Positions 1 through 58,174 of a stretch of 58,174 nucleotides of DNA are shown in pieces. The DNA is from an archaeon. Its GTDB lineage: Archaea > Asgardarchaeota > Thorarchaeia > Thorarchaeales > Thorarchaeaceae. The stretch's first letter is position 1. Each line of letters starts with the position of its first letter. The stretch is taken from positions 1 to 58,174 of the forward strand of contig JAJRWI010000001.1 in the NCBI GenBank assembly GCA_024276825.1, read 5' to 3'. A program made the translations under genes and the position numbers. The notes beneath the pieces are model-generated. The model saw nothing but the letters and a program-made list of their open reading frames with translations, was not told the origin of the DNA and made no database searches.

Positions 1-2
1 GT

Positions 3-203
3 TCGAGATCTTTATCGAAAAGAATACACTTCTGCTTCAGTTCAAATGCGAGTGCAATTCTTTTTGGTTCACGTGCTCGTAAGAACGAAAACCTGCTTAG
101 TGATTTTGATATGCTGTTAATCGTGGATAAAGATGTCGATGTTGAGAAACTCAGAACATGGGCTCGAAAACATCATATGGATCTGGATTGCACCAAATGT
201 TAA
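3..203 (+). CDS. Minimal nucleotidyltransferase (MNT/Pol-beta-like) domain protein, 5'-truncated by the window edge
   Basis: Frame 3 (not in the ORF track) reads ...AILFGSRARKNENLLSDFDMLLIVD..., the GS-x-AR...SD-x-D signature. TAA stop at 201-203. Confidence 0.7.
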   Translation, partial: SRSLSKRIHFCFSSNASAILFGSRARKNENLLSDFDMLLIVDKDVDVEKLRTWARKHHMDLDCTKC

Positions 204-292
204 CCTGATCTACCACCTAGTAGTTCATCTTCCATCAATCCTCTTTCAAAATGCTTTTTCGGTACCAATACTCCACAATTCTAGGCTGAAAA

Positions 293-865
293 ATGAACGA
301 CCTTGATCCGCAAGAGATTCGAGCATTAATTTCAAAATACGGACAACCAAAGCATTTGCAATTCTCAGCTGACTTTCTAGACTTTGAATGCGATCTTGTT
401 AAACGTAGTGCGAAAAAGGGCAGGTATCATGACATCACCTGCTTCATCAGGATGGATGGAGAGTTTGTAGTAATTCAAAAGCATGATTATGCAGAAAGTG
501 GCATATTTCGTGCTCCATCGGGAGGTGCACATCCCGGTGAGTCTATTGAGGAAGCTGCTGTTCGTGAGATGTATGAAGAAACGGGCATGCATGTGAAGCT
601 TCGAAGATTTGTGCTTGATGTGCACCTTGATGTAATATGCAATGACACTGCCATCACTTGGAGATCACTTGTGTTTCTTGCTGATGCCATTAGCGGCAAC
701 ATGAAAGAGATTGACACTTATGAGATATATTCGGTTCGGTTGATGAGTAAAGAAGAACTTCTCAGCACTGTCGATGAACTGATGGAGAACTCAGGTTGGG
801 GCGGCTTTAAATATAGGGCCTTTCTGACGCGTGAGTTTTTCAAGGCTCTTGATAATGAGGACTGA
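293..865 (+). CDS. NUDIX hydrolase
   Basis: Nudix box GGAHPGESIEEAAVREMYEETG. Confidence 0.9.
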   Translation: MNDLDPQEIRALISKYGQPKHLQFSADFLDFECDLVKRSAKKGRYHDITCFIRMDGEFVVIQKHDYAESGIFRAPSGGAHPGESIEEAAVREMYEETGMHVKLRRFVLDVHLDVICNDTAITWRSLVFLADAISGNMKEIDTYEIYSVRLMSKEELLSTVDELMENSGWGGFKYRAFLTREFFKALDNED

Positions 866-891
866 AAAAAGAAGGGAGAGAGGCGCATCAC

Positions 892-1923
892 CTATGGAGT
901 CATGGTGATGCCCAGTTTCTGAACTAGCTCTTTGTACCTGTTCCGAACAGTTACTTCTGTGACTCCAGCTGCCATTGCAATGTCTCTCTGAGTCACTCGG
1001 TGGTCAAGCAGTATTGATGCGATGTAAATTGCTGCAGCTGCAAGGCCCCTTGGATCTCGGCCTGTGACCAGACTACGATTCTTCTTTGCCTCTTCGAGAA
1101 TCTCAAGGACCTTTCTCTGAACTGAACCTGGAAGTCCCAACTGAGTGATGAATCTAGGCACATAGTTAGCTGGATCGGAAATCGGCATTCTCAATTTGAG
1201 TTTCTCTACAAGCAGTCTGTAGTGCTGTCCGATCTTCTTCTTGCTCACTCGTGAATGCCTAGCAATCTCTTCAAGTGAACGTGGCGCTCTGGCCAAACGA
1301 CATGCTGCGTAAATTGCAGCTCCAACCATTGCATCAATTGACCTACTTCTAGCAAGTCGTCTCACAATCAACTTCCTATATAGTAGTGCGGCCTGCTCCT
1401 TTATCGACTTGGTGAGTCCAAGTTGTGATGCTAGCCTGTCAAGTTCTGTCATTGCCTGTGCAAGGTTCCTGTCAACTGAACTGTGTACTCGTGTACGTAT
1501 CTGCCATTTTCTAAGCCTGTATATCTCTGATCTTCGCTTAGCACTGAATCTCTTACCTTGCGAGTCATGGTCTCGCCAGTCAATCATGGTGCTAAGCCCT
1601 TTATCATGGATTGTATAATTAGTAGGAGCTCCCGCTCTTGAGCGCGCATCTCTTTCATCAGAAGTGAATGCCCTCCACTCTGGACCAGTGTCAATTCTAT
1701 GGTCACTTATGACTAGACCACAGGTGGCGCATATCATCTCCCCTTTCTCAATATCCCTAACGATGTCGGCTCCACCACACTCTGGGCATGTGAACCGCTC
1801 ATCCTGAACCTTCTTGGTATGTCTGCGACTTGCTTTACTTTTGGTTGCCAACTTTCTCATTACCTCTCCCGTGAGTTTCGCAAAATCCTTCGATACTCTG
1901 GTCTGATCGAAAAATGCTGTCAT
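892..1923 (-). CDS. tfb: Transcription initiation factor IIB (TFB)
   Basis: Zn ribbon CPECG...CATCG, B-reader GPEWRAF, two cyclin repeats ending GVTEVTVRNRYKEL. Confidence 0.97.
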   Translation of the reverse strand: MTAFFDQTRVSKDFAKLTGEVMRKLATKSKASRRHTKKVQDERFTCPECGGADIVRDIEKGEMICATCGLVISDHRIDTGPEWRAFTSDERDARSRAGAPTNYTIHDKGLSTMIDWRDHDSQGKRFSAKRRSEIYRLRKWQIRTRVHSSVDRNLAQAMTELDRLASQLGLTKSIKEQAALLYRKLIVRRLARSRSIDAMVGAAIYAACRLARAPRSLEEIARHSRVSKKKIGQHYRLLVEKLKLRMPISDPANYVPRFITQLGLPGSVQRKVLEILEEAKKNRSLVTGRDPRGLAAAAIYIASILLDHRVTQRDIAMAAGVTEVTVRNRYKELVQKLGITMTP

Positions 1924-2183
1924 TGTAGAAATATACTGTGCTGATGACTATACTGACCAAAGCCCCATTGGATTCCGCTAACTTTATATGCAAAACAACC
2001 TTTATAAAGTTATCGGTCTTACATATGGAGTATCATCTATCCTATTCTTTTGATTGGGCGGCATATTTCCATTGAACAATTTGAATTTAAACTCTTCGAA
2101 ACACCATGACTTGAGTGGAACTTCAATTTTGGACAATTATTTGGTCAGTCATTCTGCGTTTTCATGTCAACAGATCAATCTAA

Positions 2184-2639
2184 TCACTCGCAATCCTTGG
2201 GCGGCACTTCAGACTTCATGAACTCTTGAAACTGCTCCATCCATTTATCACTCTGACCACTATTTTTCATAAAATGAACAAACATAGTCAATCGTCTAAC
2301 AGTTTCAGAATTGGCCAAATGTTCGATCTCGCATGCATCCGCAGAGGCGATTTCTTCTGGTACTCCAAGAAGCACAAGAAAGTCCCTTAAGGTTTCATAT
2401 CTGCAGGCGAGTGCTTGCGCCACTTTTTTGCCTTTCTTAGTCAGTCTGACACCATGATACTTCTCATATTTCACCATGCCAAGCTTGTCCAGTCTCTGCA
2501 AAGCATCAGTCACACTGGGAGGTTTCACATCCATCTCTTCAGCAATCTCGGTGACAGAGGTGGCCTTGCCCTTGCCCTGTTCGCATTCCAACTTATGGAT
2601 TACCTTTACATACATTTCAAGTGCCTTGCTCAGAGTCAT
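2184..2639 (-). CDS. DtxR/MntR-family metal-dependent transcriptional regulator
   Basis: wHTH IAEEMDVKPPSVTDALQRL, LTKKG, and dimerisation motif DACEIEH. Confidence 0.92.
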   Translation of the reverse strand: MTLSKALEMYVKVIHKLECEQGKGKATSVTEIAEEMDVKPPSVTDALQRLDKLGMVKYEKYHGVRLTKKGKKVAQALACRYETLRDFLVLLGVPEEIASADACEIEHLANSETVRRLTMFVHFMKNSGQSDKWMEQFQEFMKSEVPPKDCE

Positions 2640-2649
2640 TCGGATCGCC

Positions 2650-2931
2650 TCACTCAGCTCCGTAGCGTGTTCCTTGTTCTGTAATAGTATAATATGTTAT
2701 TCCCTCATTGGGATCACTACAATGACTGGCATGAGGACATCCAGAGCATTGTGCAGTGTCACAAGAGGTTGGTCTCTCAACTCTTAAATATCCCCTATCA
2801 GCGAGCATAGTGAGAATATCTTCGAGGGTTTCTTTGGATATTCCAATAACTCTTGCTAGCTGTGCCTTGCTTATCATTCTATTTTCGGAGATGAGTTGTA
2901 ATATCTTCTTGAACATGTGATTATGCTCCAT
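2650..2931 (-). CDS. feoC: FeoC-like winged-helix protein with Cys motif
   Basis: wHTH plus CDTAQCSGCPHASHC (Cx4Cx2Cx5C). Directly downstream of feoA. Confidence 0.75.
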   Translation of the reverse strand: MEHNHMFKKILQLISENRMISKAQLARVIGISKETLEDILTMLADRGYLRVERPTSCDTAQCSGCPHASHCSDPNEGITYYTITEQGTRYGAE

Positions 2932-3278
2932 TACATCTGACTCTCAGGCACCACGAGTATCTTGCTTGCAACACCATAACCGAGAGCCAACTTTGTGCCT
3001 CGAACCATGATAACAACAGGCCCTCTCCCCTGACCTTCCATCTTTGTGAGTACGATTCCTGGTGTTAGTCCTAGATCGCATAGGCGTTTTACAACCGCTC
3101 TTGTGTGGTGCTCTTCTGCATTAGGACTGCAACCAAAGTCCGTGATGGGTGGGGCATTGGGGGGCCTGTTTCGCCCTTCATCAGCAATCCCAATCATTCT
3201 GCATTTTGTGCCTTTTGGTACTTCAATTAGTCGCATGATGTCATCAGTCTGATAGTCTTTACGCGTTCGAATCTCCAT
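2931..3278 (-). CDS. feoA: Ferrous iron transport protein A
   Basis: KRLCDLGLTPG...GPVVIMVRGTKLALG...ASKILV SH3-like FeoA signature. Confidence 0.9.
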   Translation of the reverse strand: MEIRTRKDYQTDDIMRLIEVPKGTKCRMIGIADEGRNRPPNAPPITDFGCSPNAEEHHTRAVVKRLCDLGLTPGIVLTKMEGQGRGPVVIMVRGTKLALGYGVASKILVVPESQM

Positions 3279-3309
3279 GTTTCAAGGCACCCCATTTTAG
3301 CCGAATCAG

Positions 3310-3327
3310 ATTTAGACATGTCTAAAT
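3310..3327. promoter_or_regulatory. Putative DtxR/MntR operator upstream of feoA
   Basis: Perfect 18-bp palindrome ATTTAGACATGTCTAAAT about 32 bp upstream of the feoA start, next to a TATA-like tract. Confidence 0.75.
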
Positions 3328-3337
3328 ATAATCTTTC

Positions 3338-3778
3338 TTAATTGGTCTTTTTTGGCCTTTGCATTCTATAGAATCTGATAATTGGAAGAGCAAAGGGAAA
3401 CAGCCAGATTGATGCATTGAGGTCTTGAGCGAGTTGCCATTCTGCCCAGTCTTCTAATCCTAGTGCAAAACCCAGTGCATTGGTTGCTAGTATAATAATA
3501 TGCAGCAAAAAAAGAATGGTCACTAGCAATGCGCCTGCAACAGCTAAAGCATATCCATCAACACCCTGTCCCTTGACAAAGCATTTGACACCATGCATGA
3601 AGACAAAAGCTACGAGAACAAGTACAAGTCCTTCAAGTAGGTTATTGCCAACGAATGCAATACTGTAACCCATGATAGCATTGAGTGTCTGCAGGACCCC
3701 AGCAAGCGCAAAAGCAATCGAGTTCAGGACGACATTGACGAACACAATACGATAATGTTCTCTTATCTCTTCGAACAT
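3338..3778 (-). CDS. Hypothetical membrane protein (about 4 TM) inside the feo cluster
   Basis: Hydrophobic 146-aa ORF co-oriented between feoB and feoA. Confidence 0.75.
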   Translation of the reverse strand: MFEEIREHYRIVFVNVVLNSIAFALAGVLQTLNAIMGYSIAFVGNNLLEGLVLVLVAFVFMHGVKCFVKGQGVDGYALAVAGALLVTILFLLHIIILATNALGFALGLEDWAEWQLAQDLNASIWLFPFALPIIRFYRMQRPKKTN

Positions 3779-3787
3779 AACATCACC

Positions 3788-5071
3788 CTAGAATATGAGT
3801 CCTCCTACAGCAACGACAAGAAATGCCATTGAATATGCTAGACCAACCTGATACACGACTGATACCATTGCCCACTTCCACGAATTAGTCTCTTTTCTAA
3901 TTGTTCCGATGGCCGCAATACACGGCGTGTAGAGCAAGACAAAAATCATCAAGGCGAATGCTGTGACTGGTGTCATCAGGCCAAGCAATTGCAGTCTTAT
4001 TGCAGCTGCACCATTCACTGAATAAATTATACTCAGTGATTCAACAACAATCTCCTTTGCAAAGAACCCAAAGATCAGTGCGGTCACAATTGTCCAGTCG
4101 AAGCCCAAGGGGACAAACAGTGGTGCAATTGCATTGCCCAGAATGCCTGCATATGACTCAGCAATGGGAACATCATATCCTCCAGGCCCCATCTTTGAGA
4201 TGAACCAGAGAAGAACAGCACCAAATAGGAGATAAGTTCCTGCCTTTTTCAAGAACAGCACTCCCCGTTCCCATGTATGTATCACTGAACCATGAAATGT
4301 GGGCGTCTGATACTCAGGAAGTTCCATGATGAATGGTGATGATTTGCCCTTGAAGATCAGCTTCTGAAATATCAGTGCCATTAGGATGGCAAAGACTATT
4401 CCAATAATATACATTAGAAAGACAATGGTGCCTTGATACAATGGGAAGAATGCCCCTGCTATCATTATGTAAACAGGGAGCCTTGCTGAGCATGACATTA
4501 GTGGAGTCACAAGAATTGTTGTCAGTCTGTTCTCTCTTCCATCCACTGTCCTAGCTGCCATGATTCCTGGAACGCTACATCCAAACCCAAGTAATAATGG
4601 AATGAACGATCTGCCATGAAGCCCCATCTTCACCATTATCTTGTCCATCACAAACGCGGCTCTGGCAAGATAGCCACTGTCCTCTAGAATTGAGATTGTG
4701 AAGTACATGAAGAAAATCGGTGGCACGAACACTAGGATGAAACCGACCCCTCCGATAATCCCTTCTGCAATCAGAGATGCAATAACGGGGTTCGGGATTT
4801 GCAGGGCGAAACCCTTGAGCCACTCGATTATATTTTCAATGATTACCATAAAGACCGCAGAGGCCTCGAAGGTAAAATGAAACATCGCCCACATTACGAC
4901 CAGAAATATCATAATTCCAAGGTAGGGGTGAAGGAAAACTCTGTCAAGCAGATCTGTCTTTGAATAATGCTTTTCACCTTTTGAATAGACTTCTGAAATA
5001 ATGTCTGAGATGATCTTGTATCGCTCTTCCGCTAGGAGTATTTGCGGATCAATGGGATTATCTTTACTCAT
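3788..5071 (-). CDS. feoB: FeoB, C-terminal membrane (gate/core) part
   Basis: LEDSGYLARAAF, GFGCSVP, MSCSARLP, FIMELP, KEIVV and YTPC motifs. Has its own ATG preceded by GAGGTGA. Confidence 0.95.
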   Translation of the reverse strand: MSKDNPIDPQILLAEERYKIISDIISEVYSKGEKHYSKTDLLDRVFLHPYLGIMIFLVVMWAMFHFTFEASAVFMVIIENIIEWLKGFALQIPNPVIASLIAEGIIGGVGFILVFVPPIFFMYFTISILEDSGYLARAAFVMDKIMVKMGLHGRSFIPLLLGFGCSVPGIMAARTVDGRENRLTTILVTPLMSCSARLPVYIMIAGAFFPLYQGTIVFLMYIIGIVFAILMALIFQKLIFKGKSSPFIMELPEYQTPTFHGSVIHTWERGVLFLKKAGTYLLFGAVLLWFISKMGPGGYDVPIAESYAGILGNAIAPLFVPLGFDWTIVTALIFGFFAKEIVVESLSIIYSVNGAAAIRLQLLGLMTPVTAFALMIFVLLYTPCIAAIGTIRKETNSWKWAMVSVVYQVGLAYSMAFLVVAVGGLIF

Positions 5072-5874
5072 CGGCTCACCTCAAGTATCTTCTGCTTTAG
5101 TTCATCATTTGTAACCATTGCCAATATCTGCGGGTCTCTCTCAAACAATCTTAATGCAAGCCATCGTGGTGGGAATCTATCAAGAATCTCTTTCTCCTTG
5201 CTCATCAGTTCAACTATCTTTTTCAATTTGTATTCAATCTCTGTGCTGTATTTTATGGTCGGTGGCCTCAATCGCTCATATTGACCATGATGATGCAGTC
5301 GTGGATGATAGTGAAGATGGTCATCCCGATCATTCTCGCCTGGGAGATGTATGTGTTCTTGATTGATTCTCTTTAGATGCTCTTCAGGAATGGCATCTTT
5401 AATTGCCCTCTTGAGTTCATTCATGCCCATTCTTTTGATTGCAGAAGCGACTACGACCGGTGCCCCAATGCGTTCTGACAACCTCTTGACATCGATCTTA
5501 TCCCCTTTTGACTCAACAACATCATACATATTCAAAACGACAACAAGATTCACCTGTAACTCTATTAACAGCAATGTCAGGTAGAGGTTTCTCTCCAGCT
5601 GAGCAGCATTGATTATGTCAACCACAACTTCGGGTCTGCTATCAACAATGAAGTTTCGAGCGACCTCTTCATCTTCTGATCTTGCACTCAAGCTGTACAC
5701 GCCAGGAAGGTCCCAGACTTCAAACTCATAACCATCATATTCGTAGTATCCAACACGTTGCTCAACAGTCTTTCCAGGCCAGTTCCCTGTATGTTGTTTC
5801 AGGCCAGTCAGATTTGTGAAAATCACTGATTTGCCAACATTCGGGTTTCCTATCAGCGCAATCTTCACTCTCAT
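5068..5874 (-). CDS. feoB: FeoB, N-terminal GTPase/GDI part, with His-rich insert
   Basis: G1 GNPNVGKS, G2 NWPGKTVE, G3 DLPG, G4 NMYD. Stop overlaps the next start (ATGA). Confidence 0.95.
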   Translation of the reverse strand: MRVKIALIGNPNVGKSVIFTNLTGLKQHTGNWPGKTVEQRVGYYEYDGYEFEVWDLPGVYSLSARSEDEEVARNFIVDSRPEVVVDIINAAQLERNLYLTLLLIELQVNLVVVLNMYDVVESKGDKIDVKRLSERIGAPVVVASAIKRMGMNELKRAIKDAIPEEHLKRINQEHIHLPGENDRDDHLHYHPRLHHHGQYERLRPPTIKYSTEIEYKLKKIVELMSKEKEILDRFPPRWLALRLFERDPQILAMVTNDELKQKILEVSR

Positions 5875-5903
5875 TGAGTAATACCCTCTGACCGTTTGCG
5901 AGA

Positions 5904-5919
5904 TTTAGGCTTGCCTAAC
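5904..5919. promoter_or_regulatory. Putative DtxR/MntR operator in the feoB/larA divergent intergenic region
   Basis: TTTAGGCTTGCCTAAC, the same TTAG-N6-CTAA core as the site at 3311-3326, 30 bp upstream of the feoB start. Confidence 0.7.
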
Positions 5920-6008
5920 TTTTAAAGTTATCCAACCTGACAAACAATACTTGTGCCTAACCGCAATCATTACATAGACAAGAAGCAACCAGTTTCTGGG
6001 GTTATGCA

Positions 6009-7385
6009 ATGTCTTGGTATAAAACACCCTTGAAGTATGGGTCATATATTGTGGATGAGTTTATTCCAGCCTCAATCAGGGATGTCAGACTCCTTGAGAT
6101 TGAGGAATATGCCCCTGATTTTGACAATTTTGAAGAAAAGCTTAACAGTGTGTTGGAAAATCCTTTGGGATCAAAACCCTTTGACGAACTGGTTGGTGAA
6201 ACCTATCAGAAAGGAAAGAGAGTCACTATAATTGTTGATGACAACACTCGTCCGAATATACACACAAGAATACTGTTGCCCTATGTTATGGAGCGGCTGC
6301 TAAGGAATGGCGTGGAGAAAAATGACATTGCCATTATGATTGCCAGTGGTTCTCATAAGGCTCCCAAAGAAGAACAGATCAGAGACCGCATTCTAAACAA
6401 AGAACTCTATGACGCTTGGAGAGAGAATGTTCTTATTCATGATTGTGACTCGAGAAACAAGTATCTTGGTGACACATCAAGGGGCACTCCAATCTATATT
6501 GATGATCGTATACTTGACTCATGCCTGCTTATTCCATTAAGCGACTCTGAGTATCATTATTTTGCTGGCCAGGCTGGAACTGTGAAGTTGTTCTGTCCTG
6601 GCGTGGCCGGACGCGAGACCATCAGAATTAATCATCCGAGAATGTTTGACATTGAGAAGGGTTTTGTTGATGGCTGTAGACTTGGCAATTGTGATGGAAA
6701 TCCAGTCATTGAAGACATGATAGAAATTGCTAACACAGTCAAGAAGAATCTACCCATGTTTTGTATTGATACCATTGTTCACCACGGAGAGATTGTCTAT
6801 CTTCAGGCGGGCGACATTTATGAGTGTCATAAGGCCGCTCATGAGCCCCTTAGAAGGCTGAGAGTCGTTGATGTTGATGAACCTGCAGATATCGTGTTTG
6901 TTTCAGTGGGTGAGCTGGGCATCAACCTCTATCAGGCAGGGAAGGGTATTCATGCAGCTTGGAATGGGGTGCGACATGATCGAAAGGGCTGGATTGTATT
7001 GTTGGCTCCATGCAATGAGGGCATTGGCAGTGATGCTTATGCTGAAGCAATGGAGTCTGTCAAGGACATGAATCTGAGTGATGCCTTGCGCTATGTGATT
7101 GAAACCTATTGTAGCCCCAAGACTTTCAAGATAGGCAACCAAAAGCCTCCCGATCTGCTAAGAATCCTGAGGGATGTGAAACCCGGCGACATCAAAGTGA
7201 TCACCGAACTCGACCCCGACATGCTCATTAAGACCTATCACATGGAGGGTCTGAATCCTAAGAGTCCTGAAGATGTTCAGAGAATCTTAAGGGATCTGGT
7301 TGTGCAATATCTTGAGATAAACCCAGAACCCAGAATCTTCGTGCTTCAAGATGCTAGTGCTCTGATTGATGTTAAAAACCGCTAA
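6009..7385 (+). CDS. larA: LarA-family nickel-pincer-dependent racemase/epimerase
   Basis: VDDNTRP, ASGSH, YHYFAG-x-AGTVK-x2-CPG, INH and NLYQAGK match conserved LarA His/Lys positions. Substrate cannot be determined. Confidence 0.88.
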   Translation: MSWYKTPLKYGSYIVDEFIPASIRDVRLLEIEEYAPDFDNFEEKLNSVLENPLGSKPFDELVGETYQKGKRVTIIVDDNTRPNIHTRILLPYVMERLLRNGVEKNDIAIMIASGSHKAPKEEQIRDRILNKELYDAWRENVLIHDCDSRNKYLGDTSRGTPIYIDDRILDSCLLIPLSDSEYHYFAGQAGTVKLFCPGVAGRETIRINHPRMFDIEKGFVDGCRLGNCDGNPVIEDMIEIANTVKKNLPMFCIDTIVHHGEIVYLQAGDIYECHKAAHEPLRRLRVVDVDEPADIVFVSVGELGINLYQAGKGIHAAWNGVRHDRKGWIVLLAPCNEGIGSDAYAEAMESVKDMNLSDALRYVIETYCSPKTFKIGNQKPPDLLRILRDVKPGDIKVITELDPDMLIKTYHMEGLNPKSPEDVQRILRDLVVQYLEINPEPRIFVLQDASALIDVKNR

Positions 7386-7398
7386 TATTAAGGGATAA

Positions 7399-7419
7399 TC
7401 GGGGCACTTTTTGCCCCGA
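7399..7419. terminator. Hairpin between convergent larA and cysS
   Basis: TCGGGGCA-CTTTT-TGCCCCGA, 8-bp stem. Confidence 0.5.
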
Positions 7420-7426
7420 CTTGCCT

Positions 7427-8860
7427 TTACTCAATTTTCCAGGTCGGCCCATCTTTGGTGTCAGCGACCGATATGCTAAGCTCTTTCAGTCTATCTCGGA
7501 TCATATCAGCAGCTGCATAATCCTTGCTCTTTCGTGCATTTTCACGGACCTCAAGCAGCAGGCCAACAACGCCCTTCAAGACTTCAACTGATTTACCACC
7601 AGCTTCATCTTCAGCCTTTTCAAGATTTATTCCAAGAATACTCATCAGTTCGCTAAGTGTGGAGAGTGCTTCACGCAAGACTGCAGCATTGCCAATATCG
7701 GGTGTCAGCGAGTTAATATCCCTCACGAAAGTAAAGATCTCAGCGATGGCCCCCGGAGTATTGAAGTCATCGTCCATTTCACGCTCGAAGCCCTCTCTGA
7801 CCTTCTTAATCGCCTCTGATAGCTTATCATCTGCCTTCGTCCTCCGTCCACCCTTCTTCTCAAGAATTGAGATCTTGCCACGTATTGTATCTGCAGCATT
7901 CTTTATTCTCTCAAGTGACTGGATGGCCTGCTTCAGGGCCTTATCATTATAATCAAGCGGCTGACGATACTGGCCTGACACAAGGTAGAATCTCACTGCC
8001 TGGTGGTCATAGTTATCTAGCACTTCTCTTGCTGTGAAGAAGTTTCCCTCTGACTTGGACATCTTCTCAGTGTTGATAGTCAAAAAGCCATTATGAAGCC
8101 AATATTTGACGGGAGTCTTCTCACCATAGGCCGCAGCACTCTGAGCGATCTCATTCTCATGATGTGGAAAGATCAGGTCCTGGCCTCCACCATGAATATC
8201 AAATGGGATTCCCAGGTAGTATTTGCCCATGACAGAGCACTCAGCATGCCAGCCAGGTCTGCCCTTGCCCCAAGGACTGTCCCATGAGGGTTCGCCGGGT
8301 TTCTCAGCCTTCCATAGAGCAAAGTCCCTCGGGTCTTTCTTCTTCTCACCAACATTTACCCTTAATCCAGCGGATAATTCATCCAGAGGAATCTTTGAGA
8401 GCACGCCATAATTAGACCATGAAGGGACATCGAAATATACATCGCCATCCACAACATATCCATGACCGTTCTCAATAATCTTGCTCACCATGTCAATGAT
8501 ATCATCAATGTGCTCAGTAGCTCTGGGATTCACAGTTGCGGGCTTGAGATTGAGTTCGCTTGCTATAATATAGTATTCAGCAATGAATCGCGCCGCAAGG
8601 TCAGCAACAGAGATACCTTCCTCATTTGCACGATTGATCATCTTGTCATCAATATCTGTGAAATTCGTGATGTAAGTTACCCTGTACCCCTTATATTCTA
8701 AATAGCGTCTGATCGTGTCAAAAACGGCAAAGGACCGAGCATTCCCGATATGTGGGTAGTCATAGACCGTGGGACCACAGACATACATTCGCACATGATT
8801 CTTTTCAATCGGCTTGAACTCTTCCTTTTTCCTTGTGAGTGTATTGTAGACCTGAAGCAT
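7427..8860 (-). CDS. cysS: Cysteine--tRNA ligase
   Basis: MYVCGPTVY, HIGN, GRPGWHAEC, DLIFPHHENE, KMSKS. Start placed at the ATG of MLQVYNT; the ORF track extends to 8899. Confidence 0.98.
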   Translation of the reverse strand: MLQVYNTLTRKKEEFKPIEKNHVRMYVCGPTVYDYPHIGNARSFAVFDTIRRYLEYKGYRVTYITNFTDIDDKMINRANEEGISVADLAARFIAEYYIIASELNLKPATVNPRATEHIDDIIDMVSKIIENGHGYVVDGDVYFDVPSWSNYGVLSKIPLDELSAGLRVNVGEKKKDPRDFALWKAEKPGEPSWDSPWGKGRPGWHAECSVMGKYYLGIPFDIHGGGQDLIFPHHENEIAQSAAAYGEKTPVKYWLHNGFLTINTEKMSKSEGNFFTAREVLDNYDHQAVRFYLVSGQYRQPLDYNDKALKQAIQSLERIKNAADTIRGKISILEKKGGRRTKADDKLSEAIKKVREGFEREMDDDFNTPGAIAEIFTFVRDINSLTPDIGNAAVLREALSTLSELMSILGINLEKAEDEAGGKSVEVLKGVVGLLLEVRENARKSKDYAAADMIRDRLKELSISVADTKDGPTWKIE

Positions 8861-8958
8861 GCTTACTACCCGCCTTAACACCTTGATATCGAATTCCAAT
8901 AAAAAGGCGTTTGCAATAATTGCCTTTTTTCCTCGTTATATTGTTGCTGATATGTAAA

Positions 8959-9621
8959 TTATCCCTCTTGAGCCATTCCGTATAAGTGATAGCCAAGAAT
9001 GATAATCCATGTTTCTCCGATTAGAGCAAGAACAATCTCTGGTATTGCAAGGCCCGTGATTGGAATGGCCAAAAAACTAACAATCGCGATAAAGCCCCCA
9101 AACAACATGATTGCATCAAATAATCCTGCAAATAATGCAACTATGCCAATGACTCTCCTGCTTGGAGTCATGATGAGATGGATGCCATAGATTATTGATG
9201 AGAATATCAATGCAAGAAAGAAACCAAGAGCGATTGTTGTGTGATATGGCTTGATGGTTTCATTGACAAGCCCAACTCCCATCAGCAGAATGAAACTGAT
9301 AAACAGCATGAGAGATCCCAGTGTCCCAATGATGGATCGCTCTTTGACAGCCTCTTTCACAAGATGACCTACAAATATCAGACTGATCAATCCTGCTATG
9401 ACTAGTGTACTATTGAACAACCAAAAAACGGGACTTAGAGGATGCCCAAGGTCACTCAGTGCGTTATCAAGCCAGTTGAACCATGGCGATAATGCAACCG
9501 AGATGAAGATCCCCGCAAATCCAATGACTGGCCCAAGAACTCCAGCAGGCCCCGCTATCTCTCTTTCAAATATTGTGTCTAGGCTTTGCATTACCAATCT
9601 TCCTTGCATGACTACTGCCAC
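8959..9621 (-). CDS. DUF998-like membrane protein
   Basis: PWFNWLDNALSDLG motif, FN, conserved H, AIPE. About 6 TM. Confidence 0.75.
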   Translation of the reverse strand: MAVVMQGRLVMQSLDTIFEREIAGPAGVLGPVIGFAGIFISVALSPWFNWLDNALSDLGHPLSPVFWLFNSTLVIAGLISLIFVGHLVKEAVKERSIIGTLGSLMLFISFILLMGVGLVNETIKPYHTTIALGFFLALIFSSIIYGIHLIMTPSRRVIGIVALFAGLFDAIMLFGGFIAIVSFLAIPITGLAIPEIVLALIGETWIIILGYHLYGMAQEG

Positions 9622-9908
9622 ATATATGCGCAGATATCCTCATCGGTTGTTATCCTGTCCTTTTCACTCAGATAAATAACATGCTGGTCTGCATCCTTCG
9701 CTAGCCATATGTGCAGGGGCTGCTCCTTTAACTCATCAAGCATTTTCAGCCTGTGCTCAAACTTGAGCCCCATGACCTTCAATAGCGACCTCCAGTTGAC
9801 AAACCGATCAACATTCTTTCTCGCAGTAGCAATAATCCTCTCCTTCGAGCCTGGAGTCATAGCTAGAATATCGCTATCCCGTAGCACCGCTTTTATTCTC
9901 ATCTTCAT
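9612..9908 (-). CDS. Hypothetical protein
   Basis: 98-aa ORF with a GGGA element upstream, co-oriented and overlapping the next gene. Confidence 0.65.
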   Translation of the reverse strand: MKMRIKAVLRDSDILAMTPGSKERIIATARKNVDRFVNWRSLLKVMGLKFEHRLKMLDELKEQPLHIWLAKDADQHVIYLSEKDRITTDEDICAYMWQ

Positions 9909-10043
9909 TCCCTCATGGTCAGCATCTGCCTTAGAGATAAAGGTGCTCGTATTATTTCTTTTCTATATTGTTAAAATCCATTTGTTTAGGAAATCTCTAT
10001 ATTGGAATATAGCACTAAAGCTTTATTCCATATTTCCCATAAT

Positions 10044-11012
10044 TTATTCATCATAATGATTGGCACGCACACAATCCAATGTGCTCGGTGGTGTAATGAA
10101 GAGAGGAACAATGAACGCCTCCAAGCGGGTGACTCCATTCTCATTTGCCTCAGTTCTCCCTGTATAGCAGATATCACGATATTCTCCTATCAATTTTATT
10201 TTCACTGGGCAATCCGCACTATGCTGCAGTGTTTCAACCATGGTGCTAAACACTTGTTGTGTCAGCGCTATTTCATCTGAACCGATATTTGAAACAAAAT
10301 GAATGAGGTCTCGGTTTAGTTTCCCTAATAAAATCCTCCAAATATTGTAGAATATGAGTGTCACAAAAAGAGAAACGAGCACACATAGAGCAAGAGTCTT
10401 ACTAAGGGGCTGATTTGTCTGGATGGAGAAGATTATGCCATTACTGGCAATAAGAATAAAGAAGCAGAATGATGCAAGAGTTGCTCTGCAATTGAAGTAA
10501 TCAACCCTTGATAGTAATCCTCCCAGTAGCTCTTTCATTGATCTCTCCCATTCACGAATATCTATCCTAAAGTGAGCCTTGATGTTCCACATCTGCACCA
10601 GAAATAGACTCAAAGATCTCTTGGACTCATCTAATATTATATCATGGGACTGATCTACAATTATGTGGATATTGATGATGAAATCAAGTGTTTCAAGGAT
10701 CTTGGAGATTTCAAAATAGGATAGATCAAATAAGCCTCCTTCTATCCGTGCTATTTTCCAGAATAATAGGAGCAACAATGCAACTATGATGAATGAGCCA
10801 AAAAAGATAACCTGCAATTGTTGAAACAAATCAGAAAATGTTGAATTTGGAAAGTTCGTCATGACCCAATAGACGAATACTGTTAATATCATCATGAGAA
10901 TGATGGCGAAAATCTCGAATGGTCTTTTTCTGCGCTTGTAATAATCATCCCAATCAATTATCCCTGAAACATGGTCAAAGAACACCTTGATACATTCTTT
11001 TTCATCATTCAA
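10044..11012 (-). CDS. Hypothetical membrane protein (about 4 TM)
   Basis: 322-aa ORF with four hydrophobic segments; no recognised motif. Confidence 0.65.
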   Translation of the reverse strand: MNDEKECIKVFFDHVSGIIDWDDYYKRRKRPFEIFAIILMMILTVFVYWVMTNFPNSTFSDLFQQLQVIFFGSFIIVALLLLLFWKIARIEGGLFDLSYFEISKILETLDFIINIHIIVDQSHDIILDESKRSLSLFLVQMWNIKAHFRIDIREWERSMKELLGGLLSRVDYFNCRATLASFCFFILIASNGIIFSIQTNQPLSKTLALCVLVSLFVTLIFYNIWRILLGKLNRDLIHFVSNIGSDEIALTQQVFSTMVETLQHSADCPVKIKLIGEYRDICYTGRTEANENGVTRLEAFIVPLFITPPSTLDCVRANHYDE

Positions 11013-11212
11013 AGGTGAACTCTCTCCATTGCTTTGATTGGTGATGGTTTTGGTCTATAAGGTTTAGGTCCCCTCATATTGAACTGTTGAAATCAGAAGA
11101 ACAATACTGGCAAATATTGCCGAAGTCTTTAAGAATTAAATCTCCAGAGTTTATCATAGATACACGCTCCGATAGTCTTAAAATCAAACTGATGGGATTA
11201 AAACTCACTTGA

Positions 11213-11287
11213 GCCGGCTTGGCGGAGTAGTGACGCGACGGACTGCAGATCCGTTCTACTTGGGTGCAAATCCCAAAGCCGGCTCCA
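11213..11287 (+). tRNA. tRNA-Cys (GCA), intronless, with encoded CCA
   Basis: Acceptor GCCGGCT/AGCCGGC, anticodon arm ACGGA-CT-GCA-GA-TCCGT, T arm TTGGG-TGCAAAT-CCCAA, U73 discriminator, CCA at 11285-11287. Confidence 0.93.
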
Positions 11288-11352
11288 TTATCCTTTTCAT
11301 GACCATTGTTGAAACCAATAATTATAACAGATTGAGAAGCAAAAAGCATGTG

Positions 11353-13374
11353 ATGAACGGACTGAGCAGATCAATTGTCATAATCTTACTAATGTTTGTT
11401 TTTTATATACAGACAATTCCTGCCAATCCAGAACAAGCCAATAGTCGCTTGCAACTGTTTCATGACCAATATCCCCAGTCAAGTGTCGACTACATCTACC
11501 ATTTACCGATACTGATTGTAGGCAACTCGGAGCTGATTGCAGCAAGCTCATCAGGCACAGGTTCAGTTGAGGATCCCCTGATTATTGAAGGTCTTAATAT
11601 CACTACAAATGCCCATGGTATACGCATATTCAATACAACTCTCAATCTCATCATAAGAAACTGCTTCATTCGAAGTGAGAATGATACGGATGGATATGGC
11701 ATTTACATCAATAACTGCAAGAATATCACAATTCAGAACACACAGATTTTGTTAAAGCAGGTTGGAATTGGAGTCGTATATTCTGAATCCATAAAACTGA
11801 ATAATGTCTTGATTCGATATTGCGCAGATCAGGGATTTTATGCTCATGACAGCTCGCATGTTTCAATTCAGAACTGCTCGTTTGGTGGGAGCGATGATTA
11901 TGGCGTGGAACTGCTTCTTGTTGAAGACTCAATTGTGTCTGGCTCTGTCTTTGAGACGAGCCGTGTTGGACTTCATATCAAGTTAAGCAATGACATAGTT
12001 GTGATCAACAATCTTCTTCGCATGAACGAATACGGGGCAATTCTCGAAATGAGTATTCAGTGCAATCTGTCAACGAATAACTTTGAGAATGATGGTTTGC
12101 AGGTGATTGGAAATGAGACCTATGGTTATGATCATGTGATTGAGGGCAATCTTGTAAACGGTCTTCCACTCGAATATTTCCGTGGATTGAACAATAAGAG
12201 AATCTCTTGCGAGGGGCTCGGACAGGCAATCTTTGTACTCTGTGAGAACTTGACAATTTCAGGAGGAATATTCTCTGCAAGTTCAATAGGCATTCAGATT
12301 CGGGCGAGTCATGCATGTATAATTCAATGGATGATAATATCGGATCAGCAAGAAGATGCTATCCAGATGAGCTATTCAACAAACTGTACCGTTCAGTTTG
12401 TATATTTGATTCAAAACAACTATGGCATTTGGATTAACAATTGTGAGGGTATCAAGGTTTCTAGTAATATCATCACAGACAATAACAAGTCTGGGATCAT
12501 CATTCTGAGTTCTGTGAATTGCATCGTGGAGTCAAACAGAATTGGAGCTAACAGAGACGGCCTAGAGGTCTACAATTCTGATTTTATTTCAGTGGACTTT
12601 AACTCAATCGAGGAAAACTCTGGTTATGGTGTCTATCTTGAACGAACTGGAGGTTCCATCATTCATTTTAATAGGATCCTTTCAAACCACCTTGATGGAA
12701 TCTCAATCTACGAGTCCGTTGCCTTTGTTATTTCTGAAAATCTAATAATTGATAATTTAGCTGGAATATTCACTGGTTTTGTTGATCAGGTCAAGATTAT
12801 AGAAAATCATATTTTCAGCAATTCTGCAAATGGTATTCATTTAATCCTTGCAGACCATTTGAACATCTCAAGGAATTGCATTTCTGCAAACAGAAACGGC
12901 ATTAGAATCTCACATGCCGCCACTGGAATATTGAATAATAACAATATTTCAATGAATGATGTATGGGGTGTTGGATTGCACGATGCTTCCAATTTCGAGA
13001 TATCATTCAATCGTTTCTTCAATAATACAATTGGTCTGAAGCTCGATGATAGTGCCTATGATAATATCGTTTTTTCGAACTATTTCTATTTTAACTCAGA
13101 ACACAATGCCTGGGATCAGGGTGAGCATAACATATGGGATGATGAGGCTGGTCATGGGAATATTTGGGATGACGCCACTTCCGACAATTATGTTGTTTAT
13201 GGTTCAGCTGAAAGTGTTGACCACTTCCCTGTTGTTATGAACACAAGCATGAATCCAACAACATCCTTGACCGATGACAATGGCGAGCTCTCAGTAATTT
13301 ACACGGGGTCTGTGGCAGCTCTCTTAATAGGCCTAATTGCTCTGATCATTCTATATCATAGGCATCACACATGA
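11353..13374 (+). CDS. NosD/CASH right-handed beta-helix surface protein with C-terminal TM anchor
   Basis: Signal-like N-terminus, GTGSVEDPLII, many GI-x-I/N-x-I-x-x-N repeats, GNIWDD...DHFP, C-terminal TM. Start moved downstream of the tRNA. Confidence 0.88.
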   Translation: MNGLSRSIVIILLMFVFYIQTIPANPEQANSRLQLFHDQYPQSSVDYIYHLPILIVGNSELIAASSSGTGSVEDPLIIEGLNITTNAHGIRIFNTTLNLIIRNCFIRSENDTDGYGIYINNCKNITIQNTQILLKQVGIGVVYSESIKLNNVLIRYCADQGFYAHDSSHVSIQNCSFGGSDDYGVELLLVEDSIVSGSVFETSRVGLHIKLSNDIVVINNLLRMNEYGAILEMSIQCNLSTNNFENDGLQVIGNETYGYDHVIEGNLVNGLPLEYFRGLNNKRISCEGLGQAIFVLCENLTISGGIFSASSIGIQIRASHACIIQWMIISDQQEDAIQMSYSTNCTVQFVYLIQNNYGIWINNCEGIKVSSNIITDNNKSGIIILSSVNCIVESNRIGANRDGLEVYNSDFISVDFNSIEENSGYGVYLERTGGSIIHFNRILSNHLDGISIYESVAFVISENLIIDNLAGIFTGFVDQVKIIENHIFSNSANGIHLILADHLNISRNCISANRNGIRISHAATGILNNNNISMNDVWGVGLHDASNFEISFNRFFNNTIGLKLDDSAYDNIVFSNYFYFNSEHNAWDQGEHNIWDDEAGHGNIWDDATSDNYVVYGSAESVDHFPVVMNTSMNPTTSLTDDNGELSVIYTGSVAALLIGLIALIILYHRHHT

Positions 13375-13402
13375 GTCCATTATCTCATCTCACTATTATT
13401 TC

Positions 13403-15574
13403 GTGGTGGAACTGATGACTGAAGCAATGAGAAGACTCGCGAGGAGCATTGTCAATCATTGCCTGAAAGTTGTCAGTTCACTCAAGATTGATGATTGTAT
13501 TGAAGCTGCAGAGATCACTCGTTTGGCCTGTTTAAATTGGGTCATAAACAATTACCTGAAGACGGATGAGCTGATTCTCCAAAGGCCTTCATTCTTTGCT
13601 CAACAACATTATGTTGATCAGTCTTTTATTCTCAAGACTGCTCAAGAGGTCCTGTCAAGTCTCAAAATTAATGAGATTGACGAGCAATTGCAGAACATGA
13701 TACGTATTGAGGTATCAATTCTGCTTGGAATGATTCATTCAATCTGTCTGCATTTGATTAAGACTCCACAAGGCCTATCACTTCGGGACCATGGCGTGTT
13801 CTATACTCCCCTATATATCAGTGAATACATTTCTGAACGCACTATTGGTGACTTTATCGATGCTGGCCTCTCCAAGCCTGACATGGCTGATAAGGCAGAA
13901 TATATTCTCTCCATGCGTTTGCTTGATCCTGCCTGTGGTTCAGGAATCTTCCTATTCTCCGCATTTCACTCACTTAGTAAACGTTTACTGGGTGCTTCGA
14001 ATAGCAATAGAAGTGAGCTCCCAGATAATACTACTGCTCGCTTGCTTGATAGTTTATATGGCGTTGACATAGATGAGGCTGCTGTTGAGATCAGCGCACT
14101 AGGTCTTTCTATAATCGCGTCAGACGAACCGTTGAAAGCCATGACTCGACTGATTGGCCGAAGTCTGAAGGTTGGCGACTCGTTGATCTCGCCACGGTCG
14201 GTTCATGATGCAAGGACACAAGGCATAGAGATTCCAAAATGGGTTAGACCCTTTGATTGGAACGATGAATTTCACGATGTATTCTCCAGCAACCCCACTG
14301 GATTTGATTTTGTCATAATGAATCCCCCATATCAGCGCCTTAAGCCAAACCTTGCAGAGTATCTCAGAGACCGCCTATTGATTGGCGAACGTGAGGTGAA
14401 TCTTGAAGATTATGAACAATACCGCAGAAACATATTGGGTCTTAATCATCTTTTCAGGAGCTCGGATGAATACAGAGTTTCAAATCGTCGAACGATTGAC
14501 CTCTATCGTTTGTTCGTTGAGCGTGCCCTCAGGCTAACACATGGACAAAGTCGAATCGGTTTTATTATCCCATCAACGATACTTGGCGACCTCTCTGCAG
14601 CACAGCTAAGGCAAGAGCTGTTATTGAATAATAGAATCGAGCTGATAGATGAATTTCGCGAAACAGGACTATTTCAGCGTGTTTCACAATCTACACTAAT
14701 TATGATAGTCCAAAGGGGTCAGCCTACAGAGTTGCTTAGAGCACGGTTTGGTCTGAGATCACAGGTGGACCTGCATTCTGCCCCACCAATTGTAATCCCC
14801 TTTACTGAAATGAGGGCCTTCTTACGCGGATACTTTGTGATTCCTAGGTCTGATTCAATTGGCTGGAGCATCCTAAAACAGATGCACAAGTTTCCTTCTA
14901 TTGATGAGAATCCCAACATTCAGGTGTTCAGGGGTGAACTGGATCTCACACTGGACAAAGAATACATAACAACTAAAACCACTGCTTGGAAATTAGTTCG
15001 TGGCCGAAATATCTCACGATATGAGTTAAGGGGTTTGGATGATACCACTGAATATGTCAATTTTCATAAGCTCATGAAGAACAGGTCTCTTGGGATTCGC
15101 AAAGGGCATCGCGATTTGGAGCGTCTTGCCTGTCAACAAATATCTAATATGTCTCAACGATGGCGATTAAAGTTCTCATTAGTCCCGCCAATGCATATTC
15201 TTGCGAACTCAAGCAACTATCTTGTATATAATGGTCCATCGAGGAAGATGAACCTTCTCTATCTTCTAGGGCTTCTCAACTCAGAACTGCTAAACTGGCG
15301 TTTCAAGACAACAAATTCAAACAATCACATAGCAATCCATGAACTGTCTTCGCTGCCCATTGTGCCATTCAACCCCGAATCTTCTGATGCACTGGATCTG
15401 GTTAATGAAGTAAGGCAAACCATGAAGGGTCGTAACCATGCAGAAATAGCATTCTCAACTACCGAGTCTATTGTGTTCAGAATTTACAATATTAAGCCAA
15501 AGCAGGCAAAGCATGTACTGGCTGCACAGGGTCTATCATCCGAAGATGCCTCTCAAATAATCAATCTCATTTAA
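13403..15574 (+). CDS. N6-adenine DNA methyltransferase (gamma class, Alw26I/Eco31I-like) with TaqI-type C-terminal recognition domain
   Basis: GVFYTP, LDPACGSG, GVDID, MNPPY, and C-terminal LLGLLNSELLNWRFK...NNH. Confidence 0.9.
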   Translation: MVELMTEAMRRLARSIVNHCLKVVSSLKIDDCIEAAEITRLACLNWVINNYLKTDELILQRPSFFAQQHYVDQSFILKTAQEVLSSLKINEIDEQLQNMIRIEVSILLGMIHSICLHLIKTPQGLSLRDHGVFYTPLYISEYISERTIGDFIDAGLSKPDMADKAEYILSMRLLDPACGSGIFLFSAFHSLSKRLLGASNSNRSELPDNTTARLLDSLYGVDIDEAAVEISALGLSIIASDEPLKAMTRLIGRSLKVGDSLISPRSVHDARTQGIEIPKWVRPFDWNDEFHDVFSSNPTGFDFVIMNPPYQRLKPNLAEYLRDRLLIGEREVNLEDYEQYRRNILGLNHLFRSSDEYRVSNRRTIDLYRLFVERALRLTHGQSRIGFIIPSTILGDLSAAQLRQELLLNNRIELIDEFRETGLFQRVSQSTLIMIVQRGQPTELLRARFGLRSQVDLHSAPPIVIPFTEMRAFLRGYFVIPRSDSIGWSILKQMHKFPSIDENPNIQVFRGELDLTLDKEYITTKTTAWKLVRGRNISRYELRGLDDTTEYVNFHKLMKNRSLGIRKGHRDLERLACQQISNMSQRWRLKFSLVPPMHILANSSNYLVYNGPSRKMNLLYLLGLLNSELLNWRFKTTNSNNHIAIHELSSLPIVPFNPESSDALDLVNEVRQTMKGRNHAEIAFSTTESIVFRIYNIKPKQAKHVLAAQGLSSEDASQIINLI

Positions 15575-15645
15575 TAGCATGTTATCAGCTTTTAGATTGA
15601 AATACAAGAACAAGAATTTAAGTTCAGATAAGGAATGGTGTCATT

Positions 15646-16827
15646 ATGTCCTCTTTATTGTATGATCACATAAGCGCTCAACTAAGCGAGCTGGACATGA
15701 TGATGATCAAGTCGATTCCCCCGGGTGGGAACTGGCGGGACATTCCTCTGAATATTGCAAAGAAGTCAGCAAGACTAATGCAGATACGCCGCTCGGGTGG
15801 TAGGACAACGTACTATGGCCGCTTGAATGAGGACTCCCCAAGTTATACAATCAACACCTATTTCAACCGACCCGGGAATGGGACATTCATACATCCCAAA
15901 CAGGACCGACTTATCTCATTGAGAGAGGCCGCTCGATTGCAGTCTTTTCCTGATGAATACAGATTCCATGGAAGTATCTCATCACGGTTCAAGCAGATTG
16001 GTAACGCAGTCCCTCCGCTATTAGCAAGGGCTTTAGGTTCAATGGTCCCTGCTGGACGAGTAATTGATCTATTTGCTGGTGCAGGAGGTCTCTCGAAGGG
16101 GCTGGAGATGGCAGGCCATAATGTCATCCTAGCTTCAGATATCAATCAGCACATGTGCATGACCCTCAGGCAAAATCATCCAGAAACACAAGTCTTGCAG
16201 GGCGACCTTTCAACTGAAGATCAATGCAAGCAACTTGTGGACACTGCAGAGTCTCTTCTCAATGGAAAAACGCTCAGAATGATTGTTGGAGGTCCCCCTT
16301 GTCAAGGCTTCTCGACCGCTGGCAAATGGACTCCTGATGACGAACGAAACTACCTATTCATTCCAATGATGAGAGTGATAGATAGACTTCGGCCCGAATT
16401 TGTGCTAATTGAGAATGTGCCCGGAATCCTTTGGATGAAGAACGGTCTAGTGTTTGAAAAAATCTTGGCTGAACTGGAGTATCTGGGTTACAAGGCAAGA
16501 TGGAATGAGCTGAGAGCAGAGGAGTTTGGTGTTCCTCAAAGAAGGCGCCGTGTGTTCATTTTTGCCTCTCAAGACAATCCTATTGCCTTTCCTGAGCCAA
16601 TCTTTGCACCAGCACCGGACAGACGAAACAGAGAGTCCGGCTGGTATAATAGATTCTCAAGACCCAAACCAATAACCGTGGGTAAGGCTATTTCTGACCT
16701 CCCTCCAATTTCAGCGGGCAGTGGTGCTGAGGTCACCAAATATAGCAACGAGTGGATCGAATCAAAATATCAAGAATGGGCTCGTGGCCTAATCCCCCTA
16801 AACGAACTCTTGACTGAAAGAACTTAA
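15646..16827 (+). CDS. Circularly permuted C5-cytosine DNA methyltransferase
   Basis: Order is TRD, motif IX (REAARLQSFP), X (QIGNAVPP), I (DLFAGAGG), IV (GGPPCQGFS), VI (ENVPG), VIII (PQRRRRVF). Confidence 0.95.
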   Translation: MSSLLYDHISAQLSELDMMMIKSIPPGGNWRDIPLNIAKKSARLMQIRRSGGRTTYYGRLNEDSPSYTINTYFNRPGNGTFIHPKQDRLISLREAARLQSFPDEYRFHGSISSRFKQIGNAVPPLLARALGSMVPAGRVIDLFAGAGGLSKGLEMAGHNVILASDINQHMCMTLRQNHPETQVLQGDLSTEDQCKQLVDTAESLLNGKTLRMIVGGPPCQGFSTAGKWTPDDERNYLFIPMMRVIDRLRPEFVLIENVPGILWMKNGLVFEKILAELEYLGYKARWNELRAEEFGVPQRRRRVFIFASQDNPIAFPEPIFAPAPDRRNRESGWYNRFSRPKPITVGKAISDLPPISAGSGAEVTKYSNEWIESKYQEWARGLIPLNELLTERT

Positions 16828-16898
16828 TGCGAATGAAGCTTCCTCATTCTTAATAATGGGACAATGTATTGATTATGTTATCTGGAGGAATACTCACT

Positions 16899-18572
16899 AT
16901 GCTAGAGACCGCAATGCTGTGTGATTTGCGCAGTGCAAAGATTGTAGCACAGCATACATTCCTGAGGGAAAAGGTCTCACCCTCCTTTATTCAAGATATT
17001 CTTGAGAAGTTTTACGAGTTGGAAATATCGGATAGTTCTTGTCATCAAATAACTGTGGAAGACAGGAATGCCATTGTTTGTAGGATAACACCAAATCTGC
17101 TTCTGATTGGATTATCCAGCCTGCAAATCTCAGAAGACGAATTGCAAATAATGAAACAAATGAGGTCTGAGTTGACAAGTGTCTATCATGGATTGTCAAG
17201 ACCTCGCGATGATGACTTTCGGTCAATTGTGGACCGCATAATGAGAAAGAGGATAACTATCTGCTTTTTATCATCACTCCATCCATTGTCGAGTGATAGC
17301 ACCGGAATTGCCATTCAAGAGGCAATATTGGACTATGGCGACGAATCTCAATTCCTCACAAGACCAATTCCAATTGGACCCTTTGCTATTCATATTGCAA
17401 GAATATCCCCTGAAGAGGTACCAGAGAAATCTTGGCCTGATCATCTTCACGATGTGCTGACGTTCATTATAGTTCTCTCTAAAGAATTAGATGATGCAGC
17501 TGTAATCAATGAAATAGTATCCCGCATAAGATCGAACTCAAAAGTACCAATTCTAATTGTCCCCTCCTCAAATGAGTTTCTTGAACGTGCACGGAAGTTT
17601 GAGATGGACTTGAATCTTGACTTATGTGATTCAGTTTCACCTGATCCAATTGACCTGCTTCTTTCTGTTCTTCCAATTGCTGGCTTTACTGATATTCATG
17701 AAGAGTTAGCAAAGAAAGTATGGATTCTACCTAAACGTAAGCAGAGTCAGACCGACGAAACCACTAAAGCTGTTGGACATCAGGCCTTCTTTGTTGTGAA
17801 TAGATTAACTGGACGAGCGGAGTATAGCTATTACTACAAGGATCAATCACACCTTCTATCACTCGCCCCGAATCTGGTTGCCGCAATCTCGATGTTTAGA
17901 ATCAACAGCTCTGACCCAACTGGCACTGCGGTTCTCAGAATGGGCAATTTCAATTATGCCATGATCGAAAAGGACGACTTGATCTTCACTCTGGTCACTG
18001 GCGAGCTCGATGATATTGAATTGATTCGTGGAAAATTTGCACATCTACCCGAATTGTATTTTGAGGAACCACCTCCGCCTATTGAAGACCCAACAAATTT
18101 GTATAAATCGCCTCCATTCACCCTAAAACTTCTCGCCACGATTCCTCCGATGAACCTTATTGAAAGGTTTAGACTTGTCCGAGTCAAAGAGCTTGATTGG
18201 GAGCAATTTGCAGACCCACTTGTGCAAAGTTTTCTAAAGATGGTATACCAGAGTATTGATGGCAAAAAGACCATTGCTGACTTCTTGCAGGTCTCGCAGT
18301 CTGGACTTGTCATTGGGGCAATCCACCTCTTGCTTCGTCTTGGCGCTATTGATGCTCAATTGAAAGTGTTTCCAGATGATATTCCCCTACTGACTGGGGA
18401 TGCACCTGAAAATCTCTACTCACTCTATTCGCATTTAAGCCGCATTTTGCCGAAGATTGACGGAAAAAAAACTATTGCAGAACTTGCCAAAGAAGTTGGC
18501 GTTGATCAACAGGTCCTACTCACTGTTCTGACAGACTTGTATAAGAAGGGAGTTATTCGTTTTATTGGATAA
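16899..18572 (+). CDS. Longin / degenerate G-domain / longin / tandem winged-helix protein (pseudo-GTPase paralogue of the next gene)
   Basis: Collinear similarity to 18736..20658 over the full length, but no P-loop, DxxG or NKxD. Two IDGKKTIA wHTH repeats. GGAGG upstream of the ATG at 16899. Confidence 0.7.
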   Translation: MLETAMLCDLRSAKIVAQHTFLREKVSPSFIQDILEKFYELEISDSSCHQITVEDRNAIVCRITPNLLLIGLSSLQISEDELQIMKQMRSELTSVYHGLSRPRDDDFRSIVDRIMRKRITICFLSSLHPLSSDSTGIAIQEAILDYGDESQFLTRPIPIGPFAIHIARISPEEVPEKSWPDHLHDVLTFIIVLSKELDDAAVINEIVSRIRSNSKVPILIVPSSNEFLERARKFEMDLNLDLCDSVSPDPIDLLLSVLPIAGFTDIHEELAKKVWILPKRKQSQTDETTKAVGHQAFFVVNRLTGRAEYSYYYKDQSHLLSLAPNLVAAISMFRINSSDPTGTAVLRMGNFNYAMIEKDDLIFTLVTGELDDIELIRGKFAHLPELYFEEPPPPIEDPTNLYKSPPFTLKLLATIPPMNLIERFRLVRVKELDWEQFADPLVQSFLKMVYQSIDGKKTIADFLQVSQSGLVIGAIHLLLRLGAIDAQLKVFPDDIPLLTGDAPENLYSLYSHLSRILPKIDGKKTIAELAKEVGVDQQVLLTVLTDLYKKGVIRFIG

Positions 18573-18735
18573 CACAATATTATCCATAATATTGATACAT
18601 CTTACTAGATACTTTATATCTGGTATCTTTCCAAATTCTAATATATTAAAGCTGAAAATAATAGCATAAACTGATGACAAATATATTGATAATGCATTTA
18701 CTACGAAAGTATATTGAGCTGGAGCGCGAGCCCAA

Positions 18736-20658
18736 ATGATACATAATGTCCTGCTGGTTAGAAAAGAAGATGGCTCAATCATTGCCAAGCAGTGGTTCTG
18801 GAAAATCGAGTTTACAGAACAGGACATTAAAGAGTTCCTAATAGGCCTAAAGGAGCTTGAAGAAACAGAGGCACTATCATCTGACACTCCACTCTACGTT
18901 GGCAATCATAAGGTGTTTCATTTTCCAGTAAACGAAGAGCTATTACTGCTATTTGTGACTGATGGTCGTGATGAAGACAGAGTGATCAAATACAAAGTGC
19001 GAGAGGGCGCATCGCGTATTGAAACTGCGCTGAGAGGAAACCGAATCAGTTACATCCGTGACAATTTAGAGGACATCCTTGGTGAGCTTATTTTCACTCG
19101 ATTCAAGGTGTCGTTTGTAGGTTCTGGAGGTGTGGGAAAGAGTACACTTCTTAGATTGTTATTTGGAAAAGAGCCCGCCCCAGGTGGTTATGTGCCCACT
19201 ATAAACGTTGCAGTTGATAGTAGCGAAACGATACAGTTTGGTACTTGGCGAATCACAATATGGGACTTTGCAGGACAGGCTGTCTTCCAAGACCTCTGGT
19301 CATTCTATTTTGGTGGCACAGACATAATCTTCTTGATCACAGACTCGAGCTTTAGAAATGTGATGCAAACAAAAAGTCTATTGAGAAATATTCGAAAAGA
19401 GGCTCCTGCCGTTCCCTTGTTCATAATTGCAAACAAGCAAGACCTGCCTGAATCAATGCGTGCTGATAAGATTCAACGACTACTTGGCGCACCAACATTT
19501 CCAATGGTAGCAACTGATAAGACTCGACGTGAAGAGTTCATTCGTTTCATGCTTGAAGTGACCACCAAGACTATTGGCGTTGACCTGCCTGATCTCCCAT
19601 TAAGCGAGATGATAGTTGTAAGAAAGCGAACAGAGGACATTGAATCTGGATCAGAAATGGCTCGTCATACTGAAATAGGGTTTGAAGATGTTCCGTTTCA
19701 AGAATATGGAGAGAGCTCCATTACCAAAATGACCGAAGGCCCCATTGACAAGCCACCTCCCCAGTCTGAAGTTTCAGCAGAAATTGAAACAATAACTGAA
19801 TCGATGCAGGCATCTCGAAGCTCAAAGATACAAGACTTAGTGATATTTGTAAATAATCCCGGAATGCTTGAGGTCTCGTATCATCTCAATTATGACGAAG
19901 AACCAATAGATGTGAACTCTATAGCCTCCCTCATATCTGCACTAGACTCGTTTGATGGTATGGACAGTGAGCAGGAATCATCAATGCAGACTAGTGCCCT
20001 TGAAACTATTGAACATGAGGGCGCTCTTGTTATGGTAGAAAAGTCCAAACATTTCACGATTGCATTAATTGTATCAAATGATCTTGAGGAAGATCAGCAA
20101 CGCAAACTAATGACCTCTCTATTGATAGACTTGGAAAACATGTACAAGGATGTCTGGGACAATTGGAACGGGGATGTCACACTCTTCGAATCATCCGTAT
20201 TTCAAGTCCTTAATGTCTTCCCACTCAAGCCCATTAACCTCGATTACATTGTTAGATCAAGAGAGGCAGGAAACCCGCTACCTTTCAATAGTAGAGAGGT
20301 TGGAAAGGCGTTGGTCACTGTTAAAAGTACAATTGAGCCAAACATATCGGTGGGCAGTCTCTTACGGAGTCTAGATTTGCCCCGCGAAACTGTCTTTGGC
20401 TGCCTTCAGATAATGAACCATTTTGACTGGATCGACTTTCATGTTGATGTTGGTGAATCAAGTATTCTAAAGAAGGTGGGAGAACCTCCAGATGACATTG
20501 TAAAGGCCTATGGGCAAGTGATCTATAAGTTCCTTGATCTATGTGATGGAACTCAACCTCTGGTGGACATAGTGAGAAAACTGAATGTCAGCATAACTCC
20601 TATGAAGTTCGTCACGCAAAAACTAGTCTTAAGTGGGACTCTGGAAGTTATCGCTTAG
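18736..20658 (+). CDS. Multidomain Arf-like small GTPase (longin / GTPase / acidic linker / longin / tandem winged helix)
   Basis: G1 GSGGVGKS, G2 YVPT, G3 WDFAGQ, Arf-like LWSFYF, G4 ANKQDLP. Longin-like beta-beta-alpha-beta-beta-beta-alpha patterns on both sides. Confidence 0.88.
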   Translation: MIHNVLLVRKEDGSIIAKQWFWKIEFTEQDIKEFLIGLKELEETEALSSDTPLYVGNHKVFHFPVNEELLLLFVTDGRDEDRVIKYKVREGASRIETALRGNRISYIRDNLEDILGELIFTRFKVSFVGSGGVGKSTLLRLLFGKEPAPGGYVPTINVAVDSSETIQFGTWRITIWDFAGQAVFQDLWSFYFGGTDIIFLITDSSFRNVMQTKSLLRNIRKEAPAVPLFIIANKQDLPESMRADKIQRLLGAPTFPMVATDKTRREEFIRFMLEVTTKTIGVDLPDLPLSEMIVVRKRTEDIESGSEMARHTEIGFEDVPFQEYGESSITKMTEGPIDKPPPQSEVSAEIETITESMQASRSSKIQDLVIFVNNPGMLEVSYHLNYDEEPIDVNSIASLISALDSFDGMDSEQESSMQTSALETIEHEGALVMVEKSKHFTIALIVSNDLEEDQQRKLMTSLLIDLENMYKDVWDNWNGDVTLFESSVFQVLNVFPLKPINLDYIVRSREAGNPLPFNSREVGKALVTVKSTIEPNISVGSLLRSLDLPRETVFGCLQIMNHFDWIDFHVDVGESSILKKVGEPPDDIVKAYGQVIYKFLDLCDGTQPLVDIVRKLNVSITPMKFVTQKLVLSGTLEVIA

Positions 20659-22796
20659 ATATCGATGATAATCCGCTCTCGGTAATCAGGTATCTTCAGT
20701 CCTCTCACACTTCGCTTAAATGGCGTGTGAACCATAACTTTTGTTCCTTTGCACGACTTGATGTATTGTTCAAGATTTGAGGCTGATGAATGAGCGCTCA
20801 ATCTGGCATAGATAACATGGCATTCATGAGGCTCATATCCCTTGAGTAGATTCCACCCGGTGGTTCTCGGAGCAAGATAACCACATAAAACCACAGCGGC
20901 ATCCTCATTATATTGATGCTCCCGAAAGTATTGAAGTGCCAGACCTCCAGACATCATGCCCCCGCCTGCAACAAGGATATCCTCCTTATCAAGAGTGACC
21001 TTGTTTTTCTTGATGCCGTTCCAGTTTCCACTATAGCCAGCAAGCTTTGTGATTTTTTCTGTCATTCCTGCAACAATAACATTTCTTGATTCTGTGATTC
21101 TCAGTTCCTCCAAGAGGAGCAATATTTCTTGTGAACGACCAACTGCAAAGCTTGGGATTATTACAGGTCCAAAGTTCTCAGTGACCCTCACCAATTGATT
21201 CTTCACATGCCCTCTGTCAAAATCCTCTCGGGCCCAGTATGTGCCATCGAATATCATGATGTCATTCTCGTTCGGCATTCTTGCACCTTGAAACATGATG
21301 GACTTGTCGATGTTGAAATCCCCCGTGTATAGAATCTTCTTGCCTTCAATGTCTACAAGATATGCAACACTTCCGGGAATGTGGCATGCATCAATGAGGG
21401 TGACCACAATACCTGGCGATACCTCATAACTCCTCCCCACATCAAGTGATATATGATTCTTCATGACCTTATCGATATTGCCCTTCTTGAACCTTGAAAT
21501 GCCATCCCACCGGTCCTTTTTTCTTGGGAGATGGGGTGTTCCCACATTTAGTGCATCCTCAAGCAAAACTTTTGTGATTGCACCAGTTGTTGCTGTCGAG
21601 CACCATTTGCCATCATACTTCTCATATAGGACTGGCAGCCCGCCAATATGATCCAGATGAGAATGAGTGACCAACACTGTGTCAATCATCTCAATCTCTG
21701 GCACCCACTCTGGAATGGTCTGATTTGCAACTGAGAGCCCATAATCCATGAGTATTCCGCCAGTGTCGGTCTTGATTAGAATACTACTATGTCCAATTCT
21801 TGGGCCCCCAAGAAATATTATCTCAATCTTTTTTGTCGATGTACTGTAGCACATGATTGGCAATAGTGTTTTTCGGAGCTTTGGAGGAACAATCTCAAAC
21901 GCATCAGTGTCCATCACCTCTGCTGGTGGTGGGCTTGGAATCTCATGAAGTCTAACTGGAAGAACAGTCTTCTTATTCGTGTAGAATTTCTCACGCTTGA
22001 AGTATTTCTTAGCAAGTTCAATAGCATCTTCCACATTAGATGTTGAATTGACCTCTTTGCTGAGTTCCTCCTCTATCTGCTTGCGGTATATCGATAATAA
22101 CTCTGATTGCAACAGGTCTGGAAGCCATTCGGATGTTAACAGGTAAACATCATTATACTTACGGTCGCCAAGGGCTTCAATCAAATAAGTTGGATATCTA
22201 CGTATTGTATTCACAAGGCGATAGTCTTCTTCATTCATGAGTTCCTCAAAATCAAGTCCAAGGGCACTGGCATGCTGAATCATTGTGAACGGGTTAGGTG
22301 TAGTTGCTCCCAAGAATTTAATCCAAGACCGTGCACGAGACATGACTTCCCGCGGCTCAGATTTCTCGCAAGCGCTGATGAACAGGACTGCTTTTCTAAT
22401 CCATTTCTCAACAAGTCCAAGTTCGCGAACTCTGGTCAATGCGTATCGATAGACATGCCGAAACTCCTCATCAGAATACTCTCCCAGTAAGAATCCATAA
22501 AGCGCCATTATGGCAGAAGGAAGGTACTCTTCTACTGTCATGTTTCCAGCAACATTTCGTAATATAAGCTGAAGCTTCTCGTAGACCTTAGTTGCAGTAT
22601 CAAAAGGAGCATGTTTAATTGATGATATGTGCATTAGCATGAATGGGAGTATCTCTCCATTCTCTTGAAAGGGGCCCTCCTTCACAATTGATGCTTTCCC
22701 CTCAATAATCTCCTTTACCACTGCTATTGCACTTTTAAACGCATCATCGATTGGAACAAACGATGACTTCGGAACATTTTCATATTTTATAATCAT
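20655..22796 (-). CDS. MBL-fold/beta-CASP nuclease-like protein with long N-terminal extension
   Basis: MDYG, THSHLDHIG, CHIPGS, YTGD, DGTY, FAVGRSQE, SAH, VH. Confidence 0.88.
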   Translation of the reverse strand: MIIKYENVPKSSFVPIDDAFKSAIAVVKEIIEGKASIVKEGPFQENGEILPFMLMHISSIKHAPFDTATKVYEKLQLILRNVAGNMTVEEYLPSAIMALYGFLLGEYSDEEFRHVYRYALTRVRELGLVEKWIRKAVLFISACEKSEPREVMSRARSWIKFLGATTPNPFTMIQHASALGLDFEELMNEEDYRLVNTIRRYPTYLIEALGDRKYNDVYLLTSEWLPDLLQSELLSIYRKQIEEELSKEVNSTSNVEDAIELAKKYFKREKFYTNKKTVLPVRLHEIPSPPPAEVMDTDAFEIVPPKLRKTLLPIMCYSTSTKKIEIIFLGGPRIGHSSILIKTDTGGILMDYGLSVANQTIPEWVPEIEMIDTVLVTHSHLDHIGGLPVLYEKYDGKWCSTATTGAITKVLLEDALNVGTPHLPRKKDRWDGISRFKKGNIDKVMKNHISLDVGRSYEVSPGIVVTLIDACHIPGSVAYLVDIEGKKILYTGDFNIDKSIMFQGARMPNENDIMIFDGTYWAREDFDRGHVKNQLVRVTENFGPVIIPSFAVGRSQEILLLLEELRITESRNVIVAGMTEKITKLAGYSGNWNGIKKNKVTLDKEDILVAGGGMMSGGLALQYFREHQYNEDAAVVLCGYLAPRTTGWNLLKGYEPHECHVIYARLSAHSSASNLEQYIKSCKGTKVMVHTPFKRSVRGLKIPDYRERIIIDI

Positions 22797-23025
22797 TAAG
22801 ATTTGACCTCTCCAGTTGCCATTATTAATAATTGCCCCTTCATAAGTTCAGTGTTCCTCATCCATTCCAGATCAATCAATGAATGTTCTCTTCGTCATTT
22901 ATACTTGATTGAAGCTACTTGCTAGTGAGGAATATGAGATTACTTCGGTCATTATTGCTATCATCACAATTAACAATCAGAGTCAATCCATAAACGTATA
23001 TTGTAGTTCGTATCCAGAAGGCATC

Positions 23026-24054
23026 ATGAAAACTCCATTTAGAGTCCTACAGATTGGTCTGGGAACAATTGGCCTTCCTGTCGCAGAACTTGCCATGAAT
23101 CGTGATACACTTAATTTAGTCGCAGCGGTTGATATTAACCCCGAATTACATGGCAAGTTTGTTGAAGATCTTTTGGAATTGGATGTAGACCCTAAGACTG
23201 GGATTTATGGCTCAGTCAGCGCAGCATTGGATAGTGTGTCGCCGATCCCTGACCTAGCATTGATTTTGACTTCTTCTGATCTGAATGCAGTCGCTCCAAC
23301 GATCATGGAATGCTTGGATCAAGGAATGGATGTTGTTTCAATCTGTGAAGAACTCTCATATCCCTATCACCGCCATCCCAATCTTGCAAGGAGAATTGAT
23401 GAGGCCGCAAGGAGGGCCAATAAGAGTGTCCTTGGAACTGGAATTAATCCAGGCTATCTAATGGATTTACTGCCCATCGTTCTGACTGCACCCTGCCAAT
23501 ATGTGGAAACCGTTCATGTGACTAGAGTAATTGACTCCAGCCGAAGACGTGCTTCGTTCCAAAAGAAAATAGGTACTGGAATGAGTGAGTCCGAATTCAA
23601 AAAAGCAATCAAGAATAAGGTGATCACTGGCCATGTCGGGCTGATAGAGTCCATGCGAATGATCAATGATGCGCTTAATCTTGGTGCTGACAAGTTTGAA
23701 GAGTTTTCACCTGAGCCTGTCATAACTGACATTAAAGTTTCAACATCATTTGCCACCATCGAGCCTGGCCATGTAATCGGTCTCAAGAGCAAGGCAGCAG
23801 CAAGCGTCGGCGAAACACCCATCATAGAAATGACCTTTATTGCTCATGCGGGTGCGAATCCAGAATATGATGAGATTCGAATTGATGGTCATCCTGATGT
23901 AGTGCAGAGGATAGAGGGTGGCATCATGGGCGACATTGGAACAGTGGCCATGATATTGAACATGATACCGATAGTCTTCAATGCACCGCCTGGTCTTTAT
24001 ACAATGAAAGACCTTCCTGTTCCTCGAAATGCACAGTTCATTTACAAGGAGTAG
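23026..24054 (+). CDS. DapB-like / 2,4-diaminopentanoate dehydrogenase (Ord)-family NAD(P)-dependent amine dehydrogenase
   Basis: GLGTIG Rossmann motif, SICEE, GTGINPG, GHVG, GDIGT. Start placed at MKTPF. Confidence 0.82.
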   Translation: MKTPFRVLQIGLGTIGLPVAELAMNRDTLNLVAAVDINPELHGKFVEDLLELDVDPKTGIYGSVSAALDSVSPIPDLALILTSSDLNAVAPTIMECLDQGMDVVSICEELSYPYHRHPNLARRIDEAARRANKSVLGTGINPGYLMDLLPIVLTAPCQYVETVHVTRVIDSSRRRASFQKKIGTGMSESEFKKAIKNKVITGHVGLIESMRMINDALNLGADKFEEFSPEPVITDIKVSTSFATIEPGHVIGLKSKAAASVGETPIIEMTFIAHAGANPEYDEIRIDGHPDVVQRIEGGIMGDIGTVAMILNMIPIVFNAPPGLYTMKDLPVPRNAQFIYKE

Positions 24055-24061
24055 TTGAGGC

Positions 24062-25366
24062 TTGCTGGATAGATATAAGAAGCGAACACCAAAGTCTGGC
24101 GCGTTGTGGAAGCGCGCAGTCAGTGTATTTGCTGGAGGCATTAATCATAATATACGCACCTTCTGTCTGGACCGAGTGGGAGCATATCCTCCATACATTG
24201 CACGTGGTGAAGGTGCCTATGTGTGGGATGTCGACGGGAATCGCTATGTCGACTGGTGGATGACACATTATTCTCAGATTCTCGGTCATAATAACCCACG
24301 AGTTCGCGAAGCGTTAATAAATAGGCTTCAGAATGGTCATCATTTTGGTGCCCCCAATGAGGAACAGGTTGTTCTTGCTGAGAAGATAAGAAAGGCCATC
24401 CCATACATGGAAATGATGCGATTCTGTTCAACTGGCGCCGAGGCCACTATGTATGCTGTTAGACTGGCACGCCTTTTCACCAAGAAGAAGCTTGTGGCCA
24501 AAGTCTATGGGGGGTGGCATGGTGGCAACGACACTGTTGGCTATCATGTGAGCTTTCCTTACAATGATGACCCATTTTATGATGGAGTCACCTTCAACTA
24601 CAATGACATTGACAGTGCTCGTGAGATGTTCAAGAAATTTGGGAGAGACCTTGCAGCAGTAATTGTGGAGCCCATTCTTGGTGCTGGAGGTGCACTTCCG
24701 CCAATCCCTGAATTCTTGCCATTTTTGAGAGAGGAAACCAACAGACTAGGAGCTCTTCTCATCTTTGATGAGATAATCTCCGCTTTCAGGTTTCGCTATG
24801 GCTCTGTTGGAGAGGCCCTGTTTAATGTCAGACCAGATCTGACGACTCTGGGAAAGATAGCAGGAGGCGGCATGCATCTGGGAGTCTACGGTGGTCGTGA
24901 AGATGTCATGGCACTTGCTGCTCCAAGAGCTGAAGGTGGTAGATGGGTTGGTGGTGGGACATTTTCTTCACATCCCTTATCAATGGTCGCGGGTTCTGTT
25001 ACTCTTGATGAGCTTAAGAAAAGAAACAACCAATATGAACATCTGAATAAGGTGGGTGATGGTTTCAGAGACCGTACCAATACACTCTTCAGAGATTATG
25101 GCTATGACGCAATCTCCACAGGATTTGGCTCCCTCGTATACCTCTCTTGTTTACACAAGGACATTGGAAACCCCCCATATACAAGCTATACAATTGGGCA
25201 AGCATTTGATCATGAACAGATGAATATGTTTCAAAGCCTGCTAACTCAAGAAGGAGTGCTGGGCTATCATGGACTGGGTGCCCTGTCTTTCTCGCACTCC
25301 GAAAGCGACATCGAGTTCACTCTCTCCGCCATCGAAAGAGTCATTTCTGCTCTGTCATCGGATTGA
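24062..25366 (+). CDS. Class-III PLP aminotransferase (GSA aminomutase-like)
   Basis: WDVDGNRYVD, STGAEAT, WHG, FDEI, DLTTLGKIAGGG, GTFSSHP. Confidence 0.9.
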   Translation: MLDRYKKRTPKSGALWKRAVSVFAGGINHNIRTFCLDRVGAYPPYIARGEGAYVWDVDGNRYVDWWMTHYSQILGHNNPRVREALINRLQNGHHFGAPNEEQVVLAEKIRKAIPYMEMMRFCSTGAEATMYAVRLARLFTKKKLVAKVYGGWHGGNDTVGYHVSFPYNDDPFYDGVTFNYNDIDSAREMFKKFGRDLAAVIVEPILGAGGALPPIPEFLPFLREETNRLGALLIFDEIISAFRFRYGSVGEALFNVRPDLTTLGKIAGGGMHLGVYGGREDVMALAAPRAEGGRWVGGGTFSSHPLSMVAGSVTLDELKKRNNQYEHLNKVGDGFRDRTNTLFRDYGYDAISTGFGSLVYLSCLHKDIGNPPYTSYTIGQAFDHEQMNMFQSLLTQEGVLGYHGLGALSFSHSESDIEFTLSAIERVISALSSD

Positions 25367-25435
25367 ACAAGGTTTTGCCGTTTGAGATTTTTATAAAACA
25401 ACAAAGCCCACAACCTAATCAATGAAGGGATTGAA

Positions 25436-26395
25436 TTGAAGAAGGAACTCAGTGAAATTCAAAAGAAGATCATTGAGCTGAAGAAAAAGCGCAAGGCTCT
25501 GATTCTGGCACATAATTATCAGATAATGGAAATTCAAGAGATTGCAGACTTTGTAGGTGATTCTCTGCAACTCGCAAGAAAATCTGCTGATGTCAAAGGT
25601 TATGACATGATAATCTTCTCTGGTGTGAACTTCATGGCAGAGATGGCGGCTGTTCTATCAAACGGAATCCCTGTTTACATTCCCGACAATAGAGCCCTCT
25701 GTCCACTAGCAGCATACGTGAGTGCTGAGAAAATCCGTGAGATGAAGAAAAAATACCCTGGAGTTCCCGTTGTCGTCTATGTGAACACAACCGCTGAAGC
25801 TAAGAGCGAGGCGGACTACATTTGCACTTCTGGCAGTGCTGTTGAAGTCGTAGAACTCATTGGTGCTGATAGGGTGCTCTTCGGTCCAGATGCACATCTT
25901 GCAGAATTCGTCAGAGCTCACACAGATGTAGAGATCATTGATATTGAACCCAGAGGGCACTGCTATGTTCATCGCCAATTCGATGCAGCACAAATTATAC
26001 TTTTGAAAGAAGAGTATCCAGATGCCATTGCCATTGCTCACCCCGAATGCTCCAAAGAGGTGCAGGAGGTTTCAGACATGGTGGGTTCTACCGGAATGAT
26101 GGTGAAGACAGTTGCTGAGTCTGATTATAAGACTTTCATCATTGCCACTGAGTTGGGTCTGGTTCAGCAATTGCAGGCACAACATCCTGATAAGAGGATA
26201 ATCCCCGCATATGATGGCGCAGTATGCCAACAGATGAAAAAGCAGACCCTTGAGAAGATTCTCTATGTACTTGAGAATTTGCCTGAAGAGAATCTGATAA
26301 AGGTCCCTGAAGAGTATGCAAACCACCTAAAACTGATTCTTGATAGGATGAGTAAGGTAAAAGGACAGGGACCAGCTCGTGCAGTGAAACACTAA
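25436..26395 (+). CDS. nadA: Quinolinate synthase
   Basis: ILAHNYQ, GDSL, FMAE, YVNT, CTS, C-x-VH, AHPEC, C-x2-MK. Confidence 0.96.
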   Translation: MKKELSEIQKKIIELKKKRKALILAHNYQIMEIQEIADFVGDSLQLARKSADVKGYDMIIFSGVNFMAEMAAVLSNGIPVYIPDNRALCPLAAYVSAEKIREMKKKYPGVPVVVYVNTTAEAKSEADYICTSGSAVEVVELIGADRVLFGPDAHLAEFVRAHTDVEIIDIEPRGHCYVHRQFDAAQIILLKEEYPDAIAIAHPECSKEVQEVSDMVGSTGMMVKTVAESDYKTFIIATELGLVQQLQAQHPDKRIIPAYDGAVCQQMKKQTLEKILYVLENLPEENLIKVPEEYANHLKLILDRMSKVKGQGPARAVKH

Positions 26396-26619
26396 TTTGC
26401 ATGCGTTCGTTTCAGTCACAAGACCAGATTATAGGACATTTACGAATTATCCACGAAAAATGAATGGCTATAAAATATGGCAATACTCTTATTCAGGAAC
26501 AATTGTTGGATACTTCTATAATTATCAAAAAAAAAAAATAATAGCAAACTATTTTTCAAACCAATATTTTTTTTATGGCGGAAAGCTGCAAAAAACATTA
26601 CTAACTAATTAGTCAAGGT

Positions 26620-26994
26620 GTGGTTAGTAAATTGGATAATACTAAGATCAATCTCGGCTTTTGTTTGGTATTTATTGGTTTTATCCTTTCTCCCATTGTA
26701 TTCAATTTTATTTCAAGTATTTACTTTTACATATTGGGGATTAAATATTATGGAACTCCAATCGAAGATTATCCTTTTTTACTTCTTGTTTCTACATCCT
26801 TGTCATTCATACCAATAATGTGCATGTTTTCCGATGATCCTGATTTTCAGCCAACCAATACAAATTTGAAGACAAATCTGACTGGGATAATATTCGTGAC
26901 ATGCGGCACAATTTTATTCTTATATTCAATTTTACCTGGCGTTCTACAGATCCTTGGTGGTGCCTTACTCATGTATGCAGCCAACATGACCTAA
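26620..26994 (+). CDS. Small hypothetical membrane protein in an AT-rich patch
   Basis: 124-aa hydrophobic ORF with a GTG start. Confidence 0.5.
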   Translation: MVSKLDNTKINLGFCLVFIGFILSPIVFNFISSIYFYILGIKYYGTPIEDYPFLLLVSTSLSFIPIMCMFSDDPDFQPTNTNLKTNLTGIIFVTCGTILFLYSILPGVLQILGGALLMYAANMT

Positions 26995-27203
26995 TGGTCG
27001 TGATTTTCATCCTAACTATATGCGATTCTTTTTTGATAATCCCTCTTAGACTTTCGAGCCTGATGGCATTAGGAATATTTTAAGAGTGAATTCTCTGATG
27101 CTCTCCAAGACACATAATGCTCTCCTCATTCATGTCAAAGCATTGTTTCGCAGAAGTCCAAATTCACTCGATTAAGATAAGAGGTTATGAATGTGGCCGT
27201 CAT

Positions 27204-27854
27204 CTAACTCTTGTAAACAAGAAGGGGCGGTATTTCTGATAGACTTTCAATTACATGTCCATCATGTCCCAGTTTTCGAAAATCCTCAATATTGAACATT
27301 CTAGATATTGCAATAAACTGGCAGAACCCTCTTGAGCGCTCGTAATCTTTTAACGAGTCTCCAACGAAGACTACTTGGTTCAAGCCAACCCCATAGTGAT
27401 CACGAACAAAATTGAAATGATCTGCTCCCTTTTCAAAACCCGGTCTATAGCCCATTATACCATCTAGTAAATCAAGCAGACCCTTGCGGTTAAAATATTC
27501 AGTGATTGTAGGTTGAAATGTTGATGATGAAACGAATATCTTGAAGCCTTCACCCTTCAGCTCTTGAACGACATCAATGGCATCAGGAAACAAAGGTTGC
27601 TCATAGATTCGTTCTATCTTCAGTCTCTCAAACTCCTCAATAGCCTGCTTGTTAATTGGGTTATTGGGAAAATTACTCTCAATCTGGTGCTCATAGGGGA
27701 GTCCAGTTGTCATGCGGTAGCGTTGTGTCGCTTCTTCCTTCGACATTTGATAATACTTCATCATGACATCAACGCCAATACTCTCAAGGAATGGCATGCT
27801 ATCAGCCAATGTGCCATCAAAGTCGAAAATCACAGTGCTACATTGTATCTTCAT
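27204..27854 (-). CDS. HAD-family hydrolase
   Basis: FDFDGTLADS, SS, K, VGDS-x2-D. Confidence 0.92.
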   Translation of the reverse strand: MKIQCSTVIFDFDGTLADSMPFLESIGVDVMMKYYQMSKEEATQRYRMTTGLPYEHQIESNFPNNPINKQAIEEFERLKIERIYEQPLFPDAIDVVQELKGEGFKIFVSSSTFQPTITEYFNRKGLLDLLDGIMGYRPGFEKGADHFNFVRDHYGVGLNQVVFVGDSLKDYERSRGFCQFIAISRMFNIEDFRKLGHDGHVIESLSEIPPLLVYKS

Positions 27855-27924
27855 GACGATTCAATCCTTTGAGAGTTGGAGTCAGCACTAGTCATCGGTT
27901 TTTGACAGTTTTGGTGTGAATACT

Positions 27925-28509
27925 CTAGTCCTTGCTAAGGGCTTTTTTGTATTCTTCCATGCATCTGTTGATTGCCTTTAAGGCATCGCCCAGTTCCATA
28001 AACCTCTTGACCTCAGTGTGCCCGCCCTCCTGAATCTTATAGGTTGCATAGAAATGAGTGATCTCTTCAACTATGCTTCTTGGCAAGTCCATCATACCCT
28101 TGACATCACGATAGAATGGCTCATGCACAGGGACTGCAATTATCTTGTCATCAATCTTTCCAGCATCGTCCATCCGCATGATTCCGATGGGTCTCGCATG
28201 GACCATACATCCAGTGAAGGTTGGCTCATTGATCAGTAGTACGACATCCAGAGGGTCTCCATCATGATCCAAAGTCTGTGGAATAAATCCATAATCAAAG
28301 GGTGCAAAGGTGTATAGCACTCTATCAAGCTTGAAGATGTTGTATTTATCATCGAATTCATACTTGTTCTTGCTGGCCCTTGTCAACTCGATAATTACAT
28401 ATATCTCACTAGGTGGATTAGGACCTGATGGCAAATCATGCAAGAAATTTGTCATGGTCTTAACATTCATTCTCATCAATATATAGTTTGCAGAAAAGAT
28501 GCTGGTCAT
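27925..28509 (-). CDS. ppa: Inorganic pyrophosphatase (family I)
   Basis: KNKYE, LDR, YGFIPQT, DGDPLDV, DDKII. True start is probably a downstream ATG. Confidence 0.95.
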   Translation of the reverse strand: MTSIFSANYILMRMNVKTMTNFLHDLPSGPNPPSEIYVIIELTRASKNKYEFDDKYNIFKLDRVLYTFAPFDYGFIPQTLDHDGDPLDVVLLINEPTFTGCMVHARPIGIMRMDDAGKIDDKIIAVPVHEPFYRDVKGMMDLPRSIVEEITHFYATYKIQEGGHTEVKRFMELGDALKAINRCMEEYKKALSKD

Positions 28510-28646
28510 GTTTTAGTAAAATTGCATCATATGACTGAATTCTCCTTCATTTTTGCGACCTGCTTCATTTTGCTTTATTGAAAAATGTAGTCGCGTAAAA
28601 TTAATTGACAAGTGGAATGCTTATTTGGGATTAATGCGACCTGTAA

Positions 28647-29237
28647 TTGAGTGATTTAGCAATGACCGAATATGATGAGACTGCAATGACTAACGAGGAT
28701 GACTCTCTTGATATCGGTGGCCTGTTTCGCGGCACAGCAACGGTGACTTTCGTTATTGAAATTGTCACTGCAATTGTAATGCTGGGTTCTATTGTTGCCC
28801 GAACAATCAGTCTCTCCGGGCTAATTCAAGTGATCGAGATTGATGTTGCGATATTTCTACTTCTTGTGGGCTCGATGATCACTCTGTTCTTCTTTCTGGC
28901 TGCAATTAGTTTCTTTGTCAGATTCAACCGCCGTATTGGTCGATTAATGATCGGCGAGGGAATTGGTAGGGTTAACATGGACAAGCCTGGCGTAAAGTCT
29001 GTGGTCACAATATATGGGATTGCGGTTGGCCTGATTCTCTTCATGGGGATGTATGGTTACTGGCTGTTGTTCAAGTATTATTTGATTAATTTCACAGTGG
29101 ATTCATTAGCCATTACTGTATTCACAATCGCTCTTGGAATATTCATTCTTGCACTACTCATTCAGATTGTCGTGGCTGCTTTAGGTCGAACCGCAACCAC
29201 AATTGTGCGAAAAGTTCTTGCTGAGAATACTGACTAG
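28647..29237 (+). CDS. Hypothetical membrane protein (4 TM)
   Basis: Four hydrophobic helices in a 196-aa ORF. Confidence 0.75.
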   Translation: MSDLAMTEYDETAMTNEDDSLDIGGLFRGTATVTFVIEIVTAIVMLGSIVARTISLSGLIQVIEIDVAIFLLLVGSMITLFFFLAAISFFVRFNRRIGRLMIGEGIGRVNMDKPGVKSVVTIYGIAVGLILFMGMYGYWLLFKYYLINFTVDSLAITVFTIALGIFILALLIQIVVAALGRTATTIVRKVLAENTD

Positions 29238-29324
29238 TCAATTAAGATGCTCACCTAATCAAATTGATAGCATAGTATAGAGAAGATTAAATACATTATA
29301 CTCTCCTCAGCAACTTGGCATACA

Positions 29325-30443
29325 ATGAAAATTCATGCATGGATTCTATCCTACATCATTGGTTTCTCAATAGTTCTTGGAATTTTGATTGAAGAAGCCC
29401 TATCTCTACATTTACCCCAATTTTTGGTAGCGACTCTGGAACTGGTTGGCGGCATCATGCTAATAGGAGGTTCCTGCGAGGCCTTCGTTCTTGCTGTTGA
29501 GGGAATCTCTAGGAATCTGAATCTTACGCCATATGTCAGTGGGATCTATGCAAGTCTTGCATCAACCATTCCTGAACTGTCTGTACTGACCTTTCTCATG
29601 ATTGGTGGACAATATGAACTTGCTTGGGTCTTGGCCCTTGCCACTATATTCATGAACTCTCTTGTATTCTCAATCTATACACTATTTCTTCCAAAGGACA
29701 AGGATGGCAATTACAAGCTTCCAGATGCAATCATGTGGGTTGGCAGCGATCTACTCTCCATGGGTGCTGTGATAAGCCTAGCTGTGGGCCTTTCCATGAT
29801 GATGATCTATGTCTTTATTGACTCAAGCAATGCTGTATTTACTGGTGATGAATTGCTTGTCTTTGGATTGTGTCTAATTGGGGTCTTTATTGCCTATCTT
29901 CAGCGCATTACAAAATACTATGGAAAGCGTGAGATAGTCAATAAGAATGAAGATCAAGATTATCATGGCCATGGTGGACTCACCAAGAAACAAGTGGTCA
30001 TATATGTAACACTTGCCTCGATAGGTGCCCTTTTTGGTGGTGAAGCACTGTCTGGATTTGCTCATTTCTCAACAGAAACTCTTGGAATGAATTTTATTCA
30101 AGCTGCTTTGCTACTGGTAATTTTCGGCGGTACTCCTGAGTATATCATTGTTGCATCCAGTCATTCAAAGAAGCAGATTGAAGTCGCATTGTCAAATGCC
30201 TTTGGCGGGATTGTTCAGGTGTTCTTTGTAATATTTGGATATACACTTCTAGCTGCAGCACTTCTGGGTGGAGAAATACCGATTGAACTGTTCTCAGTGG
30301 TATTGCTGTTCTTCGCATTTCCATCAATGTTCATTTTAAGAGTAATGATCACAGATGATGGTAAAGTGAATAATTTAGAGTCTATTGCAATGATTGCAAT
30401 TTTCATAATGATGCTTTATATGCTGTTGAGATTTGGTGCCTAA
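29325..30443 (+). CDS. Ca2+/cation antiporter (CaCA superfamily)
   Basis: Two alpha-repeats, ASTIPEL...N and GGTPEY...SNAFG. About 11 TM. Confidence 0.82.
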   Translation: MKIHAWILSYIIGFSIVLGILIEEALSLHLPQFLVATLELVGGIMLIGGSCEAFVLAVEGISRNLNLTPYVSGIYASLASTIPELSVLTFLMIGGQYELAWVLALATIFMNSLVFSIYTLFLPKDKDGNYKLPDAIMWVGSDLLSMGAVISLAVGLSMMMIYVFIDSSNAVFTGDELLVFGLCLIGVFIAYLQRITKYYGKREIVNKNEDQDYHGHGGLTKKQVVIYVTLASIGALFGGEALSGFAHFSTETLGMNFIQAALLLVIFGGTPEYIIVASSHSKKQIEVALSNAFGGIVQVFFVIFGYTLLAAALLGGEIPIELFSVVLLFFAFPSMFILRVMITDDGKVNNLESIAMIAIFIMMLYMLLRFGA

Positions 30444-30572
30444 GCCAGTGACTACGCTCCCCTTATTTGAAATGCAAAGTTTGACAACTTTACCCATTCA
30501 GAAAAAGGATGAATATTTCAACAATAATCCTGTGCTTGTCATACAAAGCAATGTATATTAGCACCTATTTTA

Positions 30573-30615
30573 TTAAAGCACGCCGACACAACCAAAATGT
30601 GTCTTAAAGCATGCC
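30573..30615. repeat. 12-bp direct repeats enclosing a 6-bp inverted repeat
   Basis: TTAAAGCACGCC-GACACA-ACCAAAA-TGTGTC-TTAAAGCATGCC. Confidence 0.7.
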
Positions 30616-30648
30616 AAAAATGAGTAACTTCTTTTTGGAAACTTAGGA

Positions 30649-33099
30649 ATGATTAGAATGCAAACAAAAAGAATCTCGCTATTAGTTATGGTGCTATTTC
30701 TTTCAATGACATTTATTCCACTATTGTCGATGACTCCTAGTCGTCAAGTTATACCATCAACATTTATTCAGGACCCAATGTCAAAAGAATTAGCACAAGT
30801 TCAGACTGAAAGAATCAAAGTGCCAGTTATTGCTGATGAATCAGTGATGAATCTCACAGGATCAGATACTAACTTTGCCAATAATGCATACAAAGGTGGA
30901 GTATGGGTTGGACGTGATGCCTTTGATTTTATGGCTCGTGCATGGTTGAAATATAACCTATCACACATTCCTGATGGAATTAATGTTGTGAGTGCGCAGC
31001 TTGTAGGTTTACTATATGATGAATACAACACCCAAGATCTACCAATTGGAGTCTATTACTCTGAAAATGACACTTGGTCTGAAAAGACAATCACATGGAA
31101 CAATCAACCAGCCTTCAATAATGATCCAACTGATGTATACGATACAGGCATTTCACCAGAAATGTTCGTAAATGGTACAACTTACAGGTGGGACATCACC
31201 AATGATGTGATTGCTACACTCTCTGGAAACAAGGTTTTGACTGAAGTGTTGAAACAAGTGAATGAGACAGACCCCCTTGTAACATGGAAATACTTTGTAG
31301 AAAGGGATTACAACGAGTTCAATGCCACCTATATTGAGATTGAATATGAAGTTCCTGAAATAGGTCAAGTCACTGTCGATGGCCATTCATCAGCACCACT
31401 GATTAATTATATTCAGAGTGACACCCCAACTTTTGAATGGACCCTTGCCAACACTGGCACTGGTGTTCAGAAAGACTACGAGTTGGAAGTGTGGTCCAAT
31501 GAGTTCTATAATGAAACCAAACTGATGGGTGTAGGAGGAAGTGAGGTCAGTGATGTGTCCTCAACAGGATCTACCACTAACAGCAGACCCTTTGGTACAG
31601 ATTTAGAGATGAGATTCCAGTTTAAGTATATGCATGACCTGTTTCAGCGCTCTGGTCTAATAGACAAGCTGATCTTCAGTGTTGATGAAGAGGATGGCAC
31701 AGCAATATTTGAGAATCTTGATATCTACTTATTATCTGTTCAGAACTCAAGTGCTCTGACTGACGACTTTCAAGCAAACTATGACGGAAGAGTCCCTGTT
31801 AATGTTCTCCATCGAGAAACGTACTCAACCTCTGTTGAGAATGGTGCCATCATATTCGACATAGAAAACACCTTTGTTCTAAATCGATTGGATAATCTCA
31901 TAATTGAGTTTCAATTCGATGGCAACACAGGCGATTTACTAAATTCACTACTCCAATATAATGCTAATGGATCGGTAGCTTATCGATATGATGAAGGTGC
32001 TCGAACAAACAATACAGCTGTTTACACTTTTTCCAGACTTCATAATATGAAACTGGCATTTGCAAGTGATGCGGTCTATGATACTGGTGTGACTATCGAG
32101 AATTACTTTCCGTTTGGTGTTGATGAAGGAACTGAAGGAACAATCCAGTTCAAATATAATGCCTCTTTATTCAATGAGAAAGGAACGATTGATCGACTAT
32201 TCTTCTTTACTAGCGATACTGAAAGTGATGTGATCTTCGAAGACTTTGTGCTAAAGCTTCTCGAGACCCCAGTTACTGGATGGATTACTGCTGATGACTT
32301 CACCTATGCATATGGTGGTCTAGAACCACAGGTCATGATTCATGAAGAACAATATGTGATTCATAATCAAAATGGTCAGATCATAATTGACCTACCAAAT
32401 AACTTCTACTATCACGGAGAAAATGATCTGTTGATTGAGATGAGTTGGTCATCAAGGTCAGGACCTCGGATGCCCGCACTTAGAGACACCACTGGTACAG
32501 CATATCGAGCTTTTAATCTGACTTACGGTCTCTCTAATTTTGTGGGCAACTCTACCAATGGGCTCCTTATGCAAGTGGAATTCATTGACTCAACAACATC
32601 AATTCAATATTCAGGTCCTGCTTTTGTCAATGGCACAACCTATTACATGCGTGTACGCTCAGCAAACCAACTGGGAATATGGAGTGATTGGTTCTCAATG
32701 AGCTTCACATATGCTCCATTGTCAAGCGCGCCAGAATTTGATAATCTGAACTATCCTGCATCAATCAATGCTAGTGAGAGTGCATATGTATCAATCGATG
32801 TGACGTATTTCCTTGGCATCAATCAAGTCTTATTTGAGATCGATAGTGCAAACCACACAATGCTCGCAGATGCTGGCACTTATTCCTATGAATGGTCAAC
32901 ATCAACAGCTGGGAATTACACATTCACAATTTACATGGAAAGCTCTATTGGTACGTGGAGTAATACAACCGGTTTGATTGAAGTCTTGGAACCTTCAGGT
33001 GGAAACGGATCTTTGCCTTCAAACATGCTGCTGTATATCCTCATTGGTGCAATTGCTGTTGTGATAGTCATCATAATAGTAAAGAAACGCGGTAAATAG
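30649..33099 (+). CDS. Large membrane-anchored surface protein (DNRLRE/CBM96-like domain, two internal repeats, Fn3/Ig-like domains)
   Basis: Signal peptide, ARAWLKYNLS-x-IP...VSAQL...WSEKTITWNNQP, many N-x-S/T sequons, C-terminal TM followed by KKRGK. Confidence 0.8.
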   Translation: MIRMQTKRISLLVMVLFLSMTFIPLLSMTPSRQVIPSTFIQDPMSKELAQVQTERIKVPVIADESVMNLTGSDTNFANNAYKGGVWVGRDAFDFMARAWLKYNLSHIPDGINVVSAQLVGLLYDEYNTQDLPIGVYYSENDTWSEKTITWNNQPAFNNDPTDVYDTGISPEMFVNGTTYRWDITNDVIATLSGNKVLTEVLKQVNETDPLVTWKYFVERDYNEFNATYIEIEYEVPEIGQVTVDGHSSAPLINYIQSDTPTFEWTLANTGTGVQKDYELEVWSNEFYNETKLMGVGGSEVSDVSSTGSTTNSRPFGTDLEMRFQFKYMHDLFQRSGLIDKLIFSVDEEDGTAIFENLDIYLLSVQNSSALTDDFQANYDGRVPVNVLHRETYSTSVENGAIIFDIENTFVLNRLDNLIIEFQFDGNTGDLLNSLLQYNANGSVAYRYDEGARTNNTAVYTFSRLHNMKLAFASDAVYDTGVTIENYFPFGVDEGTEGTIQFKYNASLFNEKGTIDRLFFFTSDTESDVIFEDFVLKLLETPVTGWITADDFTYAYGGLEPQVMIHEEQYVIHNQNGQIIIDLPNNFYYHGENDLLIEMSWSSRSGPRMPALRDTTGTAYRAFNLTYGLSNFVGNSTNGLLMQVEFIDSTTSIQYSGPAFVNGTTYYMRVRSANQLGIWSDWFSMSFTYAPLSSAPEFDNLNYPASINASESAYVSIDVTYFLGINQVLFEIDSANHTMLADAGTYSYEWSTSTAGNYTFTIYMESSIGTWSNTTGLIEVLEPSGGNGSLPSNMLLYILIGAIAVVIVIIIVKKRGK

Positions 33100-33112
33100 T
33101 ATATTAATAAGG

Positions 33113-33146
33113 TGCCATCTTGGGTGGCCCCTTTTTCTTCTTTTTT
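33113..33146 (+). terminator. Hairpin plus T-tract after the surface-protein gene
   Basis: GCCATC-TTG-GGTGGC followed by CTTTTTCTTCTTTTTT. Confidence 0.5.
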
Positions 33147-33393
33147 AATAGTGCGTATATTCTCCGATGAACTGTATTTTGATGATTGCTGATTGCACGA
33201 TGAACTCGTCTGGTTCCTTGTCAGACTGATGTTTCACTGCAACAATATTGTCACCAACATAAGCAACTACACCTTCTGCCAAAATGATCATATTGGCCCC
33301 ATAGAATCTCACTCTTGTCTGCGTTTGACTTGCTTTTTCCAATACCTCTCGTAATGTCTTTTTTCCCAAGAGTTCGTTCATATTTCTTATCAT
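33145..33393 (-). CDS. Small hypothetical protein, possible Sm-like beta fold
   Basis: RVRFY...EGVVAYVGDNIVAV...FIVQSAIIKI beta-strand pattern. Confidence 0.6.
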   Translation of the reverse strand: MIRNMNELLGKKTLREVLEKASQTQTRVRFYGANMIILAEGVVAYVGDNIVAVKHQSDKEPDEFIVQSAIIKIQFIGEYTHY

Positions 33394-33524
33394 GATTTCT
33401 TTGCACTTATATTTTGCAGATTAACTAATTCCTTTAATTTGGACTCTTAAAGTCCTCAGCTCCTTGATTAATACACTCACAATATTGTTTTATTTCCTGC
33501 TGATTAAGTTCCAAAGGAATACTC

Positions 33525-34586
33525 ATGCAATCTCCTGAACTAGTCCCACCATTGATAATAACCGCAATTATGGCAATTATCACCCTGATAATTATTTTAA
33601 GATCCTTTCTAAAGAACAGAATGACCCCTTCATTGTTTTACTCGCTTGCCATTATATCCTTCACGGGACTTGCGATAGATCAAGTGCTAGATCAGACATA
33701 TCAGCCCTTCAGGCAATCTCAAATCATCATCGATGGTGTGTTTCATTGGACTTCAAACCTGCTGCTAGCAATATTCGCGGTGGCTGGATTTATTTTCTGG
33801 TATCTTGCTATTATCTTCTCACAATACGAAGTTCCGCCCAGAAGAGTCTTGATTCTATTCTTCCTGGCCGGAGGCATAATATTCGCTGAGATTGCAAACA
33901 ATGACTGGACGGGTGTTGTCCCATTTTTGATTCAGACAATAGCCTTATTCATGATGACTGGCGAGGTGATTAATTACGCTCGAAAAGTGATTAAATCAAC
34001 TGATGTGAGTGAACACAAACTTCTCTATGCTTATTTCACCGGATACCTGCTTTGGATTATGGCCCTTCCTCTGGGAGTGATTCTTGTTAATATTCCCGGC
34101 TTTCCCACAATCCTTCGAAATATGTGGGTTTTTCCATTTACTGGGGGTCTCATGATGATCTCCTATGCTGTTGCTAAAGATCCAAGAGTCCTTTTTATCA
34201 GTGATGCAAAGCCTTTGGACATTTTGATATTTAGCAAGAACCAGTCCCTATTAGTCGTTCATCGTTTCAATGACTATCCAGGCGCAGTGGATCCCGAGCT
34301 GATGGGTTCTGCAATGTCTGGAGTCATCACCTTAATGAAGGAGATGCTTGCTAGTGGCAAACGTTTATTGCGAGTAGACCATGGTGATGTAAACATTCTT
34401 GTAGAAAATGGCAAGCATTCTACATTCTTGCTGATTGCAACTCAAGAAACTTCTCGATTCAGGCAAATGCTACGAAATGCCCTTTGGGAATTTGAGGTGA
34501 ACTATCAGGAGGAGCTGGAATCAGATACGCCCGTGATTTCAAACTATTTCACATTCACCCAACGTCTGGAGGAGATGTTTCTCTGA
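33525..34586 (+). CDS. About 7-TM membrane protein fused to a C-terminal longin-like domain
   Basis: Hydrophobic N-terminal ~230 aa, then DILIFSKNQSLLVVHRF...DPELMGSAMSGV...VDHGDVNILVENG...LWEFE. Confidence 0.75.
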   Translation: MQSPELVPPLIITAIMAIITLIIILRSFLKNRMTPSLFYSLAIISFTGLAIDQVLDQTYQPFRQSQIIIDGVFHWTSNLLLAIFAVAGFIFWYLAIIFSQYEVPPRRVLILFFLAGGIIFAEIANNDWTGVVPFLIQTIALFMMTGEVINYARKVIKSTDVSEHKLLYAYFTGYLLWIMALPLGVILVNIPGFPTILRNMWVFPFTGGLMMISYAVAKDPRVLFISDAKPLDILIFSKNQSLLVVHRFNDYPGAVDPELMGSAMSGVITLMKEMLASGKRLLRVDHGDVNILVENGKHSTFLLIATQETSRFRQMLRNALWEFEVNYQEELESDTPVISNYFTFTQRLEEMFL

Positions 34587-34686
34587 CTTGATTGGTGTGA
34601 TTTGATACACAACCAGATTCAAGTCTATGTTCGTCGAATAATCACACTAGCAATGCGTTGAAAGACACGGATTATGGAGAGATATA

Positions 34687-34811
34687 ATTGACTAGAGATG
34701 CCACATATTGTATGTTGGCTATCATTGCATCTTTAGTCAATCCGGGCGTCCAGACTAACCTTAGACTTCCGAGTCAAGCACGCCAGTCTTGTTCTTCTCG
34801 ACTGGACGCCC
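34687..34811 (+). ncRNA. Candidate structured RNA/DNA element (two adjacent long stems)
   Basis: 15-bp stem 34687-34701/34727-34741 with one G-U pair; perfect 10-bp stem 34744-34753/34802-34811 with internal hairpins. Confidence 0.45.
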
Positions 34812-34948
34812 AACCAATATTATTGCAGTGAAAGGCCTTTAGATTTATGGGCTATATTTATGCATGAAAATTAAGCCGGTGGAGAAATGCCTCATTTTTA
34901 AAATGTTAATGGGTGACTCAATTCACTCATCTCTTAATTACAATATTA

Positions 34949-36520
34949 TCATGCTTTTCTCAAATACACATTAAATATAACCCCTTTTCTCCATTGCCCA
35001 ACTAAAAGGTCCTTGACGTCTATCTTACCTTTTGAGGTTACAATTATGGCATGAATTAATGACAGGTTCAGCCCGATTTGACTAGTATGGATCCCCATAT
35101 GTTGTTTCATGAGCTCTTTCTTTATATCATCGGAAATCCCCACTTCCCGACTTATAATTGATATCAACACATATTTTCCTTTCAATTTTGTCTGAATAGA
35201 AATAGTAGACGAATTCACTTTATTATTATTCGAAGATATTAAAAAGCACAAAATTCTATAGAAGCCCTCTTCTATTGATTCAACTGCCTGTATAGATGTA
35301 CCATTTGGATGCATATATGATGCATTAATAACAACAGATGGAAATTGCTCTTTGACTCTCTTTTCAACTGATTTAAGCATTGAAGATAAATCAATAGCAA
35401 TTAACTTCACTCTCCCTGTTGATAAGAGCTCAATTTTCGAATAATCTGAAACCAAATCAATCGCTCTTTCAACTTCGGCCAATGCAACTTCAACCATTTC
35501 ACATTCAAGGGGACTTTGAGACATGTTCTCATTAAGAATTTCCAGACTAGTATACAATCCCTGTCCAATATTTCTCAGGTCATGTTTGAAAATATCACTA
35601 AGAAGTTTAATTTGCCTAGTAGTGTTTTCGACTTTTATTCTTAATGACCAATTCCACGCAAACACAACAATTGCTCCTACGAACGAAACAAAAAGCCCAA
35701 CACGTGCAAGTTCAAAAGCTTGTAAGAGTTCACTATTATTATTTGAGAACAGATATTCTCCGAACCATTGTTTCAAGATCTGATCAAATTCACCTGATTT
35801 TTTCATAACAGACAATGCATAATTAATCTGGTCCAACAAGATTGTATTTCCTTTTGCAACTGCAATGACTCTAAATCCAATAGCAACGGGAGCTCCAATC
35901 ATCTTCACATTGGTTATCGAGTTGTTTAAAACTGCAAAAGCTCCTGCATATTGGTTGCAAAATGCCGCCATCACTTCGCCCTCGCTAACAAGTTTGATTG
36001 CATCTTCCTGAGTGTCCACTTGCACAATTGTTGCATTGGGATTCAGTTCTTGAAGTTTTGAGTATGCAATGTCACCTGCTTGAACCGCTACAGTGTGCCC
36101 TGATAGGTCATCAATGCTCATGATACCACTAACTTCATCTCTCACAAAAATACGCAAGGAAAGGTTTAGAATTGGTTGACTGAAATCAAAATCGAGGTTC
36201 CGTTCAGATGATGCAGACATGAATAAGACATCAACTGTTCCATTCTGTAAACTTTCTAAGGCATGTTGCCACTCTAATGGCACCCACACAATTTCTTTAT
36301 GAAGAATCCGTGCAACAGCGCGGATTATATCGGGGTTGAATCCTTTAGCAGTTCCGTCACTCCACCATTCATGTGGTGCAAAATCACGATCCAGGCCCAC
36401 AACTAAGACATCAGATGAATTGCTTTGAAGAGATGTTCCATTATCAACTAAGAACTGAAAGACACATAATGTGACTATTGTGATGAAACATATTCTTCTA
36501 ACCCACGATACTTTTACCAT
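34949..36520 (-). CDS. Polar amino-acid-binding (SBP family 3) sensor fused to a degenerate histidine kinase
   Basis: DRDFAPHE...GFNPDI...ERNLDFDFSQP periplasmic domain, TM helix, H-box FKHDLRN, eroded HATPase. Confidence 0.85.
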   Translation of the reverse strand: MVKVSWVRRICFITIVTLCVFQFLVDNGTSLQSNSSDVLVVGLDRDFAPHEWWSDGTAKGFNPDIIRAVARILHKEIVWVPLEWQHALESLQNGTVDVLFMSASSERNLDFDFSQPILNLSLRIFVRDEVSGIMSIDDLSGHTVAVQAGDIAYSKLQELNPNATIVQVDTQEDAIKLVSEGEVMAAFCNQYAGAFAVLNNSITNVKMIGAPVAIGFRVIAVAKGNTILLDQINYALSVMKKSGEFDQILKQWFGEYLFSNNNSELLQAFELARVGLFVSFVGAIVVFAWNWSLRIKVENTTRQIKLLSDIFKHDLRNIGQGLYTSLEILNENMSQSPLECEMVEVALAEVERAIDLVSDYSKIELLSTGRVKLIAIDLSSMLKSVEKRVKEQFPSVVINASYMHPNGTSIQAVESIEEGFYRILCFLISSNNNKVNSSTISIQTKLKGKYVLISIISREVGISDDIKKELMKQHMGIHTSQIGLNLSLIHAIIVTSKGKIDVKDLLVGQWRKGVIFNVYLRKA

Positions 36521-36742
36521 GCAATTACCTCACCTATCACCAAGAATTGCTGTGTTCAACTCACAAATTAGTCTTGTTCATGCTTCCTTTTCATGCCTCA
36601 CTATAGTCATTGTGAGTTATTTGAAAGCCTTCATGTTACTAATGTGACGCAATCTCTTCAGGTTCATTCTTGGCGGATATGTCTGAAGATCATTACTTAA
36701 AGGTGAGAATAGAAGTATTATGAAATTTAGATGTTCCTGTTT

Positions 36743-37096
36743 TTATGTGCTTGATAATGATGCCCCACACTTAGCACAATATTTGGCATCAACATTTGAA
36801 ACGGGTGCCCCACAATAAGGGCAGAACCTTGAAGCATTATGAACCACTGATGAAGCGGGAGTTATTGTTCCAGTTTGTGATGATGAAGTGGGATATGACG
36901 ACACAGGTATTGGTTCTGAAGTCTTCTTTCGCGAATTGGCAAGAATGATCACACCAAGAATAATCATTCCCGTCAAAACAAGTGCTGCTTGATCTGTTTG
37001 CATAGCAGGTTCATCAGTACCGAATAACAAAGCCATAATCGGAGCTATGATTAGTATGAGCCCCACGCATGTGCCTCCACTTGACTGCTGTGACAT
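36743..37096 (-). CDS. Two-TM protein with C-terminal zinc ribbon
   Basis: FCPYCG...YCAKCG after a Ser/Thr-rich linker. Confidence 0.8.
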   Translation of the reverse strand: MSQQSSGGTCVGLILIIAPIMALLFGTDEPAMQTDQAALVLTGMIILGVIILANSRKKTSEPIPVSSYPTSSSQTGTITPASSVVHNASRFCPYCGAPVSNVDAKYCAKCGASLSST

Positions 37097-37255
37097 TATG
37101 TTTCAATCCATTAAGTTAGTTAACCATTCTTTTTGATTTCATATTGAAATTCAATTGATTTAAGACTGCAATCTATTGAATATTAAATGAATTTGGATTG
37201 GAACTCTTATAACTATTGTTTAATAGCACCGATTTTTTTTATTCATAACCACGAA

Positions 37256-37789
37256 TTAAATTATTCTAACAGTAAACAGCATAAACAAGATACAGGTATA
37301 TGAGAATAAACAGAATGATTTTAATGATATCCTGCTAAGAGAGTTCGCGGTATGAAAATCCGCATCCGCCATGACCATGAAATAGTCTTCACCAGATGGG
37401 CGACCCATTTGTCTGTTTAAAATAAATGTTCCAGTTGAACCATATGTATTGTAGAAGGCACCAATTACTGGTCCTCTGATTTCTAGGAGCTCAGAGCCAA
37501 TTCTGATCAACCCATTTAGAACTCTCCACTTGCTCTTTGTGGAGTCATGATGTGCTAGCTTGAAAAATCCATGCTGGATAAGAAACCAGTCGAGTGACAC
37601 CTTAGGGAGCTAAATATTCGTCATTCTGTTTAAAGGATGTGTGCTTCTTTCAATCCTATCAAGTATATTCGCGATTCGATCTAACATGTCCATGGAGAAA
37701 TGTTTGAATGGCTTGAGATGTTGAGTAGTAGGAAGTGTGGAAAATTGATGTCTGAGTTCATCAATTTTAATCCGGTTTTGTATAACCAA
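37256..37789 (-). pseudogene. Possible ORF interrupted by a single in-frame TAG
   Basis: Frame is open from TTG at 37789, TAG at 37612-37610, then continues in frame into ORF 37256..37600. Confidence 0.35.
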
Positions 37790-37797
37790 TTTCTCAT

Positions 37798-38199
37798 CTA
37801 ATAAAAGACGAGTGATTTTGTATCCACTCTCCTCGATGCTACTTGCATAGCGTTCTTAGCAATAATACGGAGAATATCCAAACAATCATTCTGACACCCT
37901 TTCTCTTGTTGGATGCACTTAATACATATTTCAAGATCAGAAGCAAACTCCGATGGCGTTTTTGCCAACTCGGTATATGCTGCTTCCGCAGTGATCCTTG
38001 AAAAAGAATCAATTCTGATTTTGGGGTCAGTGTAACTCCTAGCTCCTAAGATGAGATTCTTTAGTACATTGATAATACGATCTCTGGTTACCGAAGAAGA
38101 TTTCCCTTTTGTTTGATATTCATCAAGGTAATCAGAGATGGCACCAGTGATATCCATACCTCTCATAGCATCTTTTGAGATCATCCAGATACTAGCCAT
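37798..38199 (-). CDS. Hypothetical alpha-helical protein
   Basis: 133-aa ORF, ATG start, GGGA upstream. Confidence 0.6.
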   Translation of the reverse strand: MASIWMISKDAMRGMDITGAISDYLDEYQTKGKSSSVTRDRIINVLKNLILGARSYTDPKIRIDSFSRITAEAAYTELAKTPSEFASDLEICIKCIQQEKGCQNDCLDILRIIAKNAMQVASRRVDTKSLVFY

Positions 38200-38472
38200 A
38201 GAAACTATTCCCTATTCCATTAGTTATTAATATCCCTAATAGGCTCATCGAATTAAGAGATTGATAACATCTTAGGCTTTTGCAATTGTTTTTCTTTTTT
38301 CTTATATGAATCGAATGATAATCGGAGGCTTTTAGCTTTTTCCAAGTAGCCAATACTATAGGAAGATTTCCAACCTTTGCTTCATTTACGGAGGTACTTA
38401 ATTTGACAGTAAACAATATTTACATTGCTCTCTATCATCGGAATGTCCAAGACAGCATGGCGAGGCGAACTA

Positions 38473-40041
38473 ATGAATCTGGAATCGTTGAGATCATCAA
38501 TATACTCTTTATTTAGTGATAGAATATCTTGGAAGTTCACAGCTCTTACAGCTTCTCTCTTCGCATTGCTCTCAATAATTCATGTTCAGACAACGATGGC
38601 TGCATGGGGAATCTATGGCTTTTCATTTGATGATTCATGGATACATGTCCAATATGCAAGAACGATATTTGAAGGCAGACCTTGGGAGTATGCTTGGGGA
38701 ATCCCAAGTACAGGTAGCTCTGCTCCTCTGTGGTCTGTTGCCCTCTCTCCAATCTTCTTGCTGGGATACGAGCATGATACAGTAGTGACCGCAGTCCTTG
38801 TGATTGCTGGCATACTCTATGCCATTGACATCTTTCTTGTGGGTGTGCTAGTCAAAGCACACACTAAGAAATGGTATATTGCAATCTTTGCCCAGTTGAT
38901 CTTTATTCTTGTTCCACGAAACGCAGGGCTGATGATGTCGGGGATGGAAACCCCCTTAGCAATGCTCATGGTCTTACTTGCACTTATTTTGCTTCCGCGC
39001 CTAGAATGGAAGTATGACATTGCCTTGGGAATTATAGCAGGACTTGCCTATCTCTGCAGACCTGAGTTTGTTCTTATTGCTGCGCTATGCTTTCCTGTGC
39101 GTGCTCTGATGCGTTTGAAGAAGGATGGGCTTAGCAAGCAGTGGTTCTTCCCCTCATTGGCCATGTTTGCTTTAGCGGCTTTGGTTGTTCTTCCATGGGT
39201 ACTTCACTGTCTGAATACAACAGGTCTTCCACTGCCAGACTCGTACTATTCCAAGATGAGATTTGAGGTGACTGAAGAAGGGATCAATCTATGGAATTTC
39301 TTCTGGTTCAAAGTCTGGCTTCCAAGTGAGCCATATCTCATTCTGGGATTTGTGGGTGGTTTCATTCTTCTCTTGAAGAAGAAACCCTTCGAGTTTCTTT
39401 TGACAACATCATTGTGGACTCTGTACAGACTCACAATGCCTGGAATGTCACTACTATTTGCAGCGCGGTATCTCGTACCGCTGTTCTCTCTTCTGGCAAT
39501 ATCATTTGTTTCTGGACTGGCAATTCTGCTTGATAGAGTTATCGCTCTTAAGGATGAAACTCCAGAATACACTCCCCCTGATAAAATTCTCCTGATCTTC
39601 TTACTCATAGGTCTCCTGTTCATCCCTTCGATACCCTCATATTATCAACATATTGACATTCATGCAAATCAGGCAAAGAACATTGAGGAGATGCAGGTCA
39701 CTCTAGCACTATGGGTCAGAACTCACATTCCTGAGAATGCCACTATTGCGACTTACGACGTGGGTGCTCTTGGCTTCTTTGCTAAAGGGACAGTCCTTGA
39801 TATCTATGGACTTGTGACACCCATTCTTCTCCATAACTACTCAATGGTTGGTGAACAAGTACAATATCTTAAGTCAATGAATTGCACGTATATTATGTTC
39901 TATGTGGAATGGTTCACATATCTACGACAAATAATCTATGCATATGGCGGCTCTGTGACCATACTATACTCTGTACATCTGGATGACAATGTTGTTTGCG
40001 GAACAGACAATATGGCAGTGTATCAAGTCATATGGTCATAA
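38473..40041 (+). CDS. GT-C superfamily membrane glycosyltransferase (ArnT/AftB-like)
   Basis: SFDDSWIH-x2-YAR, GSSAPLW, SGMETPL, RPE, RY, DVGALG...DIYGLV. Confidence 0.8.
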   Translation: MNLESLRSSIYSLFSDRISWKFTALTASLFALLSIIHVQTTMAAWGIYGFSFDDSWIHVQYARTIFEGRPWEYAWGIPSTGSSAPLWSVALSPIFLLGYEHDTVVTAVLVIAGILYAIDIFLVGVLVKAHTKKWYIAIFAQLIFILVPRNAGLMMSGMETPLAMLMVLLALILLPRLEWKYDIALGIIAGLAYLCRPEFVLIAALCFPVRALMRLKKDGLSKQWFFPSLAMFALAALVVLPWVLHCLNTTGLPLPDSYYSKMRFEVTEEGINLWNFFWFKVWLPSEPYLILGFVGGFILLLKKKPFEFLLTTSLWTLYRLTMPGMSLLFAARYLVPLFSLLAISFVSGLAILLDRVIALKDETPEYTPPDKILLIFLLIGLLFIPSIPSYYQHIDIHANQAKNIEEMQVTLALWVRTHIPENATIATYDVGALGFFAKGTVLDIYGLVTPILLHNYSMVGEQVQYLKSMNCTYIMFYVEWFTYLRQIIYAYGGSVTILYSVHLDDNVVCGTDNMAVYQVIWS

Positions 40042-40124
40042 GTTGTCATTCTTAACATAAGCAATTACAAATCAAAAGAAAATCAATTATTAAATAGATT
40101 GGCTGATGATGGGAGAGAAATGTT

Positions 40125-42446
40125 GTGTCATTATCGCATCTTGATGCGAAACTAGCAACTGCTATCATTATTATATGCATGCTGTTAGGTGGAATGGTTG
40201 GGCTAGTTGCTCGCCAGTCATCGAATCTGCAAATCAGTGAAGAAATACCATATGTTCGAGACCTCAATCCTTTAGAAAACCTCCCAGTTCCAATTCGAAC
40301 CTTTGCGGACTATGAAGACCTTGAAGTTAATTACATGCCACGCTCCCTCAAGTACTCGGTTGAAAGCAACTTGAGCAATGTCCTTAACATTGATGACTAT
40401 CCTTGGTACATGCTGTCTACAGAGGCTCTCCAAAAGCTCGAAAAGAACTTCTTCTTGGCTGTTCCAAATTATGCCAACATTCAATTCTCGGATGTATATA
40501 TGGCGAATTATGATAAGCGTATTCCTTCTTTTGTCACTGTCGATTCTGTCCTTCATGCCTTTCATGTTATTTATGACACTGCAATGCGAATGATTGAGGA
40601 GCACTATTTCATTGATACACTAGGCAATCTTTCCTTGCACATGGTCGAAGTTTCACTTAGGCAATTTTTGGAGTTGACTGAAGATTCTTGGAAGACCGCT
40701 GCATTGAAGAATGCCGCATTCTTCTCTGTGGTTGCCAAGATTATTAATCCTTCATGGAAGATTCCTTTGCTCGTTAAAAAATGGGCTGAAAAGATGCTGG
40801 ATCTGATTAATAATGCATCTGGATTTAGTAATGATTGGTTCATGAATCAGCTTGAGGACTTCTCACAATACAGACCGAGGGGTCACTATACAGCCAGTGC
40901 GGCATTACAGCGTTATTTTAGGGCCATGATGGTGTTGGGAAGAATTTCATTTCGCTTGAAACCAGCTGACTATTGGTTGTCAATTGAGCAGAATATTGAA
41001 CGTGGTCATAATGAGACCTCTCAAGGCATTCTAATGAGTCTGGCTCTTTATGATCATTCGACAGTCTTTCCCCACAATCATCTCGCGGTCAAGGCCTGGT
41101 CTCATATTTATGACACAACCTCTTTCTTTGTTGGCAAGAGTGACGACCTTAGTCCTCATGAGTATTACTGGCTGGCAAAATCGATCTATGATAGAAACTT
41201 GTATGATATAACTGTCCTTCAAAATGACGAGCTTTTAACTAGATTCATCGAAGTTGCGATGACACTCAGAGACCCCAGAATCCTTAGTAGCTTTCATGAT
41301 CAATCGACAGGAGTTGATTTCACAATTGCCACTAAGGGCATGAGATTTATGGGTCAGAGGTATGTTCCAGACAGCTATATCCTTGGTGAACTAGTGTTTG
41401 ATAGAGTGGGCAACCAAACTCTGCCACGGACAATGCCCAAGGGTCTTGATGTAATGTCTGCATTCGGCTCAACAAGAGCTTGGGAACTGCTTCAAGATCA
41501 GCTCAAATATGAGAATTATGAATCACAAATGATGAAATTACGTGAGGAGTTTCATAATCTAACAATTGAAACCTGGTCTCAAAATCTCTATTGGTTGTGG
41601 TTGTACGCCCTCACACCATTGCTTGAAAATGTGAGCAGGGGCTGTCCAGTATTCATGCAATCTCAAGCATGGCAGGATAAACAGGTGACATCAGCACTGG
41701 GTACATGGACTGAACTTCGACATGACACTGTTCTTACTGGAAGACAATCGTACGGCTTCTATTACTTTGGTCCACAATACATTCCTCCCGGCTATGTGGA
41801 GCCTACTCCTGATGTATATGCCCGTCTTGCATCACTATGCCAGATGATGATTGATGGTCTTAAATCACGATCAATATTGAATACATCCATTTCAGATGCT
41901 CTCGAATCTCTTAAGAATCTATTATTGAATCTTCGAAATATATCGATTAAGGAACTTGAGAACATCCAACTTACGAGTGATGAACTTGAATTGCTGGAAT
42001 ACATTGGAGACACTCTGAGTTTTCTTGAAAGCCTTGATTATGATATTGGTGATGCTAGGGTTGTTGTTGATGTGCATACAGATGTCATTAGTGAACATGT
42101 ACTTCAAGAGGCCACAGGAAACCCAATGATTCTCTATGTGATTGTGCCTAATCAAAATGGCAAACCGTTTCTTGCACGAGGAGCCATGTTTTCCTATTAT
42201 GAATTCGAACGACCTCTTGACTCACGGCTTACTGATAAGGAATGGTGTGAATTGCTTGAATCTGATCATGCTCCATCGATGCCAAACTGGATGAGTTCCT
42301 TTGTTTTAGGACTAGAACCAACCGTGCAACTACTCATTGAGTCTAATGAGAAATCTTGCATTTCAACAGCTTTGATCTTTGTTTCACCAATAATGGCAAT
42401 GTCGATTAGAATAGATACAAAATCCAAATCATATATTCGAACTTGA
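40125..42446 (+). CDS. DUF3160 domain protein, exported
   Basis: PSFVTVDSVLHAFH, DFSQYRPRGHYT, GQRYVPDS, WTELRHDT, GYVEP, FSYYEF. Confidence 0.88.
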   Translation: MSLSHLDAKLATAIIIICMLLGGMVGLVARQSSNLQISEEIPYVRDLNPLENLPVPIRTFADYEDLEVNYMPRSLKYSVESNLSNVLNIDDYPWYMLSTEALQKLEKNFFLAVPNYANIQFSDVYMANYDKRIPSFVTVDSVLHAFHVIYDTAMRMIEEHYFIDTLGNLSLHMVEVSLRQFLELTEDSWKTAALKNAAFFSVVAKIINPSWKIPLLVKKWAEKMLDLINNASGFSNDWFMNQLEDFSQYRPRGHYTASAALQRYFRAMMVLGRISFRLKPADYWLSIEQNIERGHNETSQGILMSLALYDHSTVFPHNHLAVKAWSHIYDTTSFFVGKSDDLSPHEYYWLAKSIYDRNLYDITVLQNDELLTRFIEVAMTLRDPRILSSFHDQSTGVDFTIATKGMRFMGQRYVPDSYILGELVFDRVGNQTLPRTMPKGLDVMSAFGSTRAWELLQDQLKYENYESQMMKLREEFHNLTIETWSQNLYWLWLYALTPLLENVSRGCPVFMQSQAWQDKQVTSALGTWTELRHDTVLTGRQSYGFYYFGPQYIPPGYVEPTPDVYARLASLCQMMIDGLKSRSILNTSISDALESLKNLLLNLRNISIKELENIQLTSDELELLEYIGDTLSFLESLDYDIGDARVVVDVHTDVISEHVLQEATGNPMILYVIVPNQNGKPFLARGAMFSYYEFERPLDSRLTDKEWCELLESDHAPSMPNWMSSFVLGLEPTVQLLIESNEKSCISTALIFVSPIMAMSIRIDTKSKSYIRT

Positions 42447-42465
42447 CTAAATATGCAATTGAAAA

Positions 42466-43386
42466 TTATGCAATCTTTGCTGGCTTGAATCTTGTCATGC
42501 GAAGAATGTTAGTCCTAAATATCTTGCCAATTGCATCTTCTGCAAGGCAGAACTGAGGACAGATCGAACTTACCGCCCGATACTGTTCCTCAAGGATGTT
42601 TACTCTGAAGCCTCTCGGAAAGAAACAAGAGTCTGTCCCAAAAATCACTCTGTCTGGTCCTCCTGCCTTGATGGCCTTCTCAAACACCTTTGTGATAGTC
42701 AGAGCATATGGAAGATAGTTCATCCAAGAGTTGCTACCACTCGAGTCCATGACCACATTCTCCGTCTGATACATGAGCATTAGCATTTCTCTGAAGTATC
42801 CTGCTCCGAAGTGCGCTATCATGAAATTGAGGTCTGGAAAATCGTGGGCTGGTTTCTGAATGTCAAGTGGATTGCCAAAGCGAAGGTTTGCCTCGGTGCC
42901 TATTGTAATTCCAAAATGGAGGATAACCAGCAATTTGTGCTTAAGTGCCTCCTCATAAATGGGATATACTCTCTCATCATATGCATGAAAATTCCAAGAG
43001 CTTGGATAGAGTTTAATTCCTTGAAACTTGTCTTTTGCTGCTTGCTTAACGGTTTCAACAGCATCTTCGCGAGAAGGATTGATATTAGCATATCCAAGAA
43101 AACGACCCGGCCATCTCTTCCTGGTTCGATTGAATTCTTCCCATGTTTCAGGTCCAATCATCATTCCAATCGCTGTGATCCCATAACGATTGAGCTCATC
43201 GATCCACATTTTGCCCGCATCCCAGTCCTCGTGTGGAATCTCAAAACTCTTCATATCGGTGTGCGATGAAACCCTTTCTCTGATCTTAGCCAGAGAACGA
43301 CCATCACTCAGCCATTTCTTTAAAGTCTGGTAAGTCATGAAATGAGCATGAGCATCAATGACCTCAATTCCAACTCTAGAAATCAT
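42466..43386 (-). CDS. Amidohydrolase-2 family metal-dependent hydrolase
   Basis: IDAHAH, GIKLYP, HFG, AHFG, FGTD. Confidence 0.9.
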   Translation of the reverse strand: MISRVGIEVIDAHAHFMTYQTLKKWLSDGRSLAKIRERVSSHTDMKSFEIPHEDWDAGKMWIDELNRYGITAIGMMIGPETWEEFNRTRKRWPGRFLGYANINPSREDAVETVKQAAKDKFQGIKLYPSSWNFHAYDERVYPIYEEALKHKLLVILHFGITIGTEANLRFGNPLDIQKPAHDFPDLNFMIAHFGAGYFREMLMLMYQTENVVMDSSGSNSWMNYLPYALTITKVFEKAIKAGGPDRVIFGTDSCFFPRGFRVNILEEQYRAVSSICPQFCLAEDAIGKIFRTNILRMTRFKPAKIA

Positions 43387-43544
43387 TTATCTTGCACCTA
43401 GACTTCATAGGATTCGCCTTCAGTCTTATCATATTTCCGAAAGAGGAGGTTTTCATGAACCATCTATATGCGAATTCGAATGGCAATATGACCTGACTTT
43501 ATTGTTATGAAACTCTACTGTGCATTTCTATGACCGATTGATAC

Positions 43545-44993
43545 TCATGATTCCAATGACTTGTGATCATGACCTATTATGCCCGCCCTTGTCATTTTCT
43601 CAGGAACAAGAACTTTGTCTAATTCTTCTTCGGTCATGAGCCCGGCTTCTAATACCAGATCTCGGATTGGTCTTTTTGTTTCAAGAGCCTTCTTGGCAAT
43701 TCGTGATGCTGCTTTGTATCCGATGTAAGGGTTCAGTGCAGTCACAAGTCCAATACTTCTATGGACAACATCTAGTCCTTCTGGATTTGGCTTGATTCCC
43801 TTTATGCATTTCTCGGTAAAGATTGGAATCGAGTTCTTCAGAATCTTCAATGCCTGAAAGAAGTTGTATGCAATTACTGGTTCAAATGCGTTCAGTTCTA
43901 GTTGTCCTGCTTGTGATGCTATTGATATCACATTATCATGGCCAATCACCTGATAAGCGCATTGAATCACGAGTTCTGGAATAACTGGATTGACCTTGCC
44001 GGGCATTATACTGCTGCCGGGCTGAACAGGTGGTAGAATGATCTCATGAAAGCCGCCTATTGGTCCTGAAGAGAGTATAATGAGGTCTCCGGCAATCTTG
44101 GCCAGATTTGTTGCCAGAACTCTGAGAAGTCCTGATGCATGAACAAACTCATCCGCGTTCTGTGTGTCATCAATCAAGTTGTCAGAGGTCTTGAGACCCA
44201 TAAGTCCAGTGACCTCTCTCAGATACTTTTCAGCAAGATTGATGTATTCAGGGTCTGCATTAAGGCTCGTGCCAATCGCAGTAGCACCTATATTATGCGT
44301 TTCTAAAACATCCATAGCACTACCGATTCTATCAAGATCTCGTTTCAATGCCCCCGACCAAGCTGAGAACTCTTGGCCTAAAGTTATGGGTACAGCGTCT
44401 TGCATCTCGGTCCTTCCAAGTTTTAGCATTGACTTGTATTTCTCAGCATTCTCATCAAGGGCCTTAATGAGCTTAGCAAGAACGCGCCTAAGATCATTGA
44501 GTCCATAAATCGTTGCAACTTTGATGGCGGTGGGGTAAACATCGTTAGTCGATTGTGACATGTTAACATGATCATTTGCAGAGATTGGAGCCTGCGAGTT
44601 ACGCGGATATCCAAGAATCTCATTTGCCCTAGACGCGATGACCTCATTTGTATTCATATTCGTTGATGTTCCAGCACCCCCTTGAAGCATATCAACTATG
44701 AATTGATCATGCAATTTTCCTGCGATTATCTCATCACATGCCTGTACGATCGCATTTGCATATTCATCAGAAAGATGCTTCAGATCCCTATTGGCTAATG
44801 CACATGCTTTTTTCACCATTGCTAATGTTGTGACTAGTGTAGAATAGTTATGCAGGGGCACTCGTGAAACTGCAAAGTTCTCATGCGCCCGTAGGGTCTG
44901 TACACCCCAATAAACATCAATTGGAATTCTTCGTGTGCCCAAAAGGTCACTCTCTTCTCGATATTCTGTGCTGTCATCGCTCATGGCAAACAT
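43545..44993 (-). CDS. aspA: Aspartate ammonia-lyase (fumarase/aspartase family)
   Basis: QGGAGTSTNMN, HVNMSQSTND, GRT-x2-QDAVP, GSSIMPGKVNP. Confidence 0.9.
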   Translation of the reverse strand: MFAMSDDSTEYREESDLLGTRRIPIDVYWGVQTLRAHENFAVSRVPLHNYSTLVTTLAMVKKACALANRDLKHLSDEYANAIVQACDEIIAGKLHDQFIVDMLQGGAGTSTNMNTNEVIASRANEILGYPRNSQAPISANDHVNMSQSTNDVYPTAIKVATIYGLNDLRRVLAKLIKALDENAEKYKSMLKLGRTEMQDAVPITLGQEFSAWSGALKRDLDRIGSAMDVLETHNIGATAIGTSLNADPEYINLAEKYLREVTGLMGLKTSDNLIDDTQNADEFVHASGLLRVLATNLAKIAGDLIILSSGPIGGFHEIILPPVQPGSSIMPGKVNPVIPELVIQCAYQVIGHDNVISIASQAGQLELNAFEPVIAYNFFQALKILKNSIPIFTEKCIKGIKPNPEGLDVVHRSIGLVTALNPYIGYKAASRIAKKALETKRPIRDLVLEAGLMTEEELDKVLVPEKMTRAGIIGHDHKSLES

Positions 44994-45284
44994 CTCCAGT
45001 CTATTTCTGTGTCATTCAAGATATTAAAAGGAATGCCAAATGGCCATAGAAATGAAAAAATAGTTTTGTTCCTTTTTATATGTTAAAGCTCGATTAATGT
45101 AACCTATTTCCCCATAAAGATTACATTCCATATTTCTAAATAACCTAAATGTTTCATTTCCTCATTTATATCAAATATTCCAATATACGAAATATTGAAT
45201 AATTGCCTTGACATGACTCTAATCAATCCTCCTTGAAAATTGCAGTAAAACCTCACAGGGTTATTGCAGGGTTTAATGTAGCTG

Positions 45285-46508
45285 GTGAATGGATTGCGTA
45301 GAAAATATACACTTGGAACAATCCCGGTACTTGGAGCTCTTCTGTTTGTGATCTTTTTGGGATCTGCATTTGCATTTCCCGGACAGACTGGAATCTGTTC
45401 TGCATCAGGGTGTCATGATGATCCCAGTGCAATCAGTATTTCAGCAACGCCGCAGTCTATAACAGTAGAAGCTGGCAAAGAGTTTGCCATTCTTATAGAT
45501 GTTCAGGGCGAAACTGGCCAGAATGTACTCTATTTAAAATATCCCAGTGATGTCGCTGATAACTCAAAGTTTAGCTATGTTGGCCTCGATTCCGAGGGTG
45601 GAGTGAGCGATGGTGATCCCGTTGACTTAAACACTGACGTTGATGCTGTAACGGTCAATTACACAATTATTGCACCCGATACACCCGGCGTCTACACACT
45701 CAGGGCCTTTGCTGCACAGCACACTCCTAGATCCAATAATGTTGAGATCTCTGTGACCGTGATTCCACCCGCTGGTGCTGGTCCGACTATTCTCTTCATT
45801 AATGCTACTCCTTCCATACCAATCGATTCGCAGGATGTTCTTGTTGTGACAAATGTGAGTTCTAATGCCGCCATCACCAGTGTCATTTTACAATACAGTC
45901 TTGATAATGGGACATCATGGGAAAACATTACAATGAACTATGTGGACAATCAGTGGCAGGGTGTTATCCCTCGGCAACCAAATGGCACATTAGTTGTGTA
46001 CAGAATAGTGGCCATTGATGAGTTTGGCATAGAAACGGTGTCATGGGAATTGAGATACACCGTGGGTGAGTTTCCACAACCCCCCAGCGAACCAGTAGAA
46101 TTACCCCAGCTGCATTTTGGCTGGCTGCTGGGAGGCCCTGCGATTGTTCTTGCCTATCTTGGAACTGCCCTTGAATATTATGATGAGGAGAGATTCACCC
46201 GAATTCATGGGATAATGTTGAGTGTGGCATATATTCTAACAACCATCAATGTCCTCTGGTTGTTTTTCGAAGACCCATCAATCTGGATGTTTATGAATCC
46301 CACATATTTGTTCAGCCTATCCAACATCTCTGCCTTTGTGCATGCTTGGCATATTTGGCTTGGTATCATTAGTATGATATTTGGGACATTTGCATTTCTC
46401 ACACATTTGGGGGGATGGAAGACATGCAACTTGGGCCTGCCTGCTGTTGTGATCTGGACAATACTGGGAATCACAGGATTCTATCTTGGAACAATGTATA
46501 GGATGTGA
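45285..46508 (+). CDS. Exported reeler/Ig-like protein with CX4CH motif and C-terminal His-bearing cytochrome-b-like TM domain
   Basis: Signal peptide, CSASGCH, Ig-like second domain, about 4 TM helices with His (LHFG, IHG, HAWH, TH). Confidence 0.65.
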   Translation: MNGLRRKYTLGTIPVLGALLFVIFLGSAFAFPGQTGICSASGCHDDPSAISISATPQSITVEAGKEFAILIDVQGETGQNVLYLKYPSDVADNSKFSYVGLDSEGGVSDGDPVDLNTDVDAVTVNYTIIAPDTPGVYTLRAFAAQHTPRSNNVEISVTVIPPAGAGPTILFINATPSIPIDSQDVLVVTNVSSNAAITSVILQYSLDNGTSWENITMNYVDNQWQGVIPRQPNGTLVVYRIVAIDEFGIETVSWELRYTVGEFPQPPSEPVELPQLHFGWLLGGPAIVLAYLGTALEYYDEERFTRIHGIMLSVAYILTTINVLWLFFEDPSIWMFMNPTYLFSLSNISAFVHAWHIWLGIISMIFGTFAFLTHLGGWKTCNLGLPAVVIWTILGITGFYLGTMYRM

Positions 46509-46512
46509 TCAA

Positions 46513-47982
46513 ATGAGTCAAACCAAGCAAGTCACAAGTCTTAATGAATCCAACAAAGCAGATCAAGAAATAGACCCTGTTCTCGCACAACTCGTTAAGG
46601 TCGTAGGACCTGATAATGCATCAAATGATGAGTTGGAACGAATTGTTTACAGTGGTGATCCTTCATCCTTGCCCCACTTTCACTATCGATGGAAACGAAA
46701 GTATTTGGCAGACTATGTTGTGCGAGTAGAAAAAACAGATCAGATTCGTGAAATAATTCTGATAGCAAAGGAGCACAAGTTGGCAATAGTTCCAAGAGGT
46801 GGTGGTTCCAGTTGTATGGGCTCATCTTGTCCTTCACGTGGAGGAATCTCTCTAGACATTAAGAGAATGAATAAGATAATTGATATCAATGCCGAAGAAG
46901 GGTTCGTTAGAGTTGAGCCTGGAGTGACTTTTGCAGACCTCGAAATTGAACTGGCGAAAAAGGGCATGGAACTTGGAATATATCCAACAAGCGCAAAGAG
47001 TGCAGTGATTGGTGGCTGGATTGCCTGCGGTGGTAGAGCTGGCATTGGTACACCACGTTATGGAACATTGGAGGAAAACATCATAGAATTGAAAGTAGTC
47101 CTGTCTAATGGCGAGATAAAAATCGTTGCTGGCAAAGAGGCTTTGCCATATATTGGATCATTTGGAATTCTTGGCGTCATCGCTGAGGCAAAATTAAAGA
47201 TACGAAAGAAGCCTCCTCGAATAAAACCGCTGAGCTACACTTTTCAGCGGTTGGAAAGCTTGTGCGATGCGTTCACCAAAGTTGTTGGGCTATCAGCCAA
47301 ACCAGTCTATTTGAAGATTGCAGATGCAAGATTTCAAAAATATAGTAACCCCCTTGAAAAGGGACGCTATGTTTTAACACTTGCATATAATGATGGCGAT
47401 GACATTCCCTTTGATGAACTGCAAAGAATTGTCGGAGAGAACGGTGGAGGGATGCTGGATGATGAATATGCTGAGAATGAATGGGAGCTTCGTTATGACT
47501 GTGAATTCAAGCCCAAAGAGTATTGTCATACCTTAATGTTTCAAGAAGTGTGGATTCATTCAGATAATGTATATGATGTTTTGGAGGCCTATGAAAGGAG
47601 CAAGAAGACCCATAAGGTCCCCGCTCTCTGGTTCGGCATGTTGGGCACACAATCAATGGTTCGGCTTGAATTAATGGCAATGCTTAATCCTGACAGGTAT
47701 TTGGAATTTATATCTAGCAAGGGCATACTTCACAAGATGGTCAAGAGGTCAATACGTCTTGGAGGTGGGCCTTATACCATAGGGCTGCAAAACTCGATTT
47801 ACATGAAGAAAGCCTATCCTGAGCGATATGCTGCTATGAAGAAACTGAAGAACGAACTTGATGTTGAAGGCATAATGAATCCCGACAGAGTGACCAATTG
47901 TCTAACATCCTATTCTCGCATTAATCTTCTATTCTTTCTAGCATCAGGTTTTAGACGATTGGCAAAATATGTGGCGAGGTGA
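46513..47982 (+). CDS. FAD-binding (VAO/GlcD-type) oxidoreductase 1
   Basis: PRGGGSS, VEPG, YPTSAKSAVIGGW, G-x-LGVI, IMNP. Confidence 0.88.
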   Translation: MSQTKQVTSLNESNKADQEIDPVLAQLVKVVGPDNASNDELERIVYSGDPSSLPHFHYRWKRKYLADYVVRVEKTDQIREIILIAKEHKLAIVPRGGGSSCMGSSCPSRGGISLDIKRMNKIIDINAEEGFVRVEPGVTFADLEIELAKKGMELGIYPTSAKSAVIGGWIACGGRAGIGTPRYGTLEENIIELKVVLSNGEIKIVAGKEALPYIGSFGILGVIAEAKLKIRKKPPRIKPLSYTFQRLESLCDAFTKVVGLSAKPVYLKIADARFQKYSNPLEKGRYVLTLAYNDGDDIPFDELQRIVGENGGGMLDDEYAENEWELRYDCEFKPKEYCHTLMFQEVWIHSDNVYDVLEAYERSKKTHKVPALWFGMLGTQSMVRLELMAMLNPDRYLEFISSKGILHKMVKRSIRLGGGPYTIGLQNSIYMKKAYPERYAAMKKLKNELDVEGIMNPDRVTNCLTSYSRINLLFFLASGFRRLAKYVAR

Positions 47983-47987
47983 TTTAG

Positions 47988-49118
47988 ATGAGGGTTGATA
48001 TTAAGACTGAACTTCTACGACATTGCGGGTCGTGTAACTATTGCAGAGATTTTTGCCCAATGTATCGGGAATTAGGCTCTGAACTTGAGAGCCCTGGAGG
48101 AAAAATTCGTGCACTCAGGGCCTATGCAGAGAAGCTGAGAAATCCTCCACAAGAACTGTTGGATCGTATTTATTGCGCGGACTGTCGCAGATGTGAAGCA
48201 ATTTGTCCTGCTGGAGTACCAGTCACTGAGATTTGGCATCAGGCAAAAGCATCATTGTTGCGGACTGGTGGCAAACTGGATGATTCATTATTGAAACTCC
48301 TTGATTGGCTAAAAAAGGAGGGGACGCCCTTCATTGGATTCGAAGCTGAAACTAGGGATGAATGGGCGGAAGACCTCGACCTTCCAACAGGTGCCAATAC
48401 CGCCCTATTTCCGGGCTGTATGGGTTCATTCTGGTACCCTGAACAACCGGAAATGGTTGTTGAGATGATGAAGAAGCTTAAAGTGAATGTTGGCTATGTC
48501 CCAAATGAAATATGTTGTGGACTGATGAATTATTGGGCAGGTGATGACAAAGGCTTCGAAGAGGTTGCAAGGAAGAATTATGAGATGTTCAAACGCGCTG
48601 GTGTGCAACATATTATAACCGGTTGTGGAGGCTGTTTTGGGACCCTTGCAGAGCTTTATCCCAAAGTGATAGATGGATTCGACATAAAGATCCTTCACAC
48701 TGTAGAAGTATTAGACGATATGGTTGCCAATGGAGTACTCACATTCAAGGGGAAAAAGGGCCGTTATACATTTCATGACTCATGTCATCTTGGGCGTGCG
48801 TTGGGAATCTATGACCCTCCCCGTGAGATCATCCGAGCGATTCCTGAACTTGAATTCGTGGAGATGAAAAACAACAGGGAGAACTCGAATTGCTGTGGTG
48901 GTTTTCTAATTGTCCGAGACCCCCAGCTGTCAGAATCCATTGGCAGGAAACGAGTTGCAGAAGCTGAAGAAATTGGTGTAGATGGAATCATCACGACTTG
49001 CATTTCATGTTACAAGAATCTCAGCTACTGCGCACGCGACACGAATATCGAAGTAATTCAACTGGACGAACTTATCCTCGAACTAGCGCAAACATCATTA
49101 GTTGAGGAGGAAACATAA
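47988..49118 (+). CDS. GlcF/HdrD-like Fe-S oxidoreductase 1 (2x[4Fe-4S] plus two CCG domains)
   Basis: CGSCNYC-x3-CP, CADCRRC-x3-CP, EICCG, HDSC, NCCGG. Confidence 0.92.
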   Translation: MRVDIKTELLRHCGSCNYCRDFCPMYRELGSELESPGGKIRALRAYAEKLRNPPQELLDRIYCADCRRCEAICPAGVPVTEIWHQAKASLLRTGGKLDDSLLKLLDWLKKEGTPFIGFEAETRDEWAEDLDLPTGANTALFPGCMGSFWYPEQPEMVVEMMKKLKVNVGYVPNEICCGLMNYWAGDDKGFEEVARKNYEMFKRAGVQHIITGCGGCFGTLAELYPKVIDGFDIKILHTVEVLDDMVANGVLTFKGKKGRYTFHDSCHLGRALGIYDPPREIIRAIPELEFVEMKNNRENSNCCGGFLIVRDPQLSESIGRKRVAEAEEIGVDGIITTCISCYKNLSYCARDTNIEVIQLDELILELAQTSLVEEET

Positions 49119-49126
49119 ATAATCGA

Positions 49127-50467
49127 ATGGACGGTGCAAAAATGAGTGAATCACGTGGAAAAAGGGTGTTTATTGTTGGAGCTGGTATTGCGGGCTTTAG
49201 TTGTGCCCTTGAACTAAAGGGTCTCAAGGCCCGGTGCCAGATATTGGAAAAAGAACCCACAGTTGGAGGAAGAGCAAGGTCCTTCACTGAATCGGGATAT
49301 GTGTTTGATCAAGGACTACACTTCTTTGTTGGAGGCTTTAAGTCATTAATTCCAATTCTAGAGAGAAGTGGTGTTCGCTTGACCACTGTGGGTGAAGGAG
49401 CTGTCTGGCTAAAAGATGGTGAGAGGTACATCATCAGAAGGTCTGCATTGGATCTTGCTAAATTCGGACTTCTGCCAACTCTCGACAGGGGACGTCTGGG
49501 CAGCCTAGTGAGAGAGAACTTGGGCCGGAGTATGGATGACTTCTTGGAACTCGATAAAATGACCTTTGCTGAATATGCTGAGGACAAGATTCCTGAAACC
49601 ATCTATGAGAACTTTTACGATCCACTGATCAAAACAGTGACATTCATGCAACCAGATGAAGTTTCTGCAGGGCAGTATCTCTATGCGGAGCAACTTCGTT
49701 TTGCATATGAAGATGGATTCAAAGCTATGTACCCCGAGCGAGGAGGTCTTGGAAGTGTGCCTTATACATTAATGCTTCAAGCTAGGAACTTTGCAATTGA
49801 ACCAAAAGTGAATTGCACTGTGAAGAAGATTATAATTGAAGATGATCAAGTGACCGGAATTGATTATGAGGTTGATGGTGAGACAAACCATGCAGAAGCA
49901 GACATTGTTGTGGTTACAACTCCGATCGACCTACTCCCCAATTTCATCGATATGAACAAGTTGCCCAATGACTTTGTAAACTCGATCAAGGAGTTTGAAT
50001 ACAGGCCTTGTGTGGTGGCATACTTCGGCCTTTCATCACGAGTACTGGACTTCAATGTTGCAGGGTTCGTACCGGGTAGAAAAGTCCACATAATAGCCGA
50101 GGCAAAGAGGGTGTCTGGCGTTCTGGCCCCGATCGGAGAGTCATTACTGACAGTCACCTCGATAGACAAGGAACTATTGAACATGAAGAATGGAGAGGCA
50201 GCCGATGTTATCCTTGACGAACTTGAGGAGATAATTCCTGGACTAAAACAAAAGATTACCTGGAAGAAAAGCTGGAGAATTTGGAAGTCGCTCTTGGCAC
50301 AACCTCCAGGTATCATGGAAAAGCGATTGAAGTCCAATCGGACCGGAATAAAGGGCCTTTATGTGGCTGGAGCCTTTGCCAACTGCGAGAACTACTATGC
50401 TTCGATGGAAGCAGCATCAAGGTCTGGCATTGCTTGTGCTGAAGAGATGAATCAAGATTTCAAATAA
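49127..50467 (+). CDS. Flavin amine-oxidase/phytoene-desaturase/HemY-like oxidoreductase
   Basis: GAGIAG, EKEPTVGGRARS, DQGLH, YVAG...SMEAASRSG. Confidence 0.85.
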   Translation: MDGAKMSESRGKRVFIVGAGIAGFSCALELKGLKARCQILEKEPTVGGRARSFTESGYVFDQGLHFFVGGFKSLIPILERSGVRLTTVGEGAVWLKDGERYIIRRSALDLAKFGLLPTLDRGRLGSLVRENLGRSMDDFLELDKMTFAEYAEDKIPETIYENFYDPLIKTVTFMQPDEVSAGQYLYAEQLRFAYEDGFKAMYPERGGLGSVPYTLMLQARNFAIEPKVNCTVKKIIIEDDQVTGIDYEVDGETNHAEADIVVVTTPIDLLPNFIDMNKLPNDFVNSIKEFEYRPCVVAYFGLSSRVLDFNVAGFVPGRKVHIIAEAKRVSGVLAPIGESLLTVTSIDKELLNMKNGEAADVILDELEEIIPGLKQKITWKKSWRIWKSLLAQPPGIMEKRLKSNRTGIKGLYVAGAFANCENYYASMEAASRSGIACAEEMNQDFK

Positions 50468-50481
50468 CTTGAAAAAAGTAA

Positions 50482-51717
50482 TTGGGAATTGGCGGCAAAT
50501 CAAGTCCGCCAATTCTTTCTCAAGTAGGTGCAATTAATGTGAGGCATATGGCTTTTCTAAAAGACAGCGGTTATGAAGCGGTTCCTTATGTCTGTGCCTT
50601 CTGTGGAAACTGCACCATGGTCTGTCCTGCATTTATGCATCTACGATGGGAACCCTTCGGTCCACGAGGAAAACTTCACGCAACAAAAGAGATCATTGAA
50701 GGAGTCATTAACATCGATGAGGAATATGTGCGTCGAATGTATCTCTGCTCTTTATGTGATCATTGCACGCAGATCTGTACCACTAGCATTCCTCTTCTTG
50801 AATTTTGGTTATTCATAAGAAAGGAAATTGAAATGTTTGGGCTAACACCTCCATCAATATCCTTCATTTCAAAGTCATTGGAAGACTATGGTGATCCTTT
50901 TGCTATGGGTCCGGAATCAAGAAGGATTTGGACTCGGGGTATTAAGAAAATCGTTGAGCCACGAATTGGGAAACAGGCTGAAACCCTCTTCTTTATTGGA
51001 TGTGCTTGTGCCCTGAAGCCACAATTGCATGGTATTGTAAGGTCTATGATTAAGATAATGGAAAGAGCTGGGATTGACTATTCACTACTTGGAGAGAACG
51101 AGGCCTGCTGTGGTGCTCCCCTCTTGTGGGGTGGAAAGCCAGCTGGTGCTAAGGAATTAGCTGAACAAAATATAATATGGTTTAGAAAGATTGGTGCAAA
51201 AACAATTGTCTTTAATTGTCCAACATGTCTGAATGCAATAAACGAAGCCTATGCAAAGATCTATGGTACACACGCGGAAAAGGAGTTTAATCTACTTACA
51301 GCATCACAGTTTATTGTTCATCTGATAAGAGAAGGAGCACTTGAATTCGAGGAGCAGCCTCTTGTTACGGTCACTTATCATGACCCCTGCGTAGCAGCAA
51401 GAAAGTTGAATGTCATTGACGAACCAAGGGAAATAATTGATAGCATTCCCGGTCTCTATAAAGTTGAAGTAATAAACTCCGGAAAAGAAACGCATTGTTG
51501 TGGCAGTCATGGGCTATTGAATGTGATAGATCCATTATTATCATCAAAGATTGCTGAAGAGCGACTAAGGCAAATGTCCATCACTCCTGCTTCACGAATT
51601 ATCACCGAGTGCCCTAGTTGTATTCAATCACTTGAACTTGCAACGCATACCATGCAATATCCAATTGCAGTCGAACACATAGCCCAACTTGTAGCTGATG
51701 CTCTGAGGGATGAATAA
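50482..51717 (+). CDS. GlcF/HdrD-like Fe-S oxidoreductase 2
   Basis: CAFCGNC-x3-CP, CSLCDHC-x3-C, EACCG, YHDPC, HCCG. Start uncertain. Confidence 0.92.
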   Translation: MGIGGKSSPPILSQVGAINVRHMAFLKDSGYEAVPYVCAFCGNCTMVCPAFMHLRWEPFGPRGKLHATKEIIEGVINIDEEYVRRMYLCSLCDHCTQICTTSIPLLEFWLFIRKEIEMFGLTPPSISFISKSLEDYGDPFAMGPESRRIWTRGIKKIVEPRIGKQAETLFFIGCACALKPQLHGIVRSMIKIMERAGIDYSLLGENEACCGAPLLWGGKPAGAKELAEQNIIWFRKIGAKTIVFNCPTCLNAINEAYAKIYGTHAEKEFNLLTASQFIVHLIREGALEFEEQPLVTVTYHDPCVAARKLNVIDEPREIIDSIPGLYKVEVINSGKETHCCGSHGLLNVIDPLLSSKIAEERLRQMSITPASRIITECPSCIQSLELATHTMQYPIAVEHIAQLVADALRDE

Positions 51718-51718
51718 T

Positions 51719-53442
51719 ATGAGAGATGGTCAACAATTCTTTGAAGATCTTGTTGGCGCAGATAATGTTTCATTTGATGACGAACTAGACTTCTCTATTC
51801 AAGAGACCTCTCCAGTCTGCCCAAACTTGCTGGTCAAATAATCAAGAACGAATTTGAGTTGATAGCCCAGCCTGTTTCCGTAGCTTCCCTCAGTCAACTT
51901 GTTCGTTTCCTGTGCAAGAAGAAAATTGCCATTGTTCCCCGAGGAAATGGCACCTCTGGCTGGGGCGGTGCATTGCCCACGAAAGGTGGAGCATGTATTG
52001 ATCTCCGTATGATGAACGACATCCTTGACTTCGATGAATACAGGCTGTCAGTCACTGTGGAGGCGGGAATCACATGGCGTAAATTACTCATGTTTCTTGA
52101 AAGCATTGGCCTTACACTTCCTGTATACCCATCTAGTGCAGCATCAGCCACAGTAGGCGGCTTTGTGGCCAGTAATGGGCTAGGAATAGGTTCTGCACAC
52201 TTTGGAGAGATTTGCAATAATGTCTTGGGAATGGAAGTTGTTCTGCCGAATGGTCTGGTTGTTCGTGTTGGAAATGTTGTAATAACCAGCAATGACAATG
52301 ATAGAACCATTGCTGCTGAGGGGACTGATTGGTTCGATAAGGTCCTTGAAGAAATTCATTTTTCAAAGCATGTCAACCCTATTAGAATATTCTGTGGAAC
52401 CTATGGTACTATGGGAATCATTACAAAAGTAACCCTTCGTGTGGTACCAAAACTCATTCACAGAAGTTTTGCCTGTAGTTTTGACTCGTTAAAACCAATG
52501 ATCAATGCTATGGTTGAGATACAAGAGAAATCTAACCCTTACAACATTCGTTTTATAATGGATAGTTATTCTGAGAAACTAGCTGCTCTCTCATCACATC
52601 AGGACGAATATGGCAAGTTCATAATTTCAGGGGCCTTAATGGATACCCTTGATAATGTTGACAATGCTTTGGATGAACTTCTCAAGATCATTGAGAAATA
52701 TAATGGAACTATTTTGGATGAAGAACGCAGTGCGTATTACTGGAACGAAAGATTCTTTCCCCTTCGAATCAAGAAACTTGGACCAAGCTTGGTTCCATCT
52801 GAAATACTAATTGATATCAGAAAGATCCCGGAACTCTATGAAGAAGTTCTCCACAAGATTCCAAGGGCTCACCTCGCAGTAGAAGGTCAAATGGGCAAGG
52901 CAACCCTTGGGTCATTCTTGGCCTGGATATTGGATGATGAGCGTCGAAAACTGACATACACATTGGGTTGGCATCGGTCCTTCGATATCGCCTCATTAGC
53001 CATGAAGAAAGGAGGACGACCTTACTCTGTTGCGCTCTGGAATGCTTATCTCGCTGAGAATTATTATGGCAAGGCATGGTTCGATGAACTTCGACAAGTG
53101 AAAAAACGAATTGATCCGAATAACATAATGAATCCATTGAAGGTATTTGGCGGTCGTGTATCAGCCAAAAAAGAATCTCTCCTATTTGGGTTCATTACGC
53201 CGTTTATTACTGTTCTCTCCCTTTCAGTTCTGCTTCCTCTCCTATTGAATTGGCATTGGCTTCTACAACTTCTCTGGTCTTCAGAATACTTGATATCACC
53301 CGGACTGGCTATAGCAATATTAGCTGGAGTTGCTGGATATGCCTTCATCTATTTAATGTCATTTCAACTTGCTATTCGTCTTGGCGTATCTATCTTACGA
53401 ATCGGTGATAGGGTCATTAGAAGAATGGCTACTGGTCTGTAA
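51719..53442 (+). CDS. FAD-binding oxidoreductase 2 with C-terminal TM helices; one-base frameshift near 51780
   Basis: N-terminus MRDGQQFFEDLVGADNVSFD lies in one frame and RTRLLYSRD... continues in the 51859 frame. PRGNGTSGWGG, YPSSA, KKLGPSLVPSE. Confidence 0.85.
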
Positions 53443-53660
53443 AAAAGCCCTCCTTCGGGTCCCTTTTCATGCCATCATGAAATGCGATACCCCTAACTAG
53501 TTCTTCATTTGGCGAGTATTCAACTTTGTCCAAGCTCTACGCATCTATGCACAACCCTAAAATAGCATTTTTTCCTTCAAAATGCAAAATGAAACCATAT
53601 TTATTGGATAAGTTAGATGTTGATATTTTAACAAAATCGCGAAAAAAGGAGTAAGGCGAA

Positions 53661-54266
53661 TTGAATTCAAAAATAGTGTCCATAACTGCAATAAGTTTCA
53701 TTCTAATAATTATCGTGTCGGGAGCATTCTTAGCAATAGGATTTCCTGATCAGACTAGTGAATGTGATGTATGTCATACTAACACAAGTGTGTTAATATT
53801 GACATCAAATGCCACAGGAACTGTTGAGGCAGTCAATGGTGTTCCATTCGTGATCTCAATTAATGGTTCCAATGGTGTTGAGGCACTGAAGATAGTGAGT
53901 GATTGGGCAGACAACAGCAAGTTCTCGTTCTCTCTCATGCAAATTAGTGATGGCGACCCAGATGACAGTGATGCAGATACAGGCGAGATAAGTGTTGATA
54001 TCTCAGTGACTCCACTTGAAACGGGGAGCTTTACAATCAGAATCTGGGTTGCTGCACCAGGACAACTCTCTGCCAGTCTTGATGTAAGTGTGGATGTTTC
54101 AGAGAACACATCATCAACAACTCCAACCACTTCTACCACAACATCAGCAACTCCTACTCAGGACCCAGTTGAAACATGGACATCTCTAATGCTCACAATT
54201 AATCCAATTGTAGCTGTCGTGCTAATAGTACTCGGATTTGTACTATTCAAGCGAGTTGAGCGGTAG
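53661..54266 (+). CDS. Exported mono-heme cytochrome c-like protein (CxxCH) with reeler/Ig-like domain and C-terminal TM anchor
   Basis: Signal peptide, CDVCH, Ser/Thr stalk, TM. Paralogous to the N-terminus of 45285..46508. Confidence 0.72.
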   Translation: MNSKIVSITAISFILIIIVSGAFLAIGFPDQTSECDVCHTNTSVLILTSNATGTVEAVNGVPFVISINGSNGVEALKIVSDWADNSKFSFSLMQISDGDPDDSDADTGEISVDISVTPLETGSFTIRIWVAAPGQLSASLDVSVDVSENTSSTTPTTSTTTSATPTQDPVETWTSLMLTINPIVAVVLIVLGFVLFKRVER

Positions 54267-54276
54267 GTGATAACTA

Positions 54277-54774
54277 ATGGCAATTCATCCTGTATTCATT
54301 CATTTCCATACTGGAATTCTAACAGCAAACGCAGTACTCTGCCTGATAATGATAGTACTTCGAGTTGTGTTTCGTGAAGCAATCAATACACCCGGAACCA
54401 AGATGGCAAGAATCTTCCATGAATTAGACTTGTTCATCTTTTGGGGAAACATCATTGGCCTGCTTGGTCTGTTTGGAGGTATGGTGACGGGTCTCATGGA
54501 CTGGCCACTGCAAGCATTACTGGCCAATGCCTATATGCGTGCAAAGATGTTCTGGTCAATCATGGCTGTTCAGATCTATCTGTTTCTTGTAATTGTCAGA
54601 GCCAAGCTTGGCGACAAGATATGGAAATCCACGAGTGGCTTTATGATATATGGTGTGCTCGGAATCGTTGGCGGTGCTATGATAATCCTGATGGGTGCGT
54701 TGGGTGGCATAGCTGTCTATGGGACATCAATTTTGGAGCCCGTACTTGATTGGCTAGGCATGCCATGGCCGTGA
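54277..54774 (+). CDS. DUF2231-like 4-TM membrane protein (cytochrome-b-like)
   Basis: N-terminal HPVFIHF, TG, and C-terminal GALGG-x2-VYG. Confidence 0.7.
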   Translation: MAIHPVFIHFHTGILTANAVLCLIMIVLRVVFREAINTPGTKMARIFHELDLFIFWGNIIGLLGLFGGMVTGLMDWPLQALLANAYMRAKMFWSIMAVQIYLFLVIVRAKLGDKIWKSTSGFMIYGVLGIVGGAMIILMGALGGIAVYGTSILEPVLDWLGMPWP

Positions 54775-55967
54775 GAGTGATCACAGTGGGATCTCAGCAA
54801 TTTGAAAACCTGCGAAAGGCGGCTCTGGATATAGAGCCGTTGATCTGCGCTAGATGCGGCTTCTGCACATTTGTGTGCCCAGCGTATTTGGACACACTCT
54901 GGGACTCTCAATCACCACGTGGAAAGCTGTATCAATTGCGAGAGTTGATAAAGAAGAAGCAGCCAATACCTGCAGATTTCGCGGAGCGCATCTTCAGATG
55001 CACTCTCTGTGGTGCGTGTCAAGAAATTTGCCAGACGAAAATACCACTACTTCATTTCTGGCAGATTATCAGGCAAGAGGTGAACCTGGCAGGTCATTGG
55101 CCAGAAATAGTGCATTTTCTGGACAAGAACATCCAACAGAGTCAGAATATCATGGACCTTGATCAAGAGGACAGAACAATATGGGCTGATATGGTGGATG
55201 ACATAGTTGAAGGCCATATTGGGAAGGCTGCTGCAACCGCCTACTTTGTTGGCTGCAATATCTCCTTCAAGGGTTCATTGGCCTCGATAGCTGAAAACAC
55301 AGTCAAACTGTTCAATCATCTTGACATCGATTTCACCATTCTTGGCGAGAAAGAGTTCTGCTGTGGAAACCCCTATTTTGTGGCAGGCGAATGGGATAAG
55401 GCCCGTGAGATTGCAAAGCATCACCTTGAAGAACTTAAACGCCTTGGTGTTAAACGGGTCGTGTTTAATTGCCCTGGATGCCATCGTGCTTTTAATGAAG
55501 AATATTCACATTTGCTTGGTGAGGAATCAACAAAGGACTTTGAATTCATCCCATTTTCGCAATTCGTGGCCATGAACCTACGCGACGGCAGACTGAAATT
55601 CACCAAGGAATACTCTCATGTAGTGACATGGCATGACCCTTGTGAACTTGGTCGCCATCAGAACATCTACGACTATTCTAGAGAAGTACTTGCAGCAATC
55701 CCGGGTCTTGAACTCAGGGAGATGAAACACACACGAAATAAATCTGATTGCTGCGGCGGTGGTGGACTGCTTAAGGGCACCAATCCAACTATGTCAGTCC
55801 GCATCTCGGCAAGGAGGTTGGAATCGGCTGAGAAAACAGGGGCAGAATTTCTACTTAGCGAATGTCCCTCATGTATGATGTCATTCTTTGATGGAATTGA
55901 ATACAAACACTCTAAGATCCAATTCAAGGATCTCTCAGAGATTGTTGCGGAGGCTTTGGACCTGTGA
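54765..55967 (+). CDS. GlcF/HdrD-like Fe-S oxidoreductase 3
   Basis: CARCGFC-x3-CP, SPRGK, CTLCGAC-x3-C, EFCCG, WHDPC, DCCGGGG. Start (54765 or 54771) overlaps the upstream stop. Confidence 0.92.
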   Translation: MAVRVITVGSQQFENLRKAALDIEPLICARCGFCTFVCPAYLDTLWDSQSPRGKLYQLRELIKKKQPIPADFAERIFRCTLCGACQEICQTKIPLLHFWQIIRQEVNLAGHWPEIVHFLDKNIQQSQNIMDLDQEDRTIWADMVDDIVEGHIGKAAATAYFVGCNISFKGSLASIAENTVKLFNHLDIDFTILGEKEFCCGNPYFVAGEWDKAREIAKHHLEELKRLGVKRVVFNCPGCHRAFNEEYSHLLGEESTKDFEFIPFSQFVAMNLRDGRLKFTKEYSHVVTWHDPCELGRHQNIYDYSREVLAAIPGLELREMKHTRNKSDCCGGGGLLKGTNPTMSVRISARRLESAEKTGAEFLLSECPSCMMSFFDGIEYKHSKIQFKDLSEIVAEALDL

Positions 55968-55978
55968 GGTGATTATGA

Positions 55979-57706
55979 ATGTTACGAGAAAAACAACTCA
56001 AAAAATTAGCAGATATAGTGGGTGAGGATAATTTCTCAGCTGAGAAATATATGCGAAAACTATACTCCCATGATGTGGGTGCCTTACCTGGAATTGTCAA
56101 TGATATCCTGAAAGCTGAAGTTGATGCAGTTGTTCAGCCAACCTCGTCAGAAGTCGTGTCCAACCTGATCAAGTACTGTCTAGAAAACAAAATTCCCATA
56201 GTTCCACGAGGACATGCAACCAGTGGATATGGTGGTGCCCTGCCGACCCATGGTGGCATAGCAGTTGAAATGACCCGAATGAATGAGATATATAATTTAG
56301 ATTTGGAAAACATGACGGTGGAGGTAGGTGCTGGAATCATTTGGGGGGCTCTTCTTGAAGCCCTTGAAGATCATGGAGTGACCATTCGAGCATATCCATC
56401 TAGTGCTCCATCAAGCACTGTTGGTGGCTGGGTTGCTGCAGGTGGTTCAGGAATTGGGAGCACAAAATATGGAGGGATCAAAGACCAAGTGGTTGACCTT
56501 GAAGTTGTGTTACCGACTGGCCAGATAATCAGAACAAGCAATCCCCCGCCAGACCTGATTGAAAAGATTTCCAAGGATGACTATGAATTCTTTCCAAATG
56601 CTTCCACCTATGTCTGGGCAATTGATGACTTTGGACTTGATGATGTTGATCTGACACCATATTTTGTGGACAGTAATGGTTCTCTTGGGATAATTACAAA
56701 AGTCGTCTTGAGAATCATTCCTTTGCAAGAGTTTCGGCCTTTTGTTGCATCTTTTGAGAATCGTGAGCAAATGTTTTGGGCCATGCAAGACATAATGAAA
56801 CGCACAAAACCCTTTTACTTGCACTTCATCACAGATGGGTTCAATGAGATGCTAACAGAAGTGAACATGCCAACTCACTCAAAGCATCCTTGGTTGATAC
56901 TGTGCGTTTATGAGGGGTCCTCTGAGAGCATCTCGCAAGAAGAGAGAATATTCCGCGAGATTGTCTCTAAGAACTATGGCGTCATTGAACCCGATGAGGT
57001 CGGCGAGCATGAATGGGAAGAACGCTTCTATCCCATGCGTATCAAACGATTGGGTCCAAGTCTTGCACCTTCTGAGGTTTATGTCCCCCTTGAGAATATG
57101 TTGTCATTCTTGGAACGCGCTGAGAAGCATTTCAAGGGCGAACGATTTGCAGTTGAAGGTGCAGTAAACAACCTGGGAGAAGTTGCTGTTCTTGCCTGGT
57201 TCTTAGATGATGAACGCAGAACAATTCCATTTCTCATGGGTTGGTATAGATCTCTCGATTTCATTGATATTGGAATCAAAGAAAATGGAAGGGCCTATTC
57301 AATCGGAATGTGGAATGTTTCTCATTCTCTCAATTTCTATGGGAAGAAAAGATACGCCAATATGGCTCGCCTGAAGAAGTCCACTGACCCAAAAATGATT
57401 GTCAATCCAAACAAGGTGTTTTCAGGACCTCTTCAACTCTCTATTCGAATGAGCCTTCTAATCCTTGCAGTGGCTGCTGTTGCGGTGCCTATTGGTTTAT
57501 GGATTGCGGGACTATATGTTGGTGATCTGATTGCAGCATACGTTCCATGGCTTATAATGGACAATCCATTGAGTGTTCTAATTGCTTTTGCAATTGGAAT
57601 CTTTCTGGGTGTTGCTGTCAATGAACTTGTGAACATTGTTCCGATAACGTTCGTATTAACAATTGGTCGGCCATTCCTTCGACTTGGGCGAAAGATATTC
57701 CATTAG
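55979..57706 (+). CDS. FAD-binding oxidoreductase 3 with C-terminal TM helices
   Basis: PRGHATSGYGG, YPSSAPSSTVGGW, EWEERF-x-P-x-RIKRLGPSLAPSE, two C-terminal TM segments. Confidence 0.9.
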   Translation: MLREKQLKKLADIVGEDNFSAEKYMRKLYSHDVGALPGIVNDILKAEVDAVVQPTSSEVVSNLIKYCLENKIPIVPRGHATSGYGGALPTHGGIAVEMTRMNEIYNLDLENMTVEVGAGIIWGALLEALEDHGVTIRAYPSSAPSSTVGGWVAAGGSGIGSTKYGGIKDQVVDLEVVLPTGQIIRTSNPPPDLIEKISKDDYEFFPNASTYVWAIDDFGLDDVDLTPYFVDSNGSLGIITKVVLRIIPLQEFRPFVASFENREQMFWAMQDIMKRTKPFYLHFITDGFNEMLTEVNMPTHSKHPWLILCVYEGSSESISQEERIFREIVSKNYGVIEPDEVGEHEWEERFYPMRIKRLGPSLAPSEVYVPLENMLSFLERAEKHFKGERFAVEGAVNNLGEVAVLAWFLDDERRTIPFLMGWYRSLDFIDIGIKENGRAYSIGMWNVSHSLNFYGKKRYANMARLKKSTDPKMIVNPNKVFSGPLQLSIRMSLLILAVAAVAVPIGLWIAGLYVGDLIAAYVPWLIMDNPLSVLIAFAIGIFLGVAVNELVNIVPITFVLTIGRPFLRLGRKIFH

Positions 57707-57718
57707 GGATTCATAATT

Positions 57719-57756
57719 CCAGCACACTAAAAAGACAAGGTGTGCTGGTCTTTTTT
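57719..57756 (+). terminator. Intrinsic terminator-like hairpin
   Basis: CCAGCACAC...GTGTGCTGG followed by TCTTTTTT. Confidence 0.6.
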
Positions 57757-57770
57757 ACCTGGTGATAGTA

Positions 57771-58174
57771 GTGGCAAGTATCGCTATTAAGGCCGAGGGC
57801 CTCACACGTAGATATGGTTATAGAATCGCACTTAAGCGAGCATCCTTCGAGATCCCCGAGGGTGGAATCCATGCTCTGTTTGGTGCAAATGGGGCGGGAA
57901 AGACGACTCTACTTAGGATCATATCAACTCTTCTTCGTCCCCATGGCGGAATGATAAGAGTGTTTGATATGGACCCAGAAGAGGACTCTCTACAGATTCG
58001 AGCATGTCTGGGACTGCTTGGTGATAAGCCATTACTTTATCCAGAACTTACAGGTCGGGAGAACTTCCAATTCTTTGGCCGACTATATGGTATAAGCGTT
58101 GATCAGGTGAATGAAAGAAGCGAAAAACTTGCAACCCAGTTTGGAGTATATAACTGGTTGGACGAGCCTGTAAA
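57771..58174 (+). CDS. ABC ATPase, CcmA-like (heme export), 3'-truncated by the window edge
   Basis: Not in the ORF track. GTG after GGTGAT, Walker A GANGAGKTT, PLLYPELTGRENFQFFGRLYG. The CcmA call rests partly on gene context. Confidence 0.75.
   Translation, partial: MASIAIKAEGLTRRYGYRIALKRASFEIPEGGIHALFGANGAGKTTLLRIISTLLRPHGGMIRVFDMDPEEDSLQIRACLGLLGDKPLLYPELTGRENFQFFGRLYGISVDQVNERSEKLATQFGVYNWLDEPV

Follow-up and report, generated by a model that had tools for sequence, protein, structure and literature searches.

Flavoprotein, CCG iron-sulphur and cytochrome c genes of a Thorarchaeota island: a possible outward electron path

Genes at the end of the contig

The window, i.e. the whole stretch of DNA analysed, is one entire contig of 58,174 nt, and positions 45285-58174 are filled by eleven ORFs (g1 to g11), all on the + strand. 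Gene families were assigned by matches to Pfam and NCBIfam profiles, and the result confirmed what had been read from the sequence alone, namely eleven co-oriented genes with a triplicated flavoprotein/CCG arrangement, C..CH proteins and a CcmA-like ATPase: the region encodes three flavoproteins of the VAO/GlcD type, as many HdrD-like proteins and a PDS/HpnE-like flavoprotein, besides two exported proteins with C-Xn-CH motifs, a membrane protein of the DUF2231 type and, truncated where the contig stops, the first half of ccmA. That gene list was right in composition, and overlooked a 7-haem cytochrome, a link to menA, haem auxotrophy and a frameshift in g6. The 23-nt overlap of g1 and g2 and the spacers of 0-14 nt inside the gene cassettes suggest co-translation of the cassette genes.

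The VAO/GlcD-type flavoproteins are g2 (46486..47982, class A, without a transmembrane tail), g6 (51719..53442, class B, with a two-helix C-terminal membrane anchor) and g10 (55979..57706, class B, with a three-helix one). All three match FAD_binding_4 and, weakly, FAD-oxidase_C. In the present assembly a shift of 1 nt near 51786 interrupts the reading frame of g6, which in fact starts with the ATG at 51719; the long ORF runs from 51859. No signal peptide was found on the flavoprotein domains, and topology prediction places the membrane anchors of g6 and g10 after them. The closest solved relative of g10 is LctD (7qh2, E 6.5e-29), in which His377 and His384 bind the metal and His423 is catalytic; g10 has Asn and Leu at the first two positions and Tyr at the third. 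The same Tyr is found in g2 and g6, which also lack both metal-binding histidines. The three proteins that had been described as GlcD-like are without both the His-His-Glu metal site and the catalytic histidine that D-2-hydroxyacid dehydrogenases possess. Elsewhere in the assembly (contig C80), a class-B flavoprotein paralogue is fused to NuoB and lies beside a CCG protein and menA, which argues that class-B flavoproteins are electron-input modules for membrane carriers.

The HdrD-like proteins g3 (47988..49118, also GlpC-like), g5 (50482..51717, real start probably near 50548) and g9 (54786..55967, the probable start within a longer ORF that opens at 54750) each contain two CxxCxxCxxxC motifs for [4Fe-4S] clusters and two complete five-Cys CCG motifs, CX(n)CCGX(n)CxxC, and these motifs are invariant. 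Identity of g3 across genera is 70-74%. Among solved structures, g9 comes closest to mycobacterial EtfD (9ojn, E 1e-31), in whose soluble part residues 406-722 align with g9 residues 78-385. Between g3 and g5 lies g4 (49127..50467), a member of the Amino_oxidase family with the FAD amine-oxidase fold; of the solved structures, plant phytoene desaturase (5mog) is its best relative, and a family-level match to HpnE was obtained. No other gene of the cluster is as well conserved (72-75% identity in the genomes G001, G004 and G007).

The exported protein g1 (45285..46508) consists of a signal peptide, two Ig-like domains (a beta-sandwich bearing CSASGCH, i.e. CX4CH, right after the signal peptide, then an Fn3/Ig-like domain) and a His-rich module of four transmembrane helices, TM-A. 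Residues C38, C43, H44, H277, H308, H353, H356, H374 and C381 are invariant, and TM-A carries five conserved histidines: the predicted topology has the ectodomain outside, His277, His353 and His356 at the outer helix ends, and His308 and His374 at the inner ones. No Pfam family was matched by g1, whose own family is restricted to Thorarchaeota and other Asgard genomes. The second exported protein, g7 (53661..54266), is of monohaem type and homologous to the first domain of g1: after a signal peptide and CDVCH comes a beta domain, which a T/S-rich stalk joins to the anchoring transmembrane helix at the C-terminus. The C..CH motifs, to whose conservation the sequence-only reading had tied its interpretation, are invariant in 46 g1 homologues and in 22 g7 orthologues (spacing 2, 4 or 5 in the latter); g7 has no second His, and there is no conserved Met or His fit to be a distal haem ligand. 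More distant Asgard relatives keep the fusion of a g7-like haem c domain to a His-rich membrane module and often retain xxxCH alone, the first Cys being missing in several; such a motif is atypical for system I.

The four-helix DUF2231-type protein g8 (54277..54774), whose orthologues reach the DUF2231 cut-off, has invariant histidines at the outer end of TM1 (H4, H9, H11) and at the inner end of TM2 (H48). Neither TM-A nor g8 gave a profile or fold match to known haem b families, and no relationship of the two to each other was detectable. The label "cytochrome-b-like" draws its support from the conserved histidines, and both modules probably bind haem b. A stand-alone TM-A paralogue retains a single inner-face His, and two bis-His haems per monomer therefore cannot be general.

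Neighbouring genes and distribution of the island

The last ORF, g11 (57762..58174), encodes the N-terminal 137 aa of CcmA, an ABC ATPase. When the ccmA halves were aligned to the closed genome G001, the contig (C16) could be joined to contig C43, on the reverse complement of which ccmA resumes, with ~5 codons missing between the halves. The further ccm genes that had been expected past the window are indeed there: the rest of ccmA is followed directly by ccmB-ccmC-ccmE, and ccmF lies nearby, convergent with them, as do the genes of a 730-aa protein and of the 7-haem cytochrome. What adjoins the cluster is a variant system I, in which CcmE carries the CxxxY motif of archaea while WWD motifs are present in both CcmC and CcmF. 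It might serve the 7-haem cytochrome alone, which would count against a continuous electron path through g1 and g7.

In every relative examined the cytochrome-like genes stay beside the FAD/CCG pairs, a check that the sequence-only reading had called for. The order g7-g8-g9-g10 is identical in 22 genomes, and g1 to g10 are collinear in G001, G004 and G007, from which we conclude that the arrangement is more than chance. In a survey of 86 genomes of the family, from 16 genera, 35 genomes were found to have g8, 37 CcmE and 34 the 7-haem cytochrome; the three are confined to the same five genera and usually share a contig. Of the 86 genomes, 31 have both g8 and CcmE and 45 have neither, and in 18 the two lie 5-19 kb apart on one contig. 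Within genera, the island is present or absent as one unit. No paper describing it was found in the literature.

In this genome menA passes the NCBIfam cut-off. Among the relatives it lies inside the island or within ~10 kb of it in G001, G004, G007, G085, G087, G089 and others, and it is present as well in 9 of the 11 genera without the island. MqnA/D were not found, so that the quinone head group would have to be scavenged. HemB and HemC are absent from the genome, and consequently all haem would have to be imported or scavenged. This requirement, the frameshift in g6 and the absence from the flavoproteins of active-site residues of their closest characterised relatives also speak against a continuous electron path, as do the missing distal ligand of g7, the xxxCH motifs of distant relatives, and membrane modules that match no known haem b family.

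A proposed electron path and its alternatives

On the basis of the genes present, their cofactor motifs, their predicted topology and synteny, and the way they co-occur with ccm and a multihaem cytochrome, an explanation may be put forward to which we give somewhat better than even odds (about 0.55): in one group of Thorarchaeota, a respiratory-type island of 25-30 kb has its core in this region, which encodes three cassettes that work as an electron wire like those of EtfD and HdrDE, with outward-facing cytochromes c as its extension. The VAO/GlcD-type flavoprotein of each cassette, associated with the membrane, would draw electrons from a cytoplasmic donor and pass them to its HdrD-like partner with two cubane [4Fe-4S] and two CCG-type non-cubane clusters, the same flavoprotein-to-CCG route as is used by ETF, EtfD and EMO. 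In two cassettes the chain would run on into a His-rich four-helix membrane module (TM-A of g1, or g8) and from its probable haem b to a haem c held covalently on the outer side by the g1 ectodomain or by g7 and matured by the neighbouring Ccm system I. From the monohaem proteins electrons might pass to the island's 7-haem cytochrome, itself anchored in the membrane, or to an external acceptor. Since many relatives have menA within or next to the island, a quinone of the menaquinone type is a probable intermediate or side branch. A membrane-spanning path from flavin and Fe-S to outward haem, as first proposed from the sequence, thus remains the best reading, in which haem b binding, the physical complexes, the outward flow, and the donor and acceptor are what we infer. 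If correct, the island hints at respiration-like electron export in an Asgard lineage usually treated as fermentative.

A direct wire would be unnecessary if the flavoprotein/CCG pairs were donor:menaquinone oxidoreductases, acting like GlcDEF, GlpABC, YdiJ and EtfD, and if g1 and g7-g8 were separate quinol dehydrogenases of the CbcL/CymA/NrfH kind that feed surface cytochromes. This division of labour, which we regard as unlikely, though less so than the other alternatives, agrees with the position of menA, with the cassette g5-g6, which is without any His-rich membrane module, and with the precedent of CbcL, where a haem b membrane domain is fused to an outward c-type cytochrome domain (PMC9129911). 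However, the membrane-module genes are tightly coupled to the FAD/CCG genes (the 23-nt overlap, spacers of 10-11 nt) and their order is strict in 22 genomes, which points to physical complexes; moreover, the need to scavenge a head group and the occurrence of menA in island-free genera count against this alternative. Flow may also run inward, on the model of Tmc, Hmc, DsrMK and HdrDE: electrons from quinol or from cytochromes c at the surface would cross the membrane modules and reach the HdrD-like proteins, whose paired non-cubane clusters would reduce a cytoplasmic disulphide or other acceptor, with the flavoproteins as an outlet. In favour of this, each of g3, g5 and g9 shows the two CCG motifs that in HdrD/HdrB form the site of heterodisulphide reduction (PMC10861901); the whole length of g9 aligns to the TmcB and HmcF models, albeit far below their cut-offs (104 vs 735 bits for TmcB); and in Tmc and Hmc a CCG protein goes together with a cytochrome b in the membrane and a periplasmic cytochrome c (PMC10861901). 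Yet TmcB, HmcF and DsrK have a single CCG motif (PMC10861901), the cluster holds no thiol-cofactor or DsrC-type partner, and the NuoB-fused paralogue suggests that the flavoproteins feed rather than drain membrane carriers; inward flow is a weaker candidate still.

The VAO-type flavoprotein family includes DprE1 and alkyl-DHAP synthase, and it is conceivable, if improbable, that g4 and the tethered flavoproteins modify polyprenyl lipids, in a tailoring of membrane lipids, isoprenoids or quinones where the Fe-S and haem parts dispose of electrons. The relatives and conservation of g4, the membrane anchoring of the flavoproteins and a paralogous FAD/CCG pair adjoined by menA, polyprenyl synthase and geranylgeranyl reductase genes fit such a role, but three to four paralogous FAD/CCG cassettes with cytochromes c, Ccm and a multihaem cytochrome exceed the needs of such a pathway, and every match to a lipid enzyme is far under the equivalog cut-offs. 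Least probable of all, to our mind, is that no functional chain exists, the genes being together by history, C..CH binding metal or forming disulphides, and ccm acting only for the 7-haem cytochrome. The evidence so far is that of sequence, and distant relatives without the first Cys would agree with this; against it, order and content are kept over five genera at 50-75% protein identity, the island comes and goes as a unit, and the g1 fusion persists in distant relatives.

Comparison with known systems

The flavoproteins paired or fused with CCG proteins in GlcDEF glycolate oxidase, YdiJ D-2-hydroxyglutarate dehydrogenase and the D-lactate dehydrogenases LctD and LDHD are also of the FAD_binding_4 type, whereas in the island g6 and g10 have C-terminal membrane anchors and the scores are far under the GlcD cut-offs. 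HdrDE of Methanosarcinales and, in sulphate reducers, DsrMK(JOP), TmcABCD and HmcABCDEF resemble the proposed wire in joining a cytoplasmic CCG protein to a His-ligated membrane cytochrome b, and Tmc, Hmc and DsrJ add an outer-face c-type cytochrome (PMC10861901). The island differs from them in membrane subunits that are not NarI/HdrE-like, in its flavoprotein partner, and in having no DsrC or CoM/CoB context; with respect to CCG motifs, its proteins agree with HdrD (two) and not with DsrK, TmcB and HmcF (one).

CbcL of Geobacter sulfurreducens resembles g1 in uniting a His-ligated membrane domain and an outward c-type domain in one polypeptide on a route to external acceptors (PMC9129911), as proposed for g1. 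No sequence relationship between the two was found, and CbcL has six helices, two haems b and nine c haems, where g1 has four helices and, in its Ig-like beta-sandwich, one C-X4-CH.

A close parallel to the proposed order of cofactors is offered by EtfD, in which a wire of CCG clusters, cubane clusters and haem b leads from flavoprotein to menaquinone (PMC13083937), and by the EMO complex of Syntrophus aciditrophicus (bioRxiv 10.64898/2026.08.18.745454): in both, a flavoprotein reduces the non-cubane clusters of two CCG domains, from which electrons go on to a pair of [4Fe-4S] clusters and finally to membrane haem b. The donor of EtfD is ETF and its five-helix membrane domain is fused, whereas in the island the flavoprotein is a membrane-tethered VAO/GlcD-type enzyme and the membrane part is a separate, unrelated four-helix protein, either the DUF2231 protein or TM-A in fusion with a cytochrome c domain. 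Finally, the chain proposed for the island would run on to outward haem c, Ccm and a multihaem cytochrome.

The gene cluster and its continuation

The genome (G000; 2.94 Mb, 98% complete) contains the cluster at the end of contig C16, which spans 58,174 bp in its entirety. Close homologues carry names that assign the genome to Thorarchaeota, an Asgard lineage. From position 45285 to the contig end at 58174, eleven ORFs (g1 to g11) were found, all on the + strand. ORF, Pfam and motif analyses returned the same content as a sequence-only reading of this DNA, which had listed eleven co-oriented genes with three FAD oxidoreductases and three proteins carrying two [4Fe-4S] motifs and CCG domains. 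Spacers within the cassettes, as we call the flavoprotein/CCG gene sets, range from -23 to 14 nt, and a single gap of 218 nt is located 5' of g7. The g6 flavoprotein gene contains a 1-nt shift near position 51786 (interval 51719-51860), which places its N-terminal ~22 residues, read from the ATG at 51719, in another frame. In the related genomes G001 and G007 the g6 orthologues run without interruption, and shifting the sequence by one base near 51786 brings back their frame; the interruption in G000 reflects an assembly error or else a recent lesion leading to pseudogenisation. Upstream of the cluster, at 40125-44993, genes of a 773-aa DUF3160 protein (+), an Amidohydro_2 protein (-) and a class II fumarase/aspartase (-) were observed, which show no synteny to the cluster in relatives.

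The last gene, g11 (+), is cut off by the contig end and encodes only the N-terminal part (137 residues) of an ABC ATPase. When contig C43 of the same genome is read as its reverse complement, the second half of an ABC ATPase comes first and is followed by ccmB, ccmC and ccmE, with convergent genes for CcmF, a protein of 730 aa and one of 485 aa bearing seven CXXCH motifs. All the ccm genes that had been proposed to follow the cluster (ccmB, ccmC, ccmE and ccmF) were found on C43. In the congener G001, whose genome is closed, both halves of the ATPase align to a single gene, five codons apart, and this ccmA is preceded by collinear g1 to g10 and followed by ccmB, ccmC and ccmE; the predicted C16-C43 join is thus well supported. 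The g11 half-protein scores 59.8 bits on TIGR01189, whose cut-off of 131.6 applies to the full-length protein, and g11 was assigned as CcmA by its position, an ABC ATPase directly upstream of ccmB-ccmC-ccmE across the C16/C43 junction. CcmE has a CxxxY motif, which marks the archaeal variant of system I, and both CcmC and CcmF have WWD motifs.

The 485-aa protein (C43, 15206-16663) is a 7-haem cytochrome with a 73% identical paralogue encoded on contig C74 (23020-24456); both contain seven CXXCH motifs, no CXXCK and an odd CMHCM motif, together with a signal anchor at the N-terminus, a T/V-rich stalk and a TM helix at the C-terminus, and resemble NrfA and octahaem reductases only distantly. 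The C43 protein was rejected as an NrfA pentahaem nitrite reductase, having seven CXXCH motifs and no CXXCK active-site motif. The exported or anchored 730-aa protein (C43, 16773-18965; L022:13454-15646:+) gave weak matches to (alpha/alpha)6-barrels of the GH88 and N-acylglucosamine epimerase-like type, and in both G000 and G007 its gene is always situated between those of the 7-haem cytochrome and CcmF. A few kb from the 7-haem cytochrome gene, at 12008-13225 of C43, a DUF998 membrane protein and an S26 signal peptidase are encoded.

The synteny between FAD/CCG and cytochrome-like genes, which the first reading had named as a point to check, was also seen in relatives: g1 to g10 are collinear in G001, G004 and G007, and the order g7-g8-g9-g10 is identical in 22 genomes. 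G001, G004 and G007 carry an extra fourth cassette composed of a flavoprotein, a CCG protein and a stand-alone version of TM-A, the His-rich four-helix membrane domain of g1, and in G007 the genes of the 7-haem cytochrome, the 730-aa protein and CcmF lie divergently upstream of g1 on the same contig. Counted over 86 genomes of the family, which is a description and not a statistical test because related genomes are not independent, the membrane protein g8 was found in 35 genomes, CcmE in 37 and the 7-haem cytochrome in 34, and all three are confined to the same 5 of 16 genera; 31 of the 86 genomes have both g8 and CcmE, 10 have one of the two and 45 lack both. In 18 genomes, g8 and CcmE are 5-19 kb apart on one contig. 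Several near-complete genomes of the same five genera, such as G064 (99%) and G077 (97%), are devoid of all three. Judging from this co-presence and co-absence, the island, i.e. the cassettes, ccm genes and 7-haem cytochrome, behaves as a single accessory unit.

Flavoproteins and iron-sulfur proteins

The flavoproteins g2, g6 and g10 match FAD_binding_4 (PF01565) with E values of 1e-35 to 4e-39, and FAD-oxidase_C (PF02913) weakly, with 24-31 bits. Among solved structures, g10 is closest to the D-lactate dehydrogenase subunit LctD (7qh2); when the two are aligned, His377 is replaced by Asn, His384 by Leu and His423 by Tyr in g10, and g2 and g6 have the same Tyr and no His in the aligned blocks. 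In the residue numbering of the 7qh2 work, His377 and His384 are reportedly metal ligands and His423 is catalytic. Since the His-His-Glu metal site and the catalytic His are missing, the three proteins were rejected as canonical D-2-hydroxyacid dehydrogenases (GlcD/LDHD/LctD) and are GlcD-related. Of the GlcD/GlcF-like pairs proposed from the sequence, the FAD_binding_4 and CCG domains stand, but the metal and catalytic His of the GlcD group are replaced.

The HdrD-like proteins g3, g5 and g9 each contain two CxxCxxCxxxC and two complete five-Cys CCG motifs; the Pfam CCG profile (PF02754) matches two stretches in each (E 1e-32 to 1e-36), and the Fe-S/CCG motifs of g9 are invariant among 22 orthologues. 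The flavoprotein g4, of the amine-oxidase fold, matches Amino_oxidase at the family level (E 2e-33), its nearest relatives being HpnE and phytoene desaturase; it was rejected as an HpnE equivalog, scoring 113.8 bits against a TIGR03467 cut-off of 283.

A GlcD-like flavoprotein fused to NuoB, a paralogue of g6 and g10, is encoded at 28-41 kb of contig C80 (L045), where it is surrounded by NuoD/NuoJ-like genes, an HdrD-like CCG protein, menA, a polyprenyl synthase and a geranylgeranyl reductase. Both the fusion and its context suggest that flavoproteins of this group may act as electron-input modules for membrane carriers.

Putatively exported C..CH proteins and membrane modules

Protein g1 is composed of a signal peptide, a CSASGCH motif, two beta-sandwich domains and the four-helix C-terminal membrane domain TM-A (AF2 model, mean pLDDT 84). 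Protein g7, a short paralogue of the first g1 domain (E 4e-13), contains CDVCH, a Thr/Ser-rich stalk and a C-terminal anchor, predicted to be a TM helix followed by a basic tail. Both are predicted to be exported, since their N-terminal signal peptides have an AxA-like site that precedes the first Cys by 7-8 residues. The C..CH motifs proved to be conserved, as had been expected from the sequence: residues C38, C43 and H44 of g1, together with five membrane His, are invariant in 46 g1 homologues, and both Cys and the His of the g7 motif are invariant in 22 orthologues, with a spacing of 2, 4 or 5. Invariant Cys and His combined with variable spacing, as seen in g7, are what one expects at a haem attachment site. 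A further conserved His, or a conserved Met, that might serve as a distal haem ligand was not found in the 22 g7 orthologues or in the topology analysis. On the basis of the motif, predicted export and co-distributed Ccm, g1 and g7 are putative c-type cytochromes matured by system I.

A Foldseek search with the g1 model returned tandem Ig-like domains only. For the g7 domain, the ESM Atlas gave a sub-threshold lead to Reeler (score 0.83), and Reeler was absent from the 25 most-matched of 56 Pfam families in a scan of 30 members. Distant g1 relatives from other Asgard MAGs (P0207, P0211, P0216 and P0225) lack the middle Ig-like domain, and the haem-motif position in them is often occupied by a single Cys before His (xxxCH). 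A third member of the g7/g1 haem-domain family, 556 aa long, was observed at the start of contig C77 (1-1669, -), with CGGCH after the signal peptide and a fusion to several Ig/PKD-like domains.

The topology of g1 was predicted from hydropathy, flanking charges and the exported N-terminus, and puts His277, His353 and His356 on the outer side of the membrane, with His308, His374 and Cys381 on the inner side, an arrangement that would allow one haem b per face. In the stand-alone TM-A paralogues, His277, His308, His353 and His356 are retained and His374 is absent. Out of 1.84 billion representatives, the TM-A profile matched only 56 clusters; the more remote matches are ~290 aa long and share the layout of a C..CH (often only xxxCH) beta-sandwich plus TM-A, and the few with names are all Asgard. 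The other membrane protein, g8, is a four-helix protein (model pLDDT 88) in which helix 1 bears His4, His9 and His11 at its outer end and helix 2 bears His48 at its inner end. It scores 15.0 bits over the full length of the DUF2231 profile (PF09990; gathering cut-off 26.4), the orthologue P0022 scores 27.3 bits, and ~20 orthologues carry a precomputed PF09990 label.

Neither TM-A nor g8 matched a known haem b family in Pfam, a PDB sequence profile or a fold search, and profile searches of PDB sequences gave no meaningful relatives; hhalign detected no relationship between TM-A and DUF2231 (probability 0.1%). Eukaryotic cytochrome b561 (PF03188) gained no support as the identity of the g1 membrane domain, with no match at E <= 10 in a six-frame genome search; among 30 family members, three had sub-threshold hits (best E 0.021). 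A fold search with the whole g1 model gave generic four-helix bundles at Z 10-12, below the meaningful level for helical bundles, and wide VIA-align searches with the g8 and g1 models gave only generic four-helix bundles and Ig/Fn3 domains. Other leads were a sub-threshold ESM Atlas match of TM-A to DUF420 (score 0.83) and weak DUF998 matches of two family members (E 5e-4 and 7e-3). Because neither module matches a known haem b family, we infer haem b binding by TM-A and g8 from conserved His and context. The cytochrome-b-like modules proposed earlier stand as TM proteins with conserved His, with no match to a known haem b family.

Proposed electron transfer across the membrane and known systems

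The best-supported scheme is an EtfD/HdrDE-type chain, in which electrons would pass from flavin to CCG clusters, [4Fe-4S] and a membrane haem, and which in two cassettes would be extended to outward-facing covalently bound haem c and then to the 7-haem cytochrome, with a menaquinone-type quinone as a likely intermediate or branch. A membrane-spanning chain to outward hemes had already been suggested by the sequence-only reading; the Fe-S and C..CH motifs, the predicted topology and the adjoining ccm genes argue for it, but its haem b step derives from His residues and context.

Electrons might instead circulate in a pure quinone loop, an explanation that we consider unlikely. The menA gene on C80 scores above the TIGR00751 cut-off, and MqnA/D were not found in the G000 genome. 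Although menA often lies inside or beside the island in the genomes that bear it (between cassette IV and ccmA in G001, between g4 and g3 in G004), its occurrence in 14 of 16 genera of the family ruled it out as an island-specific marker. Inward electron flow, as in Tmc/Hmc/DsrMK (PMC10861901), seems rather improbable, and a lipid-tailoring role centred on the HpnE/phytoene desaturase-like g4 is very improbable. The outward chain to haem c carries a caveat in haem supply: HemB (PF00490) and HemC (PF01379) were not detectable in G000, nor was HemB in five relatives, including the closed G001. All known haem routes pass through the HemB and HemC steps, which implies that G000 would have to acquire haem from outside; such auxotrophy does not contradict a cytochrome-based system.

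Models of Asgard archaea other than Heimdallarchaeia generally depict fermenters, acetogens or syntrophs that depend on hydrogen. We propose tentatively, with a probability of about 0.4, that some Thorarchaeota genera, devoid of haem synthesis, run cytochrome-based membrane electron transport with components specific to Asgard archaea (a beta-sandwich haem c domain with C-Xn-CH, and two hitherto unassigned His-rich four-helix modules), which plug VAO-type flavoprotein/HdrD-like pairs directly into surface cytochromes. If true, these genera, whose lineage has been modelled as fermentative or acetogenic, would respire with an external or periplasmic acceptor or exchange electrons with partner cells. 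With its Ccm system, its monohaem and 7-haem surface cytochromes and its three or four flavin/Fe-S input cassettes, the island would equip some of the Thorarchaeota with a route for membrane electron transport, which bears on sediment ecology and on syntrophy models of eukaryogenesis. It would also provide DUF2231 and an unannotated Asgard-restricted membrane family with a testable candidate role as haem-binding electron conduits, and be a case of complete machinery for cytochrome c maturation in an organism without tetrapyrrole synthesis.

The first reading did not recognise the arrangement as a described complex, and our searches of the literature on DUF2231 and on Thorarchaeota and Asgard cytochromes c, multihaem proteins, maturation, extracellular electron transfer and HdrD likewise found no paper describing the island. 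Papers on Helarchaeota and Hermodarchaeota report multihaem or extracellular cytochromes as absent (PMC9723726, PMC8163825). Among solved structures, g9 is closest to mycobacterial EtfD (9ojn), in an alignment covering the soluble part of EtfD only. The EtfD structure shows a wire that leads from a flavoprotein via CCG-bound and cubane clusters to a membrane haem b and menaquinone (PMC13083937), and the Syntrophus EMO complex works like EtfD (bioRxiv 10.64898/2026.08.18.745454). However, EtfD and EMO have a five-helix haem b domain fused to the CCG protein, whereas g3, g5 and g9 have no TM helix. Compared with these systems, the island is a putative CCG-protein-based transmembrane redox complex with unassigned membrane and haem c modules.
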